DNA of 64,000 bases from Candidatus Latescibacterota bacterium (GCA_965248265.1 CBDFJF010000002.1:2464001-2528000); one strand, 5' to 3'; positions 1-64,000 are shown, numbered from the stretch's first letter. Numbers and translations are program-made. The notes: generated from the sequence alone by a model not told the origin.

Positions 1-2
1 TT

Positions 3-1469
3 CCCGGATTCTACAGCGCTGAGCATCATGACAGCGAAGACGGCTACGACTCGGTGGAGTGGGCGGCGGCGCAGCCGTGGTGTAATGGGGGAGTCGGTAC
101 CTTTGGAGCCTCATATGACGGCTGGACGCAGTGGGAACTCGCCCACACCCGGCCGCCCCATCTCAAGGCGATGATGCCGAGCGCGATCGCCGCCAATTTG
201 CTTGACAGAGAATTGTCCGGGGTGCTGCGGCTGGGCAGGGTGCTTTCCTGGACCATCGGCAATCTGTCCGTGGACACGGCACGCCGCGCCGGCCGGCCTT
301 TTCATCCCGAGAGCCTGGATGAGGCACGCCGCCTGTGGGTCGAGCGCGACCGCTCCAAGTGGCTGTGGTACCTGCCTCTGAGGGAGATCCCTGACGAGTA
401 CATGCCCAACATGGGTGGGCACTGGCGCCGCTGGCTGGATGACCACACTGGGGATCACTTTGGCTTCGAGGCACGCCACAAGGAGATCGACGTACCGGTC
501 CTTAACGTCACCGGCTGGTACGATCAGCAGATCGGTATGATCAAACACTTCACCGGCATGAAAGAGAATGGGCCAACGGAGCACACGCGTACCAACCAGT
601 ACCTGATCATCGGACCCTGGACGCACATTCTCGTCGACATGGTGCGCCAGGTGGGGGAGGTAGACTTTGGTCCGGAGGCGGTGCGAGATTACTACGAGAT
701 CGCCGATCAATGGTACGGCCGCTGGCTCAAGGGCAAGGACACGGCCGCGAATGAGTGGCCACCCATTCAGCTGTTCACGATGGGAGCGAACAGCTGGCGT
801 GGCGAAAACGAATGGCCGTTGGCGAGGACGCGCTTTACCGAGTTTTATCTACACAGCGGCGGTAAGGCAAACACGGCAGGAGGGGACGGTTCGCTGTCGC
901 AGACAACGCCGGTTCAAGAACCGGTCGATGAGTACACCTATGATCCGCGCGATCCGGTGATGACGCTGTTTTCGCCCGTGGGACAGCAGGAACCCATAGA
1001 TCAACGCTGTCTCGATGGGCGTCGTGACGTGCTGTGTTACGGCACACCGCCATTGGAGGAGCCGCTTGAAGTCACCGGGCCGATAACCGTCAAACTATGG
1101 GTGGCTTCATCGGCGATCGATACCGACTTCGTGGCCAAGCTGCAGGACGTGTGGGAAAACGGCTTCACCCAGGAGCTGTGTCATGGCATCGTGCGGGCCC
1201 GCTATCGCGATTCCTGCGACAATGACAGTTTGATGACACCCGGTGAAGTCTATGAGCTGACGATCAAAGTGAACCCCACAAGCAATCTGTTCCGGCGCGG
1301 ACACTGTATTCGCCTGGACATCACCAGCAGCGACTTTCCGAACTTCGATCGCAACCACAACACGGGTGGCAACGACTACGCCGAGTCGACCTTGATGGCA
1401 GCTCGACAGACCGTGTTCCACGATGCCAGTCGGCCGTCGCATGTGATTCTTCCGGTGATTGCCCGGTGA
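3..1469 (+). CDS. CocE/NonD family hydrolase (peptidase S15-like); 5' end lies outside the window
   Basis: Frame open from the window edge (EDGYDSVEWAAAQPWCNG). Nucleophile motif GASYDG, GWYD and GPWTH motifs. C-terminal PepX_C-like domain (YDPRDP...ITSSDFPNFDRN). Confidence 0.9.
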   Translation, partial: PGFYSAEHHDSEDGYDSVEWAAAQPWCNGGVGTFGASYDGWTQWELAHTRPPHLKAMMPSAIAANLLDRELSGVLRLGRVLSWTIGNLSVDTARRAGRPFHPESLDEARRLWVERDRSKWLWYLPLREIPDEYMPNMGGHWRRWLDDHTGDHFGFEARHKEIDVPVLNVTGWYDQQIGMIKHFTGMKENGPTEHTRTNQYLIIGPWTHILVDMVRQVGEVDFGPEAVRDYYEIADQWYGRWLKGKDTAANEWPPIQLFTMGANSWRGENEWPLARTRFTEFYLHSGGKANTAGGDGSLSQTTPVQEPVDEYTYDPRDPVMTLFSPVGQQEPIDQRCLDGRRDVLCYGTPPLEEPLEVTGPITVKLWVASSAIDTDFVAKLQDVWENGFTQELCHGIVRARYRDSCDNDSLMTPGEVYELTIKVNPTSNLFRRGHCIRLDITSSDFPNFDRNHNTGGNDYAESTLMAARQTVFHDASRPSHVILPVIAR

Positions 1470-1499
1470 GTTGACCATCTCGCCAATGATGGCTACGAA

Positions 1500-3284
1500 T
1501 CTCAATCGGCGTGTAAGGGAAACCACACATTGCCGTGAGGTGGCCGATACACTCATGAGAACAGACGCGCAGGTGAGTCAGAGGGAGCGCCGGGGTGGAC
1601 CGTCGCTTGCTCACAAGCCGGCACCATGCCGGCCTCCGCAGACATCCGAGTACCCTCCTGCCGCCGCCGCGAGCCGGAGAAGGGCCCCCTCTACCAGATC
1701 TTCGCTGAACATCTTGAGACCTTTCGCCAGCAAGCCCGAACCTCCGAGCACCGCCTGCCGTTCCACGTCGAGAAGGAGATGCGAGCTTACCTCGAGTGCG
1801 GGGTGCTGGCATACGGGTTCGTGCGGGCGCGTTGTGAAGAGTGCGGCAAGAGCCGGGCGGTGGCATTTTCGTGCAAGAAACGCGGTTTCTGCACCTCGTG
1901 CGCCGGCCGGCGCATGGCGGATACGGCGGCCCGTCTGGTGGACGACGTGTTGCCGCACGTACCGGTGCGGCAGTTCGTACTGAGCTTTCCCTACGAAATC
2001 CGCTACCGACTGGCCTGGGACGGCGAGTTGATCTCGGCCGCACTTTCGGTGTTTCTGCGCGTGATCGGCCGCTGGTATCGACGCCAAGCGCTGGCCTCTG
2101 GGTACGCCCAGGGGCCAGCGGTTCCGTCACCTTCGTACAGCGATTCGGGTCGTCCTTGAACCAATCCCCACGTGCACGTCCTCATGCTCGACGGGATCTA
2201 CGTCGATGGGGACGAGGGACCACAGTTCGTGCTGGCGCCGCCGTTGACGGACGACGATGTGCAACAGATCGTGCAGACAAGCGCACGCGGATTATCCGGC
2301 TGTGTACGAAACGCGGCCTGCTCGACGACACCCAGACCGACACCCTCACCGACGAAGAGCCTGTGCTGGCCGCCATCACTGCGGCCTCTGTTCGCGGCCT
2401 CATCGCCACGGGTGAGCGCGCTGGCCAGCGGCTACGACGAGTACTTCGGGATCCGGCCACAGGGGTACGCACGGGGCCTTTGTGCTTTGCCTCGCGCGGT
2501 TTCTCCCTGCACGCAGAGACCCGGGTCTCGGCCGATAACCGTCTGGGCCTCGAGCAATTGTGCCGCTATGTCGCCCGACCCGCCCTGGCGGCGGGACGAT
2601 TGCGCATCATCGACGCCGACCAACTCTCCTTCGCGCTGAAGACGCCCTGGACAGACGGCACCACCCACCTCGTGCTCTCACCTTTCGAATTGCTCGAGAA
2701 ACTCGCCGCCCTTGTACCGCCGCCACGGCTCAACCTGATACGATATCACGGCATCCTGGCGCCCAGCGCCCGAGACCGCGCCAAGATCGTGCCGGGATGC
2801 GGAAACGAGTCCGAGGCACAGTCCGAGTCGACCCACCGGCCCTGTCCCCATCGCCTGTCCTGGTGCCAATTGCTGGTGCGCGTGTTTTCCATTGACGTTA
2901 CAGAGTGCCCCGACTGCGGGGGCCAGATGAGAATTGTTGCTGCCCTGACGGACCGCGCTTCGATTAGGTCTTACCTTGAGGGGGTCGGTCTGCCGGCTCG
3001 GCCTCCACCAATCACACCGGCACGGCCTTCTCTGCAGTCTGAGCTCGAATACGCCGCCTGATTCGAGCGGGTTCCGCCTGATCGAGGGGATCGATGCGCC
3101 TGAATCGACCTTACGGAGCTGCAAAACCGCCAAAAACCCATCCTCAGCCCTGAATCCAAGACCATCATGCTTGGCGAGCTGAGCGAAACGCACATCGCGC
3201 CCCTCACAAAGCCCAAAGTTCCACTCGACACCAAGCCCCCAAAGAATCTAAACTAACGATAAAGGGCTCTTATCGTGCCTAACC
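1500..3284 (+). mobile_element. ISCR/IS91-family element; right (oriIS) end at 3284, left end approximate
   Basis: The transposase is followed by a ~220-bp non-coding tail ending CTTATCGTGCCTAACC, then GTTC (3285-3288), a known IS91-family target tetramer. terIS was not located. Confidence 0.7.
1626..3061 (+). pseudogene. IS91/ISCR-type rolling-circle (HUH) transposase, frameshifted
   Basis: N-terminal zinc-binding region (YLECG...CEECG...FSCKKRGFCTSC), VQRFGSSLN, HUH motif PHVHVL, GFSLHA, LCRYVARP, LIRYHG and C-terminal CPDCGG. The motifs are split across frames, with shifts near 2113, 2162 and 2283. Confidence 0.9.
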
Positions 3285-3723
3285 GTTCGGTCTCATGGTT
3301 TGTCTCCACTATTTGATGAGCACTTCACCGTCATGCGCTCAAACTGAAAAAACGCGGACTGTAAGGCGAACGATGGGTCCGAGCGGCAATTCCGGCACGG
3401 ATTGTGTCGATCTACCGAAGGCGGTACTCGAGCAGATCGACCAATACACGCCTAGGGTGTGACGGCGGATCAATGCTTTCACCTGTTGGTAGTTTGGTGG
3501 GGATGCGACCTGGGCGACGTTACCGACCATCACGGAATGCAGACGCCCTCGGTCAAGTCCATCAATCGACAGGAACGCGATACGATTTCTTGGTGATGAG
3601 TTCGTGATCCGACATACGAGTCATCTCGAAAGCATTGTCAGTCAATGGCAGATAGTAATGGGTTTCAGCTTGCTGCTTGATGAAACCCTCAGCGTAGGCG
3701 CAGTTCCTATACATACCGAAGGC

Positions 3724-3932
3724 CCTGAATCGAGCGCACCGCCTGATCCCACAGGATCGATGCGCCTGCAAAACCGCCAAAACAACATCCTCAGCGCCGA
3801 ATCCAAGACCATCATACCCCGGCGAGCTGAGCGAAACGCACATCGCGCCCCTCAAAAAGCCCGAGGTTCCACTCGACACCAAGGCCCTGAGGGATCTAAG
3901 CTATCTATAACGGGCCCTTATCGTTCTTATCC
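3724..3932 (+). repeat. Second copy of the IS91 non-coding oriIS tail, without transposase
   Basis: Aligns with 3057-3284 from the stop-codon context to the end (e.g. GAATCCAAGACCATCAT, GGCGAGCTGAGCGAAACGCACATCGCGCCCCTCA, GTTCCACTCGACACCAAG). Has an internal deletion of about 18 bp and ends CTTATCGTTCTTATCC. Confidence 0.9.
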
Positions 3933-4070
3933 GTAAGGGTGTGGGTTGTTTTTTACGTGATTTGGCAAGAAATAGGGACCCTGATTCCGGGCACGAATGT
4001 ACTTTGGGTGTAAGCACTTACGCCCAAACCGGGAGGAAGTCCCGGATGGGGTATCCGCAGGAGTTAGTCG

Positions 4071-4778
4071 GTGCCTAGCATTCTAATTGCAGATGACGAC
4101 CAGAGCATGTGCCTCACATTGAGCATGATGCTAGGACGACAATGGGACGTAACGGCGGTGAACTGTGGTCAAAAAGCGATCGACCATCTTTCCAAGCGGC
4201 CGACCGATGTGGCACTCGTCGATGTTTACATGCCAGGCATTGGCGGGTTGCAGGTGCTGCGTGCTTTGCGAGAAAAACGTATCCCCACGGATGTGGTCAT
4301 GATTACCGGCCAAGGGACAATAGATCTCGCTGTCGATGCCATGAAATTGGGAGCAAACGATTTCCTCGTAAAGCCCCTCGCCACGCCAGTCTTAATTGAA
4401 AGGATATCCGAGCTCATGCGGTTGAGACACCCCTTTCGGAGCATCCTGTCTAGACGGCTGGACGAATATTTGAAGAGCAATCTGGCCAATGTGGCCCTGA
4501 ATCTCAAACACGTGTGCCACCAGTTCTGTATATCTGAGGGTTACGTCTGCCGGCAGTTCCGTGAAGGTTTTGGTACGACGTTTCGTGCGCGGTTGAACCG
4601 TCACCGGATCGATGAGGCAAAGCGGCTCATCGCAAATTCCACTCCTCTCCCGATGAAATCCGTCGCGCAGCTCTGCGGATACAGGAACCAACGACGATTC
4701 TGTGAAGCCTTCAGAAGGCTTGAAGGGCTCACCCCAACAAACTATCGATATGGCCTATCCGTTCCCAACCGACGATGA
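4071..4778 (+). CDS. Response regulator, receiver domain plus AraC-type HTH
   Basis: ILIADDD, LVDVYMPG, MITG and FLVKP receiver motifs. C-terminal VAQLCGY...FCEAFRRLEGLTPTNYR. GTG start after AGGAG. Confidence 0.88.
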   Translation: MPSILIADDDQSMCLTLSMMLGRQWDVTAVNCGQKAIDHLSKRPTDVALVDVYMPGIGGLQVLRALREKRIPTDVVMITGQGTIDLAVDAMKLGANDFLVKPLATPVLIERISELMRLRHPFRSILSRRLDEYLKSNLANVALNLKHVCHQFCISEGYVCRQFREGFGTTFRARLNRHRIDEAKRLIANSTPLPMKSVAQLCGYRNQRRFCEAFRRLEGLTPTNYRYGLSVPNRR

Positions 4779-5112
4779 CCATTGAGAGTTGCCACGCCCC
4801 ACCGTATCCGCGTCAAGCGAGCTCCAGGGATTGAGTCCGAGATCGCGCGTGTCCGGGCCGACGACCAAAAGCGTTGGATAGAACGCGGATCCGTGAGGGC
4901 AGCACCGTATTCATCTCGCCGCCGCTTTGCTGCCACTATTGCGATGACGTTCCGTCCAGTAGTAGCCTTTCCGCTTAGTTGCACAAAAACCGAATCAATT
5001 GTCAACAATACCCTTTTGGGCAGATTGGTTCGCCTCTATAGTTCGACTGCGCAAGTTGAGAATTGGTACCACCACCACGCTTGATTCAGTGACAGTCAGG
5101 AGGCTAGGCAGG

Positions 5113-6177
5113 ATGGGACACACTCCTATAGTGCTGATAGGCCTATTTACGTCACTACTGACCTTGGTTAGGCCTGCCGACTCAACGGCGATCAGGGTCT
5201 GCGTAGACTGCCCGGTTGGGGCCCCTAACTTTCCAATCACGGCTGGCCACGCCTTCGTTCAGATGATTCCAATGGCTGGTCCCCAGGTCGGGAACCAGAA
5301 TCTGGTCTATGGGTTTTACCCGGCTGGCAACAATCCATTTGGAGCCGGCAAGGTGCGCAATGACAGCAAACGTCCCTGGGACTTTTGCATCACCTACAAT
5401 GTGACCCCTGCTCAGTACAACGCTGCTGCGGGAACTATCAACGCCGACATCGCAGCCCCCCCCGGCTACAACTTGTTCAGCAATAACTGTGTGGACTGGG
5501 TCAACAAAGTCACAGCGGCAGCTGGCATTGCTCTTCCGAATACCAAGAATCGAGCAGGCATAGATGACCCGAACGCGCTTTGGTCCTCGCTCAATTCAAT
5601 TGGCGTTGGAGGCACGTCTGGAGGCGGCACCGTCACGAACAACCCAAACCGCGTTTCAGTGGGTGGAACCCCGCTGGAATCCGCCTCTCCACGCAACTTC
5701 AGCTTTGAAGGAGTCGAGTACTCTGGCCATACCGATCCGTTCGACTTGGCGAGTTTCATGGATCTTCCGTCAAATGTCGACACCCTGGACAGCCATACAG
5801 TCAAAACTTCAGATGCCTACAACATAACTGTCGAGGGGGTTGACCCTGCCAACGTCTTGATTTCGGTCGACTGGGGAGATGGCACCGTCTATGACGCTCA
5901 GATGGTGGAGTTTTCACATATTTACGAGGTGCCTGAATCATACATGGTCTCCCTGCTCATCATCGATCAGGCGTCTGTCTACCGCTTCTTGATCCCAATC
6001 CAGATCGCTGATGATGTAAGCACCCAATCGAGAACAATCGGTGTCGAGACACTTCCTGCTGCGACAGGCATCAATCCGAACTTCGGCGACGATCCCATAC
6101 AACTCATCGATGAGCCCGAGGATGGCACTATTGTCGCACCGGCTAGCTGGGGAGAAATGAAGCAGCTGAGAAGATGA
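5113..6177 (+). CDS. Secreted protein: papain/NlpC-like catalytic domain, PKD-like domain and C-terminal SWGxxK motif
   Basis: Signal-peptide-like N terminus. Motifs GHAF, YGFYP and YNLFSNNCVDW, PKD-type VDWGDG, and ending VAPASWGEMKQLRR. Start placed at ATG 5113. Confidence 0.65.
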   Translation: MGHTPIVLIGLFTSLLTLVRPADSTAIRVCVDCPVGAPNFPITAGHAFVQMIPMAGPQVGNQNLVYGFYPAGNNPFGAGKVRNDSKRPWDFCITYNVTPAQYNAAAGTINADIAAPPGYNLFSNNCVDWVNKVTAAAGIALPNTKNRAGIDDPNALWSSLNSIGVGGTSGGGTVTNNPNRVSVGGTPLESASPRNFSFEGVEYSGHTDPFDLASFMDLPSNVDTLDSHTVKTSDAYNITVEGVDPANVLISVDWGDGTVYDAQMVEFSHIYEVPESYMVSLLIIDQASVYRFLIPIQIADDVSTQSRTIGVETLPAATGINPNFGDDPIQLIDEPEDGTIVAPASWGEMKQLRR

Positions 6178-6233
6178 ACCGGCCAAAGGGCCCAGCGAAT
6201 GCCATTTCGATATGCGCGGGATCGTCACCAGGC

Positions 6234-6256
6234 GTGGTGGCTGTGCCGTCATTTTT
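6234..6256 (+). terminator. Possible intrinsic terminator
   Basis: GTGGTGGC-TGT-GCCGTCAT stem with several G-U pairs, followed by a T run, downstream of the 5113-6177 gene. Confidence 0.3.
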
Positions 6257-6322
6257 GATTCAACTGAACCGCTCCTCGGTTACGCGGCCTGAAACTGAGA
6301 TTCTCAGAGGAGGGGAAATCCA

Positions 6323-6860
6323 ATGCGTCAGACCCTAAGGTGCGGATTGGTTCTGCTCCCTACGGCACTTACATGCACCGGCCTGGGAGGTCTCCTCGAC
6401 GGTGCTTGGGCAGCTGAGAACGGGGATGCTGTCAGTTTGCAAGAGACCGCGGTTGAGGGAACAGAGCAGTAGAATTGATCCTTGATCCTCAGGCCGTGTC
6501 CGAGGGTTACGTGAATGTGATCGTTGACTTGGACGGGGATGGACTTGAACCGAGCACGGACGACTGGTAGGTCCACCACTCAGCACTAAGGTCAACAACA
6601 GAGGCGACGGCACCGGCACGTTTGACTTTGTCAAACGTGAAATCGAAGCGAACGAGGACGTCGAACTTGATATCCACTACTTTTCAGATGGGGGCGTGTT
6701 CAGTGGTGCACACTTCGTAACTGTCGCTGGCTGGTTCGACGATGGAACAACCCGCAAGCTCTGTTTCAAGGATCCCCTAACCGGGGGGACGACTGTCGAT
6801 TGCTTTTTGATTGACGTGCTTGCCAGCTCGAGGATACGCCTTGGGCCAAAGATACAATGA
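6323..6860 (+). pseudogene. Decayed secreted protein, C39/papain-like peptidase remnant
   Basis: Strong RBS (GAGGAGGGG) and a signal peptide (MRQTLRCGLVLLPTALTCTG...). Broken by stops and frameshifts. The last segment reads FDFVKREIEANEDVELDIHY...GAHFVTVAGW...FKDP. Confidence 0.5.
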
Positions 6861-6883
6861 CTCCGGTTAAATGGATACCCCAA

Positions 6884-6904
6884 TGCTGCCTATCGTGCCT
6901 AACC
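6884..6904 (+). repeat. Short oriIS-end remnant
   Basis: TGCTGCCTATCGTGCCTAACC; the last 14 nt plus the following G are identical to the IS end at 3271-3285. Confidence 0.65.
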
Positions 6905-7133
6905 GAAAAGCCTTGGCTACCGCCACGCAGCTCCAAGAGCGAGGTAGATGGAAGAACCTCCCAGACAAGGTGGAGTTTGTAGTGGTATTAATCCATCCGT
7001 ACTACTACGGATGTGCAAATGTGCACCTTGTGAGCCAATTACATACTCCTTAAAAACGTGCTGTCGTCATTGCCTGGGATATAGTGCTTGCCCAGGCATC
7101 AAACAACCAAATGAACCCTCGAAGGAGAACAGC

Positions 7134-8246
7134 ATGCTTCGCCTTGTGCTGGCAATCGCCATCGTGTTGTGCTCAAGATCTGTCTCCGAGGCTGGAAAAC
7201 CCATCATCGGATGCTGTGAGAAGGCAAACAATGCCGGCTCAACTGACTGCGGCAATATCCACAACTCGCTTGAACAGTTGTACTGCGGTGGCGGACTTAT
7301 CCAAGGCACCTACAAGGCAGGCCTAGTGTGCAAGAAGTCTCCCGGTCCTGGCTGCGAAGCTACCACAACAACAACACCAAAAGACCAAGACGATGGATCG
7401 AGGAACTTTACCTGTGTGGGAATTCCAATAAACCAAGAAGGTGGTATCTTGAGTTGCTCCTCAACGAACGACGAACCAGGTTTGGCCGATACACTTTGGA
7501 TTCCAGAGGAACTCGGAGGGGGAGCAATCGTCACGGAGGACTTTCAGGTGGACTTGGTGATAGGGTATGAGCCCTCTGCGGATGACGAAGAATTGTTCAT
7601 GTTTTCGATTCAAGTGTTTGAGGCGACTGCACCATCAGTGGTTCTCCCGATACCGACAAACCCCTTGTCTATTAGGGAGCCTAACAAAGAGACGGGTCCA
7701 AACACGGTTAGCGCGACAGGTGGGATAGGAATTGGCAGCTGGGATTCAAGAACGAAAGCAGTGGTTGGTTCTTTCAGCACGACTATTGTGAATGATCTCT
7801 TCACGGAGCAGTCCCCGCTGTATTCGTTTCCCAGTCTTGATGGTACCTTTGACGATGAGACTGGAATTGCCTCACTTGCTTGGAAGGCGAATGTCTTTTG
7901 GCCCGATGACTCACTGCCAACTATTATGACTGCAGTCTCGGAGGAGGTATCTATTTCGCTCCCGGAAGTACCCAAACTTCTACAGAACTATCCAAACCCT
8001 TTCAATAGTACCACCACGATTCGTTTCGACATGCCTTACAGCGGGAGCGTGAAGGTCTCAATATTCGACCTGTCAGGTCAATTGGTGCGGACACTCGCAG
8101 ATGTCTATCTGCGTCAGGGATCCCATCACATGACTTGGTCTGGGCTAGACAATAGGGGCGGCACGGTCGCAAGTGGTGTGTACGTATGCCAGGTTAGCAC
8201 TGGGAGTGGTTGGACAGAATCGAGGCGAATGGTTCTACTGAAGTGA
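7134..8246 (+). CDS. Secreted protein with Cys-rich N terminus and T9SS type A (FlgD-Ig) C-terminal domain
   Basis: AAGGAG RBS and signal peptide. GCC...C...C...C...C module followed by a Thr run. C-terminal LLQNYPNPFNSTTTIRF...VASGVYV...RRMVLLK. Confidence 0.85.
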   Translation: MLRLVLAIAIVLCSRSVSEAGKPIIGCCEKANNAGSTDCGNIHNSLEQLYCGGGLIQGTYKAGLVCKKSPGPGCEATTTTTPKDQDDGSRNFTCVGIPINQEGGILSCSSTNDEPGLADTLWIPEELGGGAIVTEDFQVDLVIGYEPSADDEELFMFSIQVFEATAPSVVLPIPTNPLSIREPNKETGPNTVSATGGIGIGSWDSRTKAVVGSFSTTIVNDLFTEQSPLYSFPSLDGTFDDETGIASLAWKANVFWPDDSLPTIMTAVSEEVSISLPEVPKLLQNYPNPFNSTTTIRFDMPYSGSVKVSIFDLSGQLVRTLADVYLRQGSHHMTWSGLDNRGGTVASGVYVCQVSTGSGWTESRRMVLLK

Positions 8247-8483
8247 GTGTCAGGGCACCTGCGAGTAGAATTATGCTGCCACAGTGCGGTACCGCGTCAC
8301 CCGTACAACTGACCGCTTGTTGATTGCCGATACACCGTAACTACAAGCACCCATTTTTGTAACTATCTGTACCCATCGCCGGCTTGACTCCGATTCTCTA
8401 GCTCTCCGTCCATGCAGTCCTTCTGAGCACTTTGAATCGCCCCGGGGTTGCCGGAGGCTCCTTTTCTTGAGAGGATTGGAGTC

Positions 8484-9715
<1,232 letters not shown>

Positions 9716-9745
9716 CCGAGTCTCCGGAAAACCCGGGGCGATTCA

Positions 9746-10897
9746 AACCGGATCCTCGGGTACGACTTCACCCCGCATCTGCCCGCCCTGTGGTACGATG
9801 ACGAACCCGATGCCGAGCACTTCCGCGACGAGTATGAGCGTGCCATCCATGCCAGATTGGATGAGACCTACTACCTTCCGTTACGCGATTGGTGCAGCGC
9901 GCATGGCATCGACCTGACGGGCCATCCCGCCCACAGCGACGAGATGGCGCCGCTGCGGTACTTCCATGTGCCGGGCCAGGACACCGTCTGGCGCTCCGTT
10001 CTCCCGGACCATCCCAGCGCGTTGGAGGGCAAGGATTCGCCCCAGGCCAAATGCACCTCATCGGCGATGATCCACGGGCGCGGGCGCCGCAACGCCAACG
10101 AGTGCTGCGGCGCCTACGGACACGAGCTGACTTTCGATGAGATGATGTGGCTGGGCAACTGGTGCCTGATCCGCGGCGTGAACCTGCTGTTCCCGCACGC
10201 CTTCTACTACTCGGTGCGCGACGGCCGCGGCGATGAGCGCCCGCCTGATGTCGGGCCCAACAGTGATTGGTGGGATTGTTACGGGGAATACGCCGATGCA
10301 TGCCGCAGGATATCCTGGCTGAACACCGACTGCCGCCACGTCTGCCATGTCGCCATCCTCGCCCGGTCATACCGCGCCGGTTGGGCGACGGCGAAGGTCT
10401 GCTTCCAGAACCAGATCGACTTCAACTATCTCGACGAGCGACACCTCTGGGAAGACGCAGTCGTCGACGCGGAGGGTATCCATCTCGCGTCGATGGACTA
10501 CCGTGTTCTGGTCGTGGAGGATGAGCCCGACGCGCGTGCTGCCGCTGCGGTGGCCGTGCTCGAACGCGCCGGTCGCGTCATCCGCTATGAGTCTGGAGTG
10601 CGCGACGAGCGGTTGATCGCAGAAATCGATCGGCGCGCACCGCGCGACGTCACGGTATCCCCCGCCGTGCCCGGCCTGCGCGTCCGGCACGTGGTCAGGG
10701 AGAGGTGGCACTGGGTCATGCTGTTCAACGAAGTTGCCGCACCTGCGCAGATGGAGATCGACCTGTCGGCGGTCAACGGCCAGGTGGAACGAGCGATCCT
10801 CTTCGAGCCTAGGACCACCCAGGTCATTGACCTGCCGGCAGACAGACGCCTGCGATTGGCGGGGCATCAGGTACAGGTGATCGGCGTGCCAACTTGA
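9746..10897 (+). pseudogene. 5'-truncated glycoside hydrolase (GH106/alpha-L-rhamnosidase-like)
   Basis: The frame is open directly from the IS3 right end (NRILGYDFTPHLPALW...YYLPLRDWC...LTGH...ECCGAYG...RGVNLLFPHAFYYS). There is no native start. Confidence 0.7.
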
Positions 10898-10936
10898 TTA
10901 ACAGCCTGACTGTCTGACTGCGCCGTCCGGGAGGGC

Positions 10937-12292
10937 TCAGCCGCTGCTGCGGAAACTATAGAGGTGGGCGTCACGCATGCGGAAGACCAGTTTGAGGCGC
11001 CGGCCGGCCAGCTCGGACAAGCTGCGGTCACCCGGCCAGCGCACGGTGGCGAGGTCGACCGTTCCCCTGGTTGGGACGTTGCCGGTGAAGACGGCGTGAT
11101 CGTCGCCGGAGAACCCCTGGAGCGGCCGACCGCCTTCGTCCTGGACTTCGACCTGCATGTGGCCGCCGCCGTCAAGCGGATAGCCATCGTGGTGGCGCGT
11201 CGTGGAGGCATTGAGCAGGAGATCGCCGCCGGGCCAGGTCATGGGGACGGTCACCAACTTGCCCTCCATGAAGCCGGCGCTGATGGAGGCGAAGCGGTCC
11301 ACGGTGATCGTCGCCAACCCCACGGCACTGTATTGTGGCGGCGCTTGCTTGACGTGGAAGTGGCAGTCGCTACGGCCCCCGAAATAGAACCAGAGCTGGT
11401 TACCCACCTGGACAGGTCCCGACGAGCAGCAGGTTGACCAGCCCAGGTTCCAGGGGAAGGTCGGACCGATGAAAGGCTCCGTCGTCGGCGGGCGGTGCCA
11501 CTGCTTCAGGTCGTGGCTCCAGGAGAGCTGGACCTCGATGAAGTTGGGCACATTGTGCCAGCGCTCGAGCATGCCGAGGTGAAGGTCGCCGTAAGGGAAG
11601 CCGGGCATCCCGTGGTATTCGATGTCGGCGGCGTCGATGAGATCGGGCCGGTGGATCAACTCGGGCTCGGAGAAGGATAGGAAGTCGTCGCTGCGGGCGA
11701 TGGAGACGCAGCGTGTGCCGTAGCGCTCGCGTCCCCTGGCTGTCTTCAGCGTGATCACGTACTGCCCGTCCACGCGCTCGGGCCAAAGGTACTGGACGTC
11801 GCCGCAGGGCGTCAGGATGCAGTCGCCTTCGGTCCAGTGTAGACCGTCCTCGCTGGTGGCGCCGAAGATGCCCCGGGCCTGCCCTGAGATGCCGACGCGG
11901 ATCATCTTGAAGGGGGCTGCGGTATCGTCGGGATCGTACATCACGGACGGGCAGTTCGCCGGGCGCGCGACGATGTTGTTCTTCGTACTCCCGCCGTATT
12001 CGATGGCGCCCACGACCAGTCGCTCCCAGTGTAAACCGTCATCGCTTTCGGCCACGCACATGATGGGATCCTCGAGTGGCTTGTAGGTGGTGTAGTACAG
12101 GCGCCAGCGCTCGCCGAGCCGAAGCACCGAACCGTATAGCGTGATGTTGGTGCCCTCCCAGGGCTCTTCGGGGCGCAGCACCGGCTCGGGGAAGATATCG
12201 GCCTGGTGCCACTGGCGGGTTAGCCGCTGGTGGTCCTCGATCCAGAAGTCGTCGAGGAGTAATTGGCTTCGGGTCAGGTCGGGCTCTCTCAT
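10937..12292 (-). CDS. Beta-propeller glycosidase-like protein (GH32/43/130 clan-like)
   Basis: PEEPWE, AESDDGLHW, ATSEDGLHW repeats, DRFAS and C-terminal FRMRDAHLYSF. Paralog of 18381-19832. Confidence 0.7.
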   Translation of the reverse strand: MREPDLTRSQLLLDDFWIEDHQRLTRQWHQADIFPEPVLRPEEPWEGTNITLYGSVLRLGERWRLYYTTYKPLEDPIMCVAESDDGLHWERLVVGAIEYGGSTKNNIVARPANCPSVMYDPDDTAAPFKMIRVGISGQARGIFGATSEDGLHWTEGDCILTPCGDVQYLWPERVDGQYVITLKTARGRERYGTRCVSIARSDDFLSFSEPELIHRPDLIDAADIEYHGMPGFPYGDLHLGMLERWHNVPNFIEVQLSWSHDLKQWHRPPTTEPFIGPTFPWNLGWSTCCSSGPVQVGNQLWFYFGGRSDCHFHVKQAPPQYSAVGLATITVDRFASISAGFMEGKLVTVPMTWPGGDLLLNASTTRHHDGYPLDGGGHMQVEVQDEGGRPLQGFSGDDHAVFTGNVPTRGTVDLATVRWPGDRSLSELAGRRLKLVFRMRDAHLYSFRSSG

Positions 12293-12595
12293 GAGGTTCA
12301 CTCTCGCGGTGACGACTACTCTTCTCCATCCCAATAGTTTTGGATTAAACCTTCCTGTGCGCGTGACGTGCTGAAGATCGAAAGGCGGTGTTCTATTCTT
12401 CTCCCAAATTTTTGCTCTGGAACATCCACGATGCGAACTTTCATACTCAGTCTCCTTCTGGATGCCGTCAATGTGAGGAGATTATACGCGTTATCTGAAC
12501 GCCGCCTGAATCGACCCTTCGGTCAACGTTGAGTTATAGCTTGACTCACTGACGATTATACGTTTAATCCACACTGATCGCCCCTGAACCGACAC

Positions 12596-12720
12596 CATGG
12601 TCTCCAGCGGTCCCTCGATCACGGCGAGACCTGGAGTCCGCCGTCAACATCATCGAGATTGCTGCGGCCGCCCATCGCGCCTTCACCCAATCTACTGCCT
12701 AGCGGCGAGTGGAACTTCGG
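12596..12720 (+). pseudogene. Small Asp-box (BNR) protein remnant
   Basis: Translates HGLQRSLDHGETWSPP (SxDxGxTW) in otherwise non-coding DNA. Confidence 0.35.
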
Positions 12721-12731
12721 ATTGATGTAAC

Positions 12732-13478
12732 ATGCTCAGCGATCAGTACCTCATTGAAATTGGGTTGCGTCGCGATGAGGTTCCGCATTTCTCGACCTAC
12801 CCCTTTTGCCTGGACGCAGTTCGTCATCTTAAATCGCTGGAACTTCATCCCGGCGTGACCTATTTCGTTGGTGAGAATGGGTCTGGGAAATCGACGCTTT
12901 TGGAGGCGTTGGCTGTGGCGTGGGGATTCAACGCCGAAGGAGGGACGAAAAACTTCAGTTTTGGATCGCGCCGATCACACTCGGACCTGCACAAATACTT
13001 GAGATTATCGAAGGGAACTCGAAGGCCCGAGGATGGTTTTTTCCTGCGTGCCGAGAGCTTTTTCAACGTGGCCACCGAGATCGAGCGCCTCGATGACGAA
13101 CCGGCACCTGCGCCGCTGATTATTGAGTCATATGGTGGTGTTTCGCTTCACGAGCAGTCGCACGGAGAATCGTTTCTGGCGCTTTTTATGCATCGATTCT
13201 CTGGTAATTCACTATTCATTCTCGATGAGCCGGAGGCAGCGTTATCACCCACACGGCAAATGGCGATGCTTTCCCGAATGCATCAACTGATTGGAGAGGG
13301 GAGTCAATTCATTATCGCAACGCATTCTCCTATCATCATGGCATATCCAGATGCGAAGATCTTCGCACTCGGTGCTGACGGTGTTGATCAGGTGGCGTAC
13401 GAAGACACCGAACACTTCCAGGTCACGCGGAGTTTCCTCAACTCCCGCGAGAAAATGCTCCGAGAGCTCATGTCGTAG
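12732..13478 (+). CDS. Stand-alone ABC/AAA_21-type ATPase (COG3910-like)
   Basis: Walker A GENGSGKS, QSHGESF, Walker B ILDEPE and IIATHSP. Confidence 0.9.
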   Translation: MLSDQYLIEIGLRRDEVPHFSTYPFCLDAVRHLKSLELHPGVTYFVGENGSGKSTLLEALAVAWGFNAEGGTKNFSFGSRRSHSDLHKYLRLSKGTRRPEDGFFLRAESFFNVATEIERLDDEPAPAPLIIESYGGVSLHEQSHGESFLALFMHRFSGNSLFILDEPEAALSPTRQMAMLSRMHQLIGEGSQFIIATHSPIIMAYPDAKIFALGADGVDQVAYEDTEHFQVTRSFLNSREKMLRELMS

Positions 13479-13623
13479 CAGATGAGCGCTGGATTTGGTT
13501 GAGATTCGGGGGATCGGCGCAAAAAACGGCCCGGAGCCTTTTCCGCGAGTTGGGTGTGGCTGATCTTCCCGGTTTGCGGGCGGCGAAGGGCTTCGGACCC
13601 AAAACCATTCAGAAGGTTGCCCC

Positions 13624-14580
13624 ATGACAATAGCGATGACCGATAAACAGAAAGATGAACTCAACGCGCAGGGGTTCACGGTGTTGGAGAGTGTTTTGGA
13701 CCCGTCCGAGTTGGAGCGCCTGTCGGCGGCGATGGACGAGGTGGCGGACCAGCTTCGAAGCGTGCGTGGCGCAGGTCCCGATGACAGTGTCGTCGTCCGC
13801 AACTCGGTGGCTCGCCACGAAGCCATATTGGACTTGCTCGATCATCCCCGCATTCTGCCGTTGGTCGTCGATGCGATCGGCTGGAACATTCAGAATCGCG
13901 ATAGCACGTTTGATTACAAAGCCCCGCAGCCTGGCAACGCAGATCCCGACCGGCTGTCGCTCGGTTGGCATTTCGACTACGAAGAAGAATTCGCTGGCAC
14001 GACGATAGACGGACGCATGCCGCTGCTGGACTTCAAGGTCGGGTGGTACGTGTCGGATCATACTGAGCCCGGTCACAGCACCATCCTTCTCGTGCCCGGT
14101 AGCTACGAATGGACTCCGGAACAACGCGCCACCTGGGAGACCTGGCTTGATCCCGAGGAAATTTTCGAGTTGCGCGTTCCGGCCGGCAGCGCCATGCTCT
14201 GGCGGCCCACCGTCATGCACAGTGTGACTCCGAACCTTTCGAAGAGCTTCCGCAAGGCCCTCTACATCAGCTACGCGCCCAGGTGGATACGGCCGAGCGG
14301 GTACGTTGAGCAGGATCCAGAGTTGATCGAACGCAGTTCGCCGATCCGGCGGCAGCTGTTGGGGGCCACGGGCGATGGCTCCCCTCTGCTGGGAAGAGAT
14401 CCGATCGGGAATCCGTCGTCGCAATACTGGTTTACCGACAACTGGGAAAGTGTTCCGCTGAAGGCGTGGGCTGAAGAGCGCGCTGGTCCCGGGCCGTACG
14501 ACTGGGGACTGGGTTACGGGGCGACGTTTACGAAGGGACCGGGCTTCCAGTTTGACCGCGTGAAGATTCCGAAGCGGTAG
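13624..14580 (+). CDS. Phytanoyl-CoA dioxygenase (PhyH) family protein
   Basis: QGFTVLESVL, WHFD (HxD), LVPGS and distal His in MHSVTPN. Confidence 0.85.
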   Translation: MTIAMTDKQKDELNAQGFTVLESVLDPSELERLSAAMDEVADQLRSVRGAGPDDSVVVRNSVARHEAILDLLDHPRILPLVVDAIGWNIQNRDSTFDYKAPQPGNADPDRLSLGWHFDYEEEFAGTTIDGRMPLLDFKVGWYVSDHTEPGHSTILLVPGSYEWTPEQRATWETWLDPEEIFELRVPAGSAMLWRPTVMHSVTPNLSKSFRKALYISYAPRWIRPSGYVEQDPELIERSSPIRRQLLGATGDGSPLLGRDPIGNPSSQYWFTDNWESVPLKAWAEERAGPGPYDWGLGYGATFTKGPGFQFDRVKIPKR

Positions 14581-14605
14581 TCTTGAAGAGGAGCTTTGCT
14601 GAGTG

Positions 14606-15730
14606 ATGGACGCAAGAGTGAAACAAGCGGTTCGGCGACTTCTGCAGGAACTCGTCAATCAGGATCGAGCCAGGGTGGTTGTCTCCGCATACGCGTCGGG
14701 ACCCGGCTACTGGTTCGGTGGAGGCAACCTGCTCCGGGACCAGGACGGGGTCTGGTGGTTGTGCGGTCGGTATCGCAATGCCGGGGACTCGAGGACCGGA
14801 TTGGCCGCGGGAGAAAGAGGACTGGAGTGCGCCGTGTTTCGCTCCGACGACTCTGCCCGCAGCTTCGCCAAAGTGTTGAGTTGGTCCAGAGAGGATCTGT
14901 CCGGACCCGGCGCCCAAGTTGTGTCGATTGAAGGAACGGCTCTGCATCGGTTGGCCGACGGCACAGTGGAACTGTTCATTTCTTCAGAAAAAGAGCGTCC
15001 CTACCCGGACCATCTCACGTCCTATCAAAAACCAGGCACGGGAGTGTGGTCGATCGACCGCATGGCTGCGAGATCGGTTGAGGAGTTGGATCCTGCCACA
15101 CTGGTACCCGTATTGGAGAATCGCGACATGCCGGAGTATCTGCACCTGAAAGATCCGGTTGTATTTGACGACGCGACAGGAGCGACTGTCATGTTGTTCT
15201 GCTCTCATCCCCACACCTGGGCATCGGGTAATACAGGCCTGGCCATCCGGCGTCCGGACAGCACGTATTTCGAGATCGAGTCCTGGGAGGTGGTATCTCG
15301 CGGCGCTGCCTGGGATGTAGCTTCCACGAGGATAACAGGATGCGTTCGAATCCCGGCTGTCGGGGTCCTCTCGAGTGAGCGGCCCTTTACGGCGTATTTC
15401 TACGATGGCAGCGAATGTGTCCGTGAACTGGAGGAGAGCGACCGGGCGCACAAGCGGCCGCGGGGCTATTCATGCGAAGAGATCGGTGGGGCTTTTCTCG
15501 GGTGGGACGATAGCCTCGCCGACCTTGACCGACTCTCGGCAACAGAGCCTTTTTTCGTATCACCACACGGTACCGGTTGCAGTCGATACATGGACGTTGT
15601 GCGTACACCGGATGGCCTGCTCGCGACGTGGCAACAATCGCAGCCAGACAGATCGCAACCGCTGGTGAGTCACTTCATTTCCCTGGACGCGGTTGAGAGT
15701 GCACTGCAGGAGCGTAGCGCAGGGTGCTGA
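14606..15730 (+). CDS. Conserved hypothetical protein, probable beta-propeller (glycosidase-like)
   Basis: Long ORF with GYWFGGG, GRYRNAGDSR and HLKDP. Its stop codon lies inside the oriIS remnant. Confidence 0.6.
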   Translation: MDARVKQAVRRLLQELVNQDRARVVVSAYASGPGYWFGGGNLLRDQDGVWWLCGRYRNAGDSRTGLAAGERGLECAVFRSDDSARSFAKVLSWSREDLSGPGAQVVSIEGTALHRLADGTVELFISSEKERPYPDHLTSYQKPGTGVWSIDRMAARSVEELDPATLVPVLENRDMPEYLHLKDPVVFDDATGATVMLFCSHPHTWASGNTGLAIRRPDSTYFEIESWEVVSRGAAWDVASTRITGCVRIPAVGVLSSERPFTAYFYDGSECVRELEESDRAHKRPRGYSCEEIGGAFLGWDDSLADLDRLSATEPFFVSPHGTGCSRYMDVVRTPDGLLATWQQSQPDRSQPLVSHFISLDAVESALQERSAGC

Positions 15731-15771
15731 GGAATCTAAATTATCTATGAAGCTGCTTACAGTGCCTAACC
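15727..15771 (+). repeat. oriIS-end remnant (45 bp)
   Basis: CTGAGGAATCTAAATTATCTATGAAGCTGCTTACAGTGCCTAACC matches the ends of 3057-3284 and 3724-3932. Followed by GTAC. Confidence 0.75.
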
Positions 15772-15900
15772 GTACCGATTTCAGCCGACGCTCCTTACGC
15801 AGCAATCTGGTGCTGCGCTGGGAGTACCGTCCGGACAACTCCCTGTTCGTGGTCTGGCAGCAGAATCACAGCGCCTCTCCCGACGGGGCCGAATCCGCTT
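15772..15900 (+). pseudogene. 3' fragment of an outer-membrane beta-barrel gene (DUF5916-like)
   Basis: TDFSRRSLRSNLVLRWEYRPDNSLFVVWQQ begins immediately after the oriIS remnant. Confidence 0.6.
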
Positions 15901-15930
15901 CAGGCCGGCGGACCTGCGTCTAGGGAGCCA

Positions 15931-17175
15931 TTGATGGGTACCCGCATCCGCATCTCAAATGTCACCGTCGTCGACGTCACCGACCAGCAGTTGCTTCCAG
16001 ACCGTGACGTACTCGTCGACGGTGATCGCATAGACGCCGTTCTCAGCGCCGGCGCTGACCGGTCGTCCGCCGCGACCGAAACCATCGACGCCTCCGGCCT
16101 TTTCCTCTGCCCCGGTCTCATCGACAGCCACGTCCATTTTTTTCTCGACGCGGGTGGCGATCCGCGCGGCAGTTTCCTGCAGGCTACGGAAGAGGAGCGC
16201 TGGAACTGCGCCGCACGCAATGCTGCCATCGCTCTCGAAGCCGGCATCACGACGATGCGCGATTGTGCCGCACCGGCGGACCAGATGTTCGCCCTGCAGC
16301 GCGAGATCGAGGCCGGCCGGCTGCCGGGTCCCCACATTCTCAGTTGCGGCTACGCCATCATGCGCCCGGCGGGCCACTGTCACTTCCTCGGCGGTGCCGA
16401 AGTCACTGACAGTGCCCAGGTGAGGGCCGTCATCGAACACCAGTTGTCACAAGGGGCCGGCTACGTCAAGCTCATGGCATCCGGCGGCGGACTGACTCCA
16501 GGCACGGTGCCACACGAGGCGGATCTGGGCTTGGAGCTAATGCAAACGGCTGCCACAGTGGCGCGGGCCAACGGTGTCCACATTACTGCGCACTGCCACG
16601 CTACCGAGAGCATACTCCGCGCGCTTGAGGCCCAACTGCCGCAGATCGAGCACGCCACCTTCGTCGAGCCTCCCGGTCGCTACCGCTACGACGACGAAGT
16701 CGCCCGCCGCGTGCGTGACAGCGGTGCGGCCATCGCTCCGACCGTGTTCGGCGCACTGAAAACGGCGCAGCGCTTCCGCGTCAGCGGCTCCCACAACCCG
16801 AACGACACGGCCGCTGTCGAACGGCTCGAGGGCCGGTTGACGAACACGACCCACTTCCATGCGCTTGGTATTCCCATGATGGCCGGTACCGACTGCGGTG
16901 CCACCGACACACCCTTTGACGCGCTCGTAGACGAGCTCCACACCTACGTGAGAGCGGGCATCCCCCAGCCCCAGGTCGTCGCCATGGCCACCTGCGGCAA
17001 TGCCCGTCTGCTCGGCCTGCCCGAGATCGGAGCTGTCGCGACGGGCATGCGCGCCGATCTCGTCCTGCTGGCAGCCAATCCTTTCGCAGACCTCGACGTC
17101 CTGCGCACCCCCCTGAAAGTGCTCAAGTCGGGGAGCGTTGTCTGCGACCGGCAGCGTGCCGTGACACCCAGATAG
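15931..17175 (+). CDS. Metal-dependent amidohydrolase (prolidase/imidazolonepropionase-like)
   Basis: PGLIDSHVH, KLMASGG, AHCH, IEH and AGTD motifs. Confidence 0.9.
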   Translation: MMGTRIRISNVTVVDVTDQQLLPDRDVLVDGDRIDAVLSAGADRSSAATETIDASGLFLCPGLIDSHVHFFLDAGGDPRGSFLQATEEERWNCAARNAAIALEAGITTMRDCAAPADQMFALQREIEAGRLPGPHILSCGYAIMRPAGHCHFLGGAEVTDSAQVRAVIEHQLSQGAGYVKLMASGGGLTPGTVPHEADLGLELMQTAATVARANGVHITAHCHATESILRALEAQLPQIEHATFVEPPGRYRYDDEVARRVRDSGAAIAPTVFGALKTAQRFRVSGSHNPNDTAAVERLEGRLTNTTHFHALGIPMMAGTDCGATDTPFDALVDELHTYVRAGIPQPQVVAMATCGNARLLGLPEIGAVATGMRADLVLLAANPFADLDVLRTPLKVLKSGSVVCDRQRAVTPR

Positions 17176-17376
17176 CTGCCGCGTCCGTTACTCCAGTAGC
17201 CATCGCAGGCAGCCCGCCCTTTCTGCATTTCACATCTTGCTCATATCTTTTAGTATTGCCTCTTCTATCACGATCTTTGGCAGAGCACTGTTCCCCATTT
17301 TTCACGTCACCCATCTTCCCATGGAGTGTTGGTTGTGAATGGATCAGAAAGTCGCGGTTCCGGCCCGGAACCGAGC

Positions 17377-18336
17377 ATGATGCTATCGCCGGCGCAGTTG
17401 GACGAGTTCAAAGCGGAGGGGGCGGTAGCGATTCCAGGATTGGTACCGCCAGATGTGCTCGACGGGTGGCGGGCCGAGATACGCGCGGCCTGCTCCGGCG
17501 GTGTCGACCTCGAAGACCCCGGCACCTGGCCCAACGGGCGCTGGGCACCCACGGGTGGCTGGCCAGAGCTCAGCCCCAACCTGTACGACTTGCAGAGCCT
17601 GCAGTCCATCGTGGAGCAGATCGGTGGTGGCGCCTTTGCCCCGTCCAGCCCAGCGGGGTTGCCGCCAAAACCGCAGGTGCCGATGACGCGGGTGATCCTG
17701 CCGGATGCCCCGGGCACGGAGTGGGCCCCCCCGGTCAACAACGGTCACCTCGATGGGTACGCCGGAGGCTGGGGCGGTGGGTTCATGGCCATCTTCGCAG
17801 TGCTGCTGTGGGATGTCAGCAGCCCCAGGGGCGGAGGCACGGCCTACTGGCCAAGGTCCCACCTGGCTAACCACCGTCATTTCCTCAAGCACCCCGAGCA
17901 GTTCGACGGCTCCTACCTCTTCACAGAGCCAGTGAAGAGCGGCGGGCACCTGGCGCTCCTGGAGGGGGACCCCAGTGTGGGAGAGCTGGTATGCATGACC
18001 GGACGAGCTGGCGATGCCATGCTGTTCCACGGCCTCACCACGCACGTCGGCTCGTCCAACGCGGCGGGGTCGCGCCAACCGCGGGTGACACAGTTTGCGC
18101 GGTACACCCACAGGAAAATGCGCGAGCAGGCACCGATGGTCATGTTTCCTGACAAGGATGGCAAGCCCTGGTCGCGCCCCAAAGACCCTGGCAACACCGC
18201 GGTGGCTGAAGAGCAAGAGAAGGCAACAGGTTTTCTACCGCCGGATCACCCGGGCCGGAAGCTCGAGCGATACGACGTACCGCAGAATCTCTGGAAATAC
18301 TGGGCCCCTGCTCTCAACGCCGAAGCCCCTGTGTAG
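17377..18336 (+). CDS. PhyH-like dioxygenase
   Basis: LDEFKAEGAV, GHLDGY, WPRSH and GDAMLFHGLTTH. Start position uncertain. Confidence 0.75.
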   Translation: MMLSPAQLDEFKAEGAVAIPGLVPPDVLDGWRAEIRAACSGGVDLEDPGTWPNGRWAPTGGWPELSPNLYDLQSLQSIVEQIGGGAFAPSSPAGLPPKPQVPMTRVILPDAPGTEWAPPVNNGHLDGYAGGWGGGFMAIFAVLLWDVSSPRGGGTAYWPRSHLANHRHFLKHPEQFDGSYLFTEPVKSGGHLALLEGDPSVGELVCMTGRAGDAMLFHGLTTHVGSSNAAGSRQPRVTQFARYTHRKMREQAPMVMFPDKDGKPWSRPKDPGNTAVAEEQEKATGFLPPDHPGRKLERYDVPQNLWKYWAPALNAEAPV

Positions 18337-18380
18337 GTGCCGGCGAACCACCCCTGACCGGCCATAGAGGAGGAGTAGGC

Positions 18381-19832
18381 GTGGCAGTTCACATAGGTAC
18401 CGAACGGCAACTCTTTCTCGACGACCACGTCGTCGAGAGCACCGACGGTCTTGGGCGGGTCCAACAGCAGCCCGACAAACTGGACCTGCCCGTCATCGTC
18501 GGCGACAAACCCTGGGAGCAATCGAAAACCGCCATCAACGGCAACTCCTTGCATTACGATACCGAGGAAGAGTGCTACAAGGCGTGGTACGACACCGGTG
18601 GTGGAGTCGCCTACGCGATATCCTCGGACGGCATTGACTGGGAGAAACCGAGGCTGGGGATCATCGAGAAGGATGGCTCACGAGACAACAACCTCGTCAG
18701 CGCAGGGCGAGGCTTCAGCGTCGTGAAGGACATTGACGACGAGGATCCGTCACGGAAGTACAAGGCGATGTACTGGCACTCGCGGCGCGAGCCGGAGATG
18801 CCCTGGGGCGGCAAGGGACATTTTGTAGCCTTCTCGGCCGACGGAATCCACTGGAAAGATCATCCAGAGAATCCGGTCGTCGACTACCGAAACGGCCTGA
18901 CCGACGGCCAGTTCGTTCTGGGCCGGGACCCCAACCACGGCAAGTACGTTGCGTACATGCGACCCGGCGTGGAATTCTACGACCCGCCGAAAAGAACCTC
19001 AGCGTGGGTGGCAAGCGATGATTTCGTCAACTGGGGTCCACCCGTTCTTGCCGTCGCGCCCGACGATGAAGATGGAGTCGATACCGAGTACTACCGAATG
19101 ACGGTGGCGAAGTACGAAGGCGTGTACATCGGGTTCATCTGGGTCTACTACAACGACGTCGAGTTCGCCGACCAATCGCGAGATACCATGCTTGCCTTCA
19201 GCCGCAATGGAATCTCGTGGAGCAAGCCATGTCCCACTGACAGGTTCCTTGGACGGGGCCGGAAAGGAGATTGGGACTCCGAGTTCGCCATGGCTTGTAA
19301 GCTGATCCCCTTTGAGGACGAACTCAGGGTCTTCTATTCGGGGGGGAACATACCTCACGACGTCAAAGGAGCTGATGGAAAGAAAGGATCGGTCCGGGAT
19401 TGGCCGGGTTCGGTCATTGACGGGGAGTACAGGGCCTATGCGGTGGGCCTCGCCAAGCTCAGGCGTGATGGTTTTGTCGCCATTCAGCCGCAGGCGAGCG
19501 AAGGCACGTTGACGACCAGGCCGCTCACGTTCCTGGGCAGCAGACTCCGCATGAACGCAGACAGCACGAAGGGAAGAATCGAGGTGGAAGTGCTCGATGA
19601 GAGAGGTCGACTGGTCGAAGGCTACTCCCGCGCCGATTGCATACCCGTGTCAGCCGACTCGACGGACCACACCGTACGGTGGACGGGAGGAAGAGACCTG
19701 GTCCATGCCGACGATACCGCCGCCGACATCGGAGGCTCGAACTGGACAGCGTTCAAGTCGCGGCTCAGGCAGCCTGTCAGGCTCAGGTTCTATCTCAACG
19801 ACGCGAAAATGTATTCCTTCTGGGTGGAATAG
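18381..19832 (+). CDS. Beta-propeller glycosidase-like protein
   Basis: RQLFLDD, SSDGIDW, SADGIHW, LRRDGF and C-terminal DAKMYSF. GAGGAG RBS. Confidence 0.75.
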   Translation: MAVHIGTERQLFLDDHVVESTDGLGRVQQQPDKLDLPVIVGDKPWEQSKTAINGNSLHYDTEEECYKAWYDTGGGVAYAISSDGIDWEKPRLGIIEKDGSRDNNLVSAGRGFSVVKDIDDEDPSRKYKAMYWHSRREPEMPWGGKGHFVAFSADGIHWKDHPENPVVDYRNGLTDGQFVLGRDPNHGKYVAYMRPGVEFYDPPKRTSAWVASDDFVNWGPPVLAVAPDDEDGVDTEYYRMTVAKYEGVYIGFIWVYYNDVEFADQSRDTMLAFSRNGISWSKPCPTDRFLGRGRKGDWDSEFAMACKLIPFEDELRVFYSGGNIPHDVKGADGKKGSVRDWPGSVIDGEYRAYAVGLAKLRRDGFVAIQPQASEGTLTTRPLTFLGSRLRMNADSTKGRIEVEVLDERGRLVEGYSRADCIPVSADSTDHTVRWTGGRDLVHADDTAADIGGSNWTAFKSRLRQPVRLRFYLNDAKMYSFWVE

Positions 19833-19853
19833 TTCTTCAAAGGAATTTCGACA

Positions 19854-20720
19854 ATGGTTTCTCGAACCCCACTCAAACTCGCCTGCGCCGATTTCAGTTT
19901 CCCTCTGCTGTCACATGAGGATGCCCTCGACCTCGTGGCCAGACTCGGCTTTGAGGGGGTTGATATCGGACTGTTCCCGAGCCGCTCTCACTTCCAACCA
20001 AAAGACTACGTCAAGAGAATCCCTGCAGCGGCCAGAGACCTGAGCGCCAGAGTCCGGGATCGTGGCCTTGAGTTTGCCGATATCTTTCTGCAGCCCTCCG
20101 CCTCTGTTGAGGAGATGGCACCCAATCATCCAAACGCCACCCAGCGCCGCCGCTGGCGCGACCTGTACGCGCGGACCCTCGAGTTCACCGTGCGCTGCAA
20201 CGCCTCGCACATGACGACGTTGCCCGGCGTTCATTTCGAAACGGAACCGCTGGCGGATTCGCTGCAGCGCTGCAGCGACGAACTGGCCTGGTGTGTCGAA
20301 CAGGCGGAGGCGGCCGGCGTCGTTTTTTCGGTTGAGGCTCACATGTGGTCGCTGGCGCCAAAAACAAAACTGGCGGCTCGACTTGTGCGCATGACGAAGG
20401 GGCTGACACTCACCCTCGACTACGGACACTATACGGCGCAGGGAGAGAGCGATCGGGCAATTGAACCCCTGGTCAAACACGCCTCCCATTTCCACGCCCG
20501 CGCCGCCTGCAAAGGGCTTCTACAAACCACACTGGCCGACAACACCGTCGGTTTTCCTGGCGTTGTTAAGGAGATGAAGAGGACCGGCTACAAGGGTTAT
20601 CTCGGGGTCGAATACGTGCGCATGGACGTTGATGTCGTGCCGGACGTGGACAATCTCTCGGAGACGATCCTCATGCGGGACTTGCTGACGAAAGCCTGGG
20701 GGATCCGGAAGGATCACTGA
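19854..20720 (+). CDS. Sugar phosphate isomerase/epimerase (TIM barrel)
   Basis: LGFEGVD, VEAH, LDYGH, HFH and GYLGVEY metal-ligand pattern. Confidence 0.85.
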   Translation: MVSRTPLKLACADFSFPLLSHEDALDLVARLGFEGVDIGLFPSRSHFQPKDYVKRIPAAARDLSARVRDRGLEFADIFLQPSASVEEMAPNHPNATQRRRWRDLYARTLEFTVRCNASHMTTLPGVHFETEPLADSLQRCSDELAWCVEQAEAAGVVFSVEAHMWSLAPKTKLAARLVRMTKGLTLTLDYGHYTAQGESDRAIEPLVKHASHFHARAACKGLLQTTLADNTVGFPGVVKEMKRTGYKGYLGVEYVRMDVDVVPDVDNLSETILMRDLLTKAWGIRKDH

Positions 20721-20726
20721 CCAAAC

Positions 20727-22229
20727 ATGCCATCAGCCATGCGCATCGCTATTGGGAACATCGGTCACGAGTCGAGCAGTTTTACGCCTATCCCCACCAC
20801 CTACGAGCACTTCGTCGGGTCGAAGCGGGGTTTCTTTCGCGGTGAGGAGGTCATCGAGCGTCTGGAGGGTATGAACGTCGGCTGCGGCGGCTTCATTCGG
20901 GGGGCGCGCGAATACGGCTTCGACCTGGCTCCGCTGCTTTGGACCTTCTGCCAGCCGTCAAGCCCGCTGGAAGCGGACGGCTGGCGCCGTTTGAAGAAGG
21001 AGTTCCTCGATCGACTCCGCGAGGCAATGCCGGTGGACGGTGCTCTGTTCGATCTGCACGGGGCCATGGTGGTCGAAGATGTAGAGGATGCCGAGGGTGA
21101 CCTGTTGACAGGGGTGCGCGAGATTCTCGGCCCCGACCGTCCGGTCATCGTCACCCTGGACCTGCACGCCAACATCACGCAGCGCATGGTCGACATGACC
21201 CAGGTGCTGCTGCCCTGCGATCACAACCCGCACACAGACCTGGGCGAGCGTGGCTATGAGGCAGCCGGACTCATGGTGAGAACCCTGCGACAGGAGATTC
21301 GTCCGGTGATGGCCTGGCGGCAGCTGCCGATGTTCTGGGGTCGTGGGCAGATCTCGGGGCATCAACCTTTCGAAAGCGTCACCGAGCGGGCCCATTCCAT
21401 AGAGGCTCAACCCGGCATCCTCACCTGTTCGTACGCACCCGGTTTCCTGTGGGCGGACATCCACGACGCCGGTACATCAGTCGTGGTGGTGGCCGACGGT
21501 GACGAGCGGCTCGCGCGGCAACAGGTGAATGCCTTCGGCAACTGGATATACGCGCGTCGAGCTGAGTTTCAGGGTGATGCCGATGCATGGGAAGACGTGC
21601 TCGCGGAGAGCCGCGGGCGTGGCTCCTGGCCGGTCGTCATCGCCGATCAGCAGGACAACCCCGGGGGCGGATCGCCCGGGGATTCCACCGGAATCATCCG
21701 CGCCTTCATCGACGCCGGTCTCGAGGAGGCGCTGGTCGCCGTAATCTGGGATCCCGAGAGTGCGGCCTCCGCGCATGCGGCCGGAGTGGGAGCCGAGTTG
21801 ACGCTGGAGGTCGGCGGCAAGTCAGACCCGAAGCAGGGTCCACCTGTGTCCATGACGGCGACGGTGGAGCGACTCACCGACGGGGAGTACGTCAGCCGTG
21901 GTCCGATGTTCACGGGTGTGCGCCAGCAGATGGGAACCAGCGCCTTGCTGCGCACCGGCGGCGTTCGGATCATTGTCGTTTCCTTGCGCCATCAGGCGCT
22001 GGACGCCGAATGCCCCCGCAGCTTTGGCATCGATCCGACTCAGATGCAGTGGATCGGGGTGAAATCCTCCAATCACTTCCGCGCTTCCTATGAACTCTTC
22101 GCGGCGGCGATCTACCGGATGGCCTTCCCCTGCGTGCAACCCTACGATCCGAAACAACTGCCCTATCGCAACCTGCGCCGTCCGATCTGGCCTCTCGACG
22201 ACGAGGTGCCAGAACCGTTCGGGCATTGA
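20727..22229 (+). CDS. M81 family metallopeptidase (MlrC-like)
   Basis: HESSSF, DLHGAM, TLDLHAN, PHTD, DNPGGG and VKSSNHFRA motifs. Confidence 0.9.
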   Translation: MPSAMRIAIGNIGHESSSFTPIPTTYEHFVGSKRGFFRGEEVIERLEGMNVGCGGFIRGAREYGFDLAPLLWTFCQPSSPLEADGWRRLKKEFLDRLREAMPVDGALFDLHGAMVVEDVEDAEGDLLTGVREILGPDRPVIVTLDLHANITQRMVDMTQVLLPCDHNPHTDLGERGYEAAGLMVRTLRQEIRPVMAWRQLPMFWGRGQISGHQPFESVTERAHSIEAQPGILTCSYAPGFLWADIHDAGTSVVVVADGDERLARQQVNAFGNWIYARRAEFQGDADAWEDVLAESRGRGSWPVVIADQQDNPGGGSPGDSTGIIRAFIDAGLEEALVAVIWDPESAASAHAAGVGAELTLEVGGKSDPKQGPPVSMTATVERLTDGEYVSRGPMFTGVRQQMGTSALLRTGGVRIIVVSLRHQALDAECPRSFGIDPTQMQWIGVKSSNHFRASYELFAAAIYRMAFPCVQPYDPKQLPYRNLRRPIWPLDDEVPEPFGH

Positions 22230-22238
22230 GGAGTTGCT

Positions 22239-23468
22239 ATCCAACCGGTTAAATTCGCTGTCGTAGGCATCGGAGGATGGGGACGTGCGCACCTCCAATC
22301 CGTCGCCGATGTCGAAGCGCAGGGGATCGGGACTCTGGATGCGGTGGTCGTGATCGATCCAGAGAACCATCCCGAGAAGCTGGCGGAGTTCGACCAGCGC
22401 GGTGTGCGGGTTTTTCCCGACCTGGACGGGCTGCTGGTTGCCGGCGGCGTGGACGTCATCACACTGCCGATCGGCATTCATCATCACGTGCCGTTGAGCA
22501 TCCAGTGTCTGGAAGCGGGCTATCCGGTAATCGTGGAGAAGCCGCTGGCCGGCGCGATTCAGGAAGCCGACCGGCTGATCGAGGTGAGCAAGCGGACCGG
22601 AAAGACCGTCATCGTCGGGTACCAGCACCTCTACAGCAACACCATTCAGGCGCTGAAGGAGACCTTCGTCGAACACCGGCTCGGGGCGATCCGGACTATC
22701 GGTGTCAAGGCGGGGTGGCCGAGACCGGATTTCTACTACGCGCGCAACGTCTGGGCCGGCACCCTTCAGCGAGAAGGGATCTGGGTATTGGACAGCCCGG
22801 CCAACAACGCGCTATCACACTACCTGATGAACGTCCTCTATCTGTGCGGAGCGACACGCGACGGCGCCTGCGGGATCGAGACGGTGCAAGCGGAGTGTTA
22901 TCGGGCGCGTGAGATCGAAAGCCTGGATACGATCAGTTTTCGCGTGCAAACCGACGTCGGCGCCCTCGCCACGATAGCGATGTCCCACGTAACGCGGGAT
23001 AACTTCGGGCCGCTGATGGTGATCACCTGCGACAAAGGAACCGTTAACTGGTGGGACGGTGGCGCCACGATCGATCATGCGGACGGTTCGCAGGAACGGC
23101 TCGATGACGGAAGCGATCCTCTGCGGTCACTGTCGTTCGCCAATATGGCCAGCGTGATCCGTGACGGAGCCGCCCCTCTGTCGACCCCGGAGATCGCGCG
23201 GGTGCAGACGCTGTGTATCAACGGCGCCCACGAGAGCTGTCCCGAGATCCACGACATACCGGCTGCCGCGTACGAGGAGGTCGATACGGGCCGAGGCACT
23301 TTCCGCATCGTCGACGGCCTTGAAGAGTTGGTCCATCGCAGCGCCGATGAGGGAAAGCTATTCTCGGAGCTGGGCGTGTCCTGGGCGAAGCGAAACGACG
23401 CCTTCGACGTGACGGGATACAACCACTACCCGAGCACGGACAAGGTGGGTGATACAAAGGAACCCTAG
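22239..23468 (+). CDS. Gfo/Idh/MocA oxidoreductase
   Basis: Rossmann motif KFAVVGIGGWG lies upstream of the first canonical start; VEKPLA motif. Start inferred at ATC 22239 after GAGGAG. Confidence 0.85.
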   Translation: MQPVKFAVVGIGGWGRAHLQSVADVEAQGIGTLDAVVVIDPENHPEKLAEFDQRGVRVFPDLDGLLVAGGVDVITLPIGIHHHVPLSIQCLEAGYPVIVEKPLAGAIQEADRLIEVSKRTGKTVIVGYQHLYSNTIQALKETFVEHRLGAIRTIGVKAGWPRPDFYYARNVWAGTLQREGIWVLDSPANNALSHYLMNVLYLCGATRDGACGIETVQAECYRAREIESLDTISFRVQTDVGALATIAMSHVTRDNFGPLMVITCDKGTVNWWDGGATIDHADGSQERLDDGSDPLRSLSFANMASVIRDGAAPLSTPEIARVQTLCINGAHESCPEIHDIPAAAYEEVDTGRGTFRIVDGLEELVHRSADEGKLFSELGVSWAKRNDAFDVTGYNHYPSTDKVGDTKEP

Positions 23469-24637
23469 CCAGCTAGCCCGAGGCGACCCAGCATTGCGTC
23501 CATATTACGCCGCGAAGCGGAGGGGCTGAACAGATCCTCCCATTGTTTGCGGGCCGTCTCGCGCAACTCAGCGTGAAGCACGGCATCACCCAGAATGTGG
23601 CGCACGGCGGAAGCCAACGCCTCGATATCGCCGACCGGGACGACGATACCCGCGGGACCCACCGAATCGGCATTGCCGCCACGGTCAGTGGCAACCACGG
23701 GAACACGTGAGCCCAAGGCTTCACTGATGACGAGCGGCCCGCCCTCGAAACGCCGAGTCGGCATCAAGAACACGTCCGCTACGGCATACTGAAGCTGAAA
23801 TTGAGCGTAAGGGATATGGCCTAGCCATGTGACGTGACTCTCAAGGCCCAGGCGCGATGCCAGATTTTCGAGTGTCGACCGGTAGGGTCCGTCACCGACC
23901 AGGGTGACGTGGAACTGTATTCCTTCCCGGGCCAGCCGGCCGAGGGCCCTGAGCCCGTCCTGTATCCCTTTTTGCTTCACCAGAACCGCAGCCATCATCA
24001 CGTTGGGAACATTCGGTAGCGGGCGCGCCTGGACCTCCGGGATATCCACGGCGTTGCGGAACACCATGAGCTTCTCGGGATCGGCCCCGTGCCAGCGCCT
24101 CCAGAGGTCAAGCAAACGCGGGATGGCGCCGACGCAAAGATCGGCGGTGTTGACGATGCGCCGCTCCAGCCAACTGCGCCAGATCGCTTCCGGGAACTTG
24201 ATGGCCGGGAGCTTCAACCAATCGACGAACCCGGTCGCGTCCTGGCATTGATTCAGGAGGTTCTCCAGCTCAAAGCCATGGTTCCAGTATACCAGCGGTG
24301 GGCGTCCCTCTCTGGGAAGGTCGACCAACCCGATGGCGGCCATGCTCTCGGAAAGGACCAGATCGAAGGGCTCCTCACGATGGCGGCCATGGAAGACCCG
24401 GGCGGAGACCTTTGCGAAGCCGCGAGAAAGGATCCAGGGCTTGGCGCCCTCGACGAAGTGGACTGGACACTCCGGTTCCCAATGCTCTCCCCTATCTGGC
24501 AACAGCGGAGTCGTGAAGACTTCACACTTCCAGCCCTCAGCATGGAACAGTCGAATAAGCTGATCGAGATGGGTCTGCATCCCGCCCGGGCCATGGGCCA
24601 GGGTGCGGACACAAAAGAATGCTACCCGGCGTCCCAA
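23465..24637 (-). CDS. Glycosyltransferase family 4
   Basis: GPGGMQTH, KQKGIQ, EGGPLVISEA and VATDRGG. TTG start inferred, overlapping the upstream stop. Confidence 0.9.
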   Translation of the reverse strand: MGRRVAFFCVRTLAHGPGGMQTHLDQLIRLFHAEGWKCEVFTTPLLPDRGEHWEPECPVHFVEGAKPWILSRGFAKVSARVFHGRHREEPFDLVLSESMAAIGLVDLPREGRPPLVYWNHGFELENLLNQCQDATGFVDWLKLPAIKFPEAIWRSWLERRIVNTADLCVGAIPRLLDLWRRWHGADPEKLMVFRNAVDIPEVQARPLPNVPNVMMAAVLVKQKGIQDGLRALGRLAREGIQFHVTLVGDGPYRSTLENLASRLGLESHVTWLGHIPYAQFQLQYAVADVFLMPTRRFEGGPLVISEALGSRVPVVATDRGGNADSVGPAGIVVPVGDIEALASAVRHILGDAVLHAELRETARKQWEDLFSPSASRRNMDAMLGRLGLAG

Positions 24638-25629
24638 TACATCTTTCCATGTTCGCGGTAGTATTCGACCGTGCGCGCGATACCCTCGTCGATGGACACC
24701 TGAGGTTTCCAATCCAACCGGTCCTTGATCCGCGCGATATCCGAAATATAGTCGCCGGTCTCAACGAAATAGCGGTCTTTGGGCCACTCCACGAAGTCAA
24801 TACCGGTGCCGGCCGCGTCGGCGATCTTGGTGGCCATGTCCTTGAACGCCAATCCGGTCCCTGTGCCGAGGTTGAAGATATCGAACTCGATGTCCGACAC
24901 CGCCCCCAGCAACATGGCATCCGTGAGATCGTCGACGAATATGTAATCGCGCTGCTGCGTCCCCTCACCAAACACGGTCAACCGTTTCCCTTCGAGTGCC
25001 AGGCGGATGAACCAGTTGAGGATGCCGTACTTGCTGTGTTTCATCTGTTGGCGGGGGCCATACGGGTTGGCGATGCGGAAGATGATGGAGGAGATGTCGT
25101 GGTTCCGGTGGTAGAATTGATAGAACTTCTCGCCATTGAGTTTGTTGACGCCGTAGATGCTCAGGCAATTGAAGGGATGACGCTCGTCGACGGGATTGTA
25201 CTCGATGTCGCCGTAGACGAAACGCGAACTCGAGAAGATGAGTTTGGCGCTGGACGCATGTTCCCGGCAGGCCTCGAGCACCGTCAGGTGCCCCTTGGCG
25301 TTGATGTCGAGGTCGTTGAACGGGTCGAGATTGCTGTCGACGTAGCTGACCTGGGCCGCGAGGTTGAAGATGATGTCCTTGCCGTGCACGACCTGTTCGA
25401 CCATGGCACGGTTGCGGATATCGCCGTACACCATCTCGGTCTCATCGGCGTATTCGGCAAAATTGAACAGGTTCCCACCGTACAGCGGTGCCATGTTGTC
25501 GAGTACCGTGACCTCGGCCCCGGCGGCGCAGGCCTTGCGCACGATGGTCGAACCGATCATCCCGGCACCCCCGGTGACCAGGACTTTCTTTCCCGCGAGG
25601 CTCTTGAGACGATCCACGATGGCAGCCAT
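24622..25629 (-). CDS. NAD-dependent nucleotide-sugar epimerase/dehydratase
   Basis: VTGGAGMIG, SSS, YGVNK (YxxxK), NPYGP and RDYIFVDD. Confidence 0.93.
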   Translation of the reverse strand: MAAIVDRLKSLAGKKVLVTGGAGMIGSTIVRKACAAGAEVTVLDNMAPLYGGNLFNFAEYADETEMVYGDIRNRAMVEQVVHGKDIIFNLAAQVSYVDSNLDPFNDLDINAKGHLTVLEACREHASSAKLIFSSSRFVYGDIEYNPVDERHPFNCLSIYGVNKLNGEKFYQFYHRNHDISSIIFRIANPYGPRQQMKHSKYGILNWFIRLALEGKRLTVFGEGTQQRDYIFVDDLTDAMLLGAVSDIEFDIFNLGTGTGLAFKDMATKIADAAGTGIDFVEWPKDRYFVETGDYISDIARIKDRLDWKPQVSIDEGIARTVEYYREHGKMYWDAG

Positions 25630-25702
25630 GGTTCGAAATCTACGAAGACGACTCCGGCGCAGTCCAACAGGCCTCGGTGTGTCGCGTCAGCGCTTGGATG
25701 AT

Positions 25703-26773
25703 TCAGAAACCGACGCGAAAGGTGAAGGTGCTGAGCGGGTCGAAGAAGTCGACGGTGGTGTAGGCGTAGTCAACCTCCACGTCCTCCAACCCTCCCAGAT
25801 CTAACTTCAGTCCAAAGCCGAAGCTGGTGCCGAAAATGTGGGTGTTGCTGGCCCCGTCGTCGGCGTAGTCAATGCCGCCGCGGGTGGCGAAGAAATCCCG
25901 GTAGACGTATTCACTGCCGAACTTCCATTGATCGGGGGCGAAATTGTGGTGCTGGAACACGCCGAAATACCTGGCCTTGCCCACTGCGGCGGGACTGTGG
26001 GCGTAGCCCAGGCCGATCTCAAATGTTGAGGGCGGGTCGGCGGAACTGGTTTCGATTCCGTAAACGGATGAGGGGCGGCGCAGGCCATCGAGGCTGCCGG
26101 GACGCAGCAAGGCGGAACCATCGTAACGCAGCCGCGAGCCGATGTGTTTGATGGCCACTCCCAGGTCGAGGCCGCCGATGTCGCCTAAGTCCTCGTATTG
26201 CAGGCCGGCGTTGAAGGAGACGCCGGCAGCGGAGACGCGTTCGATGCGGTTGGAGATATAGTGGAGAGTGCCACCCAGGACGATGCGGTCTGACAAGGAG
26301 CGGGCCCAGGTCAGGCCAGTGGTCAGGAAGGTCGGCGAATACGTGGCCCCGGTGCCGTCGGGCTGACTCGAAGTGGTGATCGGAATGTCCCCGAAGTCGA
26401 GTGCTTTGAGACTGAGCGCCAGCGAACCCAGGCGCTCGAAGTGGCTGCTGACGGCCACGTAGTTGACCCGGATGCCGGCCAGGTAGGACATGGTTGAGAA
26501 CAACAGCTGAGCCTCGGAACGCCCCCGAGCCAGGCCGGCGGGATTCCAGTGGAGGGCGCCGATGCCTGCGCTTGAGGCGATGGCGGCTCCGCTCATTGCC
26601 ATGTCGCGGGCGCCCACTGGAATCAGCAGTTCGGGTGCGGCTGCCGTACCGGCGCGTTCCTGACCTCCAGCTACAAGGTGGTCCGTGTAGATGAGGCTTA
26701 CCATCAGCATGGTGATCAGCAAGGGCACGGGTCTGAGCCGGTGCTCCACGAGGTATTTCTTCAGGGCGCTCAT
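25703..26773 (-). CDS. porV: PorV/PorQ family outer-membrane beta-barrel
   Basis: GTAAAPELLIPVGARDMAMSGA...WNPAGLA N-terminal signature, VDYAY and terminal Phe. Confidence 0.85.
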   Translation of the reverse strand: MSALKKYLVEHRLRPVPLLITMLMVSLIYTDHLVAGGQERAGTAAAPELLIPVGARDMAMSGAAIASSAGIGALHWNPAGLARGRSEAQLLFSTMSYLAGIRVNYVAVSSHFERLGSLALSLKALDFGDIPITTSSQPDGTGATYSPTFLTTGLTWARSLSDRIVLGGTLHYISNRIERVSAAGVSFNAGLQYEDLGDIGGLDLGVAIKHIGSRLRYDGSALLRPGSLDGLRRPSSVYGIETSSADPPSTFEIGLGYAHSPAAVGKARYFGVFQHHNFAPDQWKFGSEYVYRDFFATRGGIDYADDGASNTHIFGTSFGFGLKLDLGGLEDVEVDYAYTTVDFFDPLSTFTFRVGF

Positions 26774-26776
26774 GGC

Positions 26777-29700
26777 TCAGAAATTTTCCAGGAACTGCTG
26801 TTCCTGGATGACGGCCAGTTTCAGAATCTGGGCGACGCCGATTTCCGGCATCTCGATATGGGCGATGTAGAAGCCGCTGGCGACCGGCAAGGCGTTGTCG
26901 TTGTTGAGATCCCACTGGAAGAATGGGTCGGGGTCATCCTTATGCAGGATGCGCACGAGGTTGCCCGACAGATCGAAGAGGCGGATGACCGCCCTGGACG
27001 GCAGGTGATTGAAGGTGACGAAGCGTTTGTGGCGGCTGGTTTCAGCCTCGTTGACGCCGTAGTAGGGATTGGGGAAGACGTTGACCTTGCTGACGTCCTG
27101 GCGGGCGCGTTCGGCAGAGAAGGTCGCGGCGGCGGTGGTGTATTGGAACTCATCCTCGCCCGGTACAATCGAACTGGCATACCTCAGGCGCACGACGTCT
27201 CCTGTTGACCAGATCGATTCTCTGCCCTGCCTGAAAAAGAGTAGCCACGTGGTACTCGAATCAGTCAGGGAGTGGATACGTTCAGGATCGTAATCGGTGG
27301 CGATAACGGTGATGTAGTCTCGCCCATTCATGTTATAGGTCTGGTGATAGGCTTCCCTGCCTTCGTCACGCGAGCCGTCAGCCCCGCGGTCGTATATGGC
27401 GCTGTTGAGTTGCCGCGGGTGTGCCGAATCCTCCACGTCCCAGATCTCGAAGGGAACTCGCTGCAGAAAGGGGCCGCTTGCTGGGCTGCTGGGTGGGCGC
27501 AACGGATGGGCGTCGAGGCTACGCTCGGCCGAACCGGGATCGACACCGGCGAGAGACGCAAAAGAACCACCGGCGATGATGTGGGTCGCATCCTCATCCC
27601 ACACCCCGGTGAAGCGAATCTCCAGATCGCGTCCCAGCAGCAGGGGATCGTCAGTGCCGCCGTCCTCCCAGAAGGAGGCGGCGCGGCCGTCTGCCAGGTC
27701 GAAGACGGTGGCATCGCCCCAGAAATCGAGATCACCGTCGGCCGGGTCTGCGTCGACGACGACGGTGACGCTGTCAAAGGTGGCAGGAGCCGTGAAGACA
27801 GGATCGCCCACCTTGAGCTGGACGCCGTCGACGGCCAGATAACGTTCGTCCAGGGAGACATTGCCCTGGTCTTCAAGCACTCGCACTCCGTCGCGCGCCA
27901 GATTCCAGGAACCGTCGTCGTTGAAGGTGATGGTGTAAGTCGCCTCGATAAGCTGGTCGGGATCGACGACGATGGGCTGCACTACAACGTCACCAAAACC
28001 ACGGGTATGGATGACCGGCAAGTGGGCGTCGAAGTCCGCGGCGCGCTCGAACCCCGGCGGCGGGCCCTGCGGGACAATCATGATGGACTGAGGTGCCGAT
28101 TCAAGTGAAGTGATCAGCGCTTCCGGATCGGAGTTGTGGCTGTAGGCGGTGACGCCGAAGTAATAGGGCTGGCCATTGTACAAAGGCGTGTTGCGCATGG
28201 CGTCGCGGGTGATGCGAGCGATCCAGCGCAGGCCCGAGTCGCGGCCAATCTGCAACGGTGCGTTCACGGTCACGCCCGAGGCTTCATCCAGCTGGGGACC
28301 CAGGATGGTCGTGACCTCATCGACGACGTCGTAGGTGGCCAGTTTGGTTGCCTGGGCGAGATCGGCGCTGGTGCTCGGGAACTGGTAGACGTTGTAGCCC
28401 TGGAAGCCAAACGGCGGCGTTACCCCTTCCTCGGTGGCGAAAACGGCATCGGGGTCGTGGCCCCAGTCAAGGATGATGGTCTGGTCTTCGGTCCCCACAC
28501 GCACATTGGGCGGTGCGGGCGGAGCAGTCACGTCGAATCCGCGATCGTAGGCGTCCTGGACGAAGCGGTCGTTGTACTTGAGCCGGCTAATGCTGCGCAG
28601 GCGGTCGGCGCCCAGGGCTCCGAGCAGAGCGACCACCACTTCCTGGGTGTCCCCCAGCGCCATGGCGACCGGGCCGGCGCTCAGGACGATGCGCCGGTCG
28701 CCGGGTGGCAGGGGAATGCCATCGGTCCAGCCACTGTCGAGCAGCGGGTCTCCGTCGAGGGTGAACGCGGTGTCCTCACCCGTGAGGGGATTGGTGTAGG
28801 GCACTGGGTTGTCGACGTCGGGTTGCGGCTGAAAGCCGCGCAATAGATTGTACCATTCTTCCGTTCCGACATAGGAGCCCACCTCGGGGTCGTCGATGGC
28901 ACTGCCGGAGGCGAAGTAGACGAAAGAGGACATCGGCAGATTGCGGTAACCGGGGCGCGGGCGGAAGCCGAAGAGGGCCTCTCCGGCAGGGTCCGGCACG
29001 ATGGGTCCCTGGAGGAAGTCGTAACCCACGGCTGGCGGCGGCAGCTCAAAGGCCTGGTAGCGGGGATCCTCCTCTTCGGCGTTGTAGCCGTAGGCCAGGC
29101 TCAGCGAGGTGTCGACGCCGGCGAAGTCATTGCTGAAGCTGCCGATATCGGTGTCTGCCCATTGGGCGAAGTAGAGGTCATCGATGCGCGCATCGTCCGG
29201 TGTATCGGATGTACCCTTGTAGACAATGGTGAATTTTTTGAAGAGAGTATCGCCCAGGGGACCGGTGCGGGCGTAAGCCCACAGCGTCACCTGCACCTCC
29301 ATGCCGATGGGGCGAGAGCCGTAGAGCGAAGTGGTGGCGCCCTCGTCCAGGTCGTTGATGGCGAAGAAGGCTACCTGGTCGGCACGGCTGGCGCACAGCT
29401 CGGGTGTCAGCAGACAATCGGCGGAGCGGAAAGAGGGTTCGTCGATTTGCGGGTCGTAGAGGCCATCCCCATCGCGATCGTAGTAAGGGGCGCCCCACTC
29501 CCACGGCCACTCCAGCCAATCTCTCTCGTACTGGTCGCGAACCCTTTCGACGTCAGCCTCCGAGACATCGTCCTGTCCCAGCAATTCGGCGGCGTCCAGG
29601 CGTAGATCGGCGCGACGGTAATCGTGCCGGATTCGGTAGATACGGTTGAGCGGGTCGTCGGGATCCTGAGCCATGCCACGGGAGAGGATGCGCCCGGGTA

Positions 29701-30049
29701 CCGTACCGATGCGGTGGGTCTGGCCGCCGACACGCACCTGCTGGGGATTTCCGTCAAAGACGCGTCCGCCCCAGATCAGACCGTCCTGAAAGACAATCTG
29801 CGACGTCGAGCGCGGAAAGGTGGTACCGGGGTTGTCCGTCAACGGGTTGTGAGCCGAGAAGCCGTCACGGGCGAACCACATGGAGATATTGTTGATGTTG
29901 ATCAGGGCGCGCCGGCCCAATCCCAGGTCCTGCTGGGTACTCTTGGCGGCGCTGCCGAGAGCGGCCTGTGAACGACCGTCCGCCGCAGAAGTGCTGAGGG
30001 TGAGCGTCAGGACGATGGTCGTCAAGCATGGCAGAAGTCCGCTCCTCAT
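26777..30049 (-). CDS. Large secreted protein with T9SS-type C-terminal domain
   Basis: Signal peptide and ININNISMW...GLIWGG start. Fn3-like segment (PPAPPNV...FQGYNVY...YYFGVTAY). C-terminal VNVFPNPYY...WDL...VASGFYI...KLAVIQ. Confidence 0.85.
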   Translation of the reverse strand: MRSGLLPCLTTIVLTLTLSTSAADGRSQAALGSAAKSTQQDLGLGRRALININNISMWFARDGFSAHNPLTDNPGTTFPRSTSQIVFQDGLIWGGRVFDGNPQQVRVGGQTHRIGTVPGRILSRGMAQDPDDPLNRIYRIRHDYRRADLRLDAAELLGQDDVSEADVERVRDQYERDWLEWPWEWGAPYYDRDGDGLYDPQIDEPSFRSADCLLTPELCASRADQVAFFAINDLDEGATTSLYGSRPIGMEVQVTLWAYARTGPLGDTLFKKFTIVYKGTSDTPDDARIDDLYFAQWADTDIGSFSNDFAGVDTSLSLAYGYNAEEEDPRYQAFELPPPAVGYDFLQGPIVPDPAGEALFGFRPRPGYRNLPMSSFVYFASGSAIDDPEVGSYVGTEEWYNLLRGFQPQPDVDNPVPYTNPLTGEDTAFTLDGDPLLDSGWTDGIPLPPGDRRIVLSAGPVAMALGDTQEVVVALLGALGADRLRSISRLKYNDRFVQDAYDRGFDVTAPPAPPNVRVGTEDQTIILDWGHDPDAVFATEEGVTPPFGFQGYNVYQFPSTSADLAQATKLATYDVVDEVTTILGPQLDEASGVTVNAPLQIGRDSGLRWIARITRDAMRNTPLYNGQPYYFGVTAYSHNSDPEALITSLESAPQSIMIVPQGPPPGFERAADFDAHLPVIHTRGFGDVVVQPIVVDPDQLIEATYTITFNDDGSWNLARDGVRVLEDQGNVSLDERYLAVDGVQLKVGDPVFTAPATFDSVTVVVDADPADGDLDFWGDATVFDLADGRAASFWEDGGTDDPLLLGRDLEIRFTGVWDEDATHIIAGGSFASLAGVDPGSAERSLDAHPLRPPSSPASGPFLQRVPFEIWDVEDSAHPRQLNSAIYDRGADGSRDEGREAYHQTYNMNGRDYITVIATDYDPERIHSLTDSSTTWLLFFRQGRESIWSTGDVVRLRYASSIVPGEDEFQYTTAAATFSAERARQDVSKVNVFPNPYYGVNEAETSRHKRFVTFNHLPSRAVIRLFDLSGNLVRILHKDDPDPFFQWDLNNDNALPVASGFYIAHIEMPEIGVAQILKLAVIQEQQFLENF

Positions 30050-33000
30050 AGCTCGAATTTCAGCCCGAAGCGGAGCTGCCGCGGTTCGCCATAGAGATCG
30101 CCACCCTCGGTGAACCAGTAGTGCTGGCGATTGATCAGATTGATCTGCTCATAGAGCTGTTGGTACTGCTCGCCACCGCTGGCCTCCGAGATTTTCCCAC
30201 TCAACTCCGGATCGGAGAGGAAGCCGTCGTCCTGAGCATTGCCGGTGCGCGGGTAGACGTTGATGACATTGCGGCGGTTGAACAGGTTCTGAACGTAGAC
30301 GAAGGCCCAGGCCTGATGCCCATGGAGGGGAAACGCCTTATCAACCCGTAAATCCGCGGAGAAGGTCCATGGCGTAGTCGAGCTGTTGATCGGTTCGAGA
30401 GGCACGCGGGCGCGCGGGTCGTCGCTGGAGAGGATGGCGCCCAGTTCTGGACCGCGCTGGCCGACCGAGCCGGTGGCCAATGTGAAGTTGTGGCCGCTGG
30501 TGAAGCGCAGCAGCAGGTTGAAGCCCATGCGCTCGAGCACGAAACCGCCATCGCCCGCGTCGAAGCGGTAATCCAGGTTGGCATTGCCCCGATGGGTCTG
30601 GTTGAAGTCGAGGGGCGAGACCACGGTTGGAAGATTGGCGCTATTCTCGATACCGGCGATGCCGGAGTTGATGGTGGAGCCGGTGCCGCGGGCGTCGGAA
30701 AGGGTGTAGTTGAACTGGGCCTGCAGGCGCCGAATCCGCCTGAGTCTGAACACCAGTTCCAGCCCCTTGGTGGTGGCGAAGTCGCCGTTGGCCAGATAGT
30801 TGTAGGCAGCAGCGTCGACGGCGTTCTGGGTCACTTCCTGTCGACGCACCTGCAACTGGCCTTTGACGTCCCGGTAGAAACCGCTCAAGTCGAAGGAGGC
30901 GGTTTTGGCAAACTGATGGCCGAGACCGATTTCGTACTGGGTAGTCCGGATGGGTTCGACATCGAAGGCAGTCGGAAACGGGATGTAGTTGCCGCCGCCC
31001 ACTTCCAGCGCGAGGGCGGCGCCGCCCGTGAACATGTCGCGCAACTTCGGCATCTGGGCAAAGCGTCCGTACTGCACGTGAAACACGGTGCGGTCGGACA
31101 CCGGAAAGGACAGGCCCAGGCGCGGGCTGAATTCGGTGAAGGTGCGTGTCGGGCGCATGGAGGCCAGCTGGATGGTGGTCTCTTTCGCCAGGCGGATGGG
31201 TGCGGCCGGATCGATGAAACGGAAGCTGTCGACGTCGAAGTAGTCCCAGCGCAGGCCGGCGTTGAGGATCAGATCGCGGTACTCAATTTTGTCCTGCACA
31301 TACGCAGCCGCCAGAATGGGATGCCGCGGAGCTTCCAGGCCTTCGCCCTCGCCACGGCGACCGAACTCGTCAAAACCGTAGAAGTCGGCCTGGCTGTTCT
31401 GGCGGATGAGATTCTCGAAGTCTTCCAGGTCCTCGCCATCCGGTGCAGCCGAGGCAGCAGCCAACAATTCATCCATGATGGCGTCCTGGCCGATGTCGCC
31501 ATCGTAGTAGCGCTGGTACACCGCTTCCAAGTTAGGGTAGGTGCTCTGGATGGTGGAGCGGATGGAGTTGAGTACCACCAGATAGCGCCGTGAGGTCCAA
31601 CGCTGATAGTCGAAGCCGAGCTTGAGCTGATGGACTCGGGTCTGTTTGGTGATGCTGGCGGCCAGGCCACGGTAGGCGTCCTCTTCGACCGAGTAAAAAC
31701 TCGCGCGCTCGGAGCCGTTGCCGAAGGAGGTAGGCGTACCGGGTCGGGCAAAGGGGAAGCCGAAAAAATCGTAGGGCCGGGGGGCTGTCCCCTGGCTGGA
31801 ATAGGAAGTGAGGGCGTCACTGAGCTCGGCCACAGCCGTGCTATCATTGTATAGGAGAAAATTGTCCTCGAAAGCCGGGTCGAAGAAGCTGCGGTCCTGG
31901 TTGTAGAGGCTCAGGTCCACCTGGTAGAACAGGGAAGGATCGAGAAAGTGGGTAGCACGCAGGTGGAGGAGGCCGGAAGTGCGCTGGGCCTCGGGTTGGC
32001 GCTCCAGGTTGAGCATGTTGCGTACCGGCGCCTGGTTGAGTTCGAGGTCGTCGACGGAATGGAGTGCTGCCAGGCGCACCTGGAACGGACTGTAGTCGAA
32101 CAACAGCGTCCCGTTGAAATCGTAGGCTCCGCGTCCGGTGTGGTCGATATTGCCGGGTCGCATGAGCAGAGCACTGACGGTGTCGGGGGTAACGGAGTTG
32201 CTCCAATGGACACGGCCCCCCCGGTCCCCCGAATCGATCAGGTCAGAGAAGGCAAAGCCGTCCCAAAAGACCGCACGCGAATCGCGCGCCCGGTGCTGGA
32301 GCGCGGCGAAGACGCGAACTGCCGGGTTCACGGGACCACCCAGGGTGACGACCTGGTTGCTGTGGCCGTATGAATAGGTGTCGAAGCGCTGTCGGTAGCG
32401 TGACGTGAAGCGGTCTGTCTCCGTGAGGAAGGCGATTTTCCACTCGGGGCCGCCGGTGCGCAGTTCCTGCAGAACAAGGCCACCGTTGGCTCCGCCATAC
32501 TCGGCGTTGAAGCCGCCGGCCTGCAGTTGAATCTCTTGGACGGCCTCGCTGATGAGGGTGACAGCGCTGGCGCCAGTCACCGGATTGCGCACGCTGGCGC
32601 CCTCGACGTAATAACCGACTTCGTCGCTACGCGAGCCGCGCACGTGGAACCGACCCTCGTTCTCTACAACACCGGCCTGCAGGGCGAGGACATCGGCTAC
32701 ACTGCGCAATGGCAGGTTTACCAGATCCTCGCCGCCGACGATGCGCACGGCATTGGTCGCGTTCTTGTCGACCATAGGGCGAGCGGCCGGAACAACGACG
32801 CCTTTTATCTGAATGCTGGCCGGGGTGGGTTTCAGCTCGACCGTGGTGGTCAGATCGGCTGAGACGTACACGTCTTTCAACGTGTAGGGTGCGAAGCCGA
32901 CATGGGTGGCCTGCAGGGTGTAGGTACCGGGGGGAAGGTTGAGGATGAAGAAATGGCCTTCCTCATCGGTGGTGGCTCCCAGACGGCTGTCGATCACCGT

Positions 33001-33150
33001 AACGTTGGCGCGGGGCACCGGTTTGGAGCTTGCGGCGTCTACGACAGTGCCGGCAATCTTACCGGTGCTGCCTGCGGCGGGAGTAGCGAAAAAACCAGGG
33101 AGTACAGCCAGAGCCAGGAGCGCTCCGAAGCGACGGATCTCGGGTATCAA
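30046..33150 (-). CDS. TonB-dependent receptor
   Basis: N-terminal CarboxypepD_reg-like domain (TGKIAGTVVD), plug (HVRGSRSDE...GGFNAEYG), FSPRLG and C-terminal PRQLRFGLKFEL. Confidence 0.93.
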   Translation of the reverse strand: MIPEIRRFGALLALAVLPGFFATPAAGSTGKIAGTVVDAASSKPVPRANVTVIDSRLGATTDEEGHFFILNLPPGTYTLQATHVGFAPYTLKDVYVSADLTTTVELKPTPASIQIKGVVVPAARPMVDKNATNAVRIVGGEDLVNLPLRSVADVLALQAGVVENEGRFHVRGSRSDEVGYYVEGASVRNPVTGASAVTLISEAVQEIQLQAGGFNAEYGGANGGLVLQELRTGGPEWKIAFLTETDRFTSRYRQRFDTYSYGHSNQVVTLGGPVNPAVRVFAALQHRARDSRAVFWDGFAFSDLIDSGDRGGRVHWSNSVTPDTVSALLMRPGNIDHTGRGAYDFNGTLLFDYSPFQVRLAALHSVDDLELNQAPVRNMLNLERQPEAQRTSGLLHLRATHFLDPSLFYQVDLSLYNQDRSFFDPAFEDNFLLYNDSTAVAELSDALTSYSSQGTAPRPYDFFGFPFARPGTPTSFGNGSERASFYSVEEDAYRGLAASITKQTRVHQLKLGFDYQRWTSRRYLVVLNSIRSTIQSTYPNLEAVYQRYYDGDIGQDAIMDELLAAASAAPDGEDLEDFENLIRQNSQADFYGFDEFGRRGEGEGLEAPRHPILAAAYVQDKIEYRDLILNAGLRWDYFDVDSFRFIDPAAPIRLAKETTIQLASMRPTRTFTEFSPRLGLSFPVSDRTVFHVQYGRFAQMPKLRDMFTGGAALALEVGGGNYIPFPTAFDVEPIRTTQYEIGLGHQFAKTASFDLSGFYRDVKGQLQVRRQEVTQNAVDAAAYNYLANGDFATTKGLELVFRLRRIRRLQAQFNYTLSDARGTGSTINSGIAGIENSANLPTVVSPLDFNQTHRGNANLDYRFDAGDGGFVLERMGFNLLLRFTSGHNFTLATGSVGQRGPELGAILSSDDPRARVPLEPINSSTTPWTFSADLRVDKAFPLHGHQAWAFVYVQNLFNRRNVINVYPRTGNAQDDGFLSDPELSGKISEASGGEQYQQLYEQINLINRQHYWFTEGGDLYGEPRQLRFGLKFEL

Positions 33151-33301
33151 GTTGATTTCGTTGGCACGAGGTTGGGGCGTGGTTAATTTTCCGGAGATGG
33201 CGGGTCAGTCCATGAGCATGGGTGCGTGGTGATAAAGTATCTCACGCAATCGCGTTTTACCAATGTACGGGGCGTTTGTATAGAATCATGAGTACAGAAT
33301 C

Positions 33302-34204
33302 ATGACAACGAGAGATCATCGGATGGTACGGAGGCTTTTCACCCTGGGAGTGCTGTGTGTGCTGGGCGCATGTGGTGGCGACAGCAGTCCAACCGGTGGT
33401 GGAGGCGATCCGGCCGGCAATGGCGACAATCCCGGTAACGGGGAAGACAACCCCGGTAGGGACCGGGTGGAAAACACGGAACCGATCTTCAAGGAGAGCA
33501 GGAGCACGCTCGAGGTCGTGTCAGTCGACACTCCGGACACCCTGCTTTCGGGCAGTCAGCCGGTGTTGTTCTCGGTGACCGTACAGGATTCCGACCAGTT
33601 TGTCGATCCGATCGATGTCGTCATGCGCCTGAGCCGGGGTGATTCGGTTTGGACCTTGTCGCGGCAAGAGTCAGTCGACGCCAACACAGCATTGTTCGGA
33701 GCGATGTTCGACTCGACGCTGGCAGTGGGGCTTGCCGGCGATCAGACGCTGCAGTTTCAGGCCGTGGATGCCGATGCCGGTGGGTCGAAGATGGTGACGA
33801 AGGAGATTTTCCTAGAGAACGAGCCGCCCATCATGTTCGATCCCGAGACACCGACGCGGATGGAGCGACGAACCGGCGAGTTCCTATATGTGCGCCTTTC
33901 GGTTTCAGACCCTCAGGGTGCCGCCGACATCGATTCCGTCTACTTCAAGTTCCACAAGCCTGACGGCAGCTTCGGGGGGGCTTCCGTGAAGGACGGTGGC
34001 TTCCATTACCTTCTCGTCGACAACGGTAGTGAGTTTTACCGGGATGCGGAGAAGGGGGACGGGCGCTTCGCGTTCGCTTTCGATATCCCCGACGAGGATG
34101 CGCAGCTGGGATCGTACACCTTCCTGTTTTTCTCGCGCGACAAGGCCGGTAATCTGGGAGACATTATCACAACCGACTTCGAGCTGGTACCCCTGGAGCG
34201 ATAG
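33302..34204 (+). CDS. Lipoprotein with Ig-like domains (choice-of-anchor X-like motif)
   Basis: Lipobox LGAC, G/D/N-rich linker, LVDNG...DAEKGDGRF and DKAGN. Confidence 0.7.
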   Translation: MTTRDHRMVRRLFTLGVLCVLGACGGDSSPTGGGGDPAGNGDNPGNGEDNPGRDRVENTEPIFKESRSTLEVVSVDTPDTLLSGSQPVLFSVTVQDSDQFVDPIDVVMRLSRGDSVWTLSRQESVDANTALFGAMFDSTLAVGLAGDQTLQFQAVDADAGGSKMVTKEIFLENEPPIMFDPETPTRMERRTGEFLYVRLSVSDPQGAADIDSVYFKFHKPDGSFGGASVKDGGFHYLLVDNGSEFYRDAEKGDGRFAFAFDIPDEDAQLGSYTFLFFSRDKAGNLGDIITTDFELVPLER

Positions 34205-34260
34205 ATCACCATCACCGTCTGCTGATTACTCAATCCTCCACAGAATTGGTCCTCGTGATC

Positions 34261-34992
34261 CTATTCGGGTGTCAATTCCATGAACAGTGTAACGCCAATC
34301 TCAAGATACTTGTCGCGTTCCTCTGGCTTGGTCGGTGTACCCATGGCCAGGCGGATGTCGGTGTCCGCTAGCTGTTCAGCGACGTTGCGCATGCAGTCCT
34401 CGACGGTCTGCAGCGGATACCCGGGGTGACCATCGATGTTGAACATGAGATCGTTGGGTCCGAAGGTGACGACGCTGACCCCCGGTTTCGCCAGTTTGCG
34501 AATATTGGTCACCGCCTCAACTGATTCGATCTGGAGTGCCAGGATCACGTAGTCATTCCACCACTTCGCGTAGGTGAGCCGATCCATGCCAATGGTGCTC
34601 AACCCCCGTCGGAAGGTCCCGCCCCAGCTGCGTCTTCCGATGGGGCCGTAGTAGGCGAAGGCGATGGCGTCATCGACGGTTTCCGGTTCCATGACTTCGG
34701 GGATCAGCACGGCGCTGGGTCCAAAGTCCAGGAAGCGCCCTACCAGGTAGGCATGCCGGGTGTGGGGGATGCGCAGTTGTACATCGATGCCCAATTCCTC
34801 GGCCGCGGCGCAGTATTCGACCAGCTGATGTTCGGTGAAGGGGCTATGTTGACCATCGATCCAGATGTAGTCGTACCTGTCTGTCGACCAAATATCCTCC
34901 AACTGACTCTTGCTCGTTGCCAGGGAGCCGCGCAGGGCAACCAATGTTTCTCCCGCTTTCATGCGTTGTCTGAGTGTTTTTCCTTGAGACAC
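34261..34992 (-). CDS. HpcH/HpaI aldolase family protein
   Basis: WIDGQH, YGPIGRRSWG, LQIES and FGPNDL. Confidence 0.88.
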   Translation of the reverse strand: MSQGKTLRQRMKAGETLVALRGSLATSKSQLEDIWSTDRYDYIWIDGQHSPFTEHQLVEYCAAAEELGIDVQLRIPHTRHAYLVGRFLDFGPSAVLIPEVMEPETVDDAIAFAYYGPIGRRSWGGTFRRGLSTIGMDRLTYAKWWNDYVILALQIESVEAVTNIRKLAKPGVSVVTFGPNDLMFNIDGHPGYPLQTVEDCMRNVAEQLADTDIRLAMGTPTKPEERDKYLEIGVTLFMELTPE

Positions 34993-35203
34993 GATTCGCT
35001 CCGATCCAGTTTGGTAGAATGGCTCAATTCAGGCTATTGGACGTACTCTGCCATTGAGGATAATGCCCATAATCGGCAGTCTGTCAACCAGCTCGCAAAC
35101 GCAGCGCGCGGCCAGATTGGCCGCTCAGGACCACGGAAAGTATATTGCCACGGGTGCTCTCAAGATTGCTCTACAACCAGCCTGTGACAGGAGAACGTGT
35201 GTG

Positions 35204-35845
35204 ATGAGCTCAGATGACAAGAAACCGACCGTGACGCCGATGCCGAACGGTCCATACGTCGTCAAGGATCTGCCGGCGCTTGCCAATCAGAAAGGGCCGA
35301 TCGAGATGGCCAAATCGACGATCGCTCTGTGTCGCTGCGGCAAGTCGGCGACGAAGCCGTTCTGCGATGGTGCTCACGCAACGTCCGGTTTTTCGTCCGA
35401 CAAGGAGGATGGTCGGAGAGAAGACGCCGTCGATCGCTACAAGGGTGAGGGCGTCGTCATCGAAGACAATCGAGGTGTTTGCGCCCACGCTACCCGCTGT
35501 ACGGACGGCTTGCCAGCCGTCTTCAAATACGGCCAGGAACCGTGGATCGATCCAACGGGTGCGACGAAGGAGGAGATCGCCGAAGTCGTCAACCGATGCC
35601 CTTCCGGTGCTCTGCGGCTCATCGTCGGTGACAGCGTCGACGAGTCAAGAGAAGAGGTAGGCGACCCCGCTGTCTTTGTGGCGCCGAATGGTCCCTACGT
35701 TGTCACCGGCGCCGAACTCAATGATGCCGAGCTGGGCAAGGGGGCGACGCAGAGAAAGCTCACCCTGTGTCGTTGCGGTCAATCGAAGAACAAGCCGTTC
35801 TGTGACGGGTCTCACTGGGACGGTTTCGTCGACGATGAGAATTGA
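35204..35845 (+). CDS. CDGSH iron-sulfur protein (CDGSH - divergent 4Fe-4S - CDGSH)
   Basis: LCRCGKSATKPFCDGAH, CAHATRC...CPSGAL and LCRCGQSKNKPFCDGSH. Confidence 0.92.
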   Translation: MSSDDKKPTVTPMPNGPYVVKDLPALANQKGPIEMAKSTIALCRCGKSATKPFCDGAHATSGFSSDKEDGRREDAVDRYKGEGVVIEDNRGVCAHATRCTDGLPAVFKYGQEPWIDPTGATKEEIAEVVNRCPSGALRLIVGDSVDESREEVGDPAVFVAPNGPYVVTGAELNDAELGKGATQRKLTLCRCGQSKNKPFCDGSHWDGFVDDEN

Positions 35846-35951
35846 CCAGGCATGATGAGTCAACCCACTGTTTTGATCATGGGAGCGGCCGGATTGTTCT
35901 GAGGTATCCTGCGATCATACTGAGGCGACCGATGTAATTTCGGCGTGGAGA

Positions 35952-36965
35952 TCAGCCGGTGACGGCGCTGGCGATGCGCCAGTTTCCATCCTTGTCGCAG
36001 GCGGCGTAGTAGACGCGGTGGGATCCATCGTCGAGCCGGATGAACGACATATCTTCGGCATGGACGGCGTCGATGCCTTCCGTGCCCAATCCATTCCCTT
36101 CGATCACACATCCATCCCGTTCCCATTCCAGACCGTCAGATGAGTGAGCGGCAAAAATGCGCGAGCGAAAACCAGCCAGATCGACGGCTATCGAGGCGGC
36201 AGCAAAATCTTCGCTGAGGCCTTTCTCCACGGCATCGGGATCGGAGCTTGGGTGGGGGGGAATGACGGCACCCGGTGGGGCATCCTGCCATGCGGAGTAC
36301 AGCATGAGCCAGGGTTGGCCCGCCGCTGAGGGTGGAAGGACATCGGCAGCGGTGATTCCCTGGGCTTCGATTTGCGACGCGCCATCCTTCATCCTGTACC
36401 CCGGCTCGAATTCGAAATGCAGGCCGTCAGTCGAGACAGCGCTGATCACGCCCTTGGCAGTCGGTTCCGTCGCGAAGCAATAGAGCCTTCCGTTCACGCC
36501 ATCGGGAAGCGTTACGTATCGCGGGCCGCCGATACCCTGGAAACCCTGAAGTCGAATCCCTTCCTCCAGTTCCCATGCAAGCATGTCGGACGAAACCGCA
36601 CTGGCGATGACGGTGGGAAGGTTGGCCGGACCGCGTGATTCGAAGTACATACGCCAGCGTCCATCCGAGAGCTGGGTCACGGTCGGTGCCAGGTATCGCA
36701 GGCTGCCGTGCTCGATGGCGGGGTCGGGTGCCAGACGAATACCCGGGTCCACCTCGAAGCGCACTCCATCATCGGATACCGCACTGAGGATATAGCCTTG
36801 ACACGTCGGAAACGGCTTGCCGGGCCCTACCGCCGTGTAGTAGAGGCGATAGCCGCCGCCGGGCAGCGCGACGATTCCGGGGGCCTGAACCTTCGACTGA
36901 TCGAGATCCCGGGATCCTTCCACCCGGGGGCCGGCCTCTTTTTCCCACTTCAATGAATCGACCAA
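35952..36965 (-). CDS. Beta-propeller protein (glycosidase-like)
   Basis: Repeated YRLYY/WRMYF strands and SAVSxDG motifs. Confidence 0.65.
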   Translation of the reverse strand: MVDSLKWEKEAGPRVEGSRDLDQSKVQAPGIVALPGGGYRLYYTAVGPGKPFPTCQGYILSAVSDDGVRFEVDPGIRLAPDPAIEHGSLRYLAPTVTQLSDGRWRMYFESRGPANLPTVIASAVSSDMLAWELEEGIRLQGFQGIGGPRYVTLPDGVNGRLYCFATEPTAKGVISAVSTDGLHFEFEPGYRMKDGASQIEAQGITAADVLPPSAAGQPWLMLYSAWQDAPPGAVIPPHPSSDPDAVEKGLSEDFAAASIAVDLAGFRSRIFAAHSSDGLEWERDGCVIEGNGLGTEGIDAVHAEDMSFIRLDDGSHRVYYAACDKDGNWRIASAVTG

Positions 36966-36989
36966 TTCACTTCTCCTGTCTCTGTGAAA

Positions 36990-38552
36990 TCACATGGTCC
37001 TGGCTTTGTACTCACTCTCAGTCAATGTCATCGGCACGACCACGGTGAAGGTCGTGCCCTTTCCGACCTCGCTTTCGACCAGAATGTTGCCCTGGTGGGT
37101 CTGGAGAATCTGGTAGCAGATCGACAGGCCCAGTCCGGTACCCACCCCGACACCTTTGGTGGTGTACCCGGGGTCGAAAATCTTCTGCAGGGATTCTGGC
37201 GGTATGCCCAGGCCGGTATCCGTTATCTGGATGTGGGCGTCGTCGCCTTGCCGAAAGGTCGTGATCGTAATCGTACCTTCCTGCTCGATGGCCTGCGCCG
37301 CATTGATGAGCAGGTTGAGGTACACCTGATTGAGTTGCCTTGGGTTGCATGAGATCAGTGGCAGGTCGCCGTAATGGCGTTCAATCACGGCCTTGTTCTT
37401 CAACTCATGTTGGACCAGCAGCAGGGTATCCTCGATGCCTTCGTGAATGTCGATGGTCTCGAATTCCGCTTCATCCAACCTGGCAAAGCTGCGCAGGCGC
37501 TGCACGATGTCGTTGACTCGCGCTGTCCCCGAAGTGATCACTCGATTGGCGTCTTCGATGACTTTGAACACCCGAGCCGTCCTTCCGCCTTGCTCTGGGT
37601 TCGCGGAGGCATCATCGTCCACCATTGTTTTCAGTTTGTCTATAGCCCGCACCAGGGTATCGTAGGTGCTGCTGATGGCACCGACCGGGGTGTTGATCTC
37701 GTGGGCCACGCCGGCGACGAGCATGCCGAGGGATGCCATCTTCTCGGATTGCAACAGCTGGGCATTGGCCTGAGTAAGTTCGCTGGTGCGCTGTTGCACC
37801 TGCTCTTCGAGATGCCGCTCGTTCTCGCGCAAAGCCTCCTCGGCGCTGTCCCGCTCCATCTCCCGGTCCTGCAGTTGCTGCAGCATGTCGTTGAAGCCGT
37901 CGTACAGCGCTCCGATTTCATCATTTCCGGATTTCTGCACCCTGAGGGAATAGGCGTTGTCGACGGTGATGCGCTCGACGACGCCGGCCAGATGCTGAAT
38001 GGGACCTGAGATCGCGCGTTGGAAGCGCACAGCCAGGAGAACGGACACGACGATCAGACCCAACATCACGGTAGCCATGTGCAACACGTTGCTGACGATC
38101 TTCTCGTGCAATGAATCGGTGGATGCCTGTAGATGGATGACGCCGTAGTGATCGCCCTCGTAGATGATCGGCTCGTGGATGTAAAGGAGATCCCGGGTGA
38201 ACTGGCTGCTGGCCCCGCGCCTGCGGTGGATGTCGGGTACTGTCTCGGGATCGAGGGCCGCGAACAGATCGCCATCGGCGTCATAGACGGCGGCATTGGT
38301 GATCGAGGGAATCGCGTCCAGTCGGGTCAGCATGCCGGCGGCACCTTCGCTGTCCTCGAATGCGAGCGGGGTCACGCAGTAGTCGCCGATGCCGCGTGCA
38401 GTGGTCGTGGTGCGATCGACCATGTCCTGCTTGACGGAGGTGATGTCGGCGATGATGACGAGAGTGAAACCGCACGCCAATGCGATAGTCGTCACCGCCA
38501 CCATGGTGACGATCAGTTTGCCTCGGATGGAGAGGTCTCGGAAAGCCTTCAC
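36990..38552 (-). CDS. Membrane sensor histidine kinase (periplasmic sensor, HAMP)
   Basis: Two transmembrane segments, HAMP (NDEIGAL), H-box AHEINTP, N-box NLLINAAQA and G-box GTGLGL. Confidence 0.93.
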   Translation of the reverse strand: MKAFRDLSIRGKLIVTMVAVTTIALACGFTLVIIADITSVKQDMVDRTTTTARGIGDYCVTPLAFEDSEGAAGMLTRLDAIPSITNAAVYDADGDLFAALDPETVPDIHRRRGASSQFTRDLLYIHEPIIYEGDHYGVIHLQASTDSLHEKIVSNVLHMATVMLGLIVVSVLLAVRFQRAISGPIQHLAGVVERITVDNAYSLRVQKSGNDEIGALYDGFNDMLQQLQDREMERDSAEEALRENERHLEEQVQQRTSELTQANAQLLQSEKMASLGMLVAGVAHEINTPVGAISSTYDTLVRAIDKLKTMVDDDASANPEQGGRTARVFKVIEDANRVITSGTARVNDIVQRLRSFARLDEAEFETIDIHEGIEDTLLLVQHELKNKAVIERHYGDLPLISCNPRQLNQVYLNLLINAAQAIEQEGTITITTFRQGDDAHIQITDTGLGIPPESLQKIFDPGYTTKGVGVGTGLGLSICYQILQTHQGNILVESEVGKGTTFTVVVPMTLTESEYKARTM

Positions 38553-38557
38553 CGTCG

Positions 38558-39094
38558 CTATCTCACGGGGTTCACGATGCGCGCCAGGTTCAGCAGCATG
38601 TAGGAGAAGGTCAATCCTGACGTGTGCACGGCACTCTCATTGATCTCGAATTTCACCTTGCCGCTGTCTTTGTAAAGGTTGATGAGGACGCTGCGTGCAG
38701 CGAATCCGTCGGTATCAGAGACGGTCAGTATCGGCCGTCCGCGGGTGCGCGCGATGATGTCGGGTAGTTGGTCCGCGGCCGATTGAGCGATGAACAGGAG
38801 ATGACACTCAGTGATCTCATTCAGGGTGGTGAGGTAGCGAATGTCGACCGGTTTATCCTTTACCTTCCGCTCCGCGTAGATCTGTTCGAGCACGGTACCG
38901 AATGGACTGTCACCTATGACACCGATGACGAAGGTAGAGGAGGTGTCACCAACTGCCTGTGCTGGCCACTGGACGAAATGGGTAAACTTGTCCAGGAACA
39001 CGGCCTTCATCCGGTATTCCCGGTCCTGCCCCACGGCGTGGGCAGAGAGCGCCAGTATTGCGACCAGAATCAACCGGGTAGTGCGAATGTTCAT
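38558..39094 (-). CDS. yfiR: YfiR family (DUF4154) periplasmic protein
   Basis: EYRMKAVFLDKFTHFVQWP, CHLLFI, ILTVSD, KVKFEIN and LLNLARIV. Confidence 0.85.
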   Translation of the reverse strand: MNIRTTRLILVAILALSAHAVGQDREYRMKAVFLDKFTHFVQWPAQAVGDTSSTFVIGVIGDSPFGTVLEQIYAERKVKDKPVDIRYLTTLNEITECHLLFIAQSAADQLPDIIARTRGRPILTVSDTDGFAARSVLINLYKDSGKVKFEINESAVHTSGLTFSYMLLNLARIVNPVR

Positions 39095-39176
39095 GGGACA
39101 GCCCGCGATGTGAGGACGATACCAACTTCCACAGTTAATATATCCTACTGGGTCTCGTCCATGAGGCCACCGCCGG

Positions 39177-39748
39177 CTATACCTGGGTCGGCGCCATGTC
39201 CCAGGCTTCGAGTGATCGGATCGTGACGCCACCACGCTCTGTTCCCAGCGAAACTTGCGTGCTGTCAGACCGGGTCGGGTAGATTCGCTGGGTGATGCAT
39301 TGACGACCGTTGGCGAAGACTTCCAGGATGGAGCGATCGAGGAAGAGGCGCAGCTCCAGTCTTTCTCCCTCGCTCAGTTGAAAGGGCGCCACCTGGGTAT
39401 GCACGAGTCTTTCGTGTTCGGGGAGCAGCTCGACCTGCTTGGCGTTGCGGTAGTAGGGGTAGGTGATGCTCGAGTCGAGGGATGATCTGCTGATGTCGAT
39501 GGCGAGGGTGCCTCCGCCGCCGTCGTAGATGACGCCCGTGCTCTCGGCCTCATCAGGGGATTGGCGCAGGTACACGCTGACTTGCTGCCCCGGATCATCG
39601 AGTTCGATTTCGATGCCAAGTTCAAGCGCATCACCGCTGATATCGGGTAGCGACATCGAGGCTGCGCTCTCAACGCGTGTGCCAGCCGGCAACGAACGCG
39701 GGTTGAGGCGCAAGGCTTCCAGTTCTGCTGCTGCCGCGGGTACGCAGG
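39177..39748 (-). pseudogene. C-terminal beta-sandwich fragment of a GH32 glycosidase
   Basis: ELEALR...LRLFLDRSILEVFANGRQCITQRIYP. The catalytic propeller is absent and there is an in-frame stop just upstream. Confidence 0.75.
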
Positions 39749-39900
39749 ATCAACATGAGCGCAGGCTGGAATGAGTAGCCGACCTCCGCGGCGTATATCC
39801 ACTCGTCCGCGAAGCCGTCCGTGTGGTTGTCGATCCCAAAGTCGGCGCTCAGATAGGCCGGATGCCGCGAATGGCCCCATTGCAGTACCAACCGCTCTGA
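39745..39900 (-). pseudogene. Fragment of an unrelated beta-barrel-like gene abutting the GH32 tail
   Basis: LVLQWGHSRHPAYLSADFGIDNHTDGFADEWIYAAEVGYSF, an alternating hydrophobic strand pattern. Confidence 0.4.
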
Positions 39901-40150
39901 TTGAACTCGCCATTTCAGGCTCATTCTCTTCTTCATCGTGCTCTCTCGAGAAGAATCAGGTTCAAAGCGCGCCGTGATTTGACCGCGATATGATAATAAT
40001 AACAAAGCCGTTTTCGCCTCACCAGACTGGTCAATGGGTGTAAGCCAGGGTGCGTACCTGAGCGGCGAGTCGGGCTGTTTCCTATCTTCTGTCGGTTGCT
40101 GGATGTTGCCACAACCCAGACCGAATCATCAACTCTACAGGAGATCAGCT

Positions 40151-40960
40151 ATGTTCGTGGTGACCAGGCTTGCTCTGACGGTTGCTTTGGTAACCGCGGC
40201 GCCGCACAACCAGGTGTTTTCTGAGGAAACTGGAGGGACAAAGCCCACGGAATTGCATGCGCCAGAGACCTCCGTCCAGAAGGCAGCCAAGCAGACCCTG
40301 GACTCGGCCCCTTTCAATGCCGTCTTGATGAAGCATCTGAAGAGGGGGCGAATCGATTTCGCTGGCCTGCATGCCGATACGTCGGCGACGGCGCGACTGC
40401 AAGACTACGTTGAGGCCATCGCCGGAATGCCGGAAAACGAGCCACTATCCTCGTGGATCAATACCTACAATGCACTGGTCGTGCACGCTGTTCTGGAGCG
40501 CTACCCGCTGGCCAGTGTGAAGGATGCTGAGGGGGGCGACTTCAAGTTCTTTCGGGAGATCTACTACACCGTCGCTGGTAAAAAGCGATCCCTCGACGAC
40601 ATTGAAAACGGGGTCATACGCCCACGCTTCGAGGATGCCCGCATCCACGTGGCTCTCAACTGCGGAGCCCTATCCTGTCCGCCGCTGCCTCCCAAGGCCT
40701 TCGAGGAGGCCACCCTGGATGCCGATCTCGACCAGCTTGCGGAGGTGACGGTCAACGACGGCCATCATCTCTACATCAAGGATGAGAAACTGGTCGTCAA
40801 TGAGATTTTCAAGTGGTTTGAGCCGGACTTCGCCAGGGACCGGGGCTCACTCCTGAAGTGGATTCAGGCCTATTCTGAAGATCCAGCCATCGATGGGCTG
40901 GCTGCCGATGTGGCCATCGAAGTCTATCCGTACGACTGGGCCCTGTCGGCCGAGCAATAG
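40151..40960 (+). CDS. DUF547 domain secreted protein
   Basis: WINTYNA, SLDDIE, DARIHVALNCGALSCP, IFKWF and YDWAL. Confidence 0.9.
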   Translation: MFVVTRLALTVALVTAAPHNQVFSEETGGTKPTELHAPETSVQKAAKQTLDSAPFNAVLMKHLKRGRIDFAGLHADTSATARLQDYVEAIAGMPENEPLSSWINTYNALVVHAVLERYPLASVKDAEGGDFKFFREIYYTVAGKKRSLDDIENGVIRPRFEDARIHVALNCGALSCPPLPPKAFEEATLDADLDQLAEVTVNDGHHLYIKDEKLVVNEIFKWFEPDFARDRGSLLKWIQAYSEDPAIDGLAADVAIEVYPYDWALSAEQ

Positions 40961-40979
40961 CAAGAGAGAAGCCAACGAT

Positions 40980-41981
40980 ATGACAGCAACCATCGATTAC
41001 CGGGACATCGACCGGCAGACCTGGGAAGAGGAGCTGGAAGACTTCGTCCCCAATCGCATCATGGATGCCCACATTCATCTGTACAATCACGCTGACTTCC
41101 CGGAGCCGCCACCACCATCGCGACAGACCGAGGACAATGATCTCGCGGACCTCAACAACTGGGCACAGATTTTGTATCCGGGCAGGCAGATGAACTACCT
41201 GATACTGGGCAATCCGCACCCGGCGATCGACGTTCAGAGGCACGTGGCCTTCACCAAGGCCCAGATCGAGCAGATGCCGGAGGTTCGCCACAACCGTCTG
41301 GTGAAACCAAGCTGCACAATCGAGGACATCGCCCGCGATCTGGAGCATCCCCAATTCATCGGCCTCAAGCCCTACCGCACGCTTTCCGTGACCGGTGATA
41401 TCGCGCAGTGTCGGATTCACGAGTTCCTGCCGCACGAGCAGATGGAGTTTGCCAACGAGCACAACTTGTGGGTGACGATGCATCTGTCACGCTATCACGG
41501 CTGTGCCGACGAGCACAATCTCGATGACCTGGAGGAGTACACGACCAAGCGCTATCCAGGCATCAAATGGTTGCTCGCGCACTGTGCGCGCAGTTTCACC
41601 TACTGGCCGATCAAGCAGGCGGTGGAGAGGCTGCGCGACATGCCGAATATTTACTACGACACCTCGGCGGTCACCGATCCGCGGCCCTACGTCACGCTCC
41701 TTACCCAAGAGGACCCGAAACGCATTTTCTGGGGTTCAGACGGCATCATTGCCGCTTTCTTTCACGGCTTCTATGCCGCCATGGGACGCGCCTGGCAGCA
41801 TTTTGATGCGGATGAGAGCGAGCTCAAGTTTCCGCACTGTGATGGCCGGCCCATTCTCTCCGTGTACGAGCAACTGCTGTCGCTGAAATTTGCCGCTGAG
41901 ATGGCCCAACTGTCCCGGGATCAGATAGAGGGCATTTTCTGGGGCAATGCGACGGCGGCGCTGGGGATTGCTGAGGCGTAG
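40980..41981 (+). CDS. Amidohydrolase_2 family protein
   Basis: IMDAHIH, GLKPY, LAHCAR, YYDTS and WGSD. Confidence 0.85.
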   Translation: MTATIDYRDIDRQTWEEELEDFVPNRIMDAHIHLYNHADFPEPPPPSRQTEDNDLADLNNWAQILYPGRQMNYLILGNPHPAIDVQRHVAFTKAQIEQMPEVRHNRLVKPSCTIEDIARDLEHPQFIGLKPYRTLSVTGDIAQCRIHEFLPHEQMEFANEHNLWVTMHLSRYHGCADEHNLDDLEEYTTKRYPGIKWLLAHCARSFTYWPIKQAVERLRDMPNIYYDTSAVTDPRPYVTLLTQEDPKRIFWGSDGIIAAFFHGFYAAMGRAWQHFDADESELKFPHCDGRPILSVYEQLLSLKFAAEMAQLSRDQIEGIFWGNATAALGIAEA

Positions 41982-41986
41982 GCGAT

Positions 41987-42715
41987 ATGCTCGACCAAGC
42001 ACGGACAGAACTCGCACCGACCGGCGTCCTCCGGGCCGGCATCAATCTCTCGAACTTTCTGCTGGTCACCGGCAAAACCCCGAAGGGCGATCCGCAAGGG
42101 GTATCTCCAGACATGGCTCGCGAAGTGGCGGATCGGTTGGGTGTCGGGGTCGAGTACATAACCTTCGATACCCCGGGCCAGCTTGCGGACGCCGCCGTCG
42201 ATGATGTCTGGGACGTCGGCAACATCGGCGCCGAGCCCGAGCGGGCGAAGACGATCGCCTTCACTGCGGCCTACGTCGAGATCGAGGCCACTTACCTGGT
42301 GCCCGATGGTTCGCCGATCCAGGCCGTCGAGGAGGTGGATCGCGAAGGGGTGCGCATTTCCGTTTACGGGCGCAGCGCCTATGGACTATGGCTGAGTGAC
42401 AACATTCAGCACGCGGAGCTGGTCAAGACCGAGGGCATCGATGCCTCGCTCGACAAGTTCGTGGGGGAGGGCTTGGACGCCCTTGCGGGTCTGCGGCCCC
42501 GGTTGATAGACGATGTGGAGAAGCTGCCCGGAGCGCGGATCCTGAACGGCCAGTTTACGGCGGTGCAGCAGGCCATCGGCACGAAGCCGGACCGCGAGGT
42601 CGGCGCTGCCTTCCTGCGCGACTTCGTGGAGGAAGCCAAGGCGAGCGGGCTGGTCGCCGGGCTCCTCGAGAAGCACGGCGTGGTGGGTCAGCTTACGGTG
42701 GCGCCACTCGCCTGA
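41987..42715 (+). CDS. Amino-acid ABC-type substrate-binding protein (orphan)
   Basis: LAPTGVLRAGINLSN, AYVEIEATYLV and FVEEAKASG. No signal peptide and no permease nearby. Confidence 0.85.
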   Translation: MLDQARTELAPTGVLRAGINLSNFLLVTGKTPKGDPQGVSPDMAREVADRLGVGVEYITFDTPGQLADAAVDDVWDVGNIGAEPERAKTIAFTAAYVEIEATYLVPDGSPIQAVEEVDREGVRISVYGRSAYGLWLSDNIQHAELVKTEGIDASLDKFVGEGLDALAGLRPRLIDDVEKLPGARILNGQFTAVQQAIGTKPDREVGAAFLRDFVEEAKASGLVAGLLEKHGVVGQLTVAPLA

Positions 42716-42727
42716 CAGCGAACGACT

Positions 42728-43462
42728 TCAACTCTCGAACTTTTCAGCCCAGTAATCCGGCCACATGGAACTACCCAGGTATTCCTGACCCGGGTCCCAG
42801 AAGGAGTTCGGTTGCAGGGTGAGTTCACGGTTGTTGGGCATGTCGAGGCTGTCGGGCAAGGGGGATATCTCACCGGGGACACCCTTCACGAAACTGTGCG
42901 CCGGCACGTCTTTGTTGACGACGGCTCCGGCCGCGATGAAGCTGCGCTCTCCGATGTGTACACCTGGAAGGACCGTGCACCCACCGCCGATCATGACGTC
43001 GTCGTCGACGGTGGCCCCGCGCGGTTCCGGCGTGGGATCGCGCCGTCCCGGATGGCGGTCGTTGAGAAAGGTCACGCCCGGTCCCACGAACACATTGTCG
43101 CCAAACCATGTTCGCGACGGGATGTAGCAGTTGGACATGATGCGAACACCGTCACCGAAGCGAACGATGCCTTCGATGGCCGAGTGGTTCATGATGGTGC
43201 AGTAATCGCCCATGTTGACGACAGCCCGGATTACTGCATAATGGCCCGCCTGGAAGTAGTCTCCGATGGTCACGTCTCCATAGATGATCGTGCCGCTGTG
43301 GATCTGGCAGTGGTCGCCAACGCGGGCGGGGCCGGATTTCTCGTGGTAGGGGACGCCGATATCCACTCCCTCCTCGATGTAGTGGTTCTTGCCGATGACG
43401 GCGTTCTCGAAGCGGGTGAGATCTTCGATCCTGGTTGTCTGGCTCACTGATTCGTCCTCCAT
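42728..43462 (-). CDS. Hexapeptide-repeat acyltransferase
   Basis: VFVGPGVTFLND, IGGGCTVLPGVHIG and AAGAVVNKDVP. Confidence 0.88.
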   Translation of the reverse strand: MEDESVSQTTRIEDLTRFENAVIGKNHYIEEGVDIGVPYHEKSGPARVGDHCQIHSGTIIYGDVTIGDYFQAGHYAVIRAVVNMGDYCTIMNHSAIEGIVRFGDGVRIMSNCYIPSRTWFGDNVFVGPGVTFLNDRHPGRRDPTPEPRGATVDDDVMIGGGCTVLPGVHIGERSFIAAGAVVNKDVPAHSFVKGVPGEISPLPDSLDMPNNRELTLQPNSFWDPGQEYLGSSMWPDYWAEKFES

Positions 43463-43488
43463 GGGTCTTGCTTCGAGTCTGGTGGTCG

Positions 43489-44667
43489 TCATGGCGATCG
43501 CCCAGCGGCGGTGGCGCGATCCAAGCGCCACACATCTCCCGGACGCCACGCAGACTCAACGCGGTGAAAAAAATCGTGCTTGCCCAACTGTACCTGCTCC
43601 GGCGACATGGTTATCGCATTTCCCGCTGCGAGGAATAGAGCGTCCGCGTGGACGTGAATGGAGCACGCGTGGCGCCGGCTCCAGGGCGTATGCGGCAGCT
43701 CCTCCCAATGTTCGCCGTCCGCAGAATACCACACGTCGTTGCGATTGCCGTCGGTGCCAACCTCAGCTGCGTGGTCCGCCACCCCACGCTGCCCCCCTAA
43801 CACCCAGAGCTTGCCATCCCACGCCGCGGTATCGTGATACGAGCGCCCAGGCCAGGGAGCCTCTCCCTCCGCCAGATGACAGGTCCATTCGCGACCGTCT
43901 GCCGACGACCACACATCGTTGTGGAAGGTGCGCGTCTTCAGTCTTGGCTGCTGCTCGAGGTCGTATCGCAGTGAACTCAACATGGCCCCACCCGTTCCAA
44001 CGTATCCGCCACCCAGGATCCACATTCGACCGTGGAGCGCTGGCACGCCACCATTCGCCCCGGTGATCATGCCCCTGGGCGCCCATGGTGCGTTGTCCGT
44101 CACCAGCTCCCAGCTCAGGCCGTCCTTTGTCCGCCAGACGTCGCGCAGCGGTGGAGGCGCCGGCGGAATGGGTTTCCCAGCCTTCAAGTCCGTCAGGAAA
44201 CTGCTCTGGCTGGCTGCGCCGGCCTGACCACCCATGACCCAGATTGAGCCGTCGAAGACGGTGACCATCTGGTTGCCGCGCTCTTGCCAGGGTACGGTCG
44301 CCGCGACGAGCTCCCAATTCACGCCATCCACCGACTTCCACACGTCGTCGGGGGTCCTGTTCTCTGCGCCGATGACCCAGATGTGGCCGTCGTGCACAAC
44401 GCCCCCGTGCATGTGCCGGCCGCTCCACGGCGCAGTGGCCGCCAGGGACCAGCTGCCGCCATCATCATCCGAGCACCACACCTCCGAGCACACCTCCGAC
44501 TCGAACGAGCCAGCGCCTGCGCCGGCGAGGTCCGCCCTCGCACCCGCGTACTGATTCCAGCCACCCAGAAGGAAGAGCTTGCCCTGGAAGGAGACGAGCT
44601 GCGCTCCGTCGCGAGGCGACCACGGCACGTCCGAGGTCACACAGCTCCAGTCGTACGGGTTGGTCAT
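43489..44667 (-). CDS. Kelch-repeat beta-propeller protein
   Basis: About six PWxxR...(L/I)W(V/L)xGG...DVWxSxDG..W repeats. Confidence 0.8.
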   Translation of the reverse strand: MTNPYDWSCVTSDVPWSPRDGAQLVSFQGKLFLLGGWNQYAGARADLAGAGAGSFESEVCSEVWCSDDDGGSWSLAATAPWSGRHMHGGVVHDGHIWVIGAENRTPDDVWKSVDGVNWELVAATVPWQERGNQMVTVFDGSIWVMGGQAGAASQSSFLTDLKAGKPIPPAPPPLRDVWRTKDGLSWELVTDNAPWAPRGMITGANGGVPALHGRMWILGGGYVGTGGAMLSSLRYDLEQQPRLKTRTFHNDVWSSADGREWTCHLAEGEAPWPGRSYHDTAAWDGKLWVLGGQRGVADHAAEVGTDGNRNDVWYSADGEHWEELPHTPWSRRHACSIHVHADALFLAAGNAITMSPEQVQLGKHDFFHRVESAWRPGDVWRLDRATAAGRSP

Positions 44668-44769
44668 TGATTGTCTGTCCTCTCGAATTGCCGCCGCCAT
44701 GGCCGAACTCGCCAGCTTGATCTCAGTTGAAACAGAGTCTCCTGCTCTCGCAAACTTATGTGCCTCGCC

Positions 44770-46233
44770 TTAGGATCGATGCCCGACGAAAGCGGCGCTT
44801 GCTGCGGCGATCGACGGGAAGGCTCCATCCGCTACCGCGGCGCACAGTGCTGCACCCACGGCAGCTTCTTCGGTGTGAGGGGCGAGCTGTGTCGGCATGC
44901 CGAGCTCCTGCTCGAGTGACGCCCTGAGCACCGGATTCAATCTGACGCCGTTTCCCGAACCGACCAGTTGCGATCTCTCGCTGGCGCCGAGCTTCAGTGC
45001 TTGCCGATACGAGTCGGCCAGCTGGGCAGCCATCGCTTCGAACAAAGCCCGCGCCAGGTGACCGGGGGTAAACGTGCTGGGTGTGAGATCGCGGATTGCC
45101 GCTTTCGCCAGCGGGTTGCTCCGTGAACCGGTGAACAGGGGATCGAATTTAACACCTTCGGCGCCAGCAGGGACCTCGACGGCCAGTTCGACGAGCCGTT
45201 CGTACACCAGATCGGGGTCCAGATCCTGTCCTGCGAGTAGGCTGCTGGTGCGGCTGAAGAAATCTCTGAGCGTTCGGAACGTGCGGCCACCGACCACTCC
45301 AACGCCAGCCAGGAGATAGCCGGACTGAAGAAACGGTCGAAGCTCCAGCCAACCTCGTGGCATCGGCTTTTCGACGAAAACGGAGGTCTGCCCACCCGTA
45401 CCGACGTTGATCGCCAGCGTGGTCGCGTAGTCGGCAACCGTTCCCGCGAAACTGCACTGGTGGTCACCGGAAGCAACGGATACCGGAATGCCGGACTGGA
45501 CGCCGATCTTTGATGCCATCAGGTCGGTGATCTGACCTGCGCGTGTACATGACTCAGCCAGATTTGAGAGCAGTGAGCGGTCGAGGCCCAATGTGTCGAT
45601 CAGATCAAAATCCCAATCGAGCTCAACGACGTCGTACACCCCCCAGCTGAGCGCGTCGGTGGGATCGGTGACCGGTCGTTCGTCGGTGAGGCGAGACACC
45701 ACGAACTCAGGCGCCGTTGTGGCGTGGACCCCGGTGGGCAGTCGATCGTTGGCCTGGAGCCAGAACAAGCTTGGCGCCGTGTAGCCAGTAACGAGCGGGC
45801 AACCGGTGTTTTCGAATGTCGGCAGCCCACCGGTTTCGATGACGGCGCTACCAACATCGGCCATCTTCTCGAGATAAGTCCGTTTCTGGCCCGGAACGAT
45901 CTCTTTCGAGCGTTGGTCCTGCCACGAGATGAACCGATCGACTGTTTTGAGATCGTTGTCGAGAAGCTGGAGACCTTGTTGTTGTCCGGTGACTCCCACC
46001 GCCGCCGGTTGGGCAGAGATTCGGGCGATCAGAGCCGCGGCGTTGTTCACCGCCAGCTCAGTCATCTCTTCCAGGTCCCACTCAGATCGACCGATCCGCT
46101 TGTCTGCCGTCGACGTGATTTCAGCCGTGTTGGCGACGCTGGAGGAGCCGACAATCGTTCCCGTGTCGAGATCGACAATCACGGCAGCCACGGTGGTGGA
46201 GCCGATGTCGATTGCGAGGTAGTGGGTTGCCAT
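44770..46233 (-). CDS. FGGY carbohydrate kinase (sedoheptulokinase-like)
   Basis: IDIGSTT, VTGQQQG, SWQDQR, GDHQ, NVGTGGQ, GSGNG and EEAAVGAA. Confidence 0.88.
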   Translation of the reverse strand: MATHYLAIDIGSTTVAAVIVDLDTGTIVGSSSVANTAEITSTADKRIGRSEWDLEEMTELAVNNAAALIARISAQPAAVGVTGQQQGLQLLDNDLKTVDRFISWQDQRSKEIVPGQKRTYLEKMADVGSAVIETGGLPTFENTGCPLVTGYTAPSLFWLQANDRLPTGVHATTAPEFVVSRLTDERPVTDPTDALSWGVYDVVELDWDFDLIDTLGLDRSLLSNLAESCTRAGQITDLMASKIGVQSGIPVSVASGDHQCSFAGTVADYATTLAINVGTGGQTSVFVEKPMPRGWLELRPFLQSGYLLAGVGVVGGRTFRTLRDFFSRTSSLLAGQDLDPDLVYERLVELAVEVPAGAEGVKFDPLFTGSRSNPLAKAAIRDLTPSTFTPGHLARALFEAMAAQLADSYRQALKLGASERSQLVGSGNGVRLNPVLRASLEQELGMPTQLAPHTEEAAVGAALCAAVADGAFPSIAAASAAFVGHRS

Positions 46234-46281
46234 CTGGAGTCCGATACTAGGGGCGAACAATGCCTACCGGGTTACCGACGC

Positions 46282-47280
46282 TCAGCCGGTGACCGCCTGC
46301 GCCAAATAGGCCTCAAAGTCCAGTACTGCCCCCTGATCTGAAGCCACCCCCAGAGCCTCCACGAGCCCCAGCACGACGAGGTTGTCCCTGCCACTGAAAG
46401 GTGGTTCCACCCCTTCCTCCACGTAGCGCCGGAATCCGTCGAGCAACTCCTCCTGTGAATTGGTCTCATCGAGGGGTACGATCACCGACTTTGCGCCGCC
46501 GGGTGTCTGAACCCGCAGGCCGTCCGCCACCTGCTCGATGGCGCCCCCGGTGCATTCGATCCGCAAGCTCGATCCGCTACCGTGGGATGCGAAGGTGCAG
46601 AGCAGGCCGAAGCGGGTACCACTGTCGAACTGCACCCAGCCGTGGAAACCGCCGCCGCCCTGGTAGGGGCTCCAGGAGGGATTGAAGCTGTCGGCCCACA
46701 CACGCACCGGACGAGACCCGAGGACGGACACGATTTCGTCCAGATCGTGGATGCCGCGCTCCCACAGATAGGCGTGGCGGTCATCGCCGGAGTGGTGAGT
46801 GCCGGGGCGCCAACCGAATTTCGTCATCAGCCCGAATTCCGGGACCCCGTAGGTCCCGGCGCGGATGAGGCGGCGCAGGGTCGTGGCCAACGGATCGAGC
46901 TGACGCTGCTGACAGACGGCGACCTTGAGTCCGGCGGCGTCGGCCTCATCGACGATCTGCCTGCCCTGTTTGAGATCCTTCGTGAACGGCTTCTCCACCA
47001 GCACGTGCTTGCTGGAGCGCACCGCCTCCAGGCACTGTTCGTAGTGCAGGTCCGGCGGCGTGATGACGACGACGGCATCCGCCTCCACCGCTTGCAGGGC
47101 GGCGTCGAGGGAGGTAAAGCAGGCTTCCTCGCCCAGCCCACTCGTCTCCATGGCCGCCTGCAGATTCTCTTCCACCACATCCACCAGGGCCACGGATTCG
47201 AAATCTTCCCGACCGCTGATGCTCTGGACAGGCCAGCGACCGCGGCCGCCGGTGCCCAGGTGTACGGTTCGTATTGTCAT
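46282..47280 (-). CDS. Gfo/Idh/MocA oxidoreductase
   Basis: LGTGGRG, HVLVEKP and GIHDLD. Confidence 0.9.
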   Translation of the reverse strand: MTIRTVHLGTGGRGRWPVQSISGREDFESVALVDVVEENLQAAMETSGLGEEACFTSLDAALQAVEADAVVVITPPDLHYEQCLEAVRSSKHVLVEKPFTKDLKQGRQIVDEADAAGLKVAVCQQRQLDPLATTLRRLIRAGTYGVPEFGLMTKFGWRPGTHHSGDDRHAYLWERGIHDLDEIVSVLGSRPVRVWADSFNPSWSPYQGGGGFHGWVQFDSGTRFGLLCTFASHGSGSSLRIECTGGAIEQVADGLRVQTPGGAKSVIVPLDETNSQEELLDGFRRYVEEGVEPPFSGRDNLVVLGLVEALGVASDQGAVLDFEAYLAQAVTG

Positions 47281-47543
47281 CCCTCTTCTTCCAGTTCCGC
47301 GGCATCAGCTCATCCACTTCGAGTTGTGCTCGCTGCTCCGTGAGTGGGTTGCGTAAATCCTTCGAGGAGCTTTCGAAGATAGCGCTGAGACGGAACGGTA
47401 AGAACCGACAAGCGGCCATTGTAGCATAGTCTATATTGGTTGGATCTAGGTGTCGAGTGGGAACTTAGAATGGAGGAACGACGACGAAACCCAATCCAAC
47501 CGCTGCTGAGATAGCAGTAAGTCTGAGACTGTGATACCTGTCC

Positions 47544-49184
47544 ATGGCTATCCCCGACTACGGCATCATTTACAACTGGGACGGCAATCCGCTCAGTTAC
47601 AGCGAATACCCTCAGTCCGTCGAACAACTCCTCGAAAAGAGCTACGCGCCGATCAGGGACACACAGGTCGGGGCTCACTTTTGGTGTGTTGGTGAGCACG
47701 AGGCCAAGTGGCCTTCGCAAGACCTGCCGATGGCGGGCGACGCGGTCGGGCGGGTGTACGAAACCGTCTGGAACATGAGGAAGGCCGAGAGCATTCGGGC
47801 CATGTTCGAGCGCGGCGAAGATCCCTACGGCGACATGGTCAGGTATGGTCACCAGATCGGTGTCGACGTGTGGGCGTCGGTGCGGATGAACGACAATCAC
47901 TTCTGGTCTCTCGATCCAACCGACGGAGAGGTTTCTAACCGCGGAAAGAATCCGTTGTGGTGGTGGTCGAGCAGGCGCAAGCCGCTGACCGTCGACGAGA
48001 TGACTCGTACCACGGCCAGTTACCTCACCCAGGAACGCAAGGACCACCCGGAGTGGACGCTGGGAGAGTCCGTCGAGCCCTGGGTGGCGACCTCATGGAA
48101 TATGGCCATACCGCAGGTTCGTGAACGGCGTCTGAAGCTGATCTCGGAAGCCTTGCGACAGTCCGACTGGGATGGCGTGGAACTCGACTGGCAGCGGCAC
48201 GGGTTCCATCTTCCGACACATGACGGCTACAGGCTCTCCTACGTGCTCACGGACCTTCAGCGTGCCGTGCGCGCGTTGGCCGACGAGATCGCCCAGGACC
48301 GTAGACGCCCTTTTCACGTGGCGGTGCGGGTGGCCTCGACCCTGGAATCCTGTCGAAGGATCGGCTACGACATCCAGACCTGGGCAGGCGAGGGATTGTG
48401 TGACCTGATTGTTCCCGGCGGCAACTCGGGCACCGACTCCGACATCGACATGGATGGATTCCGGAGGATCATCGAGGGAACGGACATCAAGTTGTATCCC
48501 GGCCTCGATACGGATTTCAGATTACGCGCCAACAGGCTGATGCCGCACCAACAATGGAGCGAGGCGTGGATTCGCGGCGAGGCTGCCAAACTCTGGCACC
48601 AGAAGGCTGATGGCATGTACGCCTTCAACTGGCACGCCAACAGCCAGACAAGGCGAGGATTGCTGACGACGATCGGATCGCCGGCAACGCTGGAAGCGTC
48701 GAACAAGGTCTACGCTGCGCTGCACGGAGTTCATGCAGCGAGAGGGACCCTGCGCCACGGGGCCGACAAGCACGATCGCATTCACGCGGAAACCTCGGTG
48801 ACCCTGCACCCGAGCCTGACTGAGGAAGGTCCAGTATTCCACCTGCCGTTTCATGACGATCCAGCCGACGCTCTCGAGTTCACCGTTGAATTGCAGATCG
48901 AGATCGAGCACTTTTCTCCCACCGTCGACAGGGTAGCGGTGCAACTCAACGGCCATGATCCGGGTCAACCCTCGGTGCGCAACGCGGCTGCGGAAGATCC
49001 GGATGATCCGGCTATGGTTTCGGAGAACAGCTGGCTGGTGTGGTCGATCGATCCAGGGTTGCTGTCCATGGGTGTTCAGGAACTAAAGGTGCGATTGATC
49101 GAGCGGGATGCGCGGCTGAGTGTACCTCTGGTGATCCGGCATGTTGAGATCCATGTCGAGCACGCCGCCAAAGAACGCACTTAG
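47544..49184 (+). CDS. GHL10-like TIM-barrel glycosidase-like protein
   Basis: IYNWDG, SVRMNDNH, DGVELDWQRH and DGMYAFNW. Confidence 0.65.
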   Translation: MAIPDYGIIYNWDGNPLSYSEYPQSVEQLLEKSYAPIRDTQVGAHFWCVGEHEAKWPSQDLPMAGDAVGRVYETVWNMRKAESIRAMFERGEDPYGDMVRYGHQIGVDVWASVRMNDNHFWSLDPTDGEVSNRGKNPLWWWSSRRKPLTVDEMTRTTASYLTQERKDHPEWTLGESVEPWVATSWNMAIPQVRERRLKLISEALRQSDWDGVELDWQRHGFHLPTHDGYRLSYVLTDLQRAVRALADEIAQDRRRPFHVAVRVASTLESCRRIGYDIQTWAGEGLCDLIVPGGNSGTDSDIDMDGFRRIIEGTDIKLYPGLDTDFRLRANRLMPHQQWSEAWIRGEAAKLWHQKADGMYAFNWHANSQTRRGLLTTIGSPATLEASNKVYAALHGVHAARGTLRHGADKHDRIHAETSVTLHPSLTEEGPVFHLPFHDDPADALEFTVELQIEIEHFSPTVDRVAVQLNGHDPGQPSVRNAAAEDPDDPAMVSENSWLVWSIDPGLLSMGVQELKVRLIERDARLSVPLVIRHVEIHVEHAAKERT

Positions 49185-50011
49185 GGGTCCCAGCATCCTT
49201 CGGAGTAGGGTTCACGCATGAACAGTTTTCTGCGTTTTGGGCTGGCCTGCTCCATCCACTCGGCCGGGATCTCCTGGGTATAGCGGTGCGGCGGGCCGAC
49301 CTCTTTGAACACGTCGATGGTGAAGATGCGATAGGGGGTTGGGGAATTCAGCGGTTTGGCCTCGACACCGTGGAAGATGCGGGCGTTGATGTAGACCATG
49401 CTGCCGGGAGGCAGGGTTAGGCGTTTCTCTTCGAGCTTGCGTCCGAGCTCGGCGTCGTAGGCTCCTGACAACATCCGTTCGGGTGTGGCGTCTTCGGTGG
49501 GGGCAATCCGGTGGCTGCCCGGGATCACCTTGAGGTTGCGGTCGCCGAGTGCAAAGCCGAGCGGGTAGTAGAGGACCTGGACGTAGTACTTCTCGCGTTC
49601 GGAAATATTGACGGGATTGTGATGTTTCCAATGATGGTGATCCTGATGGTAGGACATGGGGCCGATGCCCCGTGGGGCGATGCGAAGGGCGGAGTGGCAG
49701 TAGTGGTACTGGGTGCCGATGGTGGCCCTGAGTAACGCAGTAATAAAGGGGTCGTCGATGAGTCTGAGGGCATAGGGTCCCCGCTCGTCCCAGTTCCGAA
49801 TCGCGTAGCGCTCCGGTTCCCCCGACGGGTTGTCCAACGTAGCCAGGTATCCACGTATGGCGTCGTCGTGTTGGGTGATTTCCTCGATCAGGTTTTCTCT
49901 GGCCTCGTCGGTCAGGACATCCGGAAAGACGATGTAGCCATCATCGTGAAAGGAATCGATGTCAGCTGGGGAAGTCCCTGGCAGGCGGAACAAAGAATCT
50001 TGGGGACTCAT
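49181..50011 (-). CDS. PhyH family dioxygenase
   Basis: FHDDGYIV, YHQD, VIPGSH and IFHGV. Confidence 0.85.
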   Translation of the reverse strand: MSPQDSLFRLPGTSPADIDSFHDDGYIVFPDVLTDEARENLIEEITQHDDAIRGYLATLDNPSGEPERYAIRNWDERGPYALRLIDDPFITALLRATIGTQYHYCHSALRIAPRGIGPMSYHQDHHHWKHHNPVNISEREKYYVQVLYYPLGFALGDRNLKVIPGSHRIAPTEDATPERMLSGAYDAELGRKLEEKRLTLPPGSMVYINARIFHGVEAKPLNSPTPYRIFTIDVFKEVGPPHRYTQEIPAEWMEQASPKRRKLFMREPYSEGCWDP

Positions 50012-50136
50012 GGTCTCTCGCGTTGTCGACGATGGAAAAGCCGGTCTTGTTGCAACAGGAAAAGCTAGAGCAAAGCGAAGTCGCTCGCTAATCGCGCTGA
50101 GTGCGCCAGTGTAGCTCGATCTTGCCAGCAATTTAC

Positions 50137-50183
50137 TTGACTATCTTCGTAAGAATCCTTACCTCTATTGTAGGAATTCATAC
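50137..50183 (+). promoter_or_regulatory. Probable toxin-antitoxin promoter/operator
   Basis: TTGACT followed by the palindrome GTAAGAATCCTTAC (50149-50162) and a related GTAGGAATTCATAC (50170-50183), in AT-rich DNA upstream of an AbrB-type gene. Confidence 0.5.
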
Positions 50184-50258
50184 AATAGTACTGATGTGTG
50201 TCGGTTTTGGTAGCGTAAGCGGTATAACACCAATGTCACCGTGTAAGGGAGGTATTGA

Positions 50259-50480
50259 ATGAAGGCGATTCTTTCGCAGAAAGGACAGGTAACCATTCCC
50301 AAATCGTGCCGGGATAAGCTCGGCTTGAAGACGGGAACGGTCCTTGATTTCGAAGCCGTCGACGGTACGCTGGTGGCTCGCAAGTTGCAGCAGCAAGACG
50401 TCTTCAGTAAGTGGCGGGGCAAAGGAAAACTTCCCGGAGGTCAGGGAGTAGACGAGTATCTCAAGGGAACGCGTGAGTGA
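50259..50480 (+). CDS. vapB: AbrB/MazE-type antitoxin
   Basis: SQKGQVTIPKSCRDKLGLKTG. GGAGG RBS and GTGA overlap with the PIN gene. Confidence 0.88.
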   Translation: MKAILSQKGQVTIPKSCRDKLGLKTGTVLDFEAVDGTLVARKLQQQDVFSKWRGKGKLPGGQGVDEYLKGTRE

Positions 50481-50905
50481 TTTCTGCCGTAGACAGTTCT
50501 GTAATACTGGATGTCGTCACGGATGATCCAGATTTCGCGCAGGGGTCGGAGCGCGTTCTCCGCAAGGCAGCGGCTGAGGGACAGTTGGTCGTATGCGAGT
50601 GTGTTCTCGCGGAAGTCTTCCCAGCTTTTGGCAATGAATCATCATTCGAGGAATTTCTCACCGATTGGCAGTTGGAGTTCGTCCCCTCATCTAGAGAAAG
50701 CGCTGTGCTGGCAGGCAATCACTTCACCGTGTACCTGGAGCGGGGAGGCCGGCACGGTCGAGTCGTGGCAGACTTCCTGATCGGTGGGCATGCTGGCATT
50801 CATGCTGACAGGCTTGTAGTCAGAGATCGGGGATACCTGCGTGATTATTTCTCCGATCTTGTTATGTTGGATCCTCGACAGACCCTGGATTCGATGGGCG
50901 AATGA
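50477..50905 (+). CDS. vapC: PIN-domain toxin
   Basis: AVDSSVILD, VLAE, VADFLIGGHA and RDRG acidic PIN motifs. Confidence 0.88.
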   Translation: MISAVDSSVILDVVTDDPDFAQGSERVLRKAAAEGQLVVCECVLAEVFPAFGNESSFEEFLTDWQLEFVPSSRESAVLAGNHFTVYLERGGRHGRVVADFLIGGHAGIHADRLVVRDRGYLRDYFSDLVMLDPRQTLDSMGE

Positions 50906-50949
50906 GCCCAGCAGGGAATCGAAAGCACCGGTAACCCAGTGGAGACACC

Positions 50950-52494
50950 GTGATTCTCTTTCAACATGGCACCGTCATCGACGGATCAGGACAACCGGCG
51001 AAGCAGGCGTCGGTCCTTGTTCGCGATCAGCAGATAGATTCGGTCGGGGACATCGAAGCATCACCCGAGATGGAGGTCGTCGACTGTTCCGGCCTGGTTA
51101 TCGCGCCGGGTTTCATCGACGTGCACAGCCATGCCGATCTCGAGGTCCTCGAGCACCGGCCCGAGAAGGTTATGCAGGGGGTGACGACGGAGGTCGTCGG
51201 CAATTGTGGTTTTTCCGTTTTCCCGAAGGTGCCTCTCACCGGGCTCGCACCCGTGTTCGATATCGTCTTCGCCGGGCGCGGTGACCGGGAATGGGAGGAC
51301 GCCGGTTCGTACTTCGAAGACGTTGAGGGAGTGCAAACGCGCACCAATGTCGCCGCTCTCACCGGACACTCCAGTCTCCGGGCCGGAGTCACCGGCATGA
51401 AGGCGGGAAGCCTCCAGGGTGATGATCTGCGCGAAGTGGAGAAACGGCTGAGGGCGTGTCTCGAACAAGGTTCGATCGGGATGTCCACGGGCTTGAACGA
51501 GGTGCCCAGCAGCTACGGTGATTTCGACGAGCTGGTTGGTCTGTGCCGCATCGTCCATGAGCACGGCGCCCTCTACACCAGTCACCTGAGAGACTACAAA
51601 TTCCAGTTTGTCGAGGCGGTGCAGGAGGCACTCGATCTGGGTCGCGCCTCCGGAGTGCCTGTCCAGCTCTCCCATCTGCAGGCCGCGGGGCGCAAGAACT
51701 GGGACAAGATGGATCCGGTGTTGGAGCTGATCGACAAGGCTCACAGCGAGGGAGTCGACGTCGGTATCGATGCCTACCCCTATGTGGCCGGCTCGTGCAA
51801 TATCACGCAGCTGTTACCCATCTGGTGCATGGAAGGGGGTACGGAGCAGCTGATGTCGAGGTTACGGGATCCGGAAAGCCGGGCGCGGATCGCCGAGGAG
51901 ACCGACAGCGGGATGTCCAATGTCTGGGCGGACATCATGCTGGCAACCCTGGACAATCCGGACCAACAGGCCATCATCGGCACCACGGTGCAGGATGTGG
52001 CGGATGAGCGAGGATGTGCCGCGGTTGAAGCAGCCCTCGACCTGCTGATCGAGAACGAGTGCGGCATCATGATCATTTCATTCAATCAGTCTGATGAAAA
52101 TCTGCGCAAGGTGTTGACGCATCCACTGACCTCGATCATCACGGATGGCCTCGTGACCGAGGGCAAACCCCACCCGCGAACCTTTGGGACGTATCCGACC
52201 TTTCTCGGGGAATACGTGCGCGACAAGGGCTGGATGTCATTGGAAGACGCCGTGCGTAAGGTGAGTGCGCTGCCGGCGGCGCGCTTCGGTCTGGAAGGCA
52301 GGGGATTGCTGCAACCCGGATGCCACGCAGACCTCATCGTGTTCTCGGCGGACGGGATCGGCACGCGCGGCGACTACGTGGAGCCAGAGCACACCCCAGA
52401 TGGGATCGAGCACGTGCTCATCAATGGCGCCTGGGCGATACGGAAGGGTCGCTTCGATCAGGCAATTTGTTCGGGGCAGCCGCTGAGAGTCTGA
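50950..52494 (+). CDS. N-acyl-D-amino acid deacylase (D-aminoacylase)
   Basis: PGFIDVHSH, VVGNCG, DAYPY and PHPRTFGTYP. Confidence 0.92.
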   Translation: MILFQHGTVIDGSGQPAKQASVLVRDQQIDSVGDIEASPEMEVVDCSGLVIAPGFIDVHSHADLEVLEHRPEKVMQGVTTEVVGNCGFSVFPKVPLTGLAPVFDIVFAGRGDREWEDAGSYFEDVEGVQTRTNVAALTGHSSLRAGVTGMKAGSLQGDDLREVEKRLRACLEQGSIGMSTGLNEVPSSYGDFDELVGLCRIVHEHGALYTSHLRDYKFQFVEAVQEALDLGRASGVPVQLSHLQAAGRKNWDKMDPVLELIDKAHSEGVDVGIDAYPYVAGSCNITQLLPIWCMEGGTEQLMSRLRDPESRARIAEETDSGMSNVWADIMLATLDNPDQQAIIGTTVQDVADERGCAAVEAALDLLIENECGIMIISFNQSDENLRKVLTHPLTSIITDGLVTEGKPHPRTFGTYPTFLGEYVRDKGWMSLEDAVRKVSALPAARFGLEGRGLLQPGCHADLIVFSADGIGTRGDYVEPEHTPDGIEHVLINGAWAIRKGRFDQAICSGQPLRV

Positions 52495-52500
52495 AGTGGG
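52319..52500 (+). repeat. Direct repeat copy 1 (3' end of the D-aminoacylase gene)
   Basis: Aligns with 53838-54018; about 13 differences by eye. Confidence 0.93.
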
Positions 52501-52524
52501 GATCCGGGTGGCAATGGTGAAGCG

Positions 52525-53322
52525 ATGAGCGACCTGGAACTGCAGAAATACCTGTTTGACCTCAACGGCTATATCGTTATCCAGAATGCGTTGGGTGCCG
52601 ATGAACTGACGTTGCTGAACGAGATATTCGATCGTCAGGAGCGGCCGAGGGACTCCGTCATGATGTCCTACGGGGGTGGTTCCATTACCGGTCCCGGAGT
52701 CCTTGCGTATGGGCAGCCATTTGTCGATCTCCTTGACCATCCGGCGATCCTGCCCGTGTTGCGGTTTCGTCTGGGAGACTGTTTCCGTCTCGATCGACTG
52801 TACGCCATCGCGATGAGTCGTGGCATGTCGAAGGGTGTGATGCATTCGGATTACGGCGCATCGTCGCCGATTGCCGGCTCAGCGCCGGGTGAATACTATC
52901 CGTTTCCGCTGAACGAGATTCACAGCGGCTTCACGGTGGTCTCCTGGAATCTCACTGACTCCGGACCCGACGTCGGGGGGTTCAGCTGCATCCCCGGCAG
53001 CCACAAAAGCAATTACAGATTGCCGCAGCAGCTGGCGGACGCGGGTGACGAGTCGCCGCACGCCACTATCCCGCACGCGCCCGCAGGTTCCGTTACACTG
53101 TTCACGGAAGCGATTACACACAGTACATCGGCCTGGCACGGAGGACACGAGCGTCGCAATCTGCTCTACAAGTACTGCGTGTCGCAGATGGCCTGGGGCA
53201 GCAGCCGCGTACAAGCGCCCGACGACTGCGCGCTGACACCGCGCCAGGAAAGGCTGCTGTCAGAGCCTGCCGAACCCTACCGATTTTTTCCCTCCCTGTT
53301 CGAAGAAGAGCCAACGTCGTGA
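52525..53322 (+). CDS. PhyH family dioxygenase
   Basis: YLFDLNGY, MHSD, CIPGSHKS and EAITH. Confidence 0.87.
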   Translation: MSDLELQKYLFDLNGYIVIQNALGADELTLLNEIFDRQERPRDSVMMSYGGGSITGPGVLAYGQPFVDLLDHPAILPVLRFRLGDCFRLDRLYAIAMSRGMSKGVMHSDYGASSPIAGSAPGEYYPFPLNEIHSGFTVVSWNLTDSGPDVGGFSCIPGSHKSNYRLPQQLADAGDESPHATIPHAPAGSVTLFTEAITHSTSAWHGGHERRNLLYKYCVSQMAWGSSRVQAPDDCALTPRQERLLSEPAEPYRFFPSLFEEEPTS

Positions 53323-53804
53323 TGCAGCTTGCGCAGATCGCGGAGCAGGTCGGAGCGCTGCTCAAAGAGCGCACAGAGACTGTGGCAGTTGCGGAATCAT
53401 CAGCCGGCGGCGTCATATCGGCAGCGTTGCTCGCCGTTGCCGGAGCCTCCGCCTACTTCAAGGGCGGTGGTGTGGTGTACACCGGCGAGGCAAAGCAGAC
53501 GCTGATGGCGATGACGGACGAAGCCATGGCGGAGGCGCGTGCAGCCACCCAGAGCCATGCCCTGCACCTGGCCCGCGCCGCGCGCATTCGCCTCGGTACG
53601 GACTGGGGGATTGGCGAAACCGGGGCGGCGGGGCCCACCGGCAATCGTTACGGCGATTCGCCAGGGCACACCTGTATCGCCGTGTCGGGACCGCGCGAGA
53701 AAACCGTGACCATCGAGACCGGCAACGACGGTCGCGAGCAAAACATGTGGGCCTTCGCGGGTGCGGCTCTAGATCTGCTCGGCGAATGTATTCGCTGCGA
53801 ATGA
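53319..53804 (+). CDS. CinA C-terminal/PncC-like protein
   Basis: VAVAESSAGG, GETGAAGP and REQN. Confidence 0.85.
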   Translation: MMQLAQIAEQVGALLKERTETVAVAESSAGGVISAALLAVAGASAYFKGGGVVYTGEAKQTLMAMTDEAMAEARAATQSHALHLARAARIRLGTDWGIGETGAAGPTGNRYGDSPGHTCIAVSGPREKTVTIETGNDGREQNMWAFAGAALDLLGECIRCE

Positions 53805-53837
53805 AGCTCGCCCCCGCCCCATCCTTGAGGATGTTGC

Positions 53838-54018
53838 GATGCCACGCCGACCTCATCGTGCTCTCGGCAGAGGGATTGGCACGCGCGGCGATTACGTGGA
53901 GCAGGAGCACACTCCCGATGGGATCGAGCACGTGCTCATCAATGGCGCCTGGGCGATACGGCAGGGTCGCTTTGATCAGGCAATTTGCTCGGGGCAGCCG
54001 CTGAGAGTCTGAAGTGGG
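53838..54018 (+). repeat. Direct repeat copy 2: orphan D-aminoacylase 3' end with a 1-bp deletion
   Basis: GATGCCACGC...CTGAGAGTCTGAAGTGGG matches 52319-52500. Confidence 0.93.
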
Positions 54019-54024
54019 AGAGTC

Positions 54025-55962
54025 CTACTGAAACGGTACCGGTATACCGTTGCCATGCCACGGGAACGCGTATGATGGGTCGTTCAAGAAACGCTGCATG
54101 CCGGCGCCGATGCGGATGGAGGTCGATGGGGGTAGTTCAACGGTGAGGTGCTTGCCCCCTACGGTCATCGTCTGCGTCGTTTCGCCATCCTGGTGCTGAA
54201 CATCGGTGAAATTGTGCTCGCCGAAGGCGCCGGCCTGGACGATGACGGTGCGAGATTCGGTCGCGCTCAGGTTTACCAGCTGCAAGCCAACTCGATTTCC
54301 CTTTATCTCGTCAACCAGGGCGGCCACGTCTGAGGGCACTCCCGGGCGCCCGTTTTCGGGGTCGAAGTAACGGACGGTGGCGCGCAGCAAGCCGCCGTGA
54401 TAGACGGACTGTGGGGCACCCAGCATGACGTTGGTCAGCACGTTGGTGTGCACGGGGTTCGGCGGCACGCGATTGTCGGCGATGATCTCGGCTGCCGTGC
54501 GGCCGTCGTCGCAGGTATCGCGATACACTTTCAGGGCGCTCTCCAGTTCCGCCTGCAGAATGGCGACGGGCCAGTCTGGATTCTGGCCCTCGTAGTACTG
54601 GAAGCGCGGGTACTCGGGCGTCCAATGGTAGATATCCGGTCCCTCCACCTTGTTGTCATTCCAGTCGAAGCTGACATCCCCCTCCCGTACCCACATCAAC
54701 AACTCGTGATCTTCATCTGATAGAGAAGCGTGGTAGAGGTGGGCGAGCTCGTTCATGCGCACCGGCTGGTCGCGGCCTGTCACCGGGTTCCACATCTTGT
54801 GTCCCCAGCCGTTGGCATCGTGACGGACCGCCTGCAGAAACTGGCCGTCCTCGCGGGTGATGCCGTTGTCGATGAGGACCTTAATCTGAGAGCGCAGCAG
54901 GTCGAGGTAGCCGAAGTCGCCGGTCAGCAGCTGGGCGCATTCGGCGGCGATGGTCAGTGAGTGGAAGAGGATGTTGAAGCCGCAGTAGCTACTCCAGCCA
55001 TACATGGCACCCCACCAGCAGCCATCGCGATGCTCGCCGATCTTTCCGGTCGGTCCGACGTTGTCGGGGATGACGCCGTTGTTCTGCTGGATGCGTTCCA
55101 TCCAGGCATCCGTGTACTCGACAACCCAGTCCTTGTAGCGCGAGTCACCAGTGTAGAGGTAGGCGTTGGTAAGCAGGCCAGTGGCGCCCAGGTTGTTGGG
55201 GGTGTCGGCGTTGAGGACGATGTGATCGAAGAGGCCGACAATCTCCTCGCGGCGTTTGTCGTCCTTCCACCAATCAGGTTCAAGGTCCGGCACAATCGGG
55301 TAGAGGGATGAGCGGGTGCCGTAGTAGTTGACCTTGCCGTCGAAATCTGCGGGGCCGTACAGGAAGGCGTGGGTCTTTTGCGCGCTCGCCTTGTGCCACG
55401 GTCCCTGACCGGTCTGCATCGGCGAGCGTAGCACCTTGTAGCGCGGGTCGTAATTGGGTGCCGCCGGGTCTTCGCCCGTGTAGAAGGAGGCGAACAGTTT
55501 CGAGCGCCGCACGTTCTCCGAGATTGTCGGATCGGCCAGCCCCAGGTGGTAAAAAGCCATGTTGCCCTCGCCCTTGTGATGCCACTCGGCATCGCCCGGG
55601 TGGACCAGGCCATAGTACTCCCTGTGAACGGAGGGGGTAAATCTGTCGTGGACGCGACTGACGATGCTGTCGTCACCATAGCGGGTCACGGCGTTCCAGT
55701 GCGCGAGGGTCAGATCAAGAATGCGCTCGCTGGCTCCCATCGAATAGAACAGACCCCAGTTGTAAATCATCTCCCACAGATCATCGACATCATCGGAGTA
55801 GTAGGGCACGCCACCGCGCTCAGAGTACTTGCTCGCCTTGAGCTCGACAGACTGCTCCATGACTTCAATCAGTTGACGCTCGAGGAGGGCCCACGCCGGC
55901 GGCGCGGATTGGCTGGTTGCTCTGACTGTGGGGAAGTCGATCTCGATGGCCCGGCTGCGCAT
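54025..55962 (-). CDS. Conserved hypothetical protein, paralog 1 of a ~650-aa family (possibly alpha/alpha toroid)
   Basis: Shares motifs with 61333-63336: PPxWA..RQLI, GLADP, APNYDP, TNAYLYTGD, PDNVGP and PSYAFP. Confidence 0.8.
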   Translation of the reverse strand: MRSRAIEIDFPTVRATSQSAPPAWALLERQLIEVMEQSVELKASKYSERGGVPYYSDDVDDLWEMIYNWGLFYSMGASERILDLTLAHWNAVTRYGDDSIVSRVHDRFTPSVHREYYGLVHPGDAEWHHKGEGNMAFYHLGLADPTISENVRRSKLFASFYTGEDPAAPNYDPRYKVLRSPMQTGQGPWHKASAQKTHAFLYGPADFDGKVNYYGTRSSLYPIVPDLEPDWWKDDKRREEIVGLFDHIVLNADTPNNLGATGLLTNAYLYTGDSRYKDWVVEYTDAWMERIQQNNGVIPDNVGPTGKIGEHRDGCWWGAMYGWSSYCGFNILFHSLTIAAECAQLLTGDFGYLDLLRSQIKVLIDNGITREDGQFLQAVRHDANGWGHKMWNPVTGRDQPVRMNELAHLYHASLSDEDHELLMWVREGDVSFDWNDNKVEGPDIYHWTPEYPRFQYYEGQNPDWPVAILQAELESALKVYRDTCDDGRTAAEIIADNRVPPNPVHTNVLTNVMLGAPQSVYHGGLLRATVRYFDPENGRPGVPSDVAALVDEIKGNRVGLQLVNLSATESRTVIVQAGAFGEHNFTDVQHQDGETTQTMTVGGKHLTVELPPSTSIRIGAGMQRFLNDPSYAFPWHGNGIPVPFQ

Positions 55963-56010
55963 GCTGTATCTCCTAACTTCGACGCCAGCGCGGTGGCGCG
56001 GTCAGTTGAA

Positions 56011-56787
56011 TCAGGCGTTGCGGGCGTACTGCAAGCCGAGATCAGGGAGATCCTTCACCATTTCCCTGATGCAGGTGAACTCGCTGTTCAAGAAGGTCTC
56101 GTGGGGCTGAAACACCTTCGGACTGTATAGCTGAAGCGTGCGCAGGTGTTGTGCAGTGGTTGGTCTGGCGGCGAACTTGAAGGCGAGAAATCGTCGGCCT
56201 TTCCTGCCTCCATGCAGGCCGTGCCACAGGTACTGGTTGAAGAGGACGACATCACCGGGTTCAGTCTCGACGGGGTAGGCCGGAATCTCCGCTTCCACTA
56301 CGCCAAATGGATTATCCGCAGCCCTGGATTCCTGTGGACTAAGGGCCTGGTGGAAATGCTGCCGGTGTGAGCCGAGGATGAAGCGGATGCATCCCGTGTC
56401 GACGGTCAGCTTCTCAAGGTACATCATAACCTTGATCCGCGGGTAGTCGACCCAATCGCGCTCCCACTTCTCGCCGTCGAGCTGGTAATAACGGCGGTCG
56501 GCATGCCACTGGCTCTTGGTGTACTCGGAAACAACACCCTCTGAGCCGACGAATATGTAGCCACTTCCGAGCAGCTTCGATATCGGGTCGTGAATACGAT
56601 CGTCCGCGGCAAGCCGGGTCAGGCAGGCATTGCGTTCGGCGAAGTACCCACCCGATTCACTGCCCGTTTCCTCCCAGACCGTCTCGGCGGATCGTGTTAT
56701 CTCCTCCATCTCTTCGGGGGTGAACGCTTGTCGCAGACACAGGAAACCGAAGGTGTCGAAGTGGGCGATCTGTTCTTGCTCGATCAT
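56011..56787 (-). CDS. PhyH family dioxygenase
   Basis: HFDTFGF, WHAD, ILGSH and PGDVVLFNQYLWH. Confidence 0.87.
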   Translation of the reverse strand: MIEQEQIAHFDTFGFLCLRQAFTPEEMEEITRSAETVWEETGSESGGYFAERNACLTRLAADDRIHDPISKLLGSGYIFVGSEGVVSEYTKSQWHADRRYYQLDGEKWERDWVDYPRIKVMMYLEKLTVDTGCIRFILGSHRQHFHQALSPQESRAADNPFGVVEAEIPAYPVETEPGDVVLFNQYLWHGLHGGRKGRRFLAFKFAARPTTAQHLRTLQLYSPKVFQPHETFLNSEFTCIREMVKDLPDLGLQYARNA

Positions 56788-56799
56788 GGCTGAGATCGT

Positions 56800-58347
56800 C
56801 TACGAAGGCGGCGGTATCTTGAGCGGGTCCAGGGATTCGGGACGGTCGCATTCGGTGTAGCGCATGTGGACCTCGACTCCCGTTAGCGTGCGGGCAAAGC
56901 CGGCCGTTTTCTCCTTGCGGACGATTTCAATCTCGAGGGTGTTGTCGCCTTGCACAACATCGTTCACGCCGAGTGTCCAACGCATCCAGTAGGTTCCGCG
57001 TCTGGGTTCGTAAGTGACCTTGCGATCGATGAGGAGGTTGTTGCCGTTGAATGCGATCGTCACCTCGTCCTCGACGCAGAACGATTGAAAAGTCAGTGTC
57101 AATATGGGGTTTCGCAGCTCGTCGTCGGCTTTGGCACCATCGATCTCATCGCCGATGACGATCGGTACGGTCTCCTTCGCCCCCTCCTGAAGCACCAGCG
57201 GAAGCTGGCGGCCGTCTGGTTTGGCGTAACTGGGCAGATCTTCCCGCGGCGGCAGGAAGTAGCGCTTGTCGTGACGTAGTGCCGCTTCGGGGTTGGACAT
57301 CTCGCGAAGGAGACGATACTCGGCATCGGCGAAGGGCCAGGGCAGGTAGCCGAGGTAGATGCCGGCAAAGCCGTGCCAGTGCGCCGTCTGCCTGAAGGCG
57401 CGGAACATCTCGATGTTGGCGATGCTGGCGCGGGTGTCGTCCAGTTTTCGGTTGGGGCGCAGGTAGGCGGAAACGCCAGCGGCATTGGCGGCATCGGCCA
57501 GCCATTTGCCACCGTGGGCGCCGGTGTCGAGGAGCATGTTGGGAACCTGGCCAACGACGTAGTCGATGTCGCCGGCGGCGATCCAGGCTTCGACGTCGAG
57601 GCCGATGCTCAGGTTTTCCTCGCGGCGGTGCCAGACTCTGGCCTGGACTGGAATTGTACGCGATTGGAGCTCACCGATCTCCGTGGCAAGCGCCTTCACC
57701 TCAGCCACGAATCCGTTCATCACCGGTATACAGGCTTCCGTTTCGTTCTGCCGGAAGTAGAGTGGGAAGAACATGAAGTCGAGTTCGATTCCATCCGCTT
57801 CATAGTCCACGAGCACTTCGCGAATCAGACTCAGCTTCTCGGCGCGAACAACCTCGTTGGCATAGTCATAACACCATTCGGTCTTATGGTTGGCGAATCG
57901 GTCGTCACCGCTGCCAAGCGTAACCTCTTTGCCCTGGTGCCACTTCAACCAACCGCACCGTTCCCCGCCCTGCTCCGTCGGGTCCTGCAGCTTGAGACTG
58001 GGGAAGACCCTGATTCCAGCCGCGCGGCCGTGTTTGATCACCTCGCGCAGCTGGTCGGTACCCATGGCCGCAGCGTCTTTGACGTTGCGCATAATGCGCC
58101 AGTTGATGAAGCCGCCGAAGACTTCCTGCTCCTGGCCGATGATGCGGCCAATCTTGGTCTGATGGAAGTAGACGTCGGCGAAGCCGAGGCCGAAGCTGAG
58201 CTGATCGACGCCGGTGCCCGAGAGCTCATCGATCGGCCAGCGCATCTTGTGCAGGTTCAGTGGGGGATCGAGACGCTTGAAATGGAAGTGGTGGGCGTCG
58301 CTGTAGTAGATGAGCCGGGGAGGTGGGGGCGTGCCGTGGGTAGCCAT
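56800..58347 (-). CDS. GHL10-like TIM-barrel glycosidase-like protein
   Basis: IYYSDAH, YDYANEVVR and DGIELDF. Distant paralog of 47544-49184. Confidence 0.65.
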   Translation of the reverse strand: MATHGTPPPPRLIYYSDAHHFHFKRLDPPLNLHKMRWPIDELSGTGVDQLSFGLGFADVYFHQTKIGRIIGQEQEVFGGFINWRIMRNVKDAAAMGTDQLREVIKHGRAAGIRVFPSLKLQDPTEQGGERCGWLKWHQGKEVTLGSGDDRFANHKTEWCYDYANEVVRAEKLSLIREVLVDYEADGIELDFMFFPLYFRQNETEACIPVMNGFVAEVKALATEIGELQSRTIPVQARVWHRREENLSIGLDVEAWIAAGDIDYVVGQVPNMLLDTGAHGGKWLADAANAAGVSAYLRPNRKLDDTRASIANIEMFRAFRQTAHWHGFAGIYLGYLPWPFADAEYRLLREMSNPEAALRHDKRYFLPPREDLPSYAKPDGRQLPLVLQEGAKETVPIVIGDEIDGAKADDELRNPILTLTFQSFCVEDEVTIAFNGNNLLIDRKVTYEPRRGTYWMRWTLGVNDVVQGDNTLEIEIVRKEKTAGFARTLTGVEVHMRYTECDRPESLDPLKIPPPS

Positions 58348-58358
58348 CGTGACTCCAG

Positions 58359-59495
58359 TCAGTGTCCGGGGATGTAGAGGCTGCGGTCCTCCACCGGGAG
58401 CGAGACCCGGGCGCCGCCCTGCAGATGGGAGTGAGCCACCGCGATCTCGGCCTCCGTAATCCGTAGTGTGCGGTCGATATTGCCGCTGGTCCGTTCGCCG
58501 GTGTCCAACTCGCGGATGATCTCGCGAATGATGACGACGGTCGGGCTTTCACCCTTTGGCCAGATGGTCTCCTCGACAATTCCTCCATTCGCCTTGCGCC
58601 GCACATGGAAGTCGTTGCCGCCATCCCAGGCGCAGGCGCGGCCGTCGCTGCCGTGGACTTCGAACTCGCAACCACCCTGTCGCGGGACAAACACGGACTC
58701 CGTGCCATCGGCGTAACCGACGCGGGCAAAACCCAACACCGGCTCCGCGTAGATGATGTCACCTGGAGGGACAAAGCGGTTGCCGGCGGTGTCGAAGGAG
58801 GGAATCGGCATCGGACGTTGGGTCAGCTCCGTGCCCTCGCGTGGTCCCATCCGCCCTTCGCCCGGGTCGAGGGGCTCGCCTGCCTCCACGAGCCGGCCTT
58901 CGACCCAAACAGGTTCAGGGTCACCCAGCAGCATGGCCACGGTGTCGAAGGAGTGACTGTGGTGTTTCATCAGATCCGTGACCCAGAAGGTGAACGCGAA
59001 CTGGGGCTCACCGATGTCACCACGCTCAATCGCCTGGCGCAGGCGCACGAAGCCGTCGTGGTAGCGGCGCTCGGCACCGAAGTTGAAAGCGACGTTGTTC
59101 GCCCTGCACGCAGCGGCGATGCGATCGGCCTCGTCAAGTGACGCGCACAGCGCCTTTTCCGCGTAGATACCGCGCACTCCGTTCTCGGCGGCAAAAATGA
59201 TAGGCTCGGCGCGAAACTGGGATTGGGTGGTGACACTGACGATGTCCGGCTTTTCCTTCTCGATCATCTCGCGGTAATCGAGGTAGGTGTTGGTGATGCC
59301 GAAGCGGTCCGTGAACATCTGCAGTCGACCTTCGCTGCGCCCCGCCACGCCCACGACCTCGGTCTGCTCGATGAAGTCGTAGGCCGCGTAATGGCCGTGT
59401 GGTTTGCGGTATGTATTGTTCGGCTGCTCGTCTTCGAGCAAACCGCCGATGCGGCCGGCTCCGATGATGGCGGCACGGTATGTTGAATCACCCAT
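58359..59495 (-). CDS. Gfo/Idh/MocA oxidoreductase
   Basis: IIGAGRIG, KPDIVSV and YAEKA. Confidence 0.88.
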   Translation of the reverse strand: MGDSTYRAAIIGAGRIGGLLEDEQPNNTYRKPHGHYAAYDFIEQTEVVGVAGRSEGRLQMFTDRFGITNTYLDYREMIEKEKPDIVSVTTQSQFRAEPIIFAAENGVRGIYAEKALCASLDEADRIAAACRANNVAFNFGAERRYHDGFVRLRQAIERGDIGEPQFAFTFWVTDLMKHHSHSFDTVAMLLGDPEPVWVEGRLVEAGEPLDPGEGRMGPREGTELTQRPMPIPSFDTAGNRFVPPGDIIYAEPVLGFARVGYADGTESVFVPRQGGCEFEVHGSDGRACAWDGGNDFHVRRKANGGIVEETIWPKGESPTVVIIREIIRELDTGERTSGNIDRTLRITEAEIAVAHSHLQGGARVSLPVEDRSLYIPGH

Positions 59496-59497
59496 CG

Positions 59498-60175
59498 CTA
59501 TTCTCCTCCACCTCGACCCGACAGTCCAAGCCCCTTCAGATAGCCTTCACCGGATTGCCAGCGGGCGAATATCTGTTCTTCCTCAGTCTCAATGTCGCGT
59601 GCCGCCTCGATCACCGCAGGAGCGTCCGTAGTCGAGCAGAACACGATGCCATCCTCATCGGCGATGACGAGATCGCCCGGGGTAACCCTGACACCGCCGA
59701 TGTCGACGTCAATGGCCGTCTCAGCACCGACATAGCCTTCTGGCACACGGCCGAGGAAGGAGTCCGTGCTGATCTGCCGGTGAAACATCTGCATGCCCTG
59801 GGCTGTGACGTCGGCGGTATCGCGAATGCAGCCGTCGATGACAACGCCGGTGAGACCGGCGTGAACGAATGAGCGACTGGCTCCGCCCCCAAATGGAGAT
59901 CGCAATCCAAGGCGCGACTCCGTGACGAGGACGGGACTGGGAACCTGGCCAGCCTGCGTGAAGGCGGTATCGAATACGTACGGATGCGGTTCGGACTCGG
60001 TCGGGTAATAGTCGAGACGCAAGGTTACGACTGTGCCGGCGACGCGCTTCCCGGGAATGAGTGGGCGTAAAGCCGGGTCGGCGATGCGCCGCGGCATTGC
60101 CAGAACCTGCATGCCGTCAGCTATGAACGGCGAACCGAGCTCGTGGAAGGTCTTGATGCAGTCTATCGTATTCAA
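59498..60175 (-). CDS. RraA family/HMG aldolase-like protein
   Basis: VAGTVVT, FGG, GVVIDGCIRD and PGDLVIADEDG. TTG start inferred just after the upstream stop. Confidence 0.82.
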   Translation of the reverse strand: MNTIDCIKTFHELGSPFIADGMQVLAMPRRIADPALRPLIPGKRVAGTVVTLRLDYYPTESEPHPYVFDTAFTQAGQVPSPVLVTESRLGLRSPFGGGASRSFVHAGLTGVVIDGCIRDTADVTAQGMQMFHRQISTDSFLGRVPEGYVGAETAIDVDIGGVRVTPGDLVIADEDGIVFCSTTDAPAVIEAARDIETEEEQIFARWQSGEGYLKGLGLSGRGGGE

Positions 60176-60176
60176 A

Positions 60177-61325
60177 TCAGGAGTTCCGGACGACGTCGCC
60201 GACGAAAAAATCATCGGGTAGAATGCTCTTGATTGGTATGGCGTGCCTGTATTCCGGCAAACCGATCGTCGTAACCACACCCATGGCGGTGAAGTGTCCA
60301 CACTCGCCGCTGGCTCCGCACTTGTTGCCACCACTGTGGCTGCGCAGCCAATCCGGGTCGGTGATGCGCTCGCCCTTCCACATGCCGCGGGTAGCGTTGA
60401 GGTGGCCGAAGCGCGCCAGGTCAGAGGCGCTGAGGACACACCAACCAGGTCCGCTGCGCACTGGCACGCCTCCGATCTCGTACGGAGGATCCAGGTAGGT
60501 ATAGGTGTCAGGCAGTCCGGGGTAGAAATCCTTCTGATCCTTGACGTCGCCGCCGTTGTACCAATCCCAACGTTCGTAGGGGATGCCGATGGCATCGAAC
60601 AAGCGCTCCTGAATTACGTCCTTGAGGTCGCGGCCCCACACATGGGTCAGGGCCTGACCAAGGCGCCAGAAGCCTGCGCTGCTGTAGATGGAATGGGCGC
60701 CTGGTTTCGCGTGTGAGTAGCAGTCGTAGAACGGGTCACCGGTCCAGGTGGCCCACTCGGCGACCCCGGGCACCGTATCAGCCTCTTGCAGGCCGGTCCG
60801 CTTCTCCGTCCAACGGATGCCGATCTCGAAGGGGAAGCCGCCCCAGTGTACGCTGTCATCACGCCGTCCTACGAGGTGTCGCCAGGTGAGTGTCTGGTGG
60901 TGACCTCGGTCGAGGTGCTTGTGTTCGTGCGACAGTTCACCGGCTCCGGTCCAGGTTTTGTGGATTGGTTCGTCGGGATCGAGCAGGCCATCATTGGCGG
61001 CGCACCCCAGGGCGATCCAGGTCAACGCCTTGCCGACGGATGCGGTGTGATGCTGGTAGTGGCGGTCGCCCCATGACTGGACGATGTAGCCGCCTCTGGT
61101 CAGAACCGCGCCGTGTTTGTTGCCGCTGTGGTCCTCGCCGAGAAAGCTGGCGCCCTTCACATCCAGGCCGGTGACCCAGTCAGCGAATCTTTCGGGATCG
61201 AGGCCGGCTTCCTCCGGGGAGATTTCTATCCAGTCATCATCCGGATAGGTGACCCAGTCCGGTACCTCCACGGTCAGGGTCGGTGCGATCAGATCTGCAT
61301 TCTTTTCCGTCTGACTCAGTGTCAT
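60177..61325 (-). CDS. Serine hydrolase, beta-lactamase fold
   Basis: YPDDDW...PEEAGLD, SVGK (SxxK), YSS and SASDLARFG. Confidence 0.8.
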   Translation of the reverse strand: MTLSQTEKNADLIAPTLTVEVPDWVTYPDDDWIEISPEEAGLDPERFADWVTGLDVKGASFLGEDHSGNKHGAVLTRGGYIVQSWGDRHYQHHTASVGKALTWIALGCAANDGLLDPDEPIHKTWTGAGELSHEHKHLDRGHHQTLTWRHLVGRRDDSVHWGGFPFEIGIRWTEKRTGLQEADTVPGVAEWATWTGDPFYDCYSHAKPGAHSIYSSAGFWRLGQALTHVWGRDLKDVIQERLFDAIGIPYERWDWYNGGDVKDQKDFYPGLPDTYTYLDPPYEIGGVPVRSGPGWCVLSASDLARFGHLNATRGMWKGERITDPDWLRSHSGGNKCGASGECGHFTAMGVVTTIGLPEYRHAIPIKSILPDDFFVGDVVRNS

Positions 61326-61332
61326 AAGGTCT

Positions 61333-63336
61333 CTATTCTGAGCGCTTCATAGGGGGGAACGCATAGCTGGGGTCGTTAACGAAGCGCCGGGTGCCGACGT
61401 CGATACGAATCATCGTCGAGGGGGGCAACTCCACTCTCAGGTGGCGGCCGTCAACGGTCATAGTTTTCGCGGTCTGAACACGCTCGGCACGGGGCCACAT
61501 GGACGGATTCTCGTGTTTCGGATAGCTCTCTTCGTTGTAGCTGGCTTCCGTGAAGGCATGCTCCCCGTGGGTGCCGGCCTGCATGATCAGGATCCGACCT
61601 TCGGTCGGATGAAGATTAACGAGCTGGATCCCGGTGCGGTCATCCTGCAGGTCATCGACGAGGGCACCCACGTCCAGGGGGAGCCCGGGCCGGGAACGCT
61701 GTGAGTCAAAGAAGCGAACGCGTCCCAGCTGCATGCCGCCGTTGTATTGCGCCATCGGCGCACCCGTGGTCAGATGCACGAGGCCCTTGGCCGTAACCGT
61801 ATTCACGGGCCAGTAGTTGTCTTCGAGCTTTTCGGTGACACCGCGGGCGTCCAGACGTATGCAGTCCATCGAGCGCAGGGTCCACTCCAGGTCCGCCCGC
61901 ATCATCTGAGCAGGCCAGGCGTCATTTTGGCCGTCGTAGTAATTGAAGCGTGAGTGATCGGCCGAGCCGCCCTTGCCATCGCCACGCGGGACCACCTCGT
62001 TCCAGTCGGTCTCCTTGTCGCCTTCGCGCAACATGTAGATGAGCTCGCGATCCTCAGTTGACATCGAGGCGTGATACAGATGGTTTAGTTCCTTGAGCCC
62101 CATGGACCGGGGTTCCGCCCAGCCGTCGGGGCCGTAGCGGTTGGGGACTTGCAGCTGGCCATCCTCGCGCCGGGTTGCCTGTTCGAGGATCAGCTTGAGC
62201 TGCGAGCGCGGCAGGTCGAGGTAGCCGTCGTCACCACTGAGCAGCAGGGCGCACTCGGCGCCGACGGTGAGGGCGAACAGCATGCGGTCCCAACCGCCCC
62301 GGCGGTTCCAGCCCTGGACGCCGTTCCACCACAGACCATCGCGGTTCTCACCGATCTTTCCCGTCGGGCCGACGTTGTCCGGTAGTATCCCGTTGTTCTT
62401 TTCCGTGCGCTCCATCCACACGCCGACATAGTCGAGGACCCATTTTTTGTACTTCTCATCCCCGGTATAGAGGTAGGCGTTGGTCACCAGTCCCGTGGCG
62501 AGCAAGTTGGCTGGCTCGTCGCCGGTGAGGATGATGCGGTCAAAGAGATCCATGATCTCGTCGCGGCGCTCGGGATGCTCGAACCAGTTGCCTTCGAGGC
62601 GCTCGACAACAGGGTACAGGTGCGTGAACAGGGGCTCCACGCTGGGGCCGCGGTCGGAGCCGCGTCGGTGCCCGAAGTCGCCGAGTGAACCCGGATCGAG
62701 GAAGGAGCGCACCATCTCGAGCTCGCCGGTTACTTCACCGGTGCTGTGAATGAGCGGCGCGATGCCCCGCATCGTCAGCAATGGGCCCTGGCTGCTAGTG
62801 AATCCGGAGCGGAAGACTCTGTGCTCGGGGTCGTAATTCGGAGCTTGGGGGTCATCACCGGTGTACATGGCGGCGAATTTCTCGGCGCGGCGGATGTTCT
62901 CGACGATGGTCGGGTCGGCGAGGCCGAACTCGTAGAAGCTGGACGAGCCTTCGCCCATGTGGAACCAGTCATTGTTGAAGGCGACGGCGAAGTTCCACCA
63001 TTCGTTGCGCAGTTGCGGCATGAACATCGGATGTATGGGCTGGCCCGCCTGCGGGTTGATTTCTTCACTGTAAAATCGGGTAGCGGCATTCCATTCGCGG
63101 AGCGCCATCTCCAGGAGCCGCTGGTCGCCTCCCAAAGAGTAGAGCAGGGCGCGTCCGCAGCGGCTCTCGTAGACGTCGTCGACGTCGTGGATGAAATGCT
63201 CGTTGCCGGCAGCGTCTTCGAAGCGTTCGACGAACAGGTCGGTGGCAGCCTCTATGGTCGAGATGAGCTGACGTTGAACGACGGCCCATTCCGGTGGCGC
63301 CGCGATCTGGGTGGCTCGTATGCTGGGCATTTTCAT
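61333..63336 (-). CDS. Conserved hypothetical protein, paralog 2 of the ~650-aa family
   Basis: Same motifs as 54025-55962. Confidence 0.8.
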   Translation of the reverse strand: MKMPSIRATQIAAPPEWAVVQRQLISTIEAATDLFVERFEDAAGNEHFIHDVDDVYESRCGRALLYSLGGDQRLLEMALREWNAATRFYSEEINPQAGQPIHPMFMPQLRNEWWNFAVAFNNDWFHMGEGSSSFYEFGLADPTIVENIRRAEKFAAMYTGDDPQAPNYDPEHRVFRSGFTSSQGPLLTMRGIAPLIHSTGEVTGELEMVRSFLDPGSLGDFGHRRGSDRGPSVEPLFTHLYPVVERLEGNWFEHPERRDEIMDLFDRIILTGDEPANLLATGLVTNAYLYTGDEKYKKWVLDYVGVWMERTEKNNGILPDNVGPTGKIGENRDGLWWNGVQGWNRRGGWDRMLFALTVGAECALLLSGDDGYLDLPRSQLKLILEQATRREDGQLQVPNRYGPDGWAEPRSMGLKELNHLYHASMSTEDRELIYMLREGDKETDWNEVVPRGDGKGGSADHSRFNYYDGQNDAWPAQMMRADLEWTLRSMDCIRLDARGVTEKLEDNYWPVNTVTAKGLVHLTTGAPMAQYNGGMQLGRVRFFDSQRSRPGLPLDVGALVDDLQDDRTGIQLVNLHPTEGRILIMQAGTHGEHAFTEASYNEESYPKHENPSMWPRAERVQTAKTMTVDGRHLRVELPPSTMIRIDVGTRRFVNDPSYAFPPMKRSE

Positions 63337-63354
63337 GGTTTCGGCAGTCTCCGT

Positions 63355-63999
63355 TTACTGAAATGGAACCGGAATTTCGTCCCCGTGCCAGGGGAAGGCG
63401 TAACTCGGCTCGTTGACGAAGCGCGACATTCCGGCCTGCAGGCGAACGGCGGTCGCAGGCGGTAGATGCACGGAGAAGTGGCGCCCGTCGACCTGGGCGG
63501 AGTCGCCGTCGTCAGCGCTCACGCTCGTGAACTGGTGCTCGCCGAAGGCACCCGCCTGTACGATCACATTGCGCTCATCGGTCGAATTCAGGTTCACCAG
63601 TTGTATGCCTGTGCGGTTGGCAGCCAGCCCATCGACGAGGACGGCAACATCCGGCGGCACTCCCGGGCGGCCGCAATCCGGGTCGAAGTAACGGACCTGC
63701 GCTCTCAGCAAACCGCCGTTGTAGACAGCCTGCGGCGCCCCCATCATCACCTGGGTCAGCCCCTTGGTGAGTACCGGGTTCTGGGGAACATGATTGGCCT
63801 CGATCCGTTCGGCACGGCTGCGGGTATCGTTGCGCATGTCCTCGATGTGCTGCAATGCCCATCCGTACTCGGCGCGCAGGATCTGCTCCGGCCAGCCGGG
63901 GTTCTTGCCGTCGTAATAGTTGAAGCGTGCCAATTCTGTTTCGCCGCTGTTCTTCTCACTGGCCGCTTTTGCCGGAATCTCGTTCCAGTCGCGCTCGAC
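63355..63999 (-). CDS. Conserved hypothetical protein, paralog 3 (5' part lies beyond the window)
   Basis: RFNYYDGKNPGWP, YNGGLLR, RPGVPPDVA and PSYAFPWHG...PVPFQ. Frame is open to the window edge. Confidence 0.8.
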   Translation of the reverse strand, partial: VERDWNEIPAKAASEKNSGETELARFNYYDGKNPGWPEQILRAEYGWALQHIEDMRNDTRSRAERIEANHVPQNPVLTKGLTQVMMGAPQAVYNGGLLRAQVRYFDPDCGRPGVPPDVAVLVDGLAANRTGIQLVNLNSTDERNVIVQAGAFGEHQFTSVSADDGDSAQVDGRHFSVHLPPATAVRLQAGMSRFVNEPSYAFPWHGDEIPVPFQ

Positions 64000-64000
64000 A

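Follow-up and report, generated by a model that had tools for sequence, protein, structure and literature searches.

Background

Gene capture has already been put forward in print for the 'sandwich' structures of ISCR elements (as cited in PMC12772301), and the same source describes two sequential oriIS for these elements (PMC12772301). For IS801 of Pseudomonas syringae one-ended transposition is likewise in print (PMC3189936, PMC6354349): in vivo, right-end fragments of 229, 360 and 679 nt and the carriage of 290-1431 nt of upstream DNA were reported (PMC3189936), and in the words of the authors any fragment that bears ori801 is potentially mobilisable (PMC3189936, PMC6354349). Bardaji et al. 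attribute most natural IS801 fragments to rearrangement and not to one-ended transposition (PMC3189936); in weighing the locus described below, we counted that verdict against a one-ended mechanism. The locus lies in a stretch of 64,000 nucleotides from a Candidatus Latescibacterota bacterium (the window; GCA_965248265.1 CBDFJF010000002.1:2464001-2528000), and offers a neat case, from an environmental bacterium, of an element already known to shuffle genes; it does not represent a new system.

Results

A decayed ISCR-like element and its origin end

In the left part of the window an S15 / X-Pro dipeptidyl-peptidase gene is represented by its 3' part (3..1469, plus strand; Pfam Peptidase_S15 and PepX_C), and the C-terminus of its product is complete since the PepX_C profile is matched from position 3 to 216 of 217. 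To its right lies a near full-length ISCR-like element of the IS91 family (1508..3286, plus strand; 1.78 kb) that runs to an origin end at 3284 plus a conserved GT. The two ends of the element are unlike: the origin is located 3' of the transposase gene, and the left (ter) end, at around 1508-1510, has a hairpin of its own (GTGT..ACAC) and was aligned to C2:853480-853596 and C1:1274936-1274791. The element is 78% identical (blastn) to the intact copy at C2:1842353-1843783. Its transposase gene (1626..3061, plus strand) is a pseudogene in three reading frames with at least two frameshifts (ORFs 1626-2159, 2172-2639 and 1841-3061): the Zn_Tnp_IS91 domain is found in the first frame, the motif PHVHVL is read in the second, and positions 88-178 of the Y2_Tnp profile are matched in the third (74.3 bits for PF14319 and 70.3 bits for PF04986). 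A search for an intact transposase, as suggested by an earlier sequence-only reading of the window, was successful: four of the 16 Y2_Tnp (PF04986) matches in the genome are in open frames (486-534 aa), and these could act in trans.

The origin end is situated some 225-235 nt 3' of the transposase stop, much as the likely end is in a clinical ISCR, and its terminus is common to 38 full-end profile matches. As the broken gene beside it matches both Zn_Tnp_IS91 and Y2_Tnp, and as the best NCBIfam model of the intact paralogue is ISCR clade Ia, the window motif is almost certainly what it had been taken for, the oriIS (origin, 3') end of a rolling-circle, ISCR-like insertion sequence of the IS91 family. 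The intact paralogue is 40-41% identical to plasmid ISCR transposases over 97% of its length and remains below the curated cut-offs (NF052416 ISCR clade Ia, 373.6 versus 925 bits; NF033538 IS91 equivalog, 103.1 versus 125 bits), and therefore belongs to a distant ISCR-like lineage outside these narrow models.

Four co-oriented copies of the origin motif

The four copies of the motif recognized in the sequence-only reading are all present on the plus strand, with ends at 3284, 3932, 6904 and 15771. The 14-mer TATCGTGCCTAACC occurs twice exactly (3271-3284 and 6891-6904) and a third time with two mismatches (15758-15771). At up to three mismatches there were 6 matches where 3.2 were expected, a number reached in 10 of 100 shuffles; loosely matched, the 14-mer is not significant alone and the longer alignments decide. 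The tail of copy 1 (3057..3284, plus strand) contains a 7-bp hairpin (ACGATAA/TTATCGT), and it is only in this copy that the sub-terminal hairpin folds among those of the window. Copy 2 (3724..3932, plus strand) is indeed a fragment of 209 nt, truncated at the 5' side and devoid of transposase sequence, that matches the copy 1 tail at 77% identity (230 alignment columns, E 3e-42) and corresponds to positions 75-299 of the tail profile (nhmmer, E 1e-34). The length of 45 bp given for copy 4 (15720..15771, plus strand) had to be revised to about 52 nt; its hairpin is degenerate and it is 83% identical over 54 nt to the tail at C2:2428480-2428533.

Copy 3 (6882..6904, plus strand), which had been presented as a minimal tag of some 20 bp, comprises 23 nt, namely the terminus and, of the origin hairpin, the 3' half only. 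Immediately 5' of it we found the right end (...AGTCCGGTTAAATGGATACCCC) of element X, a low-copy inverted-repeat element (6824..6881, plus strand; nhmmer E 2.8e-7), and seven of the nine true X ends in the genome adjoin the 3' half of an origin. Copy 3 was thus cut by an X end that split the origin hairpin, and it is not a minimal tag. The window tails are only 77-85% alike, so that either the events are old or the sources were different, and this was counted against a one-ended mechanism. A further origin-end fragment was detected on the minus strand (47397..47466; nhmmer matches C2:2511456-2511404 and C2:2511466-2511401, E 4e-5).

The base that follows the terminus had been claimed to be always G. 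This holds for all four window copies, and genome-wide it applies to 27 of the 38 ends (GT in 26 of 38); in a second subfamily of ends, GC follows in 18 of 22 cases. At the three junctions that could be aligned to a paralogue, the flank homology begins 2 nt beyond the terminus, which makes the dinucleotide a part of the element. GTTC, the canonical target of IS91, was found after only 5 of the 38 ends (counted against a one-ended mechanism).

The segments between the copies

The cargo had been described too loosely in three places. The remnant reported at 3285-3723 opens with the beginning of an opposite-strand gene: ATGAGACCGAAC, on the reverse strand at 3285-3296, represents the first four codons of a gene that belongs to a family of 871-aa paralogues, of which only the start codon, first codons and upstream region are found (3287..3378, minus strand; 80% to C2:1884193-1884284, and also matching C1:863697-863757), and a tblastn search with a paralogue did not find the gene body near the window. 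The stretch at 3937..4065 (plus strand) is the left terminus (GGGTGTGGGTT...) of an element W, a remnant fused to the regulator gene; this terminus is multi-copy in relatives, at about 80% identity and with a different upstream flank at each copy. The stretch 6323-6860 contains in-frame stops on reading of the sequence. Between these are genes for a response regulator with an AraC-type DNA-binding domain (4071..4778, plus strand; Pfam Response_reg, HTH_18, HTH_AraC) and a secreted protein (5113..6177, plus strand) with a weak, sub-threshold PKD-like match that within the genome matched only itself. Further downstream the window contains: an IS3-family insertion sequence (8433..9750, plus strand; Pfam rve and HTH_21) with six more genome copies at 91% and an ALIL frameshift pseudoknot (8762-8878; Rfam RF01497, 100.9 bits), and genes for an AAA-type ATPase (12732..13478), a PhyH dioxygenase (13624..14580) and a BNR/sialidase-like propeller (14603..15730), all three on the plus strand and assigned by Pfam. 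The propeller gene is intact, its homologues being 370-380 aa and alignable over their full length, and its stop codon is furnished by the first bases of copy 4. Copy 4 is followed by a remnant of another gene (15774..15884, plus strand) that corresponds to residues 773-808 of a protein of 842 aa, whose remaining ~770 codons were found nowhere in the genome. At the PhyH loci of seven relatives neither neighbour of the window PhyH was present within 1.5-kb flanks.

The sequence-only reading had inferred that ordinary gene blocks may be turned into cassettes, and had proposed to look for the same cargo at other loci. The segments are mosaics of the ends of other elements and of remnants, not ordinary gene blocks, and for the five products searched by tblastn (the secreted PKD-like protein, the 9857-10897 ORF, the ATPase, the BNR protein and the response regulator) no near-identical second copy was found in the genome, the best non-self match of the response regulator being 38%. 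This result was counted against a one-ended mechanism as well. Nor did the contigs of four runs of one sample contain a circular junction or an alternative arrangement, which was likewise weighed against that mechanism. Together these observations bear on the proposal that 20-45 bp suffice for a tag to work as an origin at present and to turn gene blocks into mobile cassettes that stack, which we regard as very improbable. Origin-anchored fragments of 35-52 nt do occur at several loci (C2:2387245-2387289, C1:1059410-1059450 and C2:973757-973791), an intact gene reaches its natural end within one codon of the start of copy 4, and four open transposase frames exist; however, copy 3 lost half of its hairpin to the X insertion, the hairpin is formed neither by copy 2 nor by copy 4, copy 4 has its two changes in the terminal 14-mer, the segments open with gene and element remnants, none of the five products recurs near-identically, and variant forms are absent from the contigs of the sample.

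Origin ends across the genome

We catalogued 87 origin ends genome-wide, of which five connect with a full-length copy. The remaining ends grade continuously in length: 25-60 nt (5 ends), 61-120 nt (23), 121-240 nt (20), 241-600 nt (20), more than 600 nt (3) and undefined (11). Tail-only or short stumps account for 71 of the ends, and among 55 transposase fragments a hand count gave about 36 that retain only the C-terminal (origin-side) part and two that retain only the N-terminal part. Neighbouring ends within 10 kb are mostly co-oriented (31 same-strand versus 11 opposite-strand pairs; label permutation p 0.003), with same-strand runs of 11, 7, 4, 4, 3 and 3 ends, and same-strand runs of C-terminal transposase fragments were also found in two relatives (G018 and G015). 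Transposons that move as single strands by an HUH enzyme show a replication-linked strand bias of insertion. Co-orientation could then merely reflect the replication fork, with simple insertions in native DNA and no stacking, and 53 of 86 ends are indeed on the minus strand. Yet the arm of positive GC skew holds both orientations (24 plus, 44 minus) in local runs, so that co-orientation is not a replichore effect, and the outer and inner flanks were discontinuous in each of the six assessable cases; this explanation is hardly credible.

The expected coincidence of origin ends with breakpoints was borne out, in that co-oriented stacks recur and six outer junctions adjoin cut genes of which the missing part is not found across the stump (window 3285, window 15772, C2:1150259, C2:1144601 in UxuA, C2:1137524 in ApbA and C2:2692498 in GH31). 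A single Pfam family split across a stump was seen in none of 31 cases, a comparison of low power as only two had matches on both sides. Immediately 3' of origin ends there are terminal micro-duplications, one of 18 nt and one of 24 nt. Three further observations from the catalogue were counted against a one-ended mechanism: the intact copy in G018 is not the first of its run; in the C2:1134-1158 kb array, whose full copy has an internal 30-nt deletion that is absent from the other tails, identity does not drop steadily with distance from that copy; and two 214-nt copies have no ter-like tetranucleotide at their left edge.

A precisely bounded capture was found at one other locus. Identical units of 239 nt, with different flanks, are present at C2:2691340 and C2:2692498, each composed of 78 nt of foreign DNA and a 161-nt tail that is 99.4% identical to the intact copy and is cut at GAAC, within CACGAACGG. 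The 923 nt between the units are an internal piece of a glycosidase (GH31) gene, 96.3% identical to the sole full GH31 gene, and are delimited exactly by origin plus GT on one side and by the left edge of a duplicated 239-nt mini element on the other. The locus fits one clean capture by one-ended rolling-circle transposition. No mini element is present at the intact GH31 gene, which can therefore not be the direct donor of the fragment. This donor mismatch was entered on the debit side of the one-ended mechanism.

Discussion

In the window a nearly complete but dead copy precedes three stumps that are anchored at the origin and point the same way, and we lean slightly towards a stack made by origin-anchored one-ended rolling-circle transposition that was later overwritten and decayed. 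An HUH transposase would nick at the origin end and strand transfer would proceed backwards through the element; an early stop would yield origin-anchored stumps, and transfer past the left end would take upstream DNA along. The stack would have grown by repeated one-ended events at or beside an existing origin junction, to be overwritten by other mobile elements (X, W and IS3) and to decay. The footprints of rolling-circle activity in the genome are the one-sided truncation, the duplicated 239-nt units and the captured GH31 fragment. We infer that rolling-circle events, and not later deletions, made the junctions of the window itself.

Plain scars would be a rival history, in which whole elements inserted independently and their left parts, together with adjoining DNA, were removed by later deletions, recombination between copies and other insertions, with no cargo at all. 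Copy 3 did arise in this way, with the X end sitting in its origin hairpin, and the intact copy at C2:2687646-2689420 likewise has its origin interrupted by an IS110-family element; in addition, the window contains what is left of no fewer than three other elements (W, X, IS3), the tails are old and diverged, the five products do not recur near-identically, and the verdict of Bardaji et al. on natural IS801 fragments (PMC3189936) points the same way. Random erosion, however, predicts left and right stumps in about equal numbers, which is far from the observed predominance of C-terminal-only fragments and of origin ends reduced to tails or short stumps, and it leaves unexplained the identical units with different flanks, the GH31 fragment exactly at element edges and the terminal micro-duplications. 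We consider plain scars rather unlikely.

Under one-ended transposition the stumps may at some time have moved in trans, and resident origin junctions may have been preferred landing sites. A stronger version, that these junctions are landing pads where one and the same transposase nicks origin|GT and joins incoming strands, is doubtful. If it were true, ISCR-like elements of this bacterial family would assemble 'segment plus origin' units by accretion into ordered arrays with a single direction, an integrase-free counterpart of the integron platform, and the origin hairpin would be a specific target for the IS110-family element and for X.

Comparison with known systems

The elements resemble ISCR and IS91 in their HUH transposase with Zn_Tnp_IS91 and Y2_Tnp and in their two unlike ends. 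In the ISCR of plasmid NZ_KT935446, located beside qacEdelta1-sul1 and rmtD2, the likely end is ...TTCCTATAC at about 240 nt after the stop, whereas the elements described here end in ...TCCTATAC or ...CCTAACC at 225-235 nt, a terminus (...YCCTAWMC) that is similar. As in ISCR, 5'-truncated copies retain the origin end beside unrelated genes, and genes are sandwiched by same-direction copies. Unlike ISCR, the elements are chromosomal, in an environmental bacterium whose genes bear Por_Secre_tail sorting domains; as cargo they have genes, and pieces of genes, for metabolism and for secreted proteins, none of the genes examined is a resistance gene, and with 87 ends the stumps per genome are far more numerous.

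The cut of the 161-nt tail at GAAC is shared with the IS801 minis. The IS801 fragments that are mobilised are right-end (ori801) pieces of defined length. The flank differs from that of IS801 in that a dinucleotide, GT or GC according to subfamily, is conserved instead of a tetramer of the GAAC/CAAG type, and stumps anchored at the origin are in much greater excess here than in P. syringae, for which 5 of 17 were reported. Finally, the eukaryotic Helitrons are also rolling-circle HUH elements with 5'-truncated copies that have one defined end, and they capture internal gene fragments comparable to the GH31 piece (PMC4778049); their transposase architecture is unrelated and their hosts belong to another domain, and the analogy is one of mechanism only.

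Origin ends in the window and their lineage

Four copies of the origin (oriIS) end of ISCR-like elements of the IS91 family occur on the plus strand of the window, ending at 3284, 3932, 6904 and 15771 (bare positions are window coordinates; C1 and C2 are contigs of this genome, the window being C2:2464001-2528000), and both their positions and longer alignments confirm what had been read from the sequence alone. The terminal 14-mer occurs twice exactly and once more with two mismatches, and a loose scan for it (≤ 3 mismatches) found 6 occurrences versus 3.2 expected, a number that 10 of 100 shuffles reach and that is not significant alone. The copies are nevertheless considered real, because the longer alignments and not the 14-mer count are decisive: copy 2 (3724-3932) aligns to the tail of copy 1 (3057-3284; a tail is the stretch from transposase stop to origin end) with 77% identity over 230 columns (E 3e-42), and the region of copy 4 (15720-15773) is 83% identical to C2:2428480-2428533. 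Identities among tails are 77-85%. Copy 2 is a stump, i.e. an origin-anchored fragment without the left part of the element, of 209 nt that covers tail-profile positions 75-299. Copy 4 (15720-15771, plus strand) measures about 52 nt, instead of the 45 bp originally assigned to it, and includes the stop codon (15728-15730) of the upstream BNR/sialidase-like propeller gene, which is full length (homologues of 370-380 aa align to the end). Among the window copies the sub-terminal 7-bp hairpin folds in copy 1 only; none formed in copies 2 and 4.

The transposase pseudogene upstream of copy 1 is split across three frames (ORFs 1626-2159, 2172-2639 and 1841-3061), with Zn_Tnp_IS91 in the first, the motif PHVHVL in the second and Y2_Tnp profile positions 88-178 in the third. 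The left end of this near full-length element, placed by aligning it with two other left ends, is at ~1508-1510, which gives a length of about 1.78 kb. Plasmid 'IS91 family' transposases, among them one encoded between qacEdelta1-sul1 and rmtD2, share 40-41% identity with an intact paralogue (a 471-aa ORF, locus L011) across 97% of the latter's length. Of the NCBIfam models, ISCR clade Ia fits this paralogue best (373.6 bits, below the cut-off of 925), and the IS91 equivalog model gives 103.1, also below its cut-off of 125. The rmtD2 plasmid record contains ...TTCCTATAC ~240 nt after the transposase stop; judged by ISCR consensus ends, this is probably the oriIS end of the plasmid element. Domains, best NCBIfam model and protein identity all bear out the initial identification of the motif as an ISCR-type oriIS end, and its assignment to a distant lineage is supported.

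Boundaries and contents of the segments

The base after the end had been described as always G, which is true for 4/4 ends in the window but for only 27 of the 38 ends genome-wide that reach the last profile position; in 26 of these 38 the end is followed by GT. In a second subfamily, with ends TTATCCTCACTAAGC, GC comes next in 18/22 ends, a count that omits two C1 matches without tail context. The outer flank could be aligned to a paralogue at three junctions (window 3285, after C2:1134272, and at a GH31 fragment discussed below), and since in all three the flank homology begins two bases past the end as first drawn, the dinucleotide is part of the element.

Every origin end in the window closes a segment, as the sequence-only reading had it, but the segments are mosaics of remnants and not ordinary gene blocks. 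Beyond 3284 and GT, a gene of the 871-aa family is represented by its first codons (ATGAGACCGAAC, reverse strand) and its upstream region; the body of this gene, cut at 3285, is absent near the window. The family is a group of secreted-protein paralogues, at least 12 of which occur at other places in the genome. Beyond 3932 and GTAA comes the left terminus of a mobile element that we call W (3937-4065), here a remnant fused to the regulator gene, and what follows 15771 corresponds to residues 773-808 of an 842-aa protein, the remaining codons of whose gene (cut at 15772) were found nowhere in the genome. The segments also contain an IS3-family element with ALIL pseudoknot (8433-9750; six more genome copies at 91%), and GC content is 50-54% at 3-8 kb versus 60-66% in the flanks.

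In relatives of other genera (L016-L023) the W terminus, conserved over ~130 nt (GGGTGTAGGTTCTGATTTACG...), has several copies in each genome, with about 80% identity and a different upstream flank each time; there it runs into an ORF starting ATGGAAAATACGCAGG. Members of the 871-aa family are located at C2:570456-586960, 1761483-1946828 and 2780568-2783195, among other places, and several are adjacent to an origin end or truncated by one (window 3285, C2:1150259, C1:1059606). Genes for PhyH dioxygenases are found next to origin ends at several loci (window 13624-14580 and 17326-18336; L024, L040, L050), and the window PhyH DNA is 85% identical to that of a relative from another genus (G011), with different neighbours.

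Origin ends split by other mobile elements

Copy 3 (6882-6904, plus strand, 23 nt) had been taken for a minimal ori tag of ~20 bp. It is directly preceded by the right end (6824-6881, nhmmer E 2.8e-7) of a low-copy inverted-repeat element, X, with ends GGGGTATCCATTTAACCGGACT..., and this abutment of an X end and an origin half identifies it as an origin whose hairpin was split by X. A 17-mer from the X end has 10 matches, one of which (C2:387973) looks like chance, leaving 9 true ends; 7 of these are followed by the 3' half of an origin, their position being the loop of the origin hairpin in ISCR-like tails. Both complete X pairs (C2:2412006-2412502 and C2:2652299-2652784) occupy such a loop, with a duplication of 8-10 bp, and their interiors are unrelated; other X ends are at C1:1237239 and C1:1235098.

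Another element, Z (approximately C2:2689560-2691120; ends CTCTTTAGGCG... and ...CGCCTAAGAG), lies within the tail of an intact copy (C2:2687646-2689420), where it splits the origin hairpin after ...ACCGAT. It encodes an IS110-family transposase (Transposase_20, E 8.5e-13), and collapsed Z traces of 8-10 nt occur in other tails (C2:582296, C2:2763233, C2:2759491). These sequence features suggest that Z may be an IS110-type element targeting ISCR origin ends.

Search for live cassettes in the window

If the segments were mobile cassettes, the same cargo might be expected at other loci; tblastn of eight window proteins against the genome gave no second near-identical copy. Circular junctions were sought in the contigs of one sample (4 runs). 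These confirm the assembled order, spanning 3284 and 3724 together (3177-3850), 6904 (3984-8462) and 15771 (14450-15827), and include neither skips at origin ends nor unit-sized skips. The lone back-joint, from 6881 to 3909 with 1-2 letters between, was rejected as a circle: it reproduces the paralogous locus C1:1237239, where an X end meets an origin half. The sample contigs also include a form that skips the IS3 stretch 8478-9590, with 23 other letters between, and the IS3 insertion, or a relative of it, may be variable within the sample.

In relatives, all of other genera, the matches to PhyH, ATPase and amidohydrolase are at separate places, and the window neighbours of PhyH are missing within 1.5 kb at the seven PhyH loci compared, a result compatible both with stacking and with ordinary synteny loss. 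A Pfam split-gene test on 82 flank frames of 31 stumps found a split family in 0/31, with low power as only 2 stumps had matches on both sides. With copy 3 a split origin, copies 2 and 4 devoid of a hairpin and the window cargo not recurring, tags of 20-45 bp as working mobilisers are unsupported.

Origin ends across the genome

The Y2_Tnp profile has 16 matches in the genome, and the open transposase copies that were sought are present: four matches are in open frames of 486-534 aa. Searching with these four (tblastn) yielded 55 fragment clusters, by hand count about 36 C-terminal only, 2 N-terminal only, about 10 internal and 6-7 full length. End and tail profile searches together catalogued 87 origin ends, including weak matches of which some may be false (a degenerate pattern for the terminal 15-mer proved unspecific, matching 55 times versus 35 in reversed sequence, and was set aside). 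Five of the 87 are linked to a full-length copy; the lengths of the others are 25-60 nt (n = 5), 61-120 (n = 23), 121-240 (n = 20), 241-600 (n = 20), > 600 (n = 3) or undefined (n = 11). There are also MITE-like derivatives in which a left end (55-117 nt) is joined straight to an origin end (35-75 nt), at C2:853480-853673 and C2:2652228-2652298. A BLAST search for the tail gave 21 matches in this genome and, across 40 other genomes, a single match in one of them, and an Rfam search of tails and the W segment gave nothing.

Neighbouring ends ≤ 10 kb apart form 31 same-strand versus 11 opposite pairs (label permutation p 0.003), with same-strand runs of 11, 7, 4, 4, 3 and 3 ends, the four ends of the window being one run. 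C2 is largely one GC-skew arm, and its positive-skew surroundings hold 24 plus-strand and 44 minus-strand ends in local runs; as both orientations occur there, locally grouped, the runs are not accounted for by a strand bias of the whole replichore. By GC skew, C1 and C2 resemble two opposite arms, and 78 of the 87 catalogued ends are on C2, mostly at 0.57-2.8 Mb. Three of the runs found here begin with a full-length copy (the window, C2:1134-1158 kb and C2:2759-2802 kb), and in a run of the relative G018 such a copy is not first. Same-strand runs of C-terminal fragments are also found in G018 (40 matches) and in a second relative, G015 (19 matches).

Stumps and captured DNA at other loci

Signs that stumps move and take DNA with them come from several loci. 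Some stumps share a left edge while their flanks differ: a pair of ~214 nt, a pair of 239 nt (at C2:2204651 and at C2:2211478) and a pair of 210 nt. At C2:2691340 and C2:2692498 there are two identical 239-nt units, each composed of 78 nt that match nothing elsewhere in the genome and a 161-nt tail, cut inside CACGAACGG and 99.4% identical to that of an intact copy (C2:1842-1844 kb). The 923 nt between them are an internal fragment of a GH31 gene (residues 131-436), which matches the single full copy (C2:1239187-1236851) at 96.3% and is bounded exactly by origin plus GT on the left and by the left edge of the 239-nt unit on the right; no further piece of the gene turned up at any site in the genome. 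As the intact gene is free of insertions, it is not the direct donor, and the capture may have come about by read-through from a lost or foreign allele or by template switching.

Terminal micro-duplications directly follow origin ends in two places (18 nt, C2:1156212-1156230; 24 nt, after C2:2691340). In the array at C2:1134-1158 kb, each end is again followed by a cut gene, such as, after C2:1150259, the final third of a gene from the 871-aa family (95% to C2:572047-573112) and UxuA from profile position 175 after C2:1144601; the age gradient along this array is not monotonic. The last 36 codons of a gene and the end of its convergent neighbour precede the full-length copy of the array and recur, at 96%, right after its last origin end (C2:1158328-1158168 and C2:1134269-1134108). 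A direct repeat thus brackets the 24-kb array, with its second copy cut at the junction with the origin end. Stacking is a plausible picture, with one good example at a locus other than the window.

Comparison with known rolling-circle elements

To our knowledge, work on ISCR elements has been confined almost entirely to resistance plasmids, and there their movement remains for the most part inferred. The present chromosome combines 87 ends and several subfamilies with four transposase frames that are open and at least one captured gene fragment with clean boundaries, and can for these reasons be seen as a natural record of long-term traces of rolling-circle one-ended transposition. It could supply substrates (full tail, 52-nt stump, half origin) for determining how much of the origin end is needed, and its origin hairpins have in turn been invaded by other insertion sequences.

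For IS801, PMC3189936 describes one-ended transposition of right-end fragments of 229, 360 and 679 nt in 26% of events, and also the taking along of 290-1431 nt of upstream DNA, most natural IS801 fragments being judged rearrangement products by its authors. According to PMC6354349, any fragment containing ori801 is potentially mobilisable, and one-ended events leave deletions with the origin end at their border. PMC12772301, drawing on the work of others, mentions a gene captured in a 'sandwich' of two successive oriIS, and PMC13393415 treats general ISCR structure. No new mechanism is revealed by the present case; as the IS801 and ISCR literature already describes it, the mobilisation of gene blocks by origin ends that the sequence-only reading proposed is an existing idea in a new host.
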